DNA of 64,000 nt. Origin: Azolla caroliniana (lineage: Eukaryota > Plantae > Polypodiophyta). The translations under genes were made by a program, and so were the position numbers. Each line of letters starts with the position of its first letter. Within the stretch, counting starts at the first letter, position 1. Shown piece after piece: positions 1-64,000 of the stretch. Location of the stretch: the NCBI GenBank assembly GCA_043228905.1, contig JBHGNT010000017.1, positions 16,368,001-16,432,000 on the forward strand, given 5' to 3'. The notes under the pieces were generated by a model that saw only the letters and a program-made list of their open reading frames with translations, did no database searches and was not told the origin of the DNA.

Positions 1-851
1 AGAAAAAACCTCGGATCGGCTGAAGAAGCCGAGAGCGGATCCGCGGAAGAATTCGAAAGCGGACCCAAGGGGAGTAGCAGAAAGAAAGAGCCAAAGCCAA
101 CCAGGCATGGGGGAGATGACGCCGTCAAGGGCGAGAAGACCGGAGCCGAGTTGGAGACAACCAACTCAGACGAGAGCAAAAACCGATCGGAGGTAGCCGA
201 GTTAGTTCAGATGTTTAATTCAAATACATTGAATCAACTGAGGGCCAAGCAGAAAAGAAGGCAGCAGGAGAAGCGCCAACACCGCGACAGCAAGGGACCT
301 GTGAAGGGCCGTGGGAGCAGACAAGTCGACCAGAAGGGTCGAAGCGCACGGAGTCGAATAGGCCGAGGAGCAAGGAGAAGCCGGAGCGTAGGTCCGGCAG
401 AGCAAGCGAAACCTCAAGTTGAGCTTGAGGGGGAGTGTTGAGAGACAAGCTCAACATTTGTGCGTAATACGATGCGTAACCAGTGCATAGACTGGGTGCA
501 TAAAACCGGTATGCAGACCGGTGTGAAGAAAGGCCGTATCGGTGCGTAGACCGAAAGGCCATTAGAAAGATATTCCTCGTAAGGAATAGTTTTGGGAGTA
601 AGTGTCGAGGCTCATTTATGAGCAGTCAAGTACTGCCAGTACCTGTGTCAACCCATTGTCAGGGCTTGTATAAAAGTGCTCACTGAGCACATCCTATGTA
701 GAGATTGAGTATTATTTTTCGAATTTAAGTTCTTGAGTTACTCTCTCTCTCAGTCTCTTCTGTGCGTACTGTGCAAACCTAAGCTTTCCATTAAACCTGC
801 GTTTTCTGTTGTTCGGTTTTCCTATATTGCTTCCGCACGTCATTCTTTTCA
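1..851 (+). mobile_element. 3' end of copia element C (duplicate copy); 3' LTR 436-851
   Basis: PPT GAGGGGGAG, then TGTTGAG...CTTTTCA, followed by TSD ATATC (852-856). Confidence 0.9.
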
Positions 852-856
852 ATATC

Positions 857-1159
857 GCGCGTTGGCGAGGACGAAGTGCTGCAGCAGAACCGAGTGCCGG
901 TCTCTCTCTCTCTCCTCAAATCGTCGTTCTCTTCAGGTGTCGGGAGTTCGTTGACTCTGCTTCGTGGACAACCCGTGTGCTTCTAGCAGAGTCTCTCTCT
1001 CCTTCCCCTTTCCCCTCTTGTTTCTTCGAGTCGTGTGGTTGTCGTCGGTGTGCGTGAGTAGGACCCCGTGTCGGGTCCATTACCGGGTTGCCGATTGTAA
1101 GCTACTGACTATAGTAATCAGATTCCTATTTTTCTTGATCTTAGTCTCTCTATGTGTGC

Positions 1160-1190
<31 letters not shown>

Positions 1191-4100
1191 CTTGGTCCGA
1201 GACCCCCGTGGTCCCGCCTCTTTCTCCACGCACACGTGTAACAACGCGACATATTTGGTGAACCCGACGTGAAAGGGCGGCAAAGGAGTCGAAAGATGAG
1301 GGGATCAGAGCTAGCAGAGGCAATGGCGGTAACCGTCGACCGGCTGGTGAGCGCTCGTGAGGGGACGGGTACCCTCGATAGAGCCATTGAATCGATCGTT
1401 GGCTCTATAGGCCGGTTCGGAGGGAAAGACGCCACAAGTTATTTGGAGGCTTACTGGGCCGAAATGATCATGAGGGATATCCCGGTGGACAGGCGGTTGT
1501 CCAGATTCCCTCGGGTGGTGATGCCGGGCATCCACGTGGAGGTGCTCGAGGTGTTGGCCGGATACCAGACTTGGGAGGAGTTCGAGCTGCAGCTCCTTGA
1601 GAAGTACGGGTTTGACGACTCGCTTCGGCTGTCGAGGCGGGACTTCATGGTGTGGGTGGAAAGCCCCGGAAAGGGGAGGAACACGTCAGTGCTCCTCCAG
1701 GAGTTCGAAAAACGGTTCGCATGGCTATCGACGCTGGACCGGACGATGCTCAAAACGAGTCGAGTACTACTGTTTGTCAAGTCGGTGGACGTGCTGGACA
1801 GGGAAAAGGTGGGTCCCCTATTGGAAACGGACGAAGGGCTCACGGCACACTGGGCAGTGGTAAAACGGGTCTGCATCCGTTTCGACAAACTGCGTGATTG
1901 GAGCGACGGAAGCTCGTCGGGGTCAGGGCCGGTGCCGGGGAGGAGGCTCGAGGAGCCGGTATCGGTGCCGGCCGGTAGGAAGGAAGAGACCCGAATCTGG
2001 CCAGAGTCGGGGTCGGCATCGAACGACGTGGTCAGAGGCCCATCCAGAGGAGCGGCTCTGGAGGAGCTGACACAGATGGTGCGCGACTTGCAGATCGCAC
2101 AAGCCCGGAGAGACAGTGGTGAACAACCTCGCGATCGGAGGCCGCCGGTTGGGCAGCGGTGCATGTGGTGTGACGCGATCGGTCACATTCAGAAGGATTG
2201 CGCGGATTTCGCCGACGCGCTCAGGACTAACGCGGTGTACCTTTGGAACGGGTGGGTGCACGCGAGCAAGACCTAGAGAGCCCTAGAACTTATTACAGAG
2301 CGCGACGAAATTAAGAGGTTGATGGAAGAGGCCGCGGCACGGCATGTTGAAGCCGTTAACTACTCAGTGTCGGCGGGAATTCAGGTCGGGGGTGACGAGA
2401 CCCGGAAGGCGAAGGACTCCGGATTCTGGCCGCTAGTGCTAGAAGGCCTCTCCGGAGTTCGGCTGAAGAAGGAAGAGGTGGACCGCGTGGAACAGCAGGT
2501 TCAGGAGGTCACCGGTTGGGACGATCCGGTCGAAGAGAAAACGGGCTTCGTAGAAGCCGCTTGCCAAAACTACGAGGTTCTGGTGGAGGACTAACGGGCA
2601 GGAAAGGCTGGAGGGGTCGGTCCCCCGTAGAGGTATGAGACCCGGTTTGGACCGAAACCGACCGGTGCCGGCAACCCAGGTGCGCCGGATGGAAAGAAGC
2701 AGGTGAGGTTTCGGTTGAGCACCAAAATCGAAAGGACTACAGACCTGCGAAAGGTCCTGGAGGAACGTATCCTCGACAGTAAAGTGGAGCTGTTGTTGCG
2801 GGAGGTGCTGGGAATCGCCAAGAGGGAGTTCCACGACTCTATCGTAGACTTAGTGAAGCGGAAGAGGCTCTCGACGAAGCCGGAACCGGAGAAGCCGGTG
2901 GAGGTGCGGACCACGCACTTGGAAGATGCAGCGCTAGAAGATGAGTTGGCGGGAAGCCACTACACGAAGCCGCATTGGGCTAGGGCAACTACGGAAACCC
3001 CTGTACGGATCGGCAACATTCTGGAACCGGTGGTGGCATTGGTAGACCATGGATCCGAAATCAACCTGATGTCCATGGATTTCTACAAGAGGGGTAAATG
3101 GCCAATCAACACCAAGCACGGCTGGAAGATATGGGCAACGATGCGCGCCACGGAAGAACTACATGGGGCCTGTCTGAACGTACAGGTGAAAATCGGCGAT
3201 GTCGAGATCGACTAGCACTTCTTCGTGCAGGAGATGTCCTCGCATCCGGTTATACTAGGAGAGCCATACATCACGGCAGCATGGATGGAGACCAAGGTGT
3301 TGGACAACGGTTCGGCCTATGCAAGAGTCAAGAGCCAGGACGGGCACCCCGGAAAAACCACACAAATGTACAGTAGAGAAGAAGAGTTGTACCATAGGTA
3401 GGAAATTTTGGTTCTCCGAAAATGGAGGTGGTACTATAGCCATTGTTAGCGGCCGGGAGAGGAAACGAGCGGAGGAGCGCCTCAAGGGATGCAGAGTCCT
3501 CTCCCCCGACGAAGAAATTAGCGGCGCCGTGGAGGCGGCGTCTTTTGACGACACCTTGGGCGAGTTGCGAAAGGTGATTGGTCAAGACCTTAGAGAAGAC
3601 CAGACTGTTTCGGTTGGTTCGATGGGAATGTACGAAGTCATCGCGGACTTCGGGGAAAAGATCGGGTCGGATCGGATGGCTCGCGTGGATACAAAGTACA
3701 AGAATGTGGACCAGAAGGTGAGGCCAGTCGCGGCACCCTTGCCGAAGGGTAGCGAGGAGCGGATAAAAGGGGTCGCGTCGGACCCGAGTTTACGGAATCC
3801 GGCTGGCATAGGGCACCGGTTCACTGACATAACGCTACGGGAGCTCAAGGTTGGTGGGGGTGGCTTCCTACTGCCGGTGGAGGAGAACAAGTTTCGGAGA
3901 ATGCTCAGAAGGCATGGGAAAGCCTTCGCGTTCTCGCCGGAGGAGATCGGGTGCGTGGACCCGACGGTCTTCGAACCGATGGTGATCTTCACGGTACCGC
4001 ATGTACCGTGGAATCTCAAACCGATTCCGGTGCCAAGAGCTCACATCCCGAAGTTGATGGAGCTTCTGAAGCAAAAGGTGGAGATGGGCATCCTCGAACC

Positions 4101-6412
4101 GTCGAGTGCCCCGTATTCAAATCGGTGGTTTACAGTGCCGAAGAAGAACGGCACGCTGCACTTCATTCAGGACCTACAACCGGTCAACAAGGTGACCATC
4201 TGGAATGCAGGAATCGGACCAACCATAGACGAGTTTGCGGAGGCCTTTGCTGGAAGGTCGATCTATTTGGTTGGTGACTTATACTTGGGGTACGACCAGT
4301 TCCAGCTAGCTGTGGAGAGCAGGGATATCACGACGATGCGAACTCCTCTTGGCTTGGTACGGATGTGTACCCTACCACAAGGCGGGACAAATTCGGTGGC
4401 ACATATGGTGAGCACAATGAACAAGGTGCTAAGGGACTGCATCCCGGATATCACCATGCCATTTTTGAACGACATCCCGATAAAGGGGTGTCCGATGGAT
4501 GATGCGGACGAGACTGTCGGGCTAGATGGATGCCGGAGGTTCGTCATGAACCACATCAATGACTGCGAGAAGGTGCTGCAGAGGGTCGAAAACGCACGAC
4601 TCACCTTCTCCGGAGAAAAATCGACGTTCGGGCAGTCGGAGATATTGGTGGTCGGGCACCTGTGCGGGCCCTACAGTAGGAAACCGTCTCCGGCAAAGGT
4701 AGAGGCCATCTCAGCGATGAGGGACGATTGTGGGTCGGTCACGGAGGTCCGCAGATTCTTGGCATGCGCGTTCTACCACATCTGGATTCCGCACTACGCG
4801 TATGTTGCGGAACCTCTCTACGGGCTATTGAAAAAAAGGTGTGGGTTCGAGTGGAGGACGGAGCACATGGAGTCGGTCCGGAGACTAAAGGGGGCGCTTA
4901 CGGTAGCGCCGGCCCTACGTAAAGCGGTTTACGGCAAGGGTGTCCCCATTTGCATAACGGTGGACATGAGCCTGACCGGGATCGGGTGGGTAATCAGTTA
5001 GGAGGACAAGGACGGCGTACGATTCCCGATCCGGTTTGGGGCGAAGGTATTGAGCAAGCGGCAGCGAGGATACGCCCAAGTTAAGCGCGAGCTTTGGGGT
5101 ATTGTTTCGGCAGTCAAGGCCGACATGGACTATCTGATAGGGACGGAGGTGATCATCGAGACGGACTGCCTGCCGATACTCGGCATGGTTTCCGGATGCG
5201 CGACGCTGGACCTAGCAATGCTCCGGTGGATAGCGTACATTAAGTCCTTGAACCTGGAGATACGGCACATCTCCGGAAAGGATAACGCCATGGCCGACAT
5301 GCTTTCGAAAGCAAGGTTCAACAACGAAAACGACATGGTTTCGGATGACGAAGAAGTCGGCGAGGACTTCTTCGGGTCGGCTAATGTGACGACGAAGGAA
5401 GGGGACACTCCGGCGCTTAACGAATTTGACGAAAGCAGGTACGACGGGGAGTGGCTCCAAATCGGGAGGTTCCTACGGACGATGATGCCGGACGCAGCAT
5501 GGACGAGAGAAGAGGCGAGCCGGGTACGGAAGAAGGCATACCGATTCTTCTTGCGGGACAAGTGCATATGGAGGCACTCTAAGAAGAGAAACGGCATCCC
5601 GCTCCGAGTAGTGACAAAGAAAGAAGAATAGGAGAAACTACAGGCAGCATTTCACGAGAGTCCCTAGGCCGGGCACCGCGGAACGTGGACCACGTTCGAG
5701 AAGCTGAAGGAGAAGTACTGGTGGTTGGGGCTATACCAGGACGTGCATCGGTTCGTAACGACTTGCGAAAGCTGTCAGATGCACTCCATAGTCTGACATC
5801 GGGACGAGCTACACCCGACCTACCCGTCTACAGTCCATTTCAAGTGGATGGTGGACTTGGTGACGATGCTGATGGGGGCAGGACAGATGCGATACCTGGT
5901 GCTTGCACGGGAAGACTTAACGAACCAGGTGGAAGGCCGTGCACTTCAGAACAGGACAACCGCGGCGGTATGCTGGTTCCTGATCGAAGAGGTAGTATGT
6001 CGGTACGGGTGCATCGGGAGGATCATGGCGGACCAGGGAGAGCTGGATGCATGGGAAGCTGAGGAGTTGTTCGACCGGCTAGGCGTCAAACTCTCCCTCA
6101 CTACGGCGTACAATCCGGAGGTGAACGGGAAGGTAGTGCTGAGAACTCGTCGTTCCTTATGTCTGACGCTCGGCCACAACCGAGATTCTTTTCATACACA
6201 GAAAAATAGGTAATGAAACGCGACACAAAGGGGAGAAATGGTACACAGGAGGTTTACGTGGAAAACCCCAAAATAAGGGAAAAACCACGGCAGCCCACAG
6301 GCTGCAAACTGTCACTATGTAGGAATATACAACAGTGAGTTCACTGAGGCAACGACCTCGTGCTCTCAGATCTTCACCACAGGCGGAGGTTAAAACAGAG
6401 GCAACGACCTCG

Positions 6413-6444
<32 letters not shown>

Positions 6445-6730
6445 CAGTTACGCGCTCTCGCTTCTTCTTGCACCAACAAGGAAGAATAACAACAACAGAA
6501 ACGACCCCACTAAAAGTTTGCCCTAAGTCATATTTATACTAATATGACTTTTCGGCTATTTACAAATGTAGCCTCGATGGGCTCTCAGAAACATATTTAC
6601 GAATATGTCTCTTCCTCCGGTTCATACCGGGCCTGCACCATCCGGCTCTCCGTAGTCGGGTACTCCCCATCCGGTTCATACCGGGCCTACACCATCCGGC
6701 TCTCCGTAGTCGGGTACTCCCCATCCGGTT
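857..6730 (+). mobile_element. Partial duplicate of gypsy element B (LTR remainder to 1251, PBS 1256-1273, gag-pro-pol) with the solo LTR E1 copy from 6137
   Basis: Same sequence as 11313-17186: gag CCHC, DHG protease, RT, RNase H and integrase fragments. Confidence 0.9.
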
Positions 6731-6830
6731 NNNNNNNNNNNNNNNNNNNNNNNNNNNNNNNNNNNNNNNNNNNNNNNNNNNNNNNNNNNNNNNNNNNNNN
6801 NNNNNNNNNNNNNNNNNNNNNNNNNNNNNN
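6731..6830. other. Scaffold gap (100 N)
   Basis: Run of exactly 100 N. Confidence 1.
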
Positions 6831-9258
6831 AAGCGGCTCAGCCTTGGCATGGTTCGCTCTGCTTCTAGAAAAATAATTGCCCTTGCTTAATAACTTGAAG
6901 ACTTTATTAGTGAGTTTAAATCCTGCTTTGGAGATACCGACAACATCAGGACGACGATCAACAAAATCCGACGATTGCGTCAAGGCGATTGTCCAGCCTA
7001 CGCGGCGGATTTCGTCTACTCGCCTTAGATATTCCCTGGGATGATCATATGCACTAATGGAGCAGTTTCACTACGGTCTATGAAACGATGTCAAAGATTT
7101 ACTTTTAACCTTCCCCGAAGAACCAAAGTCTCTTACAGAGGCAATCAGTCGACCGGTCCGATGCGACAACCGCCTTTTCGAACGACATTCAAAACGTCAA
7201 TTACAAATACCACACCCTAGGCCAGAGCCCACATATGCCTCACTCGCAGCTAAACCGTTTGCATGAGATGTATCTAAGGCAAATACTCCAACACCGATGG
7301 AGATCGACACCATGTGTTGACGTGGCCCGTTATCGGAAGAAGAAAATCAACGACGACATGCAAATCGATTATGTCTTTATTGCAGTGGACCAGGGCATAT
7401 CGCCATCAACTGTCCCCATAAGCCAAGAAGATAGGTAAATCAAATCGTAGCCTGTACTAAACCCGAATCAATTTCCTTAGGAGTGTCTGATAGTATTACT
7501 AGTACTGATAGCCTAGGAATCTCAAACAAATTTGAAATCCTTAGTCAATTAGAAGAAGAGTTAAACGACTGAGTCCAGCCAAAATAGGAGCCGTTTGGTT
7601 GGACAACCCTAGATCTATGCAACCCATTAGTAGTTCCATTCCCTCTAAGCAAGTTAGCAATGTGTTTTTAGCCCAAGTCATGGTTAGTACTAAAAGTACC
7701 CCTCCAGTACACGTCTTAGCACTTTTAGATTCCGGAGCCAATTCATGTTTCATGGATCAGAATTTTGCCCAAGCTTCTCAGATATCCTTAAGAAAACTTC
7801 CTTGCCCCGCATCTGTAGTAGTCATTGATGGTCGTCCCATTGCTTCTGGGAATATTATAGAAGAGTCAAAACCCATTCAGGTTGTCCTAGGTAGTTTTGT
7901 GTGTGTGGTATCATTTAATATAATTAGTAGTCCAGAGCATCCCATTGTCCTGGGATTACCTTGGTTTGAATTACATAATCCAGACATAGATTGGAGAACA
8001 AGAGAAGTCCGGTATCGACAAGCCCAAGAATCTACTCATCGAGTTTCGACCATTTCACTCCATCAATTATGTGAAGAAGGACACAAGGAGGCAATGTTTC
8101 TATTTGCAATATCAGTACATCCTTCCAACAATACTAAGAAGGAATCCTTAGTTCAACTTTAGGAGAAATATCATCCTTATGCTGATGTATTTGACAAGGT
8201 AAAAGCCAGTACTCTTCCTCAACATCGTCCCTACGATTGTCCCTACGATTTACAACCAGGAACACAACCACCATGGGGACCAATTTACAACTTGTCACCA
8301 ACTAAGTTAGAAGTCCTTCGAGCCATCTCCGGCCGGTGCACCTAGTTTCTTTGTTACGAAGAAAGATGGATGACTTCGTCTCGTCGTTGATTACCGCGGC
8401 TTGAATAAGGTCACCATTAGGAATAGGTATGCACTTCCCCTTATATCAAGTCTTTTAGAGTGAGTAAATGGTGCTAAGTTTTTTTACAAAAATCGACCTA
8501 CGAGGAGCGTATAACCTCGTGTGGATCCGACTGGGAGATGAATGGAAGACCGCTTTTCGCACCCAATATGGGCACTTCGAGTATACCATTGTCGTGAAGA
8601 AAACCGGCCATAGGCGGAATTGGAGAAAAGGGTGCATGGACTGGCTCTTACACGGATGGACGCGTGAATTGATATTTTGATATTTTGCACATGATTCATA
8701 AATGGATCGACTGATGTAAATACTAAGTAGTACACATTTATTAGGGGATTGTGCGTATCTCTGTCAGAAGGGACAAGGAATAAGGCGATTTGACTAGGGA
8801 TGGGAACTATTTAAGGAAAAGAGAGAGGGGAGAGAAGATATCTGTTGAGAGACAAGCTCAACATTTGTGCGTAATACGATGCGTAACTAGTGCGTAGACT
8901 GGGTGCATAAAACCGGTACGTAGACCGGTGTGAAGACAGGCCGTATTGGTGCGTAGGCCGAAAGGCCGTTAGAAAGATATTCCTCGTAAGGAATAGTTTT
9001 GGGAGTAAGTGTCGAGGCTCATTTATGAGCAGTCAAGTACTGCTAGTACTTGTGTCAGCCCATTGTCAGGGCTTGTATAAAAGTGCTCACTGAGCACATC
9101 CTATGTAGAGATTGAGTATTATTTTTCGAATTTAAGTTCTTGAGTTACTCTCTCTCTCAGTCTCTTCTGTGCGTACTGTGCAAATCTAAGCTTTCCATTA
9201 AACCTGCGTTTTTTGTTGTTTGGTTTTCCTATATTGCTTTCGCACGTCATTCTTTTCA

Positions 9259-9270
9259 TGGTATCAGAGC
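9259..9270 (+). promoter_or_regulatory. Primer binding site, tRNA-iMet (element C)
   Basis: TGGTATCAGAGC immediately after the 5' LTR. Confidence 0.92.
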
Positions 9271-9303
9271 GCGAGGGTTGAGAACCTCTGCAGCTGACTT
9301 TGA

Positions 9304-10479
9304 TTGAAGAAGTCCCTTTACGGACTGAAGCAAGCCCCACGTGCCTGGAATGCGAAAATCACGCATCGGCTGCGTCGGATGGGCTTTGCGATGTCAAAAT
9401 CGGACTCCTCGTTGTTCATTCGGAAAGGTCGACTTGGGCCAGTCAGTATTTTACTCTATGTTGATGACTTGGTCATCATCGGCGCTGACCTAGGTGAAAT
9501 CAACCGGCTCTAGCTTGCGGCATCATTCGACATGAAGGATCTTGGGGACCTTCATTACTTCCTCGGGATCGAAGTGATCCGCACCCCCGAAGGCATACTA
9601 ATCAGCCAACGTCATTATGCGCTGAATATGCTCTTCAAATTTGGGATAGCAGACTGTAAGTCCGTCTCGACTCCTCTGGATAGAACTGTCAAGCTTTGCC
9701 CCAATTCCGGCAAGTTTTGTGATCCGACAAGGTTCCGACAAGTTGTCGGAAGCCTTATCTACTTGACAATCACCCGACCCGATCTCAGTTATCCAGTCGG
9801 GGTGATCAGTCAGTTCATGGCGCGACCTACCAAGGAGCACCTTTAGTGTGCGCAACGCATACTGCGGTACGTAAGCGGCACTAAGGACCGGGGACTGCTA
9901 TATCGGACCGACACAGCCCCGCAGTTGGTCGGCTACACTGATGCCGACTGGGCCGACAATGTTGCTGATCGCCGATCCATGTCTGGATATGCGTTCTCTC
10001 TTGGGAGTGCCGCGATAGCGTGGAGTAGCAAGAAGCAGCCGACAGTTGCACTGTCGAGTACCGAAGCCGAGTATAGAGGAGCGGCTGTCGCAACATGCGA
10101 AGCCATATGGTTGAAGCAGCTACTTAAGGATCTGCAGGTGGAGGTGTCCGATCCAACGACGATCTACTGCGACAACCTCAGCAACATCCAACTCGCGAAG
10201 AACCCCGTCTTCCACGCACGGATCAAGCACATTGAGGTGCACTACCATTTTGTCCGTGAGCGTGTCCTTTTTGGTGAAGTCGAACTTCAATATGTTCCGA
10301 CGGATCGGCAGACCGCCGACATCTTCACCAAGTCTATTGGTTTGGGCAAGATGCGGCAATTTTCGGGTGCGCTTGGGTTGCGTCACCTCGATGTGCCGAA
10401 CTTGAGGGGGAGAAACGTTCCAGATAACCATGAAAGGGAGCATGAAAGGAGCGAAAAGAAAAAACCTCGGATCGGCTGA
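9304..10479 (+). pseudogene. Copia RT/RNase H remnant
   Basis: LYVDD, MKDLGDLHYFLGIEV, YTDADW, SSTEAEY, KHIEVHYHF; in-frame TAG stops. Confidence 0.9.
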
Positions 10480-11615
10480 AGAAGCCGAGAGCGGATCCGC
10501 GGAAGAATTCGAAAGCGGACCCAAGGGGAGTAGCAGAAAGAAAGAGCCAAAGCCAACCAGGCATGGGGGAGATGACGCCGTCAAGGGCGAGAAGACCGGA
10601 GCCGAGTTGGAGACAACCAACTCAGACGAGAGCAAAAACCGATCGGAGGTAGCCGAGTTAGTTCAGATGTTTAATTCAAATACATTGAATCAACTGAGGG
10701 CCAAGCAGAAAAGAAGGCAGCAGGAGAAGCGCCAACACCGCGACAGCAAGGGACCTGTGAAGGGCCGTGGGAGCAGACAAGTCGACCAGAAGGGTCGAAG
10801 CGCACGGAGTCGAATAGGCCGAGGAGCAAGGAGAAGCCGGAGCGTAGGTCCGGCAGAGCAAGCGAAACCTCAAGTTGAGCTTGAGGGGGAGTGTTGAGAG
10901 ACAAGCTCAACATTTGTGCGTAATACGATGCGTAACCAGTGCATAGACTGGGTGCATAAAACCGGTATGCAGACCGGTGTGAAGAAAGGCCGTATCGGTG
11001 CGTAGACCGAAAGGCCATTAGAAAGATATTCCTCGTAAGGAATAGTTTTGGGAGTAAGTGTCGAGGCTCATTTATGAGCAGTCAAGTACTGCCAGTACCT
11101 GTGTCAACCCATTGTCAGGGCTTGTATAAAAGTGCTCACTGAGCACATCCTATGTAGAGATTGAGTATTATTTTTCGAATTTAAGTTCTTGAGTTACTCT
11201 CTCTCTCAGTCTCTTCTGTGCGTACTGTGCAAACCTAAGCTTTCCATTAAACCTGCGTTTTCTGTTGTTCGGTTTTCCTATATTGCTTCCGCACGTCATT
11301 CTTTTCAATATCGCGCGTTGGCGAGGACGAAGTGCTGCAGCAGAACCGAGTGCCGGTCTCTCTCTCTCTCCTCAAATCGTCGTTCTCTTCAGGTGTCGGG
11401 AGTTCGTTGACTCTGCTTCGTGGACAACCCGTGTGCTTCTAGCAGAGTCTCTCTCTCCTTCCCCTTTCCCCTCTTGTTTCTTCGAGTCGTGTGGTTGTCG
11501 TCGGTGTGCGTGAGTAGGACCCCGTGTCGGGTCCATTACCGGGTTGCCGATTGTAAGCTACTGACTATAGTAATCAGATTCCTATTTTTCTTGATCTTAG
11601 TCTCTCTATGTGTGC

Positions 11616-11646
<31 letters not shown>

Positions 11647-11711
11647 CTTGGTCCGAGACCCCCGTGGTCCCGCCTCTTTCTCCACGCACACGTGTAACAA
11701 CGCGACATATT

Positions 11712-11729
11712 TGGTGAACCCGACGTGAA
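11712..11729 (+). promoter_or_regulatory. Primer binding site complementary to plant tRNA-Trp (element B)
   Basis: TGGTGAACCCGACGTGAA is the reverse complement of the 3' end of cytosolic tRNA-Trp (...TTCACGTCGGGTTCACCA, from recall), 4 nt after the LTR. Confidence 0.85.
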
Positions 11730-11751
11730 AGGGCGGCAAAGGAGTCGAAAG

Positions 11752-13800
11752 ATGAGGGGATCAGAGCTAGCAGAGGCAATGGCGGTAACCGTCGACCGGC
11801 TGGTGAGCGCTCGTGAGGGGACGGGTACCCTCGATAGAGCCATTGAATCGATCGTTGGCTCTATAGGCCGGTTCGGAGGGAAAGACGCCACAAGTTATTT
11901 GGAGGCTTACTGGGCCGAAATGATCATGAGGGATATCCCGGTGGACAGGCGGTTGTCCAGATTCCCTCGGGTGGTGATGCCGGGCATCCACGTGGAGGTG
12001 CTCGAGGTGTTGGCCGGATACCAGACTTGGGAGGAGTTCGAGCTGCAGCTCCTTGAGAAGTACGGGTTTGACGACTCGCTTCGGCTGTCGAGGCGGGACT
12101 TCATGGTGTGGGTGGAAAGCCCCGGAAAGGGGAGGAACACGTCAGTGCTCCTCCAGGAGTTCGAAAAACGGTTCGCATGGCTATCGACGCTGGACCGGAC
12201 GATGCTCAAAACGAGTCGAGTACTACTGTTTGTCAAGTCGGTGGACGTGCTGGACAGGGAAAAGGTGGGTCCCCTATTGGAAACGGACGAAGGGCTCACG
12301 GCACACTGGGCAGTGGTAAAACGGGTCTGCATCCGTTTCGACAAACTGCGTGATTGGAGCGACGGAAGCTCGTCGGGGTCAGGGCCGGTGCCGGGGAGGA
12401 GGCTCGAGGAGCCGGTATCGGTGCCGGCCGGTAGGAAGGAAGAGACCCGAATCTGGCCAGAGTCGGGGTCGGCATCGAACGACGTGGTCAGAGGCCCATC
12501 CAGAGGAGCGGCTCTGGAGGAGCTGACACAGATGGTGCGCGACTTGCAGATCGCACAAGCCCGGAGAGACAGTGGTGAACAACCTCGCGATCGGAGGCCG
12601 CCGGTTGGGCAGCGGTGCATGTGGTGTGACGCGATCGGTCACATTCAGAAGGATTGCGCGGATTTCGCCGACGCGCTCAGGACTAACGCGGTGTACCTTT
12701 GGAACGGGTGGGTGCACGCGAGCAAGACCTAGAGAGCCCTAGAACTTATTACAGAGCGCGACGAAATTAAGAGGTTGATGGAAGAGGCCGCGGCACGGCA
12801 TGTTGAAGCCGTTAACTACTCAGTGTCGGCGGGAATTCAGGTCGGGGGTGACGAGACCCGGAAGGCGAAGGACTCCGGATTCTGGCCGCTAGTGCTAGAA
12901 GGCCTCTCCGGAGTTCGGCTGAAGAAGGAAGAGGTGGACCGCGTGGAACAGCAGGTTCAGGAGGTCACCGGTTGGGACGATCCGGTCGAAGAGAAAACGG
13001 GCTTCGTAGAAGCCGCTTGCCAAAACTACGAGGTTCTGGTGGAGGACTAACGGGCAGGAAAGGCTGGAGGGGTCGGTCCCCCGTAGAGGTATGAGACCCG
13101 GTTTGGACCGAAACCGACCGGTGCCGGCAACCCAGGTGCGCCGGATGGAAAGAAGCAGGTGAGGTTTCGGTTGAGCACCAAAATCGAAAGGACTACAGAC
13201 CTGCGAAAGGTCCTGGAGGAACGTATCCTCGACAGTAAAGTGGAGCTGTTGTTGCGGGAGGTGCTGGGAATCGCCAAGAGGGAGTTCCACGACTCTATCG
13301 TAGACTTAGTGAAGCGGAAGAGGCTCTCGACGAAGCCGGAACCGGAGAAGCCGGTGGAGGTGCGGACCACGCACTTGGAAGATGCAGCGCTAGAAGATGA
13401 GTTGGCGGGAAGCCACTACACGAAGCCGCATTGGGCTAGGGCAACTACGGAAACCCCTGTACGGATCGGCAACATTCTGGAACCGGTGGTGGCATTGGTA
13501 GACCATGGATCCGAAATCAACCTGATGTCCATGGATTTCTACAAGAGGGGTAAATGGCCAATCAACACCAAGCACGGCTGGAAGATATGGGCAACGATGC
13601 GCGCCACGGAAGAACTACATGGGGCCTGTCTGAACGTACAGGTGAAAATCGGCGATGTCGAGATCGACTAGCACTTCTTCGTGCAGGAGATGTCCTCGCA
13701 TCCGGTTATACTAGGAGAGCCATACATCACGGCAGCATGGATGGAGACCAAGGTGTTGGACAACGGTTCGGCCTATGCAAGAGTCAAGAGCCAGGACGGG
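11752..13800 (+). pseudogene. Element B gag-protease (disrupted)
   Basis: CCHC knuckle CMWCDAIGHIQKDC; protease LVDHGSEINL; several in-frame stops. Confidence 0.85.
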
Positions 13801-16592
13801 CACCCCGGAAAAACCACACAAATGTACAGTAGAGAAGAAGAGTTGTACCATAGGTAGGAAATTTTGGTTCTCCGAAAATGGAGGTGGTACTATAGCCATT
13901 GTTAGCGGCCGGGAGAGGAAACGAGCGGAGGAGCGCCTCAAGGGATGCAGAGTCCTCTCCCCCGACGAAGAAATTAGCGGCGCCGTGGAGGCGGCGTCTT
14001 TTGACGACACCTTGGGCGAGTTGCGAAAGGTGATTGGTCAAGACCTTAGAGAAGACCAGACTGTTTCGGTTGGTTCGATGGGAATGTACGAAGTCATCGC
14101 GGACTTCGGGGAAAAGATCGGGTCGGATCGGATGGCTCGCGTGGATACAAAGTACAAGAATGTGGACCAGAAGGTGAGGCCAGTCGCGGCACCCTTGCCG
14201 AAGGGTAGCGAGGAGCGGATAAAAGGGGTCGCGTCGGACCCGAGTTTACGGAATCCGGCTGGCATAGGGCACCGGTTCACTGACATAACGCTACGGGAGC
14301 TCAAGGTTGGTGGGGGTGGCTTCCTACTGCCGGTGGAGGAGAACAAGTTTCGGAGAATGCTCAGAAGGCATGGGAAAGCCTTCGCGTTCTCGCCGGAGGA
14401 GATCGGGTGCGTGGACCCGACGGTCTTCGAACCGATGGTGATCTTCACGGTACCGCATGTACCGTGGAATCTCAAACCGATTCCGGTGCCAAGAGCTCAC
14501 ATCCCGAAGTTGATGGAGCTTCTGAAGCAAAAGGTGGAGATGGGCATCCTCGAACCGTCGAGTGCCCCGTATTCAAATCGGTGGTTTACAGTGCCGAAGA
14601 AGAACGGCACGCTGCACTTCATTCAGGACCTACAACCGGTCAACAAGGTGACCATCTGGAATGCAGGAATCGGACCAACCATAGACGAGTTTGCGGAGGC
14701 CTTTGCTGGAAGGTCGATCTATTTGGTTGGTGACTTATACTTGGGGTACGACCAGTTCCAGCTAGCTGTGGAGAGCAGGGATATCACGACGATGCGAACT
14801 CCTCTTGGCTTGGTACGGATGTGTACCCTACCACAAGGCGGGACAAATTCGGTGGCACATATGGTGAGCACAATGAACAAGGTGCTAAGGGACTGCATCC
14901 CGGATATCACCATGCCATTTTTGAACGACATCCCGATAAAGGGGTGTCCGATGGATGATGCGGACGAGACTGTCGGGCTAGATGGATGCCGGAGGTTCGT
15001 CATGAACCACATCAATGACTGCGAGAAGGTGCTGCAGAGGGTCGAAAACGCACGACTCACCTTCTCCGGAGAAAAATCGACGTTCGGGCAGTCGGAGATA
15101 TTGGTGGTCGGGCACCTGTGCGGGCCCTACAGTAGGAAACCGTCTCCGGCAAAGGTAGAGGCCATCTCAGCGATGAGGGACGATTGTGGGTCGGTCACGG
15201 AGGTCCGCAGATTCTTGGCATGCGCGTTCTACCACATCTGGATTCCGCACTACGCGTATGTTGCGGAACCTCTCTACGGGCTATTGAAAAAAAGGTGTGG
15301 GTTCGAGTGGAGGACGGAGCACATGGAGTCGGTCCGGAGACTAAAGGGGGCGCTTACGGTAGCGCCGGCCCTACGTAAAGCGGTTTACGGCAAGGGTGTC
15401 CCCATTTGCATAACGGTGGACATGAGCCTGACCGGGATCGGGTGGGTAATCAGTTAGGAGGACAAGGACGGCGTACGATTCCCGATCCGGTTTGGGGCGA
15501 AGGTATTGAGCAAGCGGCAGCGAGGATACGCCCAAGTTAAGCGCGAGCTTTGGGGTATTGTTTCGGCAGTCAAGGCCGACATGGACTATCTGATAGGGAC
15601 GGAGGTGATCATCGAGACGGACTGCCTGCCGATACTCGGCATGGTTTCCGGATGCGCGACGCTGGACCTAGCAATGCTCCGGTGGATAGCGTACATTAAG
15701 TCCTTGAACCTGGAGATACGGCACATCTCCGGAAAGGATAACGCCATGGCCGACATGCTTTCGAAAGCAAGGTTCAACAACGAAAACGACATGGTTTCGG
15801 ATGACGAAGAAGTCGGCGAGGACTTCTTCGGGTCGGCTAATGTGACGACGAAGGAAGGGGACACTCCGGCGCTTAACGAATTTGACGAAAGCAGGTACGA
15901 CGGGGAGTGGCTCCAAATCGGGAGGTTCCTACGGACGATGATGCCGGACGCAGCATGGACGAGAGAAGAGGCGAGCCGGGTACGGAAGAAGGCATACCGA
16001 TTCTTCTTGCGGGACAAGTGCATATGGAGGCACTCTAAGAAGAGAAACGGCATCCCGCTCCGAGTAGTGACAAAGAAAGAAGAATAGGAGAAACTACAGG
16101 CAGCATTTCACGAGAGTCCCTAGGCCGGGCACCGCGGAACGTGGACCACGTTCGAGAAGCTGAAGGAGAAGTACTGGTGGTTGGGGCTATACCAGGACGT
16201 GCATCGGTTCGTAACGACTTGCGAAAGCTGTCAGATGCACTCCATAGTCTGACATCGGGACGAGCTACACCCGACCTACCCGTCTACAGTCCATTTCAAG
16301 TGGATGGTGGACTTGGTGACGATGCTGATGGGGGCAGGACAGATGCGATACCTGGTGCTTGCACGGGAAGACTTAACGAACCAGGTGGAAGGCCGTGCAC
16401 TTCAGAACAGGACAACCGCGGCGGTATGCTGGTTCCTGATCGAAGAGGTAGTATGTCGGTACGGGTGCATCGGGAGGATCATGGCGGACCAGGGAGAGCT
16501 GGATGCATGGGAAGCTGAGGAGTTGTTCGACCGGCTAGGCGTCAAACTCTCCCTCACTACGGCGTACAATCCGGAGGTGAACGGGAAGGTAG

Positions 16593-16868
16593 TGCTGAGA
16601 ACTCGTCGTTCCTTATGTCTGACGCTCGGCCACAACCGAGATTCTTTTCATACACAGAAAAATAGGTAATGAAACGCGACACAAAGGGGAGAAATGGTAC
16701 ACAGGAGGTTTACGTGGAAAACCCCAAAATAAGGGAAAAACCACGGCAGCCCACAGGCTGCAAACTGTCACTATGTAGGAATATACAACAGTGAGTTCAC
16801 TGAGGCAACGACCTCGTGCTCTCAGATCTTCACCACAGGCGGAGGTTAAAACAGAGGCAACGACCTCG

Positions 16869-16900
<32 letters not shown>

Positions 16901-17375
16901 CAGTTACGCGCTCTCGCTTCTTCTTGCACCAACAAGGAAGAATAACAACAACAGAAACGACCCCACTAAAAGTTTGCCCTAAGTCATATTTATACTAATA
17001 TGACTTTTCGGCTATTTACAAATGTAGCCTCGATGGGCTCTCAGAAACATATTTACGAATATGTCTCTTCCTCCGGTTCATACCGGGCCTGCACCATCCG
17101 GCTCTCCGTAGTCGGGTACTCCCCATCCGGTTCATACCGGGCCTACACCATCCGGCTCTCCGTAGTCGGGTACTCCCCATCCGGTTCATACCGGGCCTAC
17201 ACCATTCAGCTCTCCGTAGTCGGTTACTCCCCATCCGGTTCATACTGGGCCTACACCATTCGGCTCTCCGTAGTCGGGTACTCCCCATCCGGTTCATACC
17301 GTTTCGGCCTCGGCTGAGTTTGTTCGTCGGCACTGCTCTTCTCCCTTCCCATCCGGAGGGACCTGTCTCCCAACA
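16593..17375 (-). mobile_element. Solo LTR E1 (related to the LTRs of copia element I)
   Basis: TG...CA ends; TSD GGTAG (16588-16592 / 17376-17380); removal restores NGKVEHGHG of B integrase. Confidence 0.92.
17073..17300. repeat. 54-bp tandem array (about 4.2 units) in LTR E1
   Basis: Unit CCGGTTCATACCGGGCCTACACCATCCGGCTCTCCGTAGTCGGGTACTCCCCAT. Confidence 0.92.
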
Positions 17376-20300
17376 GGTAGAACATGGGCACGGGCTGATC
17401 GTAAAGGCGTTGGTGCGTGCATGCGGAGGGCAGGTCGGGAATTGGCCGCGGCTCCTTCCTTATGCACTATGGGCGGACCGAACTACGCATAGTTCGGTGA
17501 CAGGGTTTATGCCGGCAGAGCTGATGTACGGACAGAAGCCGATCATGCTGGTGGAACGAACGGTTTCTTCATGGGCGGCGGTAGGTTGGAAGGACGAGAT
17601 GAGCCGGGAGGAGTTGCTGGCGACATGGATTCGGAAACTCGAGCGGAGCCCGGAGGACGTGAAACGGGCGAAGTAAAAGCTGCGAGTGGCCAGGGAGCGG
17701 AACAAGACCCGGTTCAACCGGACGCACCGGTTGCGACCAAAGAAGATCGAGGAAGGCGACTGGGTCTTGGTATACAACTGTAGCCTCGACAATCAGCACA
17801 AGGCGGTGCGAAAGTTTTCCAGGAGGTGGTTCGGGCCCTACACGGTGACGAGCGCGAACGACAACGACACGTACCACCTCGCGGAACTCGACGGGACACA
17901 GTTAGCGGTGCCGATGGCCGGGAAGCGGATCAAAGCGTTCAAGAAGCGGTTTGAAGACGAGCCGGAGCCTACGAGCGGGAGCGATAACGACGATCAGTTC
18001 GGGGCCGACAGAGAATCAGACAGCGACGAGTGAAGCCGGTTTTCTTCGGTAACTACCCGTTTCTGGCGCATGCCGGTGGATGCGCGGTTTGGTGGGGGTG
18101 GATGTCGTGAAGAAAACCGGCCATAGGTGGAATTGGAGAAAAGGGCGCATGGACCGGCTCTTACACGGATGGACGCATGAATTGATATTTTGATATTTTG
18201 TACATGATTCATAAATGGATCGGCTGATGTAAATACTAAGTAGTACACATTTATTAGGGGATTGTGCGTATCCCTGTCAGAAGGGACAGGGAATAAGGCG
18301 ATTTGACTAGGGATGGGAACTATTTAAGGAAAAGAGAGAGGGGAGAGAAGATATCGCGCGTTGGTGAGGATGAAGTGCTGCGGCAGAACCGAGTGCCGGT
18401 CTCTCTCTCTCTCCTCAAATCGTCGTTCTCTGCGGGTGTCGGGAGTTCGCTGACTCTGCTTTGTGGACAACCCGTGTGCTTCCAGGAGAGTCTCTCTCTC
18501 CTTCCCCTTTCCCCTCTTGTTTCTTCGAGTCGTGTGGCTGTCGTCGGTGTGCGTGAGTAGGACCCCGTGTCGGGTCCGTTACCAGGTTGCCGGTTGTAAG
18601 CTACTGACTATAGTAATCAGATTCCTGTTTTTCTTGATCTTAATATCTCTCTTTGTACTTGCATCTCTCTCTCTCTCTCCTTGGTCCGAGACCCCCGTGG
18701 TCCCGCCTCTTTCTCCACGCACGCGCGTAACAACGCGACACCGTTATGTTGTTCGGTCTAACCAATGCACCCGTAGTCTTCCAGCACATGGCAAATGATA
18801 TATTTAGAGACCTCTTGGATATATGTTTGATCATCTATCTGGATGATCTATTGATTTATTCAAAGACCTAGGAAGAGCATGATTCTCATGTACTATTAAT
18901 ACTAAAACGACTCCAAGAGAATGGTCCTTATGCCAAAATTGGAAAAATGTAGCTTTGACTGCAAGCAAGTGGAATTTCTAGGCTACATCATCTCCTCAAA
19001 GGGCATCTCCATGGATCCAGCTAAAGTCAAAACTGTGTTAGAGTGGCAAACTCCACGTTCGCTACGAGATGTATAATGTTTTCTAGGCTTTGCTAACTTC
19101 TACCGCAAATTTATACAAGATTACACGAAGATTATTTTGCCTCTCACACAACTTACGAAGAAGGGACATGCATTTCTTTGGTCCAATGAAGCGGACATGG
19201 CTTTTATGCATCTTAAGGAAGCCTTTACATCACCTCCTATTCTAGCTCATGTGGATACAAACAAACCATTCATCATGGAGGCCGACGCATCGGATTTCTC
19301 CCTTGGTAGCATCCTTTCACAACAAGGAGATAAAGAAAAGTTACATCTTGTGGCTTTCCATTCGCGCAAATTTGATGCCGTGGAAATAAACTGTGAGATA
19401 CATGACAAGGAGTTATTAGGCATTGTGGATTCATCTGTGCAATGGCGGTACTTCTTAGAGGGCTCCCCACATCAGGTCATCGTCTTTAGTGATAATAAAA
19501 ATCTTGCTTATTTCCAGAACGCTCGTGTACTAAATCGACGACAAACTGGATGGGCCCAATTCCTCACACGTTTTGACTTCAAAATCACATATCCGCTGGG
19601 GAAGTAGCAAGGAAAAGCAGATGCACTATCGCGGCGTTCATATCTTGCATATCGTCCTGGTGATCCAACATTTGATAATCAAAAGGAGGTAATCTTAGGA
19701 CCAACACGTTTGCACACAACACGGATTTTTCACACTCCACTAGATTCCAATATTATCGATGCCATACGTGCCAACTTGAAGACAAACAGTTTTGCTCAAG
19801 CCATTCTAGCGCAAATTGGTACCTCTCGGGCATCCTGTTCCTAGTCTCAACAACTAGGTATGGACTACCGACAATTTGAATATCATGATGGTTTGTTATT
19901 CTTTGAAAAACTCATATATGTTCCCGATTGCTCATGTCGCCTTCAAATCTTCCAAAATTGTCACGACACCCATACAACGGGACATTTCGGTAGTACTAAG
20001 CCATTGGATCTAGTTCAACGATCTTTTTGGTGGTCCTATATGCAACGTTTTGTCGACGACTACGTTCGGACCTGTGATGCTTGTTGCCGAACAAAGATGC
20101 CACAACATCATCCATATGGCTTGTTGGAATCCTTACCAATTCCAAGTAAGTTGTGGCAGTTCATTTGTCTTGATTTTATCATAGAGCTTCCAGTCTCGAA
20201 GGGTTTTGATGATATCTTAACCGTCGTCGATCGATATACTAAGATGGCACATTTTGTGCCTTGTTCTAAGGCCATCACAAGTGAAGAAACCGCCGCCCTT

Positions 20301-21180
20301 GTCATGCGTGAGGTATTTTGGCATCATGGCCTCCTAGACAGTATCATCAGTGAATGAGGACCTCAATTTGTCTCCAAATTTTGGAAGCATCTCTTTAAGA
20401 TGCTCAAGGTCTCTTGCAACCTCTCCTCCGGCTACCATCCCCAGACCGATGGGCAGGCGGAACGAACAAATCAAACGTTGGAACAATACCTTTGGTGTTT
20501 TTCGAGTTACCGAGTTACCAACAGGATGATTGGGCTGATATTCTCCACTTTGCGGAGTGTTCTTAAAATAACGTTATTCACTCCTCAACTCGAGGCTACG
20601 CAAGGTTCAGACAGATCTATCTACTCATCTTCGTCATGGTCAACACACATAGAAGACTTATGCGGATCGTCATCAGCTTCCTTCCTCTTTTGCCATCAGA
20701 GATCAAGTATGGCTCTTATGTCGTCACATGAAGACTACTCGACCATGCAACAAATTGGACTATCGACGACTCGGTCCTTTCCGTATTACGGGTAAGATTA
20801 ATGATGTCACGTTCCGCCTTGATCTTCCTCCGCACTTTCAGATACATCCGGTCTTCCATAGTTCTCTTCTTGAACCTTATAAGGCCAACACTATTCCCAA
20901 TCGTTTTACACCACCGCCGCCCTTGCTTGAGTTGGACGCCAGCTCGAAGTATGAAGTTGTTGTTGTCCCCGACACCAAGTTCGTTCGCAACAAACTTTAT
21001 TATTTGGTCGATTGGCTTAGCTATAGTCCGAGTGAACGCACTTGGGAACCCGTCGAGCATGTCGCCAATGCTCAGGATCTTCTTGCTGATTTCCACTGAC
21101 AGTATCCAGACAAACCCGGTCCTCAATCAACGCCGACTCGTTACACTCGTTGTCTTAAGGGGGGGATAGTGTCATGATAT

Positions 21181-21240
21181 GGCAAGACTCGAACTCATGA
21201 CCTTATGTTATATGGGTTGAGCTCTTGACCATTACACTAT
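21181..21240 (-). promoter_or_regulatory. tRNA-like Pol III A/B-box module, antisense, in U3 of A's LTR
   Basis: Minus strand TAGTGTAATGG...AAGGTCATGAGTTCGAGTC with tRNA-type spacing. Confidence 0.6.
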
Positions 21241-21473
21241 CTATTGTAATACGTAGGATGTTATTTTCATTTAAGTTTTACTATAGAAAATTAATGTATA
21301 TTCTAGATTTCTCTAGAACATTCTAGAAGCTTCAGGACTACTCCTGAGAGCACTATAAAAGGAGGCACAAGGCATTATTTCGAACCAAATCGGTTCAACG
21401 CCAGTCTTAAGCCTCATAGCTATTTTGTACTTACTCTTCATATAATATATAATCTGTTATCATCATCATCTCT

Positions 21474-22077
21474 TGTTAGGAAACAGGTCACTCCGGATGG
21501 GAAGTGAGAAGGCCTGGTGAGAACTGAATGACGAGTGCCCGGCAAGAGCCGGATGATGCAGGCCTGGTGAGGAGTGCTCACTGGATGAAGGGACATATTC
21601 GTAAATATATTTTTGAGAGTCCATTGGGGCTATATTTGTAAATATATTTTTGAGAGTCCATTGGGGCTATATTTGTAAATATCCGAAAAGTCATATTAGT
21701 ATAAATATGACTTAGGGCAAACTTAGTGTAGAGGTGTTGTCATTCTTGTTGGTGCAAGATTTGAGTGCAACTGTGTACAGAGAGAGAGTGTGTGTGTGTG
21801 AGAGATGAAGAGGACGTTGTCTCTGTTGTAATCGCCGCCTGTGGCGAAGACAGTGAACAAGAGGTCGTTGCCTCTGTGTTCATCTATTGTACATTGTAAC
21901 ATAGTGATAGTTTGCAGTCTATGGACTGCCGTGGTTTTTTCCCGTGTTTGGGTTTTCCACGTAAACATCATGTGTACTCTTCTCTTTACTGTGTCGTGCG
22001 TACATTACCCGTTTTCTGTGTTTGATCCTAGACTCGGTTGTGGCCGAGCGTTGTTGGCGGAGCATGTAGTCCTTTCA
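21474..22077 (+). mobile_element. Solo LTR E (copia I-related) inserted in A's 3' LTR
   Basis: TGTTAGG...CTTTCA; TSD TCTCT; homologous to the reverse complement of E1/E2; internal 37-bp tandem duplication near 21601-21680. Confidence 0.88.
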
Positions 22078-22208
22078 TCTCTCTCTCTCTCTCTCTCCTT
22101 TTCTCTCTTCCTCTCTCGGGAGTCTTACACAATCCCATCCTCTTAGTACTAATAGTACTTCCCTTCTCAATTACTAATTCTCTCTATGTTTTAGTACTAT
22201 TCCTGACA

Positions 22209-23840
22209 CAATTGAGCAATGTGAATACAACATGGTCAATTGTACTAACTCAGTTCTGGTACATCAAATCGTGCCACGCCACGATCATTTGCAATAGGAT
22301 GAGCGACCACCACCACGGAATAGAGACGTTGAATGACCCTGGGAGGATGATCAGCTTCATCGCAACGATGGCTACCACCCTGAACCAGATCTCTATCACT
22401 AGGATCAACACTATCGACCGAAGCCACCATACTATCACAATCATCCACGCTATTATTGTGACGAGCACTATTATCCGAAGGATCACTATTACCGGGATGA
22501 CTATGACTAAGAAGACTATTACGAACCACGATATCCACGGCACGATCGACAGCCCCGACATCATAATCGCGGCTTCCGACCTTCAAGGAATAATCGACGA
22601 TCCTTTGACAAACCTCGCCGAGACCCTCTGCGCACTGATAATCGGCAACCTCCCCAATCCGAGCCTTGTGAAAACCCATTGTAGTGCTATTCCCTAGTGG
22701 CTCGATAAGAATCAACTACAACATACAACACAGGCTCAATTCGAGCAAGGAGAGCCCAGCAACTCGGCCACAGTAACATGCTTCAACTGTAATCAAGACA
22801 GGTCACTACGCCACTCAATGCGCGACCAACAATCGAGGTAAAGCACCGACCGTAAACATGATTACGATAGAGGTCCAACAGGTCACCACCTGAAGTCAAG
22901 CCCAACAATCACAATGGGAGATTCAAGATGAGGTTCAACAAGCGACTAAGAAATGGATCAAATCAGCAAATCACACCAACACTGATCGAATGCACACCGA
23001 AATCAAAGAAATCAGTCTCATCCCATTGCATCCCTCTTCACCTACCGAACCACCCAATTTAGCAAGCGCTCACCAGCTGCAAAATGTCCATGCCTTTGCA
23101 TAAACTGTTGCAGTTGCTTCCGCACTTCAAGGGTACAGTCCAATCTCTCACTATCGACCAAGAACCAACTACCCTACCCGTACACCTCATGGCACCAAAA
23201 CCCGGACCACCACTAATGGATTCCCAGAACCCGGCGGTCAAACTTGTCATCAAAGTCTGCGAGGTCCACAAGTGCATTATCGATGGCGGATCAGGAGTGA
23301 ATGTTATCAGTGAGACAACATGCCACAACCTAGGCATCACGCAAGGGAACCATGTCTGTTTTGGCTTCGAATGGTGGATAGACGATCGGTTCGACTAATA
23401 GGGTTAATCCGAAATCTTGATTTCATCCTCAGTTGGCACATCTTCATAGTGTCCACAGTAATCTTACGACTCGACGCTCCTGGCACTTACCTGTTGTTAC
23501 TCGCACGTCCATGGCTACGAACAACTAATATCAAACAACACTGGCAGCGCAACATGATATCATTTTGCAGTGGGAAAATCAAAGTTCGGGTTGTCATGGA
23601 GAAACGCATTACGACGCCTCCCGACAACATCTCGTTGTATGCTAAAGGCCAGATGGAATCCTTCCCGGACGAGCATCCCACGATTGTCCCCCTATTCAAA
23701 ATCGACGTTCTCATGGCCGTAGAGCCATATCCATGGGAAATTGCGACAACAGACCACACAATTCCACACAACCCCGACCCGCAATCAATCTAGGAGTTAC
23801 GACACGCCCGCGATGCGCTCCAACACGAATTAACCATCTC
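22209..23840 (+). mobile_element. Element K: fragment of an older gypsy (gag-protease), outermost host of A and D
   Basis: Frameshifted CCHC (TCFNCNQ..HYATQC near 22777); protease CIIDGGSGVNVI and LLLARPWL; no LTRs in view. Confidence 0.75.
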
Positions 23841-23856
23841 TATCATGATATGACAA

Positions 23857-23910
23857 GACTCGAACCAATGACCTTATGTTACATGGGTCAAGCTCTTGAC
23901 CATTAGACTA
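23857..23910 (-). promoter_or_regulatory. tRNA-like Pol III A/B-box module, antisense, in U3 of D's 5' LTR
   Basis: Minus strand TAGTCTAATGG, 33 nt, GGTTCGAGTC; T8-G53 distance 45 nt. Confidence 0.62.
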
Positions 23911-24284
23911 TATGTTGTAATACGAAAGATATTATTTTCATTTAAGTTTTACTATAGAAAATTGATGTATATTCCAAATTTCTCTGGAACATTATAGAAA
24001 CTTCAGGAGTACTCTTGAGAACACTATAAAAGGAGGCACAAGGCATTATTTTGAACCAAATCGGTTCAACGCCAACCTTAAGCCTCCTAGCTACTATTGT
24101 ATATTATCTTAATATAATATATATCTTTTGTTATCATCATTCTCTCTCTCTCACTCACTCTTTCCTTCTCTCGAGAGTTCTACACCTCCCTTAGTACTAA
24201 TCCTCATCTTTTAGTACTAATTCCTTCTCTGTATTAGTACTGTTCCTGACAATACTTCTGTATCTTAGTATTGTTCCTGACAGT

Positions 24285-24296
24285 TTGAACTGATTT
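24285..24296 (+). promoter_or_regulatory. Self-priming PBS of D
   Basis: TTGAACTGATTT pairs 11/12 with AAATCGGTTCAA (24058-24069), 33 bp after TATAAAA; no TGG tRNA PBS. Confidence 0.75.
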
Positions 24297-27200
24297 TCTC
24301 TCCTTCCTTCTCTTCCTTTATCTTCTTACTTCTCGCACCCTTCATACTAATATCTTATTCCTCTGTTCTCTCATACTATGGCCACTATTAGCACTCAAGA
24401 ATATCAATCCGTTTTTTCGGAGTTGCAATGCTTAAAAGAGAAGTTTCTCACATTGGAACAAGAAAATCAACGACAGTTGGGGGAGCTTCAAGAAATCTCC
24501 CTAGAGAAGCAGCAGACGCAACAACATGGGGAACTAGCATTATGCGTGCAACAACTCGAAGCAACCATAGCCATGATGCAACACCAAGGACCGAGTACGC
24601 AAGGGGTTCATAAAGAACCCAAGATTGGCCTTCCCATGAAATTCGATGGAACGCGATCGCAATTTAGAGTATTCCTTAATCAGGTACAATTAGTCATTCA
24701 AATGCATCCTTCCTGATATCCCACCAATGCATCACGAGTGGGTTTAATAGGCACGTTGTTAAGTGGCTCAGCTTTGGCATGGTTCACTCCGTTGTTAGAA
24801 AAGGAATCTCCTTTACTAAATTATTTTGAAGAGTTTTTAAGTGAGTTTAAAGCCTGTTTTGGAGATACTGACAACATAAGGACAACAATAAACAAAATCC
24901 GACAATTACGTCAAGGTGATCGTCCAAGCCCCACATATGTTGCAGATTTCCACCTACTCGCCTCCGATATCACCTTGGATGACCAAGCACTTATGGAGCA
25001 ATTTCATTATGGTCTGCGTAATGATGTCAAGGATTTACTCTTGACCTTCCCCGAAGAACCAAAGTCATTGATAGAAGCAATCAGTCGCACGGTGAGATGC
25101 AGCAACCGTCTTTTCAAACGACGTTCGGAATGCCAGTTCCAGATGCCAAAGGCAAGATCAGAGCCACCTACGCCTCAATGGTAACAAAACCTTGTCCAAG
25201 GGAGTCATATAATGCGACATAGATTACATAACCCAGACATAGATTGGAGAACAGGGGAAATCCGGTATTGACAAACCCGAGGATCTACTCATAAGATTGC
25301 AACCATTTTGCTACATCAGTTGCATGAGGAAGGACGCAAGGAAGAAATGTTTCTCTTCGTAGTATTAGTAAAACCCTCCAACACCACAAGAGAGGAGTCC
25401 ACCGTTCAACTTCCAGAGAAGTATTGTCATTATGCCGATGTGTTCGATAAACTACAAGACAATACGCTTCCTCACCATCGACCGTATGATTGCCCCATCG
25501 ATTTATAACCGGGAAAAGAGCCACCATGGGGACCGATCTACAATTTGTCACCAACCGAACTAGAAGTCCTTCGAGCCTATATAAAGGAGAATTTGGCAAA
25601 TGGTTTCATTCGACATTCGAAATCTCCAGCCGACGCACCCATTTTCTTCGTCAAGAAAAAGGATGGATCACTTTGTCTCGTCGTATATTACCGTGGCTTG
25701 AATAAGGTCACCATCAAGAATAGGTACGCACTTCCCCTTATCTTCAGGAATAAGTCTTTTAAAACGGATCAGTGGTGCAAGGTTCTTTACAAAGATCGAC
25801 TTACGAGGAGCATATAACCTCATATGGATCTGACCAAGAGATGAATGGAAGACCGCGTTCGAGTATACGGTCATGCCATTTGGGCTCATTAACGTGCCAA
25901 CAATCTTCCAGCACATGGCAAATGATATATTCCAAGATCTCTTGGATGTTTGTTTGATCATCTACTTGGATGATGTACTGGTTTATTCAAAAACCCAAGA
26001 AGAGCATGATTCTCATGTACTATTAGTATTAAAACGATTTCGAGAACATGGTCTTTATGCAAAGCTCACCAAGAAGGGACAATCGTTCATTTGGTCTAAA
26101 GAATCAAACATGTCTTTTGAGAATCTTAAGAAGCCATTTACATCAACTCCTATTCTGGCTCATATTGATCTGGAAAAACCATTCATCATCGAAGCAGACG
26201 CGTCAGATTTCATGTTGGGTAGCATTTTGTCACAACAAGGCGATGATGAAAAGCTCCATCCTGTGGCTTTCCACTCACGCAAGTTTGACGCCGCCGAAAT
26301 CAACTATGAAATTCATGATAAGGAGCTATTAGCAATAGTGTACTCTTTTACACAATGGAGGCATTTTCTAGAGGGATCTTATCATCATGTCACCATATTC
26401 AGTGATCACAAAAACCTTGCCTACTTTCAAAATGCTCGTGTGTTAAATCGATGTCAAGCTCGGTGGCCCCAATTCCTCACTTGTTTCGACTTCAAAATTA
26501 CATATCGTCCAGGGAAGCAACAAGGAAAGGTAGATGCATTACCACGGCGCTCGTATCTAGCATAACGTCCTAGCGAGCCAGCTTTCGATAACCAAAAGCA
26601 AGTAATCATGGGACCAGCACAACTGCATGCAATGTAGGTCTTCGGTATGCTCTTGGATTCCCACGTTATCGATACCATACATGAGGAATTGAAGACAGAT
26701 GGTTTCGCCTAAGCCATTCTAGCACAAATTGATCCCTCTTGAGCATCTTGTTCATAGTCGCAACAACCAGGTACGAACTATCAACAACTCAATTGTCATG
26801 ATGGATTATTATTCTTTAAGAAACTCTTGTATGTTCCTAATGGTTCTGGTCGCCTTCGAGTAGTCTAAAACAGTCATGACACATATATAGCTGGGCATTT
26901 CGGTAGTACTAAAATGGTGGATTTAGTACAACGATCATTTTGGTGGCCTCATACGTGAGGATTTGTCGAAGACTATGTTCGGACATGTGATACATATTGC
27001 AGGGCAAAGATGCCAAGACATCCTCCATATGGTTTATTGGAACCATTGCCAATTCCAAGGAAGTCGTGGCAATCCATTTATCTATATTTCATTACAAATC
27101 TTCCAGTTTCAAAGGGATTCGACACGATCTTAACAGTAGTAGATCGATATAAAATGATGGCACATTTTCTACCTTGTACTAAGGATATCACTAGTGAAGA

Positions 27201-27809
27201 AACCCCTGAAACTGTCCTGCGAGAGGTATGTCGGCATCAATAGCATCACTGGTGATCGCGGACCCCAATTCGTCTCGAAATTCTGGAAGCATCTCTTCAA
27301 AATGCTCAAGGTCATTTGTAATCTCTAATCTCTCATCCGTCTATCACCCGCAAATAGACGAACAAGCAAAAAGAACGAATCAAACACTGGAATTATATCT
27401 TCGATGTTTTCTAAGCTATCAACAAGATAATTGGGCGGATATTCTCCACTTTGTAGAATTTACGTTGTCGTGTGAATCTTCACACACTATGTAAAAAAAA
27501 TAATGAAATAATTATTTTAGATTAGGTTAGTAGCTTGTTATAGAAATATGGATGTACTCAAGAGCTTCAAAACACATTTTACTACATACAAAATAGACAA
27601 CTACATATCAAGTTAGGTGGACATGAACCTTGAGGAGATAGGGAAAATAGAATTTTGAAGTATCCCACATAGATAGGAAACATAAGGCCCTGGCTATATA
27701 AGCACATTGAGATCCCTCATTTTTCATTTGTGCTAAAAGCACTTTGGCCACTTTGTCTAGATGGATGAATGTGGCCAAGTTCCCAAAAACCGACTGGCAA
27801 TAAAATGGA

Positions 27810-28110
27810 ACAGGTTGGTAATGGAACCGGAACCGGCCGGTAAGTAAATTGGAACTGGCTGGAAAGCAATCTGGAACTGGCCTTTAAGTAAACCAGAACC
27901 GATCGGAAAGCAATTCGGAATCAGTCGGTAAGCAATCCGGAACCGGCCAGTAAGCAAACCGGAACCGTTCCAGAACTGGCTTGTAAGCAATCCGGAACTC
28001 GCCTGTAAGCAAACCGGAACCGGCCAGTAAGCAATTCGGAATCGGTCGGTAAGAAAACCGGAACCGGTTGGGAAGCAAACAGGAAATCCGGTAAGCAAGT
28101 TGGAACCGGC
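27810..28110. repeat. ~22-bp degenerate tandem array in F's 5' LTR
   Basis: Repeats of GTAAGCAA(A/T)CCGGAACCGGCCA; absent from the 3' LTR. Confidence 0.8.
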
Positions 28111-31100
28111 AAAATCGGCAATCGGATGGTGTCAGAAACCTGGCGGATCTGACAACCGGCGATCGGACGGAACTGGTGATCGAGCGGAACTAGCGACCGG
28201 ACGAGGTTGTACGTGGACCGAATGAATTGGATGGGCAACAATCGAGACAGATGGATGATTAGATCATGTGGCTAATTAAAGTAAAGTAAAGAAAACTAAA
28301 GTAAAGGTCATGTGGACGGTCATGTGGAACTAGGAATCCGCGAGCGTGTCATAGAGATCCAAAATGAACACGCAACTTGGGCGGAGTTCGAGAAGGCGCT
28401 TCTTGCTGAATACATGCTTGAAGACGCATCACGGATGACTCGACATCCCGGGGGCTCCACTATATATAAAGAGGTTATATCACGTGCATTCATGACATCT
28501 TTTATAAACCCCTTATACGTATGTTTTTTATTATTTTAGAGACCCTTTTGTAAAAAAAACAATTAATAAAAATACCACTTAATGTAAATATATATTTTGA
28601 TAACAACTCTTTTTAAATGCCCTTACATAGAAAACACATGTATGTTCAATACATGTGTGTATGTATATATTGTATTGTATTACATCTGTTGTATATATTT
28701 TGTGTATGGGTTATGTGTATGTATTTTAACATGTATGTATTGTATTACATGTGAATGTACATATGTAGTGTATTGTATTCCATGTTTATATATGCATGTG
28801 TTGTATATATTTTATGTATGGCATGTGTGTATGTATCTATGTGTTATATGTGCATGTAAGTGTAATGATATGTGTGTGTATATGTATGTATATATGTTTG
28901 TGTATGTGTGTACATGTGTTTTATATATGTGCATGCGTGAACGTGTTTTATACATGTCACTACAACAAAATACACTAGTGATGTCAAAACACATCATTAT
29001 TGGCACTGCTATACATACCATCATTGTGCAACACCTTTTGAAAACATTAAATTTTGCTTTTACTATTTTTAATAATAATAAAAATCTTCTCTTTATTTCT
29101 TTTTTTTAAATATATGTTTGTATGTGTCAATGTATGTATGTTTGTTTGCATGTATGTTAGTGTGGAGCCTATGTGTCTTCAAACCATCTTCGAAGAAGGA
29201 TCACCATCTAAGCATTAAGCATGAAAGGTTATCTTCATTCCATGTCTATGTAACAATGCATATATCGTGGCTTCTTGGAAGTCAAAAACAATATATCTAA
29301 AAGAGCATATATAATAACAAGAATACTACACTATGAGATGTCCAAGAATCATTCACAACATTCAACTTGAGCAAGAACTTCACCGTATAAAAACGTTGCA
29401 ATGCTACAACAAACACACTGAGTTTTTCTCTAAGAAAAATTGAGCATTTGAGTCCCTAAATTGTTACAATGCAATCACTCGCACACAATACTTTTAACCT
29501 ATAAAACATATTCTCTTCCATAGCCATAGTCATTAATCTCTCTACAACAGAAACAAAGTAGGCTTGGGAACCCACAAACCCTTACATCAAGAACATTTAA
29601 TTTGAAATTTGCAAGAAAAGTAGTGTTGGGTTATCATCAATGTAAATATGATCAAGCTTCATGTACATGCCCTTTATCATAGTCCTTATGAAATCTAACA
29701 TTTGCAAACCTACACACAAAAAAAACACGCTTTACTTCTTTGTCAAGCACCATCGTTCAATCAGTTGAAAACCTATAGAGTAACAATAAGAAACCAAAGG
29801 TTAATATATTGTTCTAATGAAATAACACAATCAAAATGATAGTTGCAAACAAAAGATGTAGAGTAATAATCAAGAGCATGAATCATTATACCTTCACCTC
29901 TTAAGTAATGCTACAATCTTGATCCCATGCACAATAAAATCAACTTTTTTGGTTCGTAATAAAATTTGCAACAAACAAAAGATATAGAGTAATAATCAAG
30001 GAGCATCAATCATTCTACCTTCATCTCCTAAGTGATCATGTGCACAATAACATCAACTTATGTGGTCCATAATATATATGCAACACATAACTATGTATGT
30101 GTATATATTTATAACTGTGTATGGATGCATGCCTAATGGTTTTCATATTACTATATATGTCTCAATGAGCTCACTTTTCTACAAGCCATCAATGCCGGAA
30201 GCTTGAATTAACGAAGCCTACTTCCTTATAGTTTCAAAGGAAACTCCAACATTGCAAGAACTATTCAAGGTTAACACACTCATATATGTCATTTCTTGCC
30301 CAAATAAACACATGCTTCAATCTCTTCCATTGTTCGTATGTTATCGTGCCACCTTGAATAGCAAAAAAATGTGGAAACGAAATTTGTTCATTTAGTAAAG
30401 AAATTTGGAAACGAAACAAGAGAATGGAACTTCATGTTTGGGTTAGCAGATTAAAATTATCGTTAATATAACACATATCAACAAGATCTATGACCTTTCT
30501 GGCAAAGATATCACAAAATAAATTAAGTGTTTTTTATGTGCACCTCAGTGTTGGTTGGTCAAGATTCAAATGGCATGGCATACGCTCTTTGGAAGTTGTA
30601 TTGGTTCGTCGTCTTTCTTTTTTAGATGATGGTAGATGTGGATTCGAGCTTGCATTCGCATGAAAGCTTGCACAAATCACAACAAACTCTTGTTCGATTG
30701 TCACTAGAGTCTCTGGCCTCTATTGTCAATCACTTCTTGAAGTTGCATGAGGTTTCTCAAGACCGAAAGAGCTAGTCTTTCATGTGAAATGACAATAGCA
30801 AATACACAAAGTAACATGGCAAAAAAAACATGCGAGAGAATGCTACAAATGCATGTGTGCATGCATTCATACATGCATACAAACACAACCATGGACATGC
30901 ATATGCAAATACACATACATGCATGCACATGCATACACATACACATACAAACATCGTTATAAACTGATATGGTACTAAACTAAGAACCTTCATGTTTGCA
31001 ATGTCACCTTCCCTCATGTTTTCCGCATCATTATTTCCTACATCCTCCTCCTCCTCCTCCTCCTCCCCCTCTTCACCACAAACACTTGATTTATCATCGA

Positions 31101-31728
31101 TCAAGTGACAATATTTCCACAAGACCCTCCAATTAATCTGATTTTTGTGGTATCCTTGCAAAGAAAATTCATAGACCGAAGTTTTGAATATATAATTAGC
31201 ATGATAATATATACAAGGCTATACAGAAATCAAAGTGAAATAAAAAGAAACCAAAAAAAGGAACAATAAAATTTCCGCAAAAGCTAGAGCTGTTATAATA
31301 CAATTTAAAGATGCAAGATTGTAAAAATCAATTGAAAAATTACATGTGAAAAAAAGAAAACCAAATAATTCTTAAAATAAATGTTTTGTTTACAAAATTA
31401 GCAATCCTAAGCATTTCAAGATTATATAGAGAACAATGGAAAAATCGATGTAAAAAACAAAAAACGAAAGTTCACACATTAGAACTTATCCTTCTCTCCC
31501 ACCTTCTTGTAACTCGTCTTGCACATCCTTGCTTGCTAGAGGTGGACTACTTCGAAGACGAGGTCGATCACGCTCATGGGGCTCTCTCTCTCTCTCTCTC
31601 TAGAATCCTCTCTTTAGGGATATCAGTTTTTTTCCCATCTGAACCATACAAAAGGCCTCGAGTAACAAAAGCAAAAAGGAAGTCAATACTCAATTTGCAA
31701 ACAAAAGTTTGTAAAGTTTTCATTTTGT

Positions 31729-32227
31729 TTACTTCCTCCAATTTTGTGAATCCGAGCCACCACTTGAATACCTATTATTACCCCCACCATAACCACCAAT
31801 GTGATTGTTGCCACCATAGCCACCATTTCCACCACCATTGGCATCATTATAGCCACCGACACGACCACTACCACCATATCCATCGTTTCCTCCATCTGAT
31901 CTCTCCTTGCTACCATAACTTCCACGATCTCCATATCGTGAACCACCACATCTATTGGAGGCATGATAGCCTCCATCATCCCGCCTGATCTTGGTTCATA
32001 ATAATGTTGCTTCCATTACGCTCTTTTCCATTCATCAACTCAATCGTTTGCTCATTAGAGAATGTCATAAAGCCAAAACCTCGTGATCATCTTGTTTCAT
32101 AACCATTGATATCCTTGGAGTTGATAACTTCGCCGAAGTATCGGAAGGCGTCGGCAAGACTGCGATCATCGGTGGTCCACGCAAGACCTCCAATGAAGCA
32201 GCAATACTCGAGATCTACAATAGTCAT
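31729..32227 (-). pseudogene. Intronless glycine-rich RNA-binding protein (GRP7/8-like) pseudogene
   Basis: [38 protein letters not shown]...*SRGFGFMTF (RNP2/RNP1), then a Gly/Tyr-rich tail ending NWRK*; internal stops. Confidence 0.85.
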
Positions 32228-32558
32228 TGCGTTTTAAAAAGAGTGTTCTACTGTGTATATGTATGTTCTATACATGTGCATGTTTATGTATGTGGATATC
32301 TATATTTGTGTGTGTGTTATGCTCTATACATTTGCATATGTATGTATTGTACTCCATGCATTGTATGTGTGGCATGTGCATATGATGTATTGTAATTTGT
32401 ATGAATTATTGGTATGGCATGTGTGTATGTATGTGTGTGTTATGTGAGTGTATGTTCTATATACATATGTGTATATGTGTATGTGTACATACATGTATAT
32501 ATATGGGTGTGTCTATTCTATATATACATGCATATGTATTGTATTGCATATATATGTA

Positions 32559-32599
<41 letters not shown>

Positions 32600-33289
32600 T
32601 ATGTGTACATTTGTAAGTGAATATATATGTACATGTCGTATTGTATTAATTGTATGATGTATCTATTGTATATACCTATGCATTGTATGTATGGGATGTG
32701 TGTATGTATGTATTGTATTGTATTGTATTGTATTGTATTGTATTGTATTGCATGTGTTGTATGTATTCTATATATGACATGACATTGTGTGTAAGTTTAG
32801 ATGTGTATATTGGATCCATTATGTGTTCAATGAATATATGAATGTACATATGTGTATATATGTAATATGTAATGTATACATATGTTTGTATGTGTATGCA
32901 TACATGTGTGTCTGTAATATGTATATATTATGTACGTATTGTAATTTGTAGTTTGTATGACCTCGTATGACCTATATATATGGTGATATGTGGAATATGT
33001 ATGTAATACATATATATGTGTGTATGTGTATGGATGTATGTTTGTAAACTTTATACGTGTATCATTGTAGGTATATGTATGTATATATGTTTAGCGATGT
33101 TTGAATGCATATATGTACGTCCATGTACAAATGTATGTATGTGTATATATATGTAATATATAATGTATTTATGTATGTATATTTTCGGGGTATTTTAGTG
33201 TTTAGTATGTGTATGGCTCATATTTAGATGTATGTTTGCAATACGCACATAATATGTATGCATGTATGTGTGTGTGTGTGTGTGTACGT

Positions 33290-34530
33290 TGTCATGAAGA
33301 TCCGTCACTACGCGCGGATCGTGAGGCGGAACCGCCGGGGTTCTGGACCGGAAGGATTCAAAGTCGGTACAAGCTTTGGCGCAAGCTTTGGCAAGAAAGT
33401 ACTTAAGATAGATTGGGAAAGAGAGAAGTTGAGATTAAACGATTGAGAGAGATTGATTGAACTTTTATCTTTGGATTTAAGAAACAAGTTACACGATCAA
33501 TTTAATAACGAATTTCTTCTTCTTAATTTCATAACAAAAAAAAACGTGTTTTTTTCTCCTCCCCCTTCCTTCTTTTATAGATGCTCTCATGCATATGATG
33601 CATGTGAGGGTACAAGACATGCATAAAATGCATGCTTGCCATTTGGCGCTTATGTATTACATGTGGTGCATGATAACCATGTCACTCATTTTAGCTCTCA
33701 TGTGTGAGAATTTACACGTAAAAGTACAATGATAGAAATATAAATTCAACTAGATGGCATGGCTTAATGGTAAGCCAATTGACTGCTAACTCAGAGGTGC
33801 AAGGTTCGAATCCTTACTTGCCCTCCTTGTATATGTATATATGTATATATATTTATATATTTATTTATCTATTCATCGGACGCCGGTTCACCGGATGCCG
33901 CCGGTTACCGGTGCCTCGCCGGATGCCGTCGTCTCACCGGCACCGGATGCCGCCGGATGCCGTCACCTCGTCGTTGGCGGTTGCTAAACCGATTGTCGTC
34001 GGATGCCGGTGTCTTACTGGCGCCGGATGCCGCAGATTACCGGTGCCTCGCCGAATGCCGTCGTCTCACCAGCGCCGGATGTCGTCACCTCGCCGCCGCC
34101 GGATGCCGGTGTCTCACTGGCGCCGGATCACCGGCTCCATCGTCGGTCCAGTTTTGGTTGGCCAAAACCCTTTACGAGTAGCTAGCCCACCTCCACTCTT
34201 AGTTCAAGTTACCTTGAACTCTCTATGCTCCACACATAGACACAAAGATAATAGCTTTTGCTCTACCTTATATATGATGAGAGCCGTATTTGTTGTGCCT
34301 ATGTGGGATATCTCACAATTTTCTCTTTTCCTTTCACAAACTTTATACCCTCATATCTTGACATTTAGTTATTCGTTTCTCGTGTAATAAAGTGCATTCG
34401 AAACCTCCATCATTTTGTACTTAGATATTTATTTAAAATGTTATCTTCACAATTATTGTATTATGTGATTCATACTCGATTTTGTATGTTTTATGGGATT
34501 TTCACACTATTGCCGAAAATCTTCACGACA
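33290..34530 (+). mobile_element. Probable solo LTR of the B/F-type lineage inside the TIR element
   Basis: TGTCATGAAGAT...ATCTTCACGACA (11/12 inverted). Start resembles B's LTR; left flank ACGT, right flank TCAT does not match. Confidence 0.65.
33753..33824 (+). pseudogene. tRNA-derived sequence (Asn-like frame, loop CTGCTAA) within the LTR
   Basis: A box TGGCTTAATGG, D stem GGCTT/AAGCC, B box GGTTCGAATCC, T stem AAGG/CCTT; imperfect acceptor and anticodon stems. Confidence 0.7.
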
Positions 34531-34900
34531 TCATAATGTAGTTTGTATGACCCCGTATGACCTATATATATGGTGATATGTCATACTCGATTTTGTATGT
34601 TTTATGGGATTTTCACACTATTGCCGAAAATCTTCACGACATCATAATGTAGTTTGTATGACCCCGTATGACCTATATATATGGTGATATTCGTTTCTCG
34701 TGTAATAAAGTGCATTCGAAACCTCCATCATTTTGTACTTAGATATTTATTTAAAATGTTATCTTCACAATTATTGTATTATGTGATTCATACTCGATTT
34801 TGTATGTTTTATGGGATTTTCACACTATTGCCGAAAATCTTCACGACATCATAATGTAGTTTGTATGACCCCGTATGACCTATATATATGGTGATATGTG
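34370..34900. repeat. Complex local duplications repeating the LTR end three times
   Basis: CTTCACGACA ends at 34530, 34641 and 34847, each followed by the same host flank. Confidence 0.85.
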
Positions 34901-35075
34901 GAAGATGTATGTACATGTAACATATGTAATGTAGGTATGTATGTTTATGCACATGTCAATGTACATGATTCAATGTGTATGGATGTGTGCTTGTAATTTG
35001 TGCAATGTGCATAATATGTATGTATATATTTAATGTATGTATGTGTATGTATATGTACTATTGTAGTGTGTATAA

Positions 35076-35125
<50 letters not shown>

Positions 35126-35943
35126 TGATATATATGTACATATGTATGGAATGTATGTATGTGTATGCATGCATGTAATATATGTATGTGTATGCTTGCA
35201 TTTAATGTATGTATGTGTATGTATGTATGTTTATATGTCTGACATTGTAGGCATATGTACGTATATACATGTAGCAATGTATGAATGTATGTATGTGTAT
35301 ATATGTTATGTATTTATGTATGTATATTTTCAGTGTATTTTAATGGTTAGTATATGTATATAGCTCATATATGGATGTATGTTTGTAATATTCATATAAT
35401 ATACATGTATATATCTTATGTATGTGTAAGTATACATATATCCAATGTGTGTATGAATGTATATATGTATGTAAGTATTGTAGATTGTATGCTTTCGTAT
35501 AACCTATATATATGGTGATATGTGGAATATGTATGTGTGTGTGTGTGTGTGTGTGTAAATTTGTATATCATATAATATGTATGGATTATATGATATGTAG
35601 TATGTAATTTATTTATGTGTGTGTGTGTAATATATGTACCATGGTTGTATGTATGTGAGTTTGTAATACATATAATATGTAATCTTACATACTTATGTGT
35701 ATGTGTATATATAATATATAATTTATTTATGTATATTTTTTGTGTTTGATATTTATATATGTTTTTGTATACTTTTGTATAACTGTGTGTATAATAATAT
35801 ATGCGTGTAATATGTAATACATAAAATATGTTTGTAAGAATGTGTATGTATAAATGTAATATGTAATTTTTATGTGTGTATCATGTATATGTGCATGTCA
35901 ATATATATGGCTTATTCTGATATGTATGTAACATGTATGCATT

Positions 35944-36022
<79 letters not shown>

Positions 36023-37116
36023 ATTTACATTTGGTAATATATATTTGTACAAATATAATATATTCATGAATCATGGATGTAATGTTTAAATGTAGGTATA
36101 TATGCATGCATGTATATGTATGTATGTGTGTATGCTACTCCAAATTTGAGCATTGTTTGCATAATATATGTTTTACTATCTCATTGAAATATTTAATATT
36201 TTATGGGCTTATGTAATTTTTTTCTTTAACATAATTGATAATACCCTTATGTAAATATATTTTCAAATATTTATTTATACCCTTATATATATACATTCTG
36301 TATCTCAATGGTCAATAAAAACCCCTTTTGATGAACTCACTGGCTATCATACAAGTATTGACAGTGAAGCCCTTGGGCCCGACATACACTAATGATTTGG
36401 ATCGAGAAGAAATGAAAGAATTTGTGTGCATTGGGAGTATATGTGGAATTCGACCAGAAGTACAACCGACTTCCGAGTGTTGATCAACGAGTTCTCGATG
36501 GAGATAAAGTTTTGCTATTCCTAAAGGCGGTGGATACAAAAGACCGACGAGAATTGGGCGGTTTTTTGGAGGACGAAACACAACCGAATGGCTTGGTAGC
36601 GGATTGGACGGCGGTGAAGAAGGTTTGTAGCCGTCTTGATAAGCGTCGACAATGGCAAGAGGAAACTGATATGGAGAATCTACAAACATGGAGGAGGAAA
36701 GCACCTGCGACGGTCGAGCCTAACAAGCCGATCAACAATTTCGACAAGAAAGCGATGGAGGACTCTAGAATCGAAGAGCTCTCCAAGAAATTTGAAGCGG
36801 TATCGCTGGCCAACTTAGGTCGACGCGGGCCCAAGGGAAAAGAAGTGTATAGATGTGTGTGGTGCAACAGCTTCGAGCACTCACGACGGGAATGCACTGA
36901 CTTGCAAGACGCGATTCGCAAGAATGTCGTCTATTTGGATGGCAACATGATCCACTCAAGTGAGACCCGGAAGCCACTACAAGTGAACTTCGGAAGAGGC
37001 GGGCTGAAAAAGATTGTAGAAGAGGAAGATGTAAGGCATGTGGAAGCTATGCACTATGCCGCATCGGCCGGGATACGAGTTGGAAAAGAGAATCTAAAGA
37101 CGATCAAGCTAGAAGG

Positions 37117-37914
37117 TGACGAGAACTCAAGGCTCCTTATGTCCAATGCTCGGCCACAACCGAGATTCTTTTCATACACAAAAAACGGGAAATAAAACAC
37201 GACAAGAAGAGGGAAAGAATACACAGGAGGTTTACGTGGAAAACCCCAAAACTAGGGGAAAAACCACGGCAGCCCACAGGCTGCAAACTGTCACTATGTG
37301 GGAATATACAACAGTGAGTTCACTGAGGCACCGACCTCGTGCTCACAAATCTTTGCCACAGGCGGCGGTTACAACAGAGGCAACGACCTCTTTCTCTCTC
37401 TCTCTCTCTCTCTCTGTACAGTTACGCACACTAATCTCGTGTAATACAGAAAAATGACAACCACCACTCCTAAAGTTTGCCCTAAGTCATATTTATACTA
37501 ATATGACTTTTCGGCTATTTACAAATGTAGCCTCGATGGGCTCTCAGAAACATATTTACGAATATGTCTCTTCATCCGGTTCTCACCGGGTCTATATCAT
37601 CCGGCTCTCCGTAGCCGGGTACTCCTCATCCGGTTCATACCGAGCCTGCACCATCCGACTCTCCGTAGCCGAGTACTCCTCATCCGGTTCATACCGGGCC
37701 TGCACCATCCGGCTCTCCGTAGCCGAGTACTCCTCATCCGGTTCATACCAGGCCTGCACCATCCGGCTCTCCGTAGCCGAGTACTCCTCATCCGGTTCAT
37801 ACCGGGCCTGCACCATCCGGCTCTTCGTAGCCGGGTCCTCCTCATACGGTTTCGGCCTTGGTCTATCAGCACTGTTCTTCTCCCTTCCCATCCAGAGGGA
37901 CCTGTCTCCCAACA
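37117..37914 (-). mobile_element. Solo LTR E2 in F gag, with five 54-bp units
   Basis: TG...CA; TSD GAAGG (37112-37116 / 37915-37919); close homolog of E1. Confidence 0.92.
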
Positions 37915-40900
37915 GAAGGTGGGTTTTGGCCGGCGGTCTTCGAGTGTGAGAAGAAAGGCAAAATTGATTCAGAAGATCTAAAACATGCTGATCAGAATGT
38001 GCGACGAGTTACCAGATGGTCAAATCTAGTCGACGAAAACACAAGCTTTGCGGAGGTAGTGTGCGACAACTATGAAGCTCATGTCGAAGAGAAGAGGAAA
38101 ACAACCGGTGAAGAAGATGGCACGTCAAAGCGTCCCAACACGAGGAACAAAGGGAAAGAAGGGCAAGTCCCACCTACGCCACGAAAAGAGGTTGGAGAAA
38201 CAAGCATGAAGCCCAGTGGATCGAGCCAATCTGCTCGGATGGAAGTCGAAGAATCAACGAAGAAAGGAAAAGAATGAGCGGCACCGACTTACAAGTTAAG
38301 ATTGGGCATAGAACAAACGACTGACTTGTGGAAGGTCCTTGAGTAGAAGGTTTTAGTCAGTCATGTCGACCTTACTTTGAGAGAATTACTTGGGATCGCG
38401 AAGGAGTTCCATGATACTATCGTGGACCTTATTAAAAGGAAGCGGCAACAATTTGATGAAGAGGAGGTGAAAACAAATGTCATAACCATGGAAAGATCGG
38501 AAGAGGAGGAAGAAGAAGAAGTGGTGGCAGATAGCCATTACTCTCGACCTCATTGGGCAAGAGCGACAACAGAGACGCCAGTGAAAATCGGGGAGAAGAA
38601 AGAAACCGTGGTAGCCTTGATTGATCATGGCTCGGAGATCAACCTCATGTCGACCAAGTTCTACAAGAAAGGAAGATGGCCGATTAATACAAACCACGGA
38701 TGGAAGATTCGAGCGGCTATGAAGGCTACGGAGGACTTGTACGGAGCTTGCCCCAATGATAAAGTCACGATCAGGGATGTGGAGATTGATCAACACTTCT
38801 TCGTGCAAGACTCGGCTTCGCATCTTGTCATCCTAGGACAACCGTATATAACATCATCCCGGATGGAGACCAAGGTGTTCGATAACAGAGCAGCCTTCGC
38901 GTGTGTCAAGAGTCTTGATAATAAAAGATCTGTTCAATTCCTAACGGTGCGAGCTAATCACGAAAGGAACCGAGATAGCCTTGGAGGCGAATCCTAGGAT
39001 TTATAAAGCGGACTATTGAAGTATGGGGCACAAATAGTCCGAGCAATCATAAGTCCCCATAAGGAAGCAGAGTGCGTGGATTGCAAGGAGAAGCAACATG
39101 CATCACACCTAGCGGTGCATGCAAACTAAGACTACTCAACAATAAGGAAAAGTGTTAGATACAAGACTTTGAGGAGGTGTTGAAAGAAGAAAGCATAATC
39201 GAAGAAGAAGAATTTGTGTCTTATATTCTGGAGCAAGCCTCATTTAACGACACCATCGGCGAAATCGAGGAAATCGTGGACTTGAGCTATCCTCACCATC
39301 AACATGTGATTTCGGTTAACTCCGTCAACATGTACGCTATCATCGAGGCATCTTGATAGAGGAAGCCGAAGTCAACACAAAATATAAAACTGTGGATAGG
39401 AAGGTCAAGCCAGTTGTAGTTCCGCTACCGGAAGATACCTGGCAAAAGATGAAGGAAGTTGCAAAAGATCCAAGCTTAAGGAACCCAAATACAATTGGTC
39501 ACGTCTTCACTGAAGAGACGAAGGGGAAGCTATGAGTTGGAAGGGAGGATTTCCTCCTTCCGGAAGAGGAGCAAATGTTCCACGAAATGCTTGAAAGACA
39601 TGGGAAAGCTTTCGCATTTTTCCCACAAGAAATCGGATGTGCTAATCCAAGGATGGTAGAACCGATGGTGATCTTTATGGTACCGCATGTGCCTTGGAAT
39701 TTGAAACCAATACCGGTTCCGAGAGCACACCTACCGAAGTTGATCGAGCTCTTAAAGGAGAAGGTGAGGATGGGAATTTTGGAACCGTCGAACGCTCCTT
39801 ATTCTAATAGATGGTTCACGGTGCCAAAGAAGAATGGATCGTTGTGATTCATTCAAGATCTTCAACCTTTCAACAAGGTGACAATTCGGAATACTGGAAT
39901 CGGTCCAAGTGTGGATGAATTTGCCGAGGCGTTTGTGGGCCGGTCCATCTACTCCATTGGTGATCTCTACTCTGGCTACGATCAATTCTAGTTGGCAGTC
40001 GACAATCGTGACATTACAACCATAAGAACTCCTATCGGCTTGGTGCAGATGTGTACCTTACCTCAAGGTGCGACGAACTCGGTGGCTCCTATAATGAACG
40101 CCATGAACAAGGTCTTGAAGGATTGCATCCCGGATATCACGATGCCATTCTTAGATGATATCCCGATAAAAGGATGTTCGGATGAAGAGAAGGATGAATC
40201 AAAAGATAAGGATGGATGTAGAAAGTTCTTCGTGGATCATATGAAAGATTGCTAGAAGGTGCTCCAAAGGCTCGAAGATGCGAATTTGACATTTTCGGGA
40301 GAAAAATCCGCATTCGGGCAACCGGAGATCTTGGTGGTAGGTCACTTGTGTGGAGCATACGGTCGGAAGCCTTCGCCATCCAAGGTGAATGCAATCCAAG
40401 ACATGAAAGAAGAATGCGTAACCCAAACAGAGGTTCGAAGGTTCCTTGGAGCATGCACATTTTATCATATTTGGATTCCACACTACGCCCACATTGCTCA
40501 GCCATTATATGGTCTACTAAAGAAGAAGCGGATGTTCGAATGGACGAGCGAGCATACAATCGCCATCCGAAAGCTGAAGAAATTATTGATGGAGGCACCT
40601 GCATTACGGAAAGCGGACTATTCATACGGCAAGCCCATTTTCGTGATCGTGGATACTAGTCCAATCGGAATCGGATGGGTTATCAACCAAGAAGATGAAG
40701 ATTGCAACCGATATGCAATTCGGTTTGGCGTGAAAGTGTTAAGTGACAGGCAAAGAAGGTATGCCCAAGTGAAGAGGGAGCTATGGGGAATCGTCTCGGC
40801 AATCAAATCTCATCGTGATTACCTTATTGGAGCAGACGTCATAATTGAGACAGATTGTCTACCAATTTTGGGTATGATATCTGGTTGTAATACACCAGAT

Positions 40901-43241
40901 ATTGCCATGTTGCGTTAGATTGCATATATCAAATCACTCAACCCGGAGATCCGTCATGTAGCTGGGAAGCGTAATGTCGTTGCAGACATACTATCACAAG
41001 CGAGATATGACGGAGAAGAAGATCGACATTCTGATGGAGAGGATGTTGGCTTGGATTTCTTTACAAGTTCCTACGCTCAGGTGCTGACTACTTTCATAGA
41101 AGAGGATTACGAAGGCGAATTCGTGGAGATCGGGAAATACTTGAGTTCTCTCCAAAAAGATGAATCATGGTCGACGGAAGACTTCCATCGAATTCGGAAG
41201 AAGGCATACAAGTATTTCCTTAAGGATGGAGTTCTTTGGAGGCATGCAAAAAAGAAGAATGGGACTCCAATGAGAGTTGTCTGCAAGCTAGAAGACCGAC
41301 AAAAACTAATGTCTGAATTTCATGATAGTGTTTTTGTAGGCCATCGAGGAATATGGGCTACATTTGTGAAGCTTAAGGAGAAATATTGGTGGCTGGGCAT
41401 TTACAAAGATGTAGCAGCTTATGTGGAAACATGTAAGGAATGTCAGATGTTTTCGAATATTCGCCATCGAGATGAACTTCATCCGACTTACCCGTTGGCT
41501 ATGCATTACAAGTGGATGGTGGACATCGTGAGGACGCCAATGGGGCGATGGCAGATGAAGTATCTTGTGCTCGCGAGAGAGGATCTTACCAATCAAGTTG
41601 AAGGGCGAGCATTGAGACCTAAGGAGACATCATCGGTATGCAAATTCCTTCTTGAAGATGTTATTTGCAAATATGGATGCGTTGGCAAGATAGTGGTTGA
41701 TAGAGGCGAGCTAGACGCCAATGAAGCTAGAGAATTCTTCTCTAGGATGGGAATCAAATTATCTCTTACCATGGCGTATAATCTGGAAGCAAATGGGAAA
41801 GTGGAACGTGGACATGGACCGATTGTGAAGGCTCTAGTGAAAGCTTGCCATGGGAAAATAGGAGAATGGCCGCGTCTATTGACATTTTCACTATGGGCTG
41901 ACAAGACTACTCATAGCACGGTGACGGGATACATGCCGGCAGAGCTCATATTCGGACAAAAGCCGATAATGCATGTAGAACAAAGTATTATTTCATGGTT
42001 TGCATTGCCATGGCAAGATGAGATAAGTAGAGAAGATCTTCTAGCATTCAGGATTCATCAGTTGGAGCGGAATTTGGAAGATATAGAAGTGGCTAAAGTG
42101 TGACTAAAGAATGCAAGGCTAAAGAACAAGAAAGACTTCGATAAACGACATCGACTTCGCCCGAGGAAAATCGTTGAAGGAGATTGGGTGCTAGTCTATG
42201 AAAGTAGCCTAGACAACCAACATAGTACGGCTCGAAAATTTTCACAACAATGGTTTGGACCATATGTGGTGAAGAAAGTGGAAGAAAATGCAACATATCA
42301 TTTAGTAGAATTGGATGGTACACCACTTGCCTTACCAATTGCAGGTAAAAGAATCAAGATCTTCAAGAGAAGAGATAGAATAGAAATTGGATTCGAAGCT
42401 TTTGACAATTTTGTCTTGGGCATCAATGAAAAAGTATAGTAAACAAAAGTGGAGCCTCACCGAAATTGGCACATACCGGTGGATGTGCAGGTTTGGTGGG
42501 GGCGAATGTCATGTGAATCTTCACACACTATGTAAAAAATAATGAAATAATTATTTTAGATTAGATTAGTAGCTTGTTATAGAAATATGGATGTACTCAA
42601 GAGCTTCAAAACACATTTTACTACATACAAAATAGACAACTACATATCAAGTTAGGTGGACATGAAGCTTGAGGAGATAGGGAAAATAGAATTTTGAAGT
42701 ATCCCACATAGATAGGAAACTTAAGGCCCTAGCTATATAAGCACATTGAGATCAGGCGAAACTGGCGACCGGACGAGGTTGGACGCGAACCGGACGGATT
42801 GGATGGGCAGCAATCGAGACAGACGGATGATTGGATCATGTGGCTAATTAAAGTAAAGTAAAGTAAAGTAAAGTAAAGGTCATGTGGATGGTCGCATGCA
42901 ACTAAAAGAAAAAGCCATGCAACTAAAAAGGGATGCAACTAAAAGTAAAGGCCATGCGACTAAAAGTGGACATGCAAGTAACATGGAAAGCTATGATCAA
43001 GGGAGAACTCCATATAAAATTCCATTTTTTTTCCTACACTCATTCTCTTTCCATATTTTTATTTATTTTTCCTTCTTAGCTCCCTTATCTTATGGAAGCC
43101 ATATCTCTTGTATAACCTAATTCTAATTTTCCCTACGGAAGCTATAACTCTCATAAACCCTAATTTTCCCTACGGAAGCTATATCTCTCAAAATCTAAAA
43201 TCTCTTAGAAAAGCCAAAAACCCTAAATTTCTATTGAATCC

Positions 43242-43517
43242 AAGTTCACGTATCCTTGTCGTATTTTCGCGACAACGTATAATAATTTTGTCCACTCATC
43301 GACTAGGGTTACAACATTTTATGCTTATATGGGCTATCATCCCCGGTGGTGTGTATTCGAAACTCCGGAGTTACCCATAAAGTTCACGTATCCTTGTCGT
43401 ATTTTCGCGACAACGTATAATAATTTTGTCCACTCATCAATTAGGGTTACACCATTTTATGCTTATATGGGCTATCATCCCCGGTGGTGTGTATTCGAAA
43501 CTCCGGAGTTACCCATA
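43242..43517. repeat. 138-bp tandem duplication spanning the F LTR / D junction
   Basis: Units start AAGTTCACG at 43242 and 43380; three substitutions seen between them. Confidence 0.9.
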
Positions 43518-44445
43518 AATCCTTCTATAGAGGATTGTTTGGAGAGGCTACGCAAGATACATGCAGACTTATCTACTCATTTATAACAAGCCCAACAAAC
43601 ACAGAAGGATTATGTGGATCGTCATCGGCTTCCATCTAGTTTTAACATTGGAGATAGGGTATGGATATTATGTCAACACATCAAGACTACTCGACCATGC
43701 GAGAAATTGGACTATCGACGATTAGGTCCTTTTTGTATTATCGGAAAAATTAATGATGTTGCTTTTCATCTTGATCTACCTTCACAACTACGGATACATC
43801 CGGTTTTTCATAGTTCTCTTCTCGAACCGTATCATGACAACACTATTCGGAATCGTATTATACCACCTCCACCCTTGATCAAGCTTGAAGCAGGACCAGA
43901 GAACGAAGTAGGTGCCATCCTTGATTCCAAGATTGTTCGCAACAAGCTCTACTATTTGGTCAATTGGCTAGGCTATAGTCCAAGTGAGCGTAGTTGGGAA
44001 CCAGTCGAGAATATGGTAAATGCTCGAGCTCTTGTTGAGGACTTTTATCGACGATATCCCAACAAGCCAGGACCTCCATCTAAGACGACTCGTGACAATC
44101 ATTGTCTTAAGGGGGGGGGGGGGAGGGTAGTGTCATGATATAGCATGATATAGCTTCCAAAGGATTTGAACCCATGACCTTGTGGCACATGAGTGGAGCC
44201 TTACCATTTAGCTATAAGTTCTAATACAAAGAATATTATTTCCATTTATTATTTCACTTAGGAAATCCATGTATATTCTAGATTTCTCTGGAACATTCTA
44301 AAAATGTCAAGAATATTCTTAAAGCCACTATAAAAAGAGGCACATGGCATTATCAAGAACTAAATCGATTCAACGCCAATCTTAAGCCTCCTAGTTGTTC
44401 TTGTATCTTTCTTCTTATAATATAATATACTTCTTGTTGTCATCA

Positions 44446-44480
<35 letters not shown>

Positions 44481-44482
<2 letters not shown>

Positions 44483-44935
44483 GTTTTTCGACCAACCGCA
44501 CATCTTGGAAAAACACCAAGAAACTTAGGAAGAAATGGTTTGATAAAGAATGTCGTGAAGCTCGAAAGTGCCTTATGGTTTTGGATGTAGTTAAGGATAA
44601 AGAGAACTACCAAAAGCATTTGCATGAGTATAAAAGGCTTATTCAAAGAAAGAGAAGAATATGGGAAGTTACTCGGCAATTTATCCAAATGCAAGAGAAA
44701 GCACATGCATGTGCTAAATTTTGGGGAAATCTAAAAGGGAAACGCGTTGAGAGTTATGGTGACTTAACTCTTCACGACTTGTCTATGCATTGTAAGAATT
44801 TATATGAGTTATCTCTTGCCTGAAAACTGATGTGTTATGGTTCTCTTTCAGATATGCCTCCCTTCTTTACAATTGAGATATATGCATAGGACTTAAGAAA
44901 TTGGCCTCTCGAAAGGCAAGCGATCTTCAATGTTG
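44481..44935 (+). mobile_element. LINE ORF2 fragment (endonuclease-RT linker)
   Basis: KKWFDKECREARK...FW motif typical of non-LTR ORF2 linkers. Confidence 0.6.
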
Positions 44936-45052
44936 CTAGTTTCCATATATGACACACAAGTTGTTTGGATATTTGTTACCTAATATGCATGGTTGTGTAC
45001 GACTCTTATGTTCGACTACTTTGTAGTTAAAGCTTCACACAATCTTATGTAG

Positions 45053-45294
45053 TAGAACCAAAAAAATACTAGCATCCCAAATCATTATAAACCAATGTAC
45101 TACCTCAATCTCAATCATGATCAAAGAAAAACCTTAAGACCTCATCTTTACACTAGGCATTTAGTTAATATCATAGAACCAAAAAATATATTAACATTCC
45201 AAATCATTATAAACCAATTTATTACCTCAATTTTAATCATGATCAAAGAAAAACCTTAAGACCTCATCTTCATACTAGCCATTTAGTCAATATC
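45053..45294. repeat. ~121-bp degenerate tandem duplication
   Basis: TAGAACCAAAAAA...AAACCTTAAGACCTCATCTT at 45053 and 45174. Confidence 0.8.
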
Positions 45295-46771
45295 ATCATG
45301 TGTTATAGTCATCTTTGTTTGGTACACTTACAATGGCCTTAGGTTTTCATCCACAACCAAAAGATTATAGAACAAACTTATTCATCTAATGTTTCCACAT
45401 CATGATCTCTAAACCATATAATTTATTTTGCAATAAAATTTGTGGCATTTTCCACATCATAATCCCTACACCATATATATCGGCACATTAGTACGGTTTC
45501 TATGAACATTCTAAAGCATTTGCAAAAGTTACTTATTCCATTTTTTAAATCATAAAGAGAAATGCTAAATTATAAACACACATTTCAAGAAACAAACTTG
45601 AATTTGCCTTGGAAGTTCTTGATGAGAGTTTCTAAAGTTAAGCAAGAGCATTATAATTCCAATGTTAAATTCACTTATAAATTATAATATATTGTTGTGT
45701 CAAGAATGTGGGCATAATTATGTGTTTAACATTACTATATGTAAGGAGGAAAACAACATCATCAATGCAAATGAGGTGTGTGTATACGTGCATGTTCATT
45801 TCCATGTGCATACGATGTTTAGGTGAATAACTATTAACTTAAGTCTATTCGCGTCTATATAAATTCATTTTATGTGAGCATGTTTTACACAAATTCTTTA
45901 TCAAGCGTGTGGAAAGTTGTGATGGAAAACCTATAAAAATTTGATTGTTGCGTTACATTAGACTTTCGTAACGTCACCATCATCATGTGGATGTATGTCA
46001 ATAGGCATACATATATCGTATGTGAATAGATGAGTCAAAAGGAAATTAGATAAAGTTGTGTAGAGTGCATTATAACTTGCATGACTAGATGAGCGAGTGA
46101 GCGCATGTGTGTGTAAAGGAACATGCATACCACCAAAAGAATGCAAATAATTTGCATATATGCATTGCAAGTAGAACCTTGATGAACCATAAAGCAATGG
46201 AAAAGTAGGGTGGTGTCCAAAACAAAGAGATATCCATTGCCAATATAGGATATGTAACGAAACTTGTCTCCAAAATGGGTAAGGAATCAAGAACATGGTT
46301 GGGGTTAGTCAAATTCAATAATACTAAATAATGAAACCAAAATTTGGAAGTCATATTGAAGGTGAGCACTACATACTGATAAGCAAACAAGAAATGAGGT
46401 TTTCAGCTATGATTGATAAAAGGAACCAATAAAATGTTCCTTGAAATACGTGGTGAGAGGGACATATCTTGTACATTACAAGGAATTTCCCCCATGAGTT
46501 GATACACTTGTATATATAAGATTCCTTAATATAGGTCAATGAATCACATATGAAAGTTTGCCTTGTTACACTTACTACAAAGAAAAAGCAAAAGAAAGGG
46601 GAGGAAAAAGAAGTGTGAGATGAATTTTAGAGTAAAGGAAGCTACACACTCTTGTGGTGTCCAACCAAAGATCAACAAGAAAAGGGAGGGGGAAGGTAAA
46701 AGGGAGGTGGGTAGGCCATGTGTAGAGGTGCACATTTATAAGTAGCGGAGAGGAGAGGGGTTAATTCTCTA

Positions 46772-46813
<42 letters not shown>

Positions 46814-47008
46814 GTGTGTGTAAGCACATGGGTGTGTTAATTTGTTATAAGCAATAGATGGTATATGATTAAGGTTAGAGAGAGTGTGTGATTTTGTATG
46901 TGTGTTGACATTGTTATAAATACTAGGTGAAAATCAAGGGTAGAGTGTGTATTAATTTGTGATAATTACTTGGTAGCATTTTACTAAGGTTAGTTGTAGA
47001 TTGAGAGA

Positions 47009-50000
47009 ATGGCAACATTGCAAGGAGAGGAAGAGGAGGAGATCATCTTTAAGTCTCAATTGCCACCATCTCCAATCCCTTCTGATCTTTCGCTTCCTCA
47101 ATTTGTTCTTCAAAACGTCGATGAGTACCCGGATGCAATTGCCATCGTTGATGCATCTGATGGTCGTTCTTTTACTTATGATCAGGTGCTTTCATCTAGG
47201 TCACTCAATTACCCCTATAATTCATTATCTATAAACACAAATCCTTCCATAGTTTCTATACAACCATGTCTTTTATTAGTACCTGAACAAGAAACATCCA
47301 TGTCTTTAGCATTCCATAACATTGTACTAGAGTTTGAAGTCTCATTTTGGCAATTCCTCAATCTAAATGTTGTAAGACACATGTCATCAGCCAATTTTCT
47401 ACCTACATTAAACATTTTGTCCTTGTTGAGTCTATGACAATTACTCACCAAAAGGGATTCGATAGTGTTGACACATACATGTGCATGGATTTGGTATTGT
47501 CGAGATAATAACAAATAAACACATTATAGAATAAAGTTGCGTGGATGATTATGAACCTCTTACATATTTAGTTTTGTTATTTTATTGTCTAATTGGATAC
47601 AATGTGAATTTTATGTTTCTTTTCTCCCTATTTTTAAAGTCTATACTAGTGTATGAAACTCTATTAGGCTTCTATGTATATGTAAGTATCAATATTTATG
47701 GAATTAAGTACTTCATTACTTGTTCTCCCAATCCCTCTCTACACCTCTATGTTTAATTTCTATAGTAAATATCTTTAATGGATTCATGGTTTATAGGTGC
47801 TCAAAATGTTGGCTCCAAAAGGACATTAGAAATTAGGTAGTATAGGGTCTAAGATTGATCAATTCATGGACCATTCCTTGCATCTTTATATATACTTTCA
47901 TTCTAAATCTTGTAGTTTATCCATGCAAGAATCAAGAAATGTTTATTAAATACCGCATTGTTCTATAATCCTTCTAATGCCTTTCAACATTTTGATGTGT
48001 AGGTCCGTTCCCTCTCATTGAAAGTTGCTGTTGGGTTATATCTCAACTTCAACATACGTAGAGGAGATGTTGTTTGTGTCATTCTACCTAACATCCCGGA
48101 ATATCCTTTCATTGTCTTTGGCATTCTCACAGCAGGAGGTGTTTTCACTGGTGGTAACACGTCATCTCACTCTGATGAGCTTACAAAGCAAATCACACAT
48201 TCTGAAGCAAAGCTCATAATCACAGATGCAATATCTTACCACAAGGTTCAACATCTTGTACCACAAATTCCAATAATTATTGTGGGTCCACATGATCCCC
48301 TAGAAGGCGTTACCCCTATTGAAAAACTTTATGAAACCGATACTAGTAATGTTTGCCTACCCCAAGTCTTACAAGAAGATCTTTGTGCCCTCCCTTTCTC
48401 TTCAGGCACTACGGGTGTATCCAAAGGAGTCATGATAACTCATCGGAACCTCATTGCAAATTTATGTTCCACACTTTTTGATCTTGAAAGAGCCAATTTG
48501 ACTCCAGGACAAAATGTTACTCTAGGATTAATGCCCTTCTTCCACATATATGGATTTACTGGAATATGTTGTTCTACTTTAAGATCAAAAGGCACAGTGG
48601 TGGTCTTAGCGAGGTTTGAACTTCGACTTTTCTTAAATGCCCTCATTGACTACGGAGTCACCTTTGCTCCTATAGTACCACCCATTATCCTTGCTCTTGT
48701 CAAGAATCCTCTTGTGAATGAATTTGATTTGACTAAGCTCAAACTATTAGCTGTTATGACTGCCGCAGCACCTCTTGCACCAGATTTGCAAAAGAACTTT
48801 GAAGAAAAGTTTCCAGGAGTTATTATACAAGAGGTGTGTATATTAAAACTGTTATGGTTTGAAAAGAAATGAAATATAAACACAAGTTGTTTACAATGCA
48901 TTTGAACATTTTATTAGAATAATTGTGTACGACAACATTAATTGCATCAAGCATATTTTCTTTTCTTTTAATTTGTTGTACTAAATAGTGGCTTTTGAAT
49001 AGTTTACAATGCATCTTGACAAGCTTTCCTATGACATTAAATTAATCTTTTTGAATTCTAAATGCATATAGTTACTTTAACTTATATGTCCCATACCATA
49101 TTTTTTTACAGGCATATGGGCTGACAGAGCATAGTTGCATAACACTTTCACATTGTGCACCTGACCACGTTCGAGGGAATTCAAAAAAAGGATCTGTAGG
49201 ATTCATTTTACCCAACTTGGAAGTCAAATTTATTGACCCCGAAACTGGGAAATCGTTACCCCAAAACAAACTTGGAGAGCTTTGTGTTCGTAGTCAATGT
49301 GTGACAATAGGTAAGGAGTGGATTTATCCTAAAGATATTTTTTGCCTATAGCCAACATGTGCATATCACATTACATGGTATTTTGCATGAATAATGCAAG
49401 ATGCTTTGTATATAAACTAAAGTTTCATTTATGTCTTAATATAGGTTATTTCAAGAATGACGAAGCCACAAAGAGCACCATAGATGAAAAGGGTTGGCTA
49501 CACACAGGAGATATAGGTTACATAGATGATGATGGTGATATATTTATTGTGGATCGGATCAAGGAATTGATCAAGTACAAAGGTTTCCAGGTTGGCAATT
49601 AGATTTTGAAACTTGAATATATGATACTTGATCAATGTATATGTCATTTTAACCTAATAATGTGTTGTTTAACAATATTGTCAAGATGAAGATAATCATG
49701 AATACGTGTACATGTTTGAATTGTTATTTCTTATGTTAGGTGCCTCCTGCTGAGCTTGAGGCCATTTTAGTCTCCCATCCACAAATAAATGATGCCGCAG
49801 TAGTACCGTAAGTACCTTCATTGAGCTACATGGTTTTGTTAACACCTAGTGTTCGCCCTTTACATCATTAGATTTCTAAATGAATTATAAATTATATAAG
49901 AGATATGTGTATTGCTCATGCTTATAGATTCGAAGGCTACATTACTGAAATTCTATATTTCGAATTTTTGCATCTTAAAGTTGTGGCCATAAATATAAAG

Positions 50001-50600
50001 CAATGAGTTTGTTGCTTTTGCATCCATGATAACTATTAGCAACTCTTCATTTGACCATAACAACTTGAATAGATGCAAAAAGCAATAACATGAAAATGAA
50101 GGATAGGATTGCATTATGTAAAATAAAGAACAATATGTGCGTGAAATGGAAAATGGAAATATAAAAGAGTAAATACATAATATACCTTTTTTCTTTATAC
50201 GTGGAATTATGAAAGGATACCAAATGAAGAAGCTGGTGAGATACCCGTAGCATGTGTCGTACTTGCCAACGGGAGCTCTTTAAAAGAGGATGACATCATA
50301 CACTTTGTGGCGGCCAAGGTATTTAATCTCTACTATTTACGCCAGTGTGTTCTATAGACCAAGTGTCATACACACACTTTTTGCTTACATATGTACATGT
50401 ATAAATGAATGTTTGTGTACATGTCTATTTACAAAAGATGATGACCAATGGTATGCATCATGTAGGTGGCTTCTTACAAAAAAGTGAGGATGGTGTTCTT
50501 TTTTGATAGCATTCCAAAGAATGCTTCGGGCAAAATCTTGAGAAGGAATGCGAGAGACACAGTCCTTAAGCGCCTACAAGATAGTACGAACAATAGTTGA
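47009..50600 (+). CDS. ACOS5: Acyl-CoA synthetase 5 (4CL-like, sporopollenin pathway), 7 exons, 552 aa
   Basis: Exons 47009-47185, 48003-48833, 49112-49310, 49445-49590, 49740-49807, 50216-50318, 50466-50600; all introns GT-AG, in phase, 1659 nt. Motifs [63 protein letters not shown] match Arabidopsis ACOS5 as I recall it. Confidence 0.92.
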
Positions 50601-51749
50601 TCAATAGTTACAAAGAAACATTTTATACATGTTTTCATGGTCGATGACATTCGAATAACTGAATTTATTGACTTCAAATGCATGACAACATATTACCTTG
50701 AAGACTATTAAGGGTGTTCAATGAACATGAGATCATTTCTTTTCTTGAAACAAATAATTTTGTTGCGTCCCAACATGTGCAACATATGTCCTTTCTAAGC
50801 TTTGTGACATATTGAATAATGAAATTCCAAAGCAAAAATGATTCTAAGGTATTTATCATTGCTTATATATCCTTCCATTCATACGATAACCCATTTTAGA
50901 TATATTGTTTTGTTTCGGGAATGTTTTTGTCATTTAATTTCTAGTGCACATTCAATGTCTAAAAATTTGTACTATCCTCGATGCCAAAATGAATCACTTG
51001 TAGATATACGGTATAAGTAAATGATTTTAATTATAGAAGATAAAAGGTTCCTTGTAATAATAGACGTGGCATAGAGGTTAAAGGTTGAGCATTTGATGGT
51101 AATGTTATTTATAAAACAATGAAAGTTTGCTTGTAGATCTAATTTGCTCACAAAGGTTAGAGTAGATGTACGAAATGATTGCACCGTATAATTCTCCATG
51201 ACAATTTTTTCTTAAAATTTTATTGATAAAGATAATGTTTTGAGCCCTACAAGAATACTAAGTTGGTCCTCATAATTAGGATGTCTAGCAATTGCAATAA
51301 CCTTTCTTCGATCTACCTCTTCTCTCATGTGCATAATGAGTTTAAATTTACAATAGCAAGTTGTATTTGTAAAATATGCAAGGATCTTAGACTAATTCTC
51401 AAACAAAAAGATCACTTAGAAGACTTGAGGATAAATTAGTAGATTAGGAAAATCGAGTTGATGATTACAAAGATGTAGAATGGTGTATGTAAGCAATATC
51501 TACAAGTAGCTCAAAACCCAAGAGTTACTTAACTAGTTCCATACTATTCTAAGTATAATCACACCTAACAATTACTTAATTAGTGTAAAGAATCAAGTGT
51601 ATGATTTTGTGCAGCGGAATGAAGATGTGTGTGTGTGAGAGAGAGAGAAAGAGAGACGACACATATAGACAGAAAACAAGAAAACTGTATTAACAAGGAA
51701 AATAACAACCAACAACAACTACAATGGTGAGAGATGGTGCTCTACATAG

Positions 51750-52690
51750 TAACCTTCTCTCTACTCTTAGAGAGACAATGCCAGTCATACTTTCAAGGGC
51801 CACAGGCTAAGGGGTGGCTCTTCGACTCATTAGTGACCCCTTCCCTCATGTATGCATCAGTGGTTTGGGTTCCAGGGCTGCCATCTTTCATGTGGACGCA
51901 ATTAGAGAGGCCATGGTGATGATGTTATCACGTCAACTCCGAAGCAAATCGACAGTACCATATGACATTATTAGAGTTGAGTTCACTTTACCCCCAATGT
52001 TAGTAGAAACAATTTTTCAACTTGTAATCTTTATTCATAGGATACATAGCCAACCACATGATAGGATATCTCATCAAGCTTTTGAGGCATCTCGATCACT
52101 CTATGAGTCCGGCTATACTAGCTCATAGTATGGCATGATGGTGCGTTGGCTTCTTGCAAACGGTCTAGAAATTAATAACCTACCTCCCCTTAGGTACAAC
52201 CACGTGATTGATAAAACTTTAATCTCTCATGAGGACCGTAATAAAGGAATACGCCAAGAAATATGGCAAATATACACTCGTTATAAATGGATAGCCCCAC
52301 TAGAGCCACTCCCATCTAAAATGTTGTACAATAAGGAACACTTCATGCACTTCTCTAAGTTAGGTTTTATTACACGACCAAAATATCTCGATGCATTCTC
52401 ACCAAATGCATTAAGGGTTGCCATTGGACAACTTAGAATATCATCTCACCAACTTGAGATTGACAATGGTCGTAATAATGGAGTTCCTTGAGAGGAAAGG
52501 ATATGTAGATTACATCACATAGAGATAGAGGATGAGCACCACTTTACATGCAAGTGTCCAACTTATGCCAAGATAAGGGCAAAATACGGAGACATACTCG
52601 GACCCTCTCCCACCCTCCCCAAACTATTAGATACTCTAGATATAAAGAAATTAGGCAGATATATCTTAGAGCTAAAACAACATAGAAAGA
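51750..52690 (+). mobile_element. 5'-truncated LINE ORF2 C-terminus (RTEX/CR1-group-like), decayed
   Basis: LFDSLVTPSLMY..VW; LRISSHQLEIDNGR; RIC..IEDEHHF..CPTY..IR zinc-finger region. Confidence 0.7.
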
Positions 52691-52790
52691 AAGAAAGAAA
52701 GAAAGATATATTAACGTCTTCTAAGGCCAAATTTGGCCCATGAGACAAATGGTTTACAACAAAAAATGTGATATTTACCCATTCATCGAG
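52683..52790 (-). repeat. ~110-bp dispersed repeat with (TTTC)n tail; second copy at ~58370-58478 (+)
   Basis: TGTCTCATGGGCCAA..TTTGGCCTTAGAAGACGTTAATATATCTTTCTTTC in both copies. Confidence 0.75.
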
Positions 52791-52878
52791 AGTAAAAAAT
52801 AAATAAAAATAAGATAAAAATAAATAGAGAGAATAAGCTACAAAATGTTGACAATAACATTTCTAATATTCACCAACA

Positions 52879-53475
52879 TGTAACAAATGAAGTTTTTCAA
52901 GGACAGGAGGAGACGGAAAATGTGGACACACCTGCAACACTCGGCCTCTTCCTTGATGAAGCAAAAAACAAAGAAGAACCAAACACCCTCAGATGTCGGG
53001 TTTCAAAGCAACTCGATGTGGTGTAGAAGCAATTAGGAAAATAAGGGAATGTGAGCTACACCGCCTAGAAGCCATGGTTGGGGTACCTTCTACACCAGGA
53101 CCACGGGTCACACCCACACCAAAACCCTTTGACGTCCCACTTCTTTTCAAGAGGCTTGCCGATGGAAACGAAACTAGGCCTAGTACTAAAGAGAATAACG
53201 TGGAATATTGCTCAGCCACAACCAAGTCTTGAATCACTTCAATGAGAATCAAACACAGAAATGGGAAGTAGGGAGTGAACACACGTACACACACAAACAA
53301 TGATAGAGGATCCACAAAATGTTTACATGGAAAACCCTAATAGGGAAAAAACCATGGGAGCCCACAAACTCCAAACTATCACTATATAAGAAAGGTAGAA
53401 ATTGAGACTCGGAGGCAACGACCTCAAGCTCTGTATCTTCGCTAGCCGGCGGTTACAACAGAGTATCGCTCTATA

Positions 53476-53525
<50 letters not shown>

Positions 53526-56500
53526 CAACAGTTATACACATACAACAATATGACAACAACATTCTTCAAAGTGATTGCCCTAAGTCATATTTATACTTAT
53601 ATGAACTTAGGGCTATTTACAAATATAGCCTCAAAAGGCTTACTCAAAACATATTTACAAATATGTCTTCTCTTCCGATTCTCACCGGGTCCATCTGATC
53701 CGGTTTCCGGATCTCTTCCGGTTCTCACCAGGTCCTCTTCATTCATAATGGGATCCCATCTGAAGGGATCGACTTCCCAACAATCTCCCCCTTCACTCCA
53801 GCATGGGATGTCTCGTCAGCCCAATCCGCTTTCAGCATGCATCCAACTTGTCGGTTGTCAACACCTTGATCACAATATCTGACCCATTCTCCTCCGTGTG
53901 GATCTTCGTAAACATGAACTCTTGATCTTCTACTCTCTCCCAGATCCAGTGGTACCTCTGCCGAATATGTTTCGTTCGGGAATGGTAGGCCGCGTTCTTT
54001 GCAAGGGAGATGGCACTTTGTCTGTTGTTGTAGGGCCGGTATTCCTCCTGTTGGATCCCTAGCTCTCCGATGAAGTCCTTCATCCAAATTATCTCCTTGT
54101 CGGCTTCCACAACTGCCATGTACTCCGCTTCCGTGGTTGACAACGCAACCGTCTTCTATAGCTTCGGCTGCAATGAAACAGCTCCCCCTCCATAAGTCAT
54201 GACATATCCAAATGTAGACCGGCTGGTATTTGCATCAACCAACATATCTGAATCGGTAAATTCTTCCAAGAGGGGTTTACTGAAGCCGAATCGAAAGCAC
54301 ATACTCGAGGTGCCTTTCATATACCGGAGTATCCACTTGACCGCATTCCAGTGCTCTCTTTTGGGATTGCTCATGAACCGGCTCACCACTCCGACTGCAT
54401 ATCCGATATCTGGTCGGGTACATACCATCGTGTACATCAAGCTTCCGACAGAAAAGGCATATGGTATCTTCATCATATCTGTCTTCTCCGCCTTTGTCCT
54501 CGGGCTTTGTTTTCCGAATAGCTTGCAGTTTTCTGGAAGTGTCGATGTGACCGGTTTCGCCTCCGACATGTTGAACTGTTGAAACACCTTTGTCATGTAC
54601 TTCTCCTGTGACAACCACAACAGCTTCTTCGATTGGTCACGGATTATGTGCATTCCCAATTTCTGTCTTGCCGGACCCAAGTCTTTCATTGAGAAGGTCC
54701 GATTCAGGGCCTTCTTCAACATTTGAATCTTACCTTGGTCTCGTCCGACGATCAACATATCATTCACATATAGGAGGGGTATCAGGAAATCTCCTCCATC
54801 AAATTTCTTCACAAACACGCAGTGATTAGCATGCGTCTTGTGGTACCCTTGGTCGGTCATGAAGGAGTCGAACTTCCGGTACCATTGTCGGGGAGCTTGC
54901 TTTAGTCCGTATAAGCTCTTCTTCAACCGGCACACCAAATGCTCCTTCCCCTTCTTCACAAATCCTTCTGGTTGTTGCATGTAGATCTCCTATTCGAGGT
55001 CACCATGGAGAAACATTGTCTTTACGTCTAGTTGCTCTACCTCGAGGTCCATGCTTGCCGCTATGATCAACACCGTCCGGATGGAAGTTATCTTAACTAC
55101 CGAGACAAAGATCTCGTTGAAATCCACCCCTTTCTTCTGTTGGAACCCCTTCACCACGATCCGGGCTTTTTATCTCGGTGGGTTTCTGGCATCTCCCGGT
55201 TTCATCTTGTACACCCACTTGTTCTAAAGTGCCCTCTTTCCTTTCGGCAATTCCGTCAATTCATACATGTGGTTCTCATGTAGGGAATCCATCTCATCCT
55301 GCATGGCACTCAACCACTTGCGGTTGTGGGTGTCTCTCTTTGCTTCTTCGAAACTTTCTGGCTCCCTCTCATTGATTAGCAACACATGCTCTGCATTTGG
55401 AAATCTCCGGGGAGCTCTTCTCTCTCGGAGAGGATCTCTCCGTCCCTGGTTTCTGACTACCGGTTCCTACGTTTGCTCCAAATCCGAATCCAATTCGGGA
55501 TCTTGTCCGGTTCGGGTGTCTTCTTCTTCTTTTTCTTCTTCGGTCGGTTCGGTTTCTTGTCTGTATCCGGCCGGTTCGTCGAGTGTCATCCGGTTACCGG
55601 CTAACATCTGGTTTTCAACCGGGTAAGTCTTTGTGTCCTCAAAACGGTTTTCATTGGATGATCTAGAGTTCATCATCTTCTTCTCTGAATCCCAGTCAGT
55701 AATGGTCCTGTCTTCCATGAAGACTATGTCCCGACTCTGGAACACCTTCTTATCGACCAGATCCCACACTCGGTAACCGAACTCATCATTGTCATATCCA
55801 AGGAATATGCATGGCTGGGACTTAGGATCCAACTTTTCTCTCTTGTCCTTCGCCACATGCACTGAAGCGAGATATCTGAACACCTTTGGATGCCGGTAGG
55901 ATACGTCCTTAACAATCCACACTCTTTGCGGTGTGTCTCCTTCCAAGGGTACTGAGGGTGATCTGTTTATCACATAGGTTGCCATCGTTAGTGCCTCAGC
56001 CCCAAAACGTCTTGGGTAACTTTACATGTGCCAGTATGCTCCGGACCCTCTCCATCACGGTTCGGTTCATATGTTCGGCCAGCACATTCAATTCCGGCAT
56101 CTTCGGCACGGTGAATTCGAGCTGGATTCCCTTCGACCAGCAGTACTCCTCAAACTGCCCCCGGTATTCTCCTCCGTTGTCCGCTCAAACCACCTTCAGC
56201 TTCCATCCGGTTTCTCTTTCCACTCTCGTGTGGAGCTCCTTGAAGACGAATAGCACTTGATCCTTTGTCTTCATGGGTGAGACCCACAGCTTCCAGCTGT
56301 GGTCATCTATGAACATAACGAAGTACTGTGATCTGGCATGTGACTCCGTGTCCACTTGACACACATCGGTATGCACCAGCTTCAATGGTGCATTCGGTCT
56401 CATCGGTGGTCTTGACCGGATGGAGGTTCAGTTTTGCTTGCCGGCCAAGCAATCAATGCACTTCTCAAGTTGCACGTCCTTCACCGGAATGAGATTGTCT

Positions 56501-57970
56501 TCGACAAGTCTCTTCATCCCCTTTGGACTGGTTGATATCAGGTTCAGTCGAACCTCGAGGACGTGCCGAACATCCTTCAGTAGCAACTTGCATCCGGTTG
56601 ATGTAGTCATCAACACATCTCCTATGTCGACAATTTGCCAAGTACCTTCATTCCCCATTCGGACACAACCATGATCTCCGGTTGTGTAGGATGAGAAACA
56701 TCTCCGGTCCGGTGTAAGATGGAACGATGCTCCGGAATCTACAACCCACGTTGTCTCATCGCCGACAAGGTTTAACTCATTCTCCTCGGTAATGAGCATC
56801 AGTTCTTCTTCACTTGTCGCGACTACCAAAGTTACCTTCCGATCCGGGCCTCTCTAGCCCGAACTCTTTCCTGAATCGGTAGTGTTGGTTTCTTTCTCTT
56901 TCTGGAAATGCCAAAAGTTCTTCTGGAAGTGACCCGGCTTCCCACAGTAGAAGCAAGTAGGCCTCCCCCTTGACTTCGACCTCATCCCCGATTTGTCCCA
57001 GTTTTGCGGACTCTGATACCGGCCTCTTCCCCGATTGTGGTCATCTTCCATAACCAAGGCCTTTGGATTGGTTCCGGACTCCTGGTCCTTCCAGTGAGCT
57101 TCTTCATCTAGCAAGCTTGACTTGACTCTTGCTAGGAACAATTGGTTTCCTTCCGGCCCGGCGTTGCCCAACGTGACAACTAGCATCTCCCAACTATCTG
57201 GGAGGGAACCGAGCAGGAGTAATGCGAGTACCTCATCGGCGAGAGGTACTTCCAACGAGGTGGCTTGATGTATCAACCCCTGGAAGACATTCATGTGCTC
57301 CGCCATACTAGAGCCGTCTTGGTACCGGAGCCTCACTAGCTTCCGGAATACCAAAACCCGATTAACGGCATTCTTTTTCTGAAACATGATGTCGATCTTC
57401 TCCCAGAGTTCATGAGCCTTGCTCTCTTCATTGAAGTTGTTGTACAGGCTCATGTCGATGAAGCACCAGATGTATGCCGTCGTCTTCATGTGCATCACCT
57501 CCCACACTGTGGCGTCGATCTTATCTGGTCTCGTGTCCCCGAATTGAACCGGAAACCAAAGATCTTTAACCACCAGCATATCCCTCATCTTCGACTTCCA
57601 CACTGAGTAGTTGGATCCGGTGAGCTTGAACATGCCGCAGAACGATTCTTCCATTTCCTGTGTTGTTTGCTCGGATACCATATTGAAGAGAATAACACGG
57701 AATATTGCTCGGCCACAACCAAGTCTTGAATCACTTCGATGAGAATCAAACACAGAAATGGGAAGTAGGGGGTGAACGCACGTACACACACAAACAACGA
57801 TAGAGGATACACAAAATGTTTACGTGGAAAACCCTAATAGGGAAAAAACCATGGGAGCCCACAGACTCCAAACTATCACTATATAAGAAAGGTACAAACT
57901 GAGACTCGGAGGCAACGACCTCGAGCTCTGTATCGTCGCCAGCCGGCGATTACAACAGAGTGTCGCTCTG

Positions 57971-58033
<63 letters not shown>

Positions 58034-61000
58034 GTTAGACACATACAACAATATGACAACAACATTCTTCAAAGTGATTGCCCTAAGTCATATTTATACT
58101 TATATGAACTTAGGGCTATTTACAAATATAGCCTCAAAAGGCTTAGTCAAAACATATTTACAAATATGTCTTCTCTTCCGGTTCTCACCGGATCCATCTG
58201 ATCCGGTTTCCAAAACTCTTCCAGTTCACACCGGGTTCTCTTCATTTATAACCAGATCCCATCCGGAGGGACCGACTTCCCAACAAGTACAAAGTCCTTT
58301 CCTTTATCGAATATGTTACACCATAACAAGCTTTGTACAATACTAGAACTCTTTTAGCTTAAGTTCTACTTCTTTTTCTTTTTATGATTGGGTAAATACC
58401 CTATTTTGTTGTACACTAATTGTCTCATGGGCCAATTTTTGGCCTTAGAAGACGTTAATATATCTTTCTTTCTTTCTACGCTCTCTTACTACAACGATCT
58501 CTTGGGAAGAGGTGGAGACTTAACTACCTACCAACTACGTGTCATAAGAGTTAAGTTCTATGATACATTAGTTATGATACAGAGTAGTGGGGTCTTCACA
58601 CACTTGGATGTTCCTAGGGTGTATTCCCACACTAGGGAAGTTAAGTTTTATTCTCAACACGCCCCTTCAAACACAACTTCCGGTCACCAGATAGTTGGCT
58701 TGGGTCTTGAATAGTCTAGTATCCGACTTCGGTCACTTTGTTCTTTGTATTCGTTCCGCGCTGTCTAGTTCTATGCCTTCTTTATGCTCACTCCATGTCG
58801 GGTGAGGGCTCCTCGCTCCCCCTCGAGCTCAGTTGGTTAGTAATCGAGAGTCCTAGGTTCGTCGTGAACTACCACAGCTTGTCGACTCCTAGAGCCTTCA
58901 TGAAGATATCGGTCGTCTGAAGGCTCATGCCTATATGTTGTAGGTTGACATCTCTAGCGAGGACACGTTCTCAAATGAAGATATAATGCACCTTTATGTG
59001 CTTAGTCCGAGCGTGGAAAACCGGGTTCTGAGCTAGGTGAATACTGCTCATGTTGTCGTAGTATAGGAGGATTGGATCTTTGATGGAGAAATCTAGATCC
59101 TTGAGAATCCTCTTGAGCCATACGGCTTCACATGCTACCCTGGTTGCATCCTTGTATTCGGCCTCTGTGCTCAATAGTGCGATTTTCAACTACTTCTTAT
59201 TGCTCTAGGATATGGCTCTGCTGCCGAGGGAGAAGATGAATCCGAAGGTTGATCGTCAGCTTTGTAGTCGACCCAGTTGGCATCAGTGTACCCTTCGAGT
59301 TGAATCGGTGTGGCCGATTTGTAAAGGATGCCATAATCCATCGTCCCACTTACATACCTTAGCACTCACTTAGCACATGCCAAATGAATGTCGCGAGGTG
59401 TCTGCATAAACTGGCTAAGGAGGTTGACCTATTAGCTGAGGTTGATTTGTGTAATAGTGAGATAGATTAGGCGGCTTGTCAGTTGATGATAGTGAGTCGG
59501 CTCACACTCTTTTGTGCCAAAGTCTGCATCTAGCTTTAGGTTTCTATCGAGAGGCATTGCCACATATTTGCACTCTGTCATCCCGAATTTGTACAATAAG
59601 TTGAGAATGTAGTGTCATCAAGAGATCATAATCCTGGTTAAGGTCAGAATTACTTCTATACGTAGAAAGTAATGGAGCTCCTTCATGTCCTTCATTGATA
59701 TTGGCTTTGTGCTCTCCTCCAATGACTAAGTCGTTGATGTATATTATGATGAATATCTGTCCTCTGGAATCACTACGCATGCACAGGGAATTATCAAACT
59801 TGGACATTTTGAAGCTGATTTGGTGAAAATATTGGGTTACCTTCAAGTGCCAAGCTTTAGGTGCCTGCTTGAGGCCATAGAAAGGCTTTTTGAGTCGGCA
59901 GACTGCTTGCGGGTGTGTACTCGACTTAAAGCCAAGAGGTTGTACCATCTACACCTTGTCATCTAATTCACCTTGAAGAAAGGCATTCTTTACGTCCATT
60001 TGATGAAGGTGTCATTCTTTGGTTCACGCAAGTGCGATTATAGTCCGAATTGTTGTCATCTTTGCCACAGGGGCAAAGGTCTGTTCGTAATTGACTTCAT
60101 GTGTTTGTGCATAGCCCTTTGCGTCGAGTCTAGCCTTATACCAATTGATGGTGCCGTCTACATTATGCTTCACTATATTCACCAGCGACCAATTGCCTTC
60201 AGGTGGGATGAAGAGGGGACAAGGTCCCAGGTTTTGTTCTTACCGAGGGATTGCATTTCTTTGTTCATCGCTTCGACCCATTGTGGATCCTTAGCTACTT
60301 CAGCAAAACATTTCGGCTCCCGAACTATCGCCACCTTCATCATAAAGGCATAGTGGTATGCCATGTAGTCGTTGTAGCCAAATCGACTGACTATGTTCTT
60401 TTCTCAGGTGGAGTGACGGAGTTTTTAATTAGCCATTGTGAGGTCTTTCTTCGCTCTAGGTGTCCTCATGATAGGCACATAAAATTCAGCATACTCATTG
60501 TCGAGTGAGTGAGTTGATTTGTTTCCATCAGATTGGTCATCTTTGTATTCCAGCATTTTGGGCTTCCCTTTGTCTGATATTGTACTTGACTGTGACATGC
60601 ATTAATTTCTCAAAGGCTCTTGAGTTCCACTCAACCGGGTTGAGATTGGACTTTCCTCTAGTGTAGGTATCAGCCAATCATCCTCCTATGAGTCTATGTC
60701 GAGATTGATCGTGATCGGTTCTGATGGAGCCAGCACAGGTTTATACCATGATGCCAATTTGTCAAATACGACATCCCTATTCACTCATACCTTCCTAGTA
60801 GATGGGTTAAAACATTTGTATCTCTTTTGTTCAAGGGAGTGGCCCACGAGAATACACTTTTCCAATTTTGGATCAAGCTTCTATCGCTTTTCATCAGGAA
60901 TGTGCACGTATGCAATGATGCCGAATATCCATAGGTGGGATAGATCTGACTTTCTTCCATAACACTTCTCGTGGGGGGTCATGTCGTGCACTCCGGAGTT

Positions 61001-61806
61001 TGTGCACCTGTTCATTAGGTAGACGGCAGTATGTGCCGCTTCAGCCCAGTATGACTTTAGCAGCTTTTTCTCGTTCATCATAGCCCTGGTCAACTCTAAT
61101 ATGTGCCGATTTTTCCTTTCGGCTACTCCATTTTTTAAGGTGTATGTCGGCAAGTGGATTCACACCAAATTCCTTCTTGTTGAAGGTATGCACTAATGGT
61201 GTTTGAGAAGTATCCTTTACCTCCGGCCAACCGAAGGCATCGAACATGCCGACCTATTTCCTTCTTTACTCCACTTTTGAATTTTTGGAAGTGTGCGAAC
61301 ACTTCAGTCTTCTACCTCATGGGGAAGATCCAAGTGTGCCTAGAGAAGTCGCCGATTAATGTGACATAGTATCGACATCCTCCAAATGTTTCCGTCTAAG
61401 CTAAACCCCACACATCTGAGTGGATTACGTCAAGGAGGCCTTTGCTTAAATTCCTCTCTTTCGGGAACAAGTGTTGATGTTGTTTGCCAAATTGACAGGC
61501 TACACACCTGTCTTTGAAAGTTGGGAGTCCTAGAATGACTCCTTTTGACAGCATGCCCTTAGCTTTTGGAGATTGATATGGCTGATTCTTTTGTGCCATA
61601 ACTCTACGTTGGTGCCGGCTTTATGGCCCTTTGTGAACATGGCTGATTTTACCTCGTTTGACTCAAGGATAAACATTCTTCTTTCTCTTTGACCGTGAGT
61701 GATGAGTCGGCCTTGCTTCTCAATGAAGCAACCGCCTCGATTGAATTGGACTTGCATGCATTGCTCCATGATTTGGCCCACTGAGACCAAATTCTTCGTT
61801 ATGGTT
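52879..61806 (-). mobile_element. Element J: decayed copia (C-related); 3' LTR ~52879-58659 split by I; 5' part interrupted at 61807
   Basis: Minus-strand GAG-pre-integrase, integrase (HSDVWG, NGVAERKNRH), RT, RNase H; PPT then TGTTGAG at 58659. The LTR end at 52879 is tentative. Confidence 0.8.
53187..58285 (-). mobile_element. Element I: near full-length decayed Ty1/copia (Tnt1/Tork-like)
   Basis: LTRs 57684-58285 and 53187-53782; TSD AGTAC; PBS TGGTATCCGAGC (57669-57680); PPT GAAGGGGGAGAT. gag CFYCGKPGH, WVVDSGAS, integrase, RT, RNase H, with stops. Confidence 0.93.
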
Positions 61807-62055
61807 TGTAAAGAATTAGATGTTGAAGGTCTTGAACAACAGACACATCCGGCTCAACCAAATACCACGAGATAGTTAGGTATACACAGAGAGTGAGTGA
61901 GAGAGAGAGACTGAGTAGAACAGACAACAAACTTTTCTATTAAAAAATATGACTCAGTACATAGTACATACATTTGTTCTCCTAGAGCACTCTTTATACA
62001 AGTCTTGATAGTGGGCTGACACAAGTATGTGAATGCTCATAAATGAGCATGTGAT
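61807..62055 (-). mobile_element. 3' part of a C-related LTR inserted in J
   Basis: Reverse complement shares GCTCATTTATGAGCA, ACTTGTGTCAGCCCA and CTTGTATAAA.AGTGCTC with the C LTR; ends CA. Confidence 0.7.
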
Positions 62056-62830
62056 TGTCATAGACATATATATGGAGGTAGGGCTTGAACCCATGAGCTC
62101 CTGGTCTCCATTGGGCAACCTCCATCTATGCATCCTTGTATAAAATCCAACTTCATGTATTGTAGATTGAACATTGGAAGTTTCCTAGCTTGCATGCATC
62201 CTAATGCATTCTCTATTCCTAGCTTCCATGCATTCTCTATTCCTACCTAGCATGCATACCTCTACCCTCTTGTATAAATACTTAGGTGCAACTTGATTCT
62301 AATCAAGGTGAAGAACATCAGTTATGGAATCATAAGTTGAGTTCTTGTTCTTTTTTCTCTTGTCTATTCTCTCTCTTAGTACTTAGTCTCGTCTTGGTTC
62401 TACTCTATTCTACTCGTTCGTGCCAGTTTGTTCACCTTCCTCTTCTTGCTACCATGTCCGACTCCGTCGACAACCTAAACCCTGTAATGGCAGTCTTGCA
62501 ACAGCTTCAACTAGAAAAGGAAATCCAAGGTTCGGGAATCATTACGAGAGCTTCAAATCGGCACATCCCAAAACCCGCCACCTGTCGATCCACACATGCC
62601 ATTGACATCTCGCCCAACCATTTCTCCTTCCCATCCATATTTCCTCGAACCTACTATTAGTCTACTTGACAAATTCAACGGCACAAGGGCATATCTTTGT
62701 GGCTTCATCAATCAAATTCGGCTTATCATCCGTTTACAGCCCCAACGATATGCTAGCGATTTTTCTTGGGTCGACACCCTTCTCTCCAGGCCGGCACAAG
62801 CATGGTTTGCGTCATTGGTAGAGACCTCAT
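62056..62830 (+). mobile_element. Element G: 5' LTR (62056-62425) and gag start of a second Tcn1-like family
   Basis: TGTCA...GCCA; TATA 62273; gag from ATG 62454, homologous to D gag (KFNGTR..L.GFINQIRL; AQAWFA). Confidence 0.75.
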
Positions 62831-63037
62831 TGTCGAATACGTGTTTCTAATGGTTGTATTCACACTATCCCTTGGACAAATTAGGTTCAGGACAATTCTA
62901 TAAATATGTCAAAGGGTAGTTGCCCTAGCTCAGTTAGTATATAACTAACTTCGTAACCTAGCTAATAAGGTTGTTGCCTCCATTTGTTGTAACATAGAGT
63001 TCGAAGAATACAGTTACATATTGTGTGCCTCTTTGTT

Positions 63038-63073
<36 letters not shown>

Positions 63074-63400
63074 GTCTCCTTGATCTTGCTTTACTATGCT
63101 AACTTGATGATCTTCTAAGCATGGATGTTGTTCTTGTTTCCGCACTGACGATCTGAAACTCCAACATCTGGTATCATAGCCAAGTTATTCAACTCACTAC
63201 TGGCTGTCATTTGTTTTCAACAGCATTCTTGCCCCCACCTTCTTGAAGACCCTGAGTTCAAGATCTCATCTTGAGAAGAGAAATAAAACTAAAGATTTGC
63301 ACTCTACTGATCTAGATCACTCTTAAGGTAAGCCAACCGGATGTACCTTACTTCTGTGATTATAGCCACTCAGAGTGGAATCTCTATCAAATCGACCTCG
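62831..63400 (+). mobile_element. Element H: 5' LTR (62831-63166) with iMet-type PBS; internal extent unknown
   Basis: TGTCG...CAACA, then TC-TGGTATCATAGCC (63169-63181); interrupts G gag. Confidence 0.7.
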
Positions 63401-64000
63401 ATTGTGATTTACCAGGTTAGACATTGTCTATTCGTTTGTTGTAACCACTCAAAGCAGATCCAGCTCTAGGAGCAACCTCATATTTGCTTCACTTGGCTAA
63501 ACGAAATACGGGAAGAATAGTTTAACTATGTCCCTCTAATCGTCGTAGTCACTTGAACCAAGATCGACTTGAAAAGAAGGCACATAATCTGTGATCGTCC
63601 TCTAAAAATTGGTATTCAGAACCTATTTGGCATATAGTTGTGCTCAACTCAACTAAACAATATTCGGGAAGACTAGTCGGTTTTGTCCCTCCACTCACTA
63701 TAGCCATTTGGTGCAAACTCACTATCCAATAGTCATTCGAAACCCAATCAGCAAACTCGTGTCCAAATCCGGCTAGAACGAATTTGGGTGAGCTAGTTGG
63801 TCGGGTCACGAAAGCACTAACAGTCGAAGACATGGAGAGTCGATAGCAGATGATCTAAGTAAAAAACAAGACCGACTAGTCGGGCCGACTGGACAACTGA
63901 CACAGGAGTCGGCTAATTGGATCAACTAGCCGATCAGTCGTTGGCCACCATCAGACAGTGTGTAGATGTCAATGTCCTTCAACATGTGGCGAACGACACA

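Follow-up and report, generated by a model that had tools for sequence, protein, structure and literature searches.

In one chromovirus clade, all scorable LTRs carry at their outer tip an antisense pair of tRNA-type promoter boxes, an A box and a B box; the clade includes elements of the 64-kb stretch of fern DNA analysed here (the window). Their distribution and conservation mark a real, clade-defining, tRNA-derived promoter module of autonomous chromoviruses that is apparently under selection.

Module copies and their elements in the window

A textbook scan for an A box paired with a B box returned four pairs in the 64-kb window, at 23857-23910, 21186-21239 and 44163-44214 on the minus strand and at 33760-33812 on the plus strand. 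In 100 composition-matched Markov simulations, chance produced 0.13 pairs on average and never more than one. All four pairs scored 19/19 on a 19-point promoter score composed of invariant tRNA promoter positions and set before scoring. In 567,688 bases of loci without the module, a score of at least 18 occurred once, in a tRNA-like sequence of locus L053, and scores of at least 16 occurred at 0.029 per 150 nt.

The minus-strand strings quoted in the original prediction were recovered at their positions. The prediction had placed the module in all four of its LTRs; three of them carry it at 19/19, while the LTR of the divergent family G keeps only a good B box (total score 16, with 6/9 in the A part and 10/10 in the B part). 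Taken alone, G is a weak case because of the background at that score. The pair at 33760-33812 is an extra copy that the prediction did not include. The nine remaining LTR-like stretches of the window all had maximum scores of 16 or less over 260-820 nt, which is within background. The features are as follows.

23841-24282, plus strand: decayed chromovirus 5' LTR (D in the original prediction), ~442 nt; starts TA, ends TGACA
23857-23865, minus strand: B box, tRNA positions 53-61; its end is 16 nt away from the LTR tip
23870-23874, minus strand: variable-loop remnant, tRNA positions 44-48, with conservation equal to the B box
23900-23910, minus strand: A box, tRNA positions 8-19, from box scan and column alignment
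23921-23970, minus strand: stretch of 82% AT on the upstream side of the A box, putative TFIIIB landing site
24025-24030, plus strand: TATA box of a putative Pol II promoter, back-to-back with the module
24056-24071, plus strand: self-priming partner, an LTR stretch complementary to the primer-binding site (10/13 ungapped)
24283-24296, plus strand: self-priming type primer-binding site, without the TGG start of a tRNA-type site
21170-22208 (21170-21473 + 22083-22208), plus strand: element A 3' LTR, following PPT and chromodomain
21186-21239, minus strand: module copy in the element A 3' LTR, 19/19
21474-22077: foreign solo LTR splitting the element A 3' LTR, with TCTCT target duplication
33290-33845, minus strand: truncated LTR-like repeat with module, AT-rich stretch, TATA-like motif and TGACA end
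33760-33812, plus strand (antisense to the 33290-33845 repeat): fifth module copy, 19/19; Rfam tRNA 15.9 bits
44131-44480, plus strand: 3' LTR after a chromodomain ORF, truncated at a CT repeat
44163-44214, minus strand: module copy in the 44131 LTR, 19/19; Rfam tRNA 14.1 bits
62056-62425, plus strand: LTR of the divergent family G, with TATA at 62273 and a self-priming type primer-binding site
62081-62133, minus strand: degenerate module of G, B part 10/10 and A part 6/9

The Pfam domains surrounding the module LTRs (gag, RT, RNase H, integrase, Tf2-type SH3 and Chromo) assign these LTRs to decayed chromoviruses, and their order is that of chromoviruses among Ty3/gypsy elements: gag, RT-RH-IN and a C-terminal chromodomain. 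Downstream of the LTR at 23841-24282, gag is followed by RT-RH. The family of this LTR starts with TG and this copy with TA; the depth of family contigs steps up at ~23840 in all four runs. No pol is linked to the repeat at 33290-33845, and its clade is therefore assigned by layout only. The 23841 and 44131 LTRs had been taken as the 5' and 3' LTRs of a single element D. They probably represent two subfamilies and not the pair of one insertion, because the 23841 LTR is closer to the element A 3' LTR (88% identity) than to the 44131 LTR (80%).

According to Neumann et al., Tcn1 elements are marked by self-priming and an aromatic-cage chromodomain (PMC6317226). Primer-binding sites in D 5', G, L005 and L011 are of the self-priming type, with 10-11 of 13 positions complementary and no tRNA primer-binding site; these counts are of ungapped complement, in place of the published criterion of a blastn match of at least 10 bp. 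The chromodomains give Pfam Chromo and HP1/CDY-like matches. The published accounts of Tcn1 share with the window elements an apparently classical-type chromodomain, a self-priming type primer-binding site, TG...CA LTRs of ~370-440 bp and hosts outside the seed plants; they report Tcn1 from mosses, lycophytes and fungi, and the excerpts of them at hand do not mention a tRNA-like LTR module (PMC2864245, PMC3350952, PMC6317226). As described in part of the same literature, the PCR survey by Novikova et al. yielded no fern Tcn1 (PMC2864245). The name "Tcn1-like" used in the original prediction suits the primer-binding site and apparently the chromodomain type; aromatic residues that may form the cage are visible in the alignment, the first of them being altered in the 43587 ORF. 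We would call the window elements Tcn1-like at most, as the trees contain no named references and the fern clades Mordred and Galahad are also possible.

The window as a whole is a nest of LTR retrotransposons surrounding a 4-coumarate-CoA-ligase-like ORF (acyl-CoA synthetase 5), an uninterrupted frame of 289 aa at 48003-48872 whose best named relatives are from Adiantum (73-74% identity, vs about 60% for seed plants), which makes a fern the most likely host. The solo LTR at 21474-22077 belongs to another family; it entered the CT repeat of the element A 3' LTR in reverse orientation and is flanked by a 5-nt target duplication. The 44131 LTR likewise ends abruptly at its CT repeat. A 249-nt repeat (27466-27714 and 42507-42753, 97%) brackets ~15 kb of other DNA separating the two halves assigned to element D. 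Positions 1-6730 and 10457-17186 form a direct repeat of 6,730 nt with 100% identity, 10,456 nt apart, which may be a very recent duplication or an assembly artefact. Additionally, a Copia element occupies 53189-58286 on the minus strand, with ~600-nt LTRs that are 91% identical to each other and ~74% similar to the Gypsy-associated family LTRs at 6141-6730 and 37121-37915.

A further motif occurs in module LTRs. The element A 3' LTR has a perfect four-unit GAA-nn-TTC array at 21316-21333, between the module and the TATA box; the D 5' copy of the array (23988-24005) has one mismatch at 23994 that is missing from nearly all family contigs. A longer array is found at positions ~145-235 of the L002 LTR, and the array is also present in L007. 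We take GAA-nn-TTC to be the heat-shock-element consensus, and the LTR family may be heat-inducible.

Distribution among chromovirus LTRs

An SH3-chromodomain alignment search yielded 117 loci. Scoring covered the 49 in which a PPT could be recognised and the LTR extended for 85 nt or more; the other 68 comprise 57 without a PPT or with too little LTR and 11 with an early-ending protein match. The tip module was found in 9 of the 49 scorable LTRs, at 16-19/19 and always on the minus strand; the distance between the end of the B box and the LTR tip was 15-48 nt. The remaining 40 LTRs scored 15 or less at the tip, and none of them reached 17 over up to 800 nt from the LTR start. The cut-off of 16 was picked after the scores were seen and carries the background of 0.029 per 150 nt given above. 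Orientation was the same at all nine loci and in the four window LTRs with linked coding sequence, in support of the original proposal that U3 of chromodomain Ty3/gypsy LTRs bears at its tip a tRNA-derived sequence in antisense orientation.

The loci carrying the module group together with the window elements. In the chromodomain tree they stand on one side of a branch holding 11 of 50 rows (support 88/72), 10 of which are joined at 98/97; L097 was too short to be included. Similarly, one side of a branch in the RNase H-integrase tree holds them in 7 of 36 rows (SH-aLRT 94), and the sister group in that tree, L009/L013/L019, is without the module. Identity to L005 in this region ranges from 59 to 74% across five lineages with linked pol. 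From these relationships we infer a single capture of a tRNA gene or SINE head. A module common to chromoviruses in general was ruled out, with 0 of 40 LTRs outside the clade carrying it.

Absence from intact copies had been named as a test of the prediction. Instead, the module adjoins unbroken pol ORFs of 1044-1183 aa at L003 (1115 aa), L004 (1044 aa) and L005 (1183 aa, with gag as well), on contigs with 86-308x coverage by contig name. The window family is very abundant, with 1,708-4,956 contigs per run in all four runs, from three organisms. All nine positive loci come from one accession series with seven assemblies. Among 37 distant relatives from the viral and prokaryote collections, the module was not found.

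Two observations concern the locus set itself. L086-L117 are eukaryotic chromovirus integrase-chromodomain sequences in 32 contigs of prokaryote assemblies, nearly all short, and most likely represent binning contamination. Across all 117 loci, ARAGORN gave a single, unrelated match, a tRNA-Tyr(ATA) at 14147-14219 of the fungal-like L053; by eye it resembles the tRNA part of the element Helenus-1_SMo, and it is possibly a Helenus-type repeat.

Conservation of the boxes and loss of the tRNA fold

In an unguided MAFFT alignment of 14 LTR tips, the invariant and near-invariant columns coincide with tRNA promoter and loop positions. The comparison of seven lineages (D 5', L002, L003, L004, L005, L011 and the 33760 copy) gave a mean pairwise identity of 0.85 in the B box, 0.84 in the variable loop and 0.55 at A-box positions 8-15, vs 0.31/0.28 in the acceptor arm, 0.33 in the anticodon arm and 0.36 in the upstream flank. 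The eight invariant positions averaged 0.96 vs 0.31 in the arms, a contrast matched in 0 of 100,000 permutations, with column numbering anchored on T8 and G53 that is partly circular and somewhat favours the boxes. The distance from T8 to G53 was 43-45 nt in 12 of 13 copies. The claim that boxes and spacing persist while the DNA between them diverges is thereby borne out, and purifying selection on the module appears very likely.

Conservation is incomplete in some copies. G10 of the A box departs from the consensus, being T, in 5 of 13, including L003 and L004 with their intact ORFs, and a broken B-box core is seen in 5 of 14, namely four low-coverage contigs and L003 (96x, intact pol, no C61). 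Within the window family (four runs, positions 23867-23914), no variant of at least 3% occurs at T8, A14, A15, G18, G19, A21 or the variable loop; the degenerate positions 9, 11 and 12 vary by up to 48%, 71% and 42%, and G10 by up to 11%. Most anticodon-arm positions are invariant too, and the B box lies outside this range. None of the 40 variants listed out of 104 falls in the B box, which is a weak observation.

It is highly improbable that a SINE or tRNA insertion left the module in an ancestral LTR and that it has since been inherited as a neutral remnant. The single origin on both trees, the broken boxes and the sister clade without the module would fit such a history, but neutral decay would not spare the boxes yet randomise the arms, and the boxes are kept although blastn aligns LTRs between lineages only in short patches. 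The box-versus-arm permutation test largely refutes this explanation.

The LTR start had been read as a tRNA body, a description that holds for the A and B boxes and does not extend to a structural tRNA. ARAGORN made zero tRNA calls in the window, and none of the 46 weak Rfam matches across the entire window was to a tRNA. The Rfam tRNA model gave no match at 23820-23960 and, at three other copies (44159-44214, 33756-33823 and L005), only 14-16 bits vs a gathering score of 29. Stem positions were paired in 36 of 91 cases for the acceptor and 25 of 70 for the anticodon stem, vs 41% expected; the D stem (33/52) and T stem (50/70) were somewhat above chance, being partly box positions. RNAalifold found a consensus fold of 0 pairs, and covariation of the 15:48 pair was not seen. 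A functional tRNA or tRNA-like RNA fold was ruled out by the unpaired stems, the missing consensus fold and the 15:48 pair.

The state of the stems also bears on a possible role in the genomic RNA. In HIV-1, pairing of U3-R with tRNA has reportedly been proposed to help minus-strand transfer or packaging. In the fern elements, the orientation makes the plus-strand genomic RNA complementary to tRNA loops, and U3 lies within the RNA 3' end, so that this stretch could pair with a host tRNA and aid either process. Pairing with a given tRNA should, however, keep the stems, and the acceptor and anticodon arms are at background; the primer-binding site is of the self-priming type, and a tRNA primer would be unneeded. 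We regard this explanation as improbable.

The layout of a type-2 Pol III promoter, an A box and a B box at tRNA-like spacing, is present in the 19/19 window copies and in L005. Upstream AT content was 76-93% in 13 of 13 copies vs 55-67% in the module, two of these values being over short stretches and the comparison being without a matched negative control. This retention of A box, B box, spacing and AT-rich upstream stretch would suit a working Pol III promoter, and TFIIIC-only sites (ETC) are thought to need less. The RNA of such a promoter could matter in two ways: from the 3' LTR it would run antisense over the PPT and chromodomain coding region, perhaps self-limiting copy number or acting as a small-RNA decoy, and from the 5' LTR it would run outward into host DNA. 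Foamy viruses do produce Pol III RNAs from their LTR U3, as the portion of that report at hand describes (PMC3993851). Yet T8 and the first T4 are 54-1080 nt apart; this T4 still falls within the LTR tip in 3 of 12 copies, and in the others it lies beyond the tip (78-1080 nt from T8). A common oligo-T terminator was not found among the first-T4 positions of the module copies. The conserved fold is absent as well, and a 5'-LTR transcript would change with every insertion site. The outward or antisense RNA envisaged in the original prediction is thus disfavoured as a defined transcript because the terminator is not shared, and we consider a Pol III promoter whose RNA matters unlikely.

The variable-loop pentamer lies outside the textbook A and B boxes and matches the B box in conservation (0.84, p 3e-5). 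This would suit tRNA-derived motifs co-opted for other DNA-binding proteins, either plus-strand Pol II activators or integration factors at the cDNA end, as would the loss of G10 and a position 15-48 nt from the cDNA tip. Against such co-option, which we judge rather unlikely and somewhat more so than a Pol III product, the conserved columns are tRNA promoter positions flanking a spacing of 43-45 nt that a single activator site would not need, and the distance to the tip varies threefold. Taken together, the module is, on the evidence of its sequence, a retained DNA signal and not a tRNA, because the boxes and variable loop persist while the arms fall to ~0.3 and are unpaired, with no shared terminator.

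A candidate boundary role and its relatives

Promoter positions and spacing that are kept while the fold is lost point to a protein reading the DNA. In tRNA genes, TFIIIC recognises the A and B boxes and positions TFIIIB on the upstream AT-rich region (PMC13578239, in part). Binding of TFIIIC to the module is probable. TFIIIC would dock on the antisense boxes at the LTR tip and set TFIIIB on the AT-rich stretch facing the element interior, where it would sit between module and Pol II TATA box. Because it faces outward, the module cannot serve to transcribe the element; the proposed effect would be a boundary, independent of any product, by which the neighbouring Pol II promoter stays usable once the element has landed in silent chromatin. 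We give an even chance that the module acts as a boundary or keeps chromatin open, and not through an RNA product. A self-carried boundary is favoured because, in the sections of the sources available, yeast TFIIIC sites are documented barriers, insulators and roadblocks (PMC4228148) and the type-I chromodomain of MAGGY directs to heterochromatin, to H3K9-methylated chromatin (PMC3350952), and because the chromodomain linked to the module resembles HP1/CDY-type readers. The sister clade L009/L013/L019, which manages without the module, counts against the boundary reading, as do the loss of G10 in the A box, the broken B cores and the strong conservation of the variable loop.

The likely working analogue is the yeast tDNA/ETC boundary, in which a TFIIIC site exerts product-independent effects next to an adjoining divergent Pol II promoter; those boundaries are fixed host loci with shown occupancy, whereas the fern module is carried by a mobile element and its occupancy is putative (PMC4228148, in part).

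Among LTR retroelements, the Cassandra TRIMs cited as precedent in the original prediction remain apt as plant LTRs, ferns included, with an internal Pol III promoter, but their promoter is of the 5S type, drives their own RNA and comes with terminators in a non-autonomous element (PMC10886601). The Helenus TRIMs (TRIMp3; Kojima 2024) are nearer. According to the parts of that paper at hand, they too contain tRNA-derived sequence within the LTRs with conservation centred on boxes A and B, are mostly non-functional as tRNA and, in the lycophyte family Helenus-1_SMo, keep the variable loop as well; unlike the fern elements, they are non-autonomous, 311-1263 bp long and mostly tRNA-primed (PMC10886601). 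In the Helenus consensus sequences compared there, the tRNA part reads in the sense direction and, as proposed, would drive transcription of the element; the paper expects Pol II promoters in autonomous partners, and its excerpts mention tRNA similarity in other Repbase LTRs without describing it (PMC10886601). The fern elements share the tRNA-derived A and B boxes inside the LTR and depart from Helenus in two defining respects. They have coding capacity (gag and full pol at L005, long pol ORFs at L003 and L004) in place of a non-autonomous structure, and the promoter is on the minus strand in 9 of 9 loci. Their module is antisense and at the U3 tip of ~5 kb gag-pol elements with a separate TATA box and a self-priming site.

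Simian foamy virus is also an autonomous LTR retroelement with Pol III boxes in U3 beside a Pol II promoter; its units form hairpins with oligo-T terminators and yield miRNAs, as far as the excerpted account goes (PMC3993851), whereas the fern module is an outward-facing tRNA remnant without a conserved hairpin or terminator. In the open-access literature searched, a description of an antisense tRNA-type promoter in fern chromovirus LTRs was not found. The new element would be the extension of tRNA-promoter LTRs from the miniature Helenus to autonomous elements, in the opposite orientation.

Module LTRs may mislead tRNA gene annotation in ferns, and they are a candidate explanation for the >7,500 tRNA calls reported for Azolla (PMC13578239). 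Elements that target silent chromatin must still be transcribed, and a captured tRNA promoter at the LTR edge is a concrete candidate answer to how they manage it. If TFIIIC binds, the LTRs of this abundant family could form a major class of TFIIIC sites in ferns. We tentatively suggest, as a possibility somewhat short of even, that heterochromatin-seeking autonomous fern chromoviruses carry their own tDNA-type insulator, such that each insertion would set outward TFIIIC sites at both LTR tips; these would shield the promoter against silencing and, in large fern genomes, add up to thousands of mobile boundaries.
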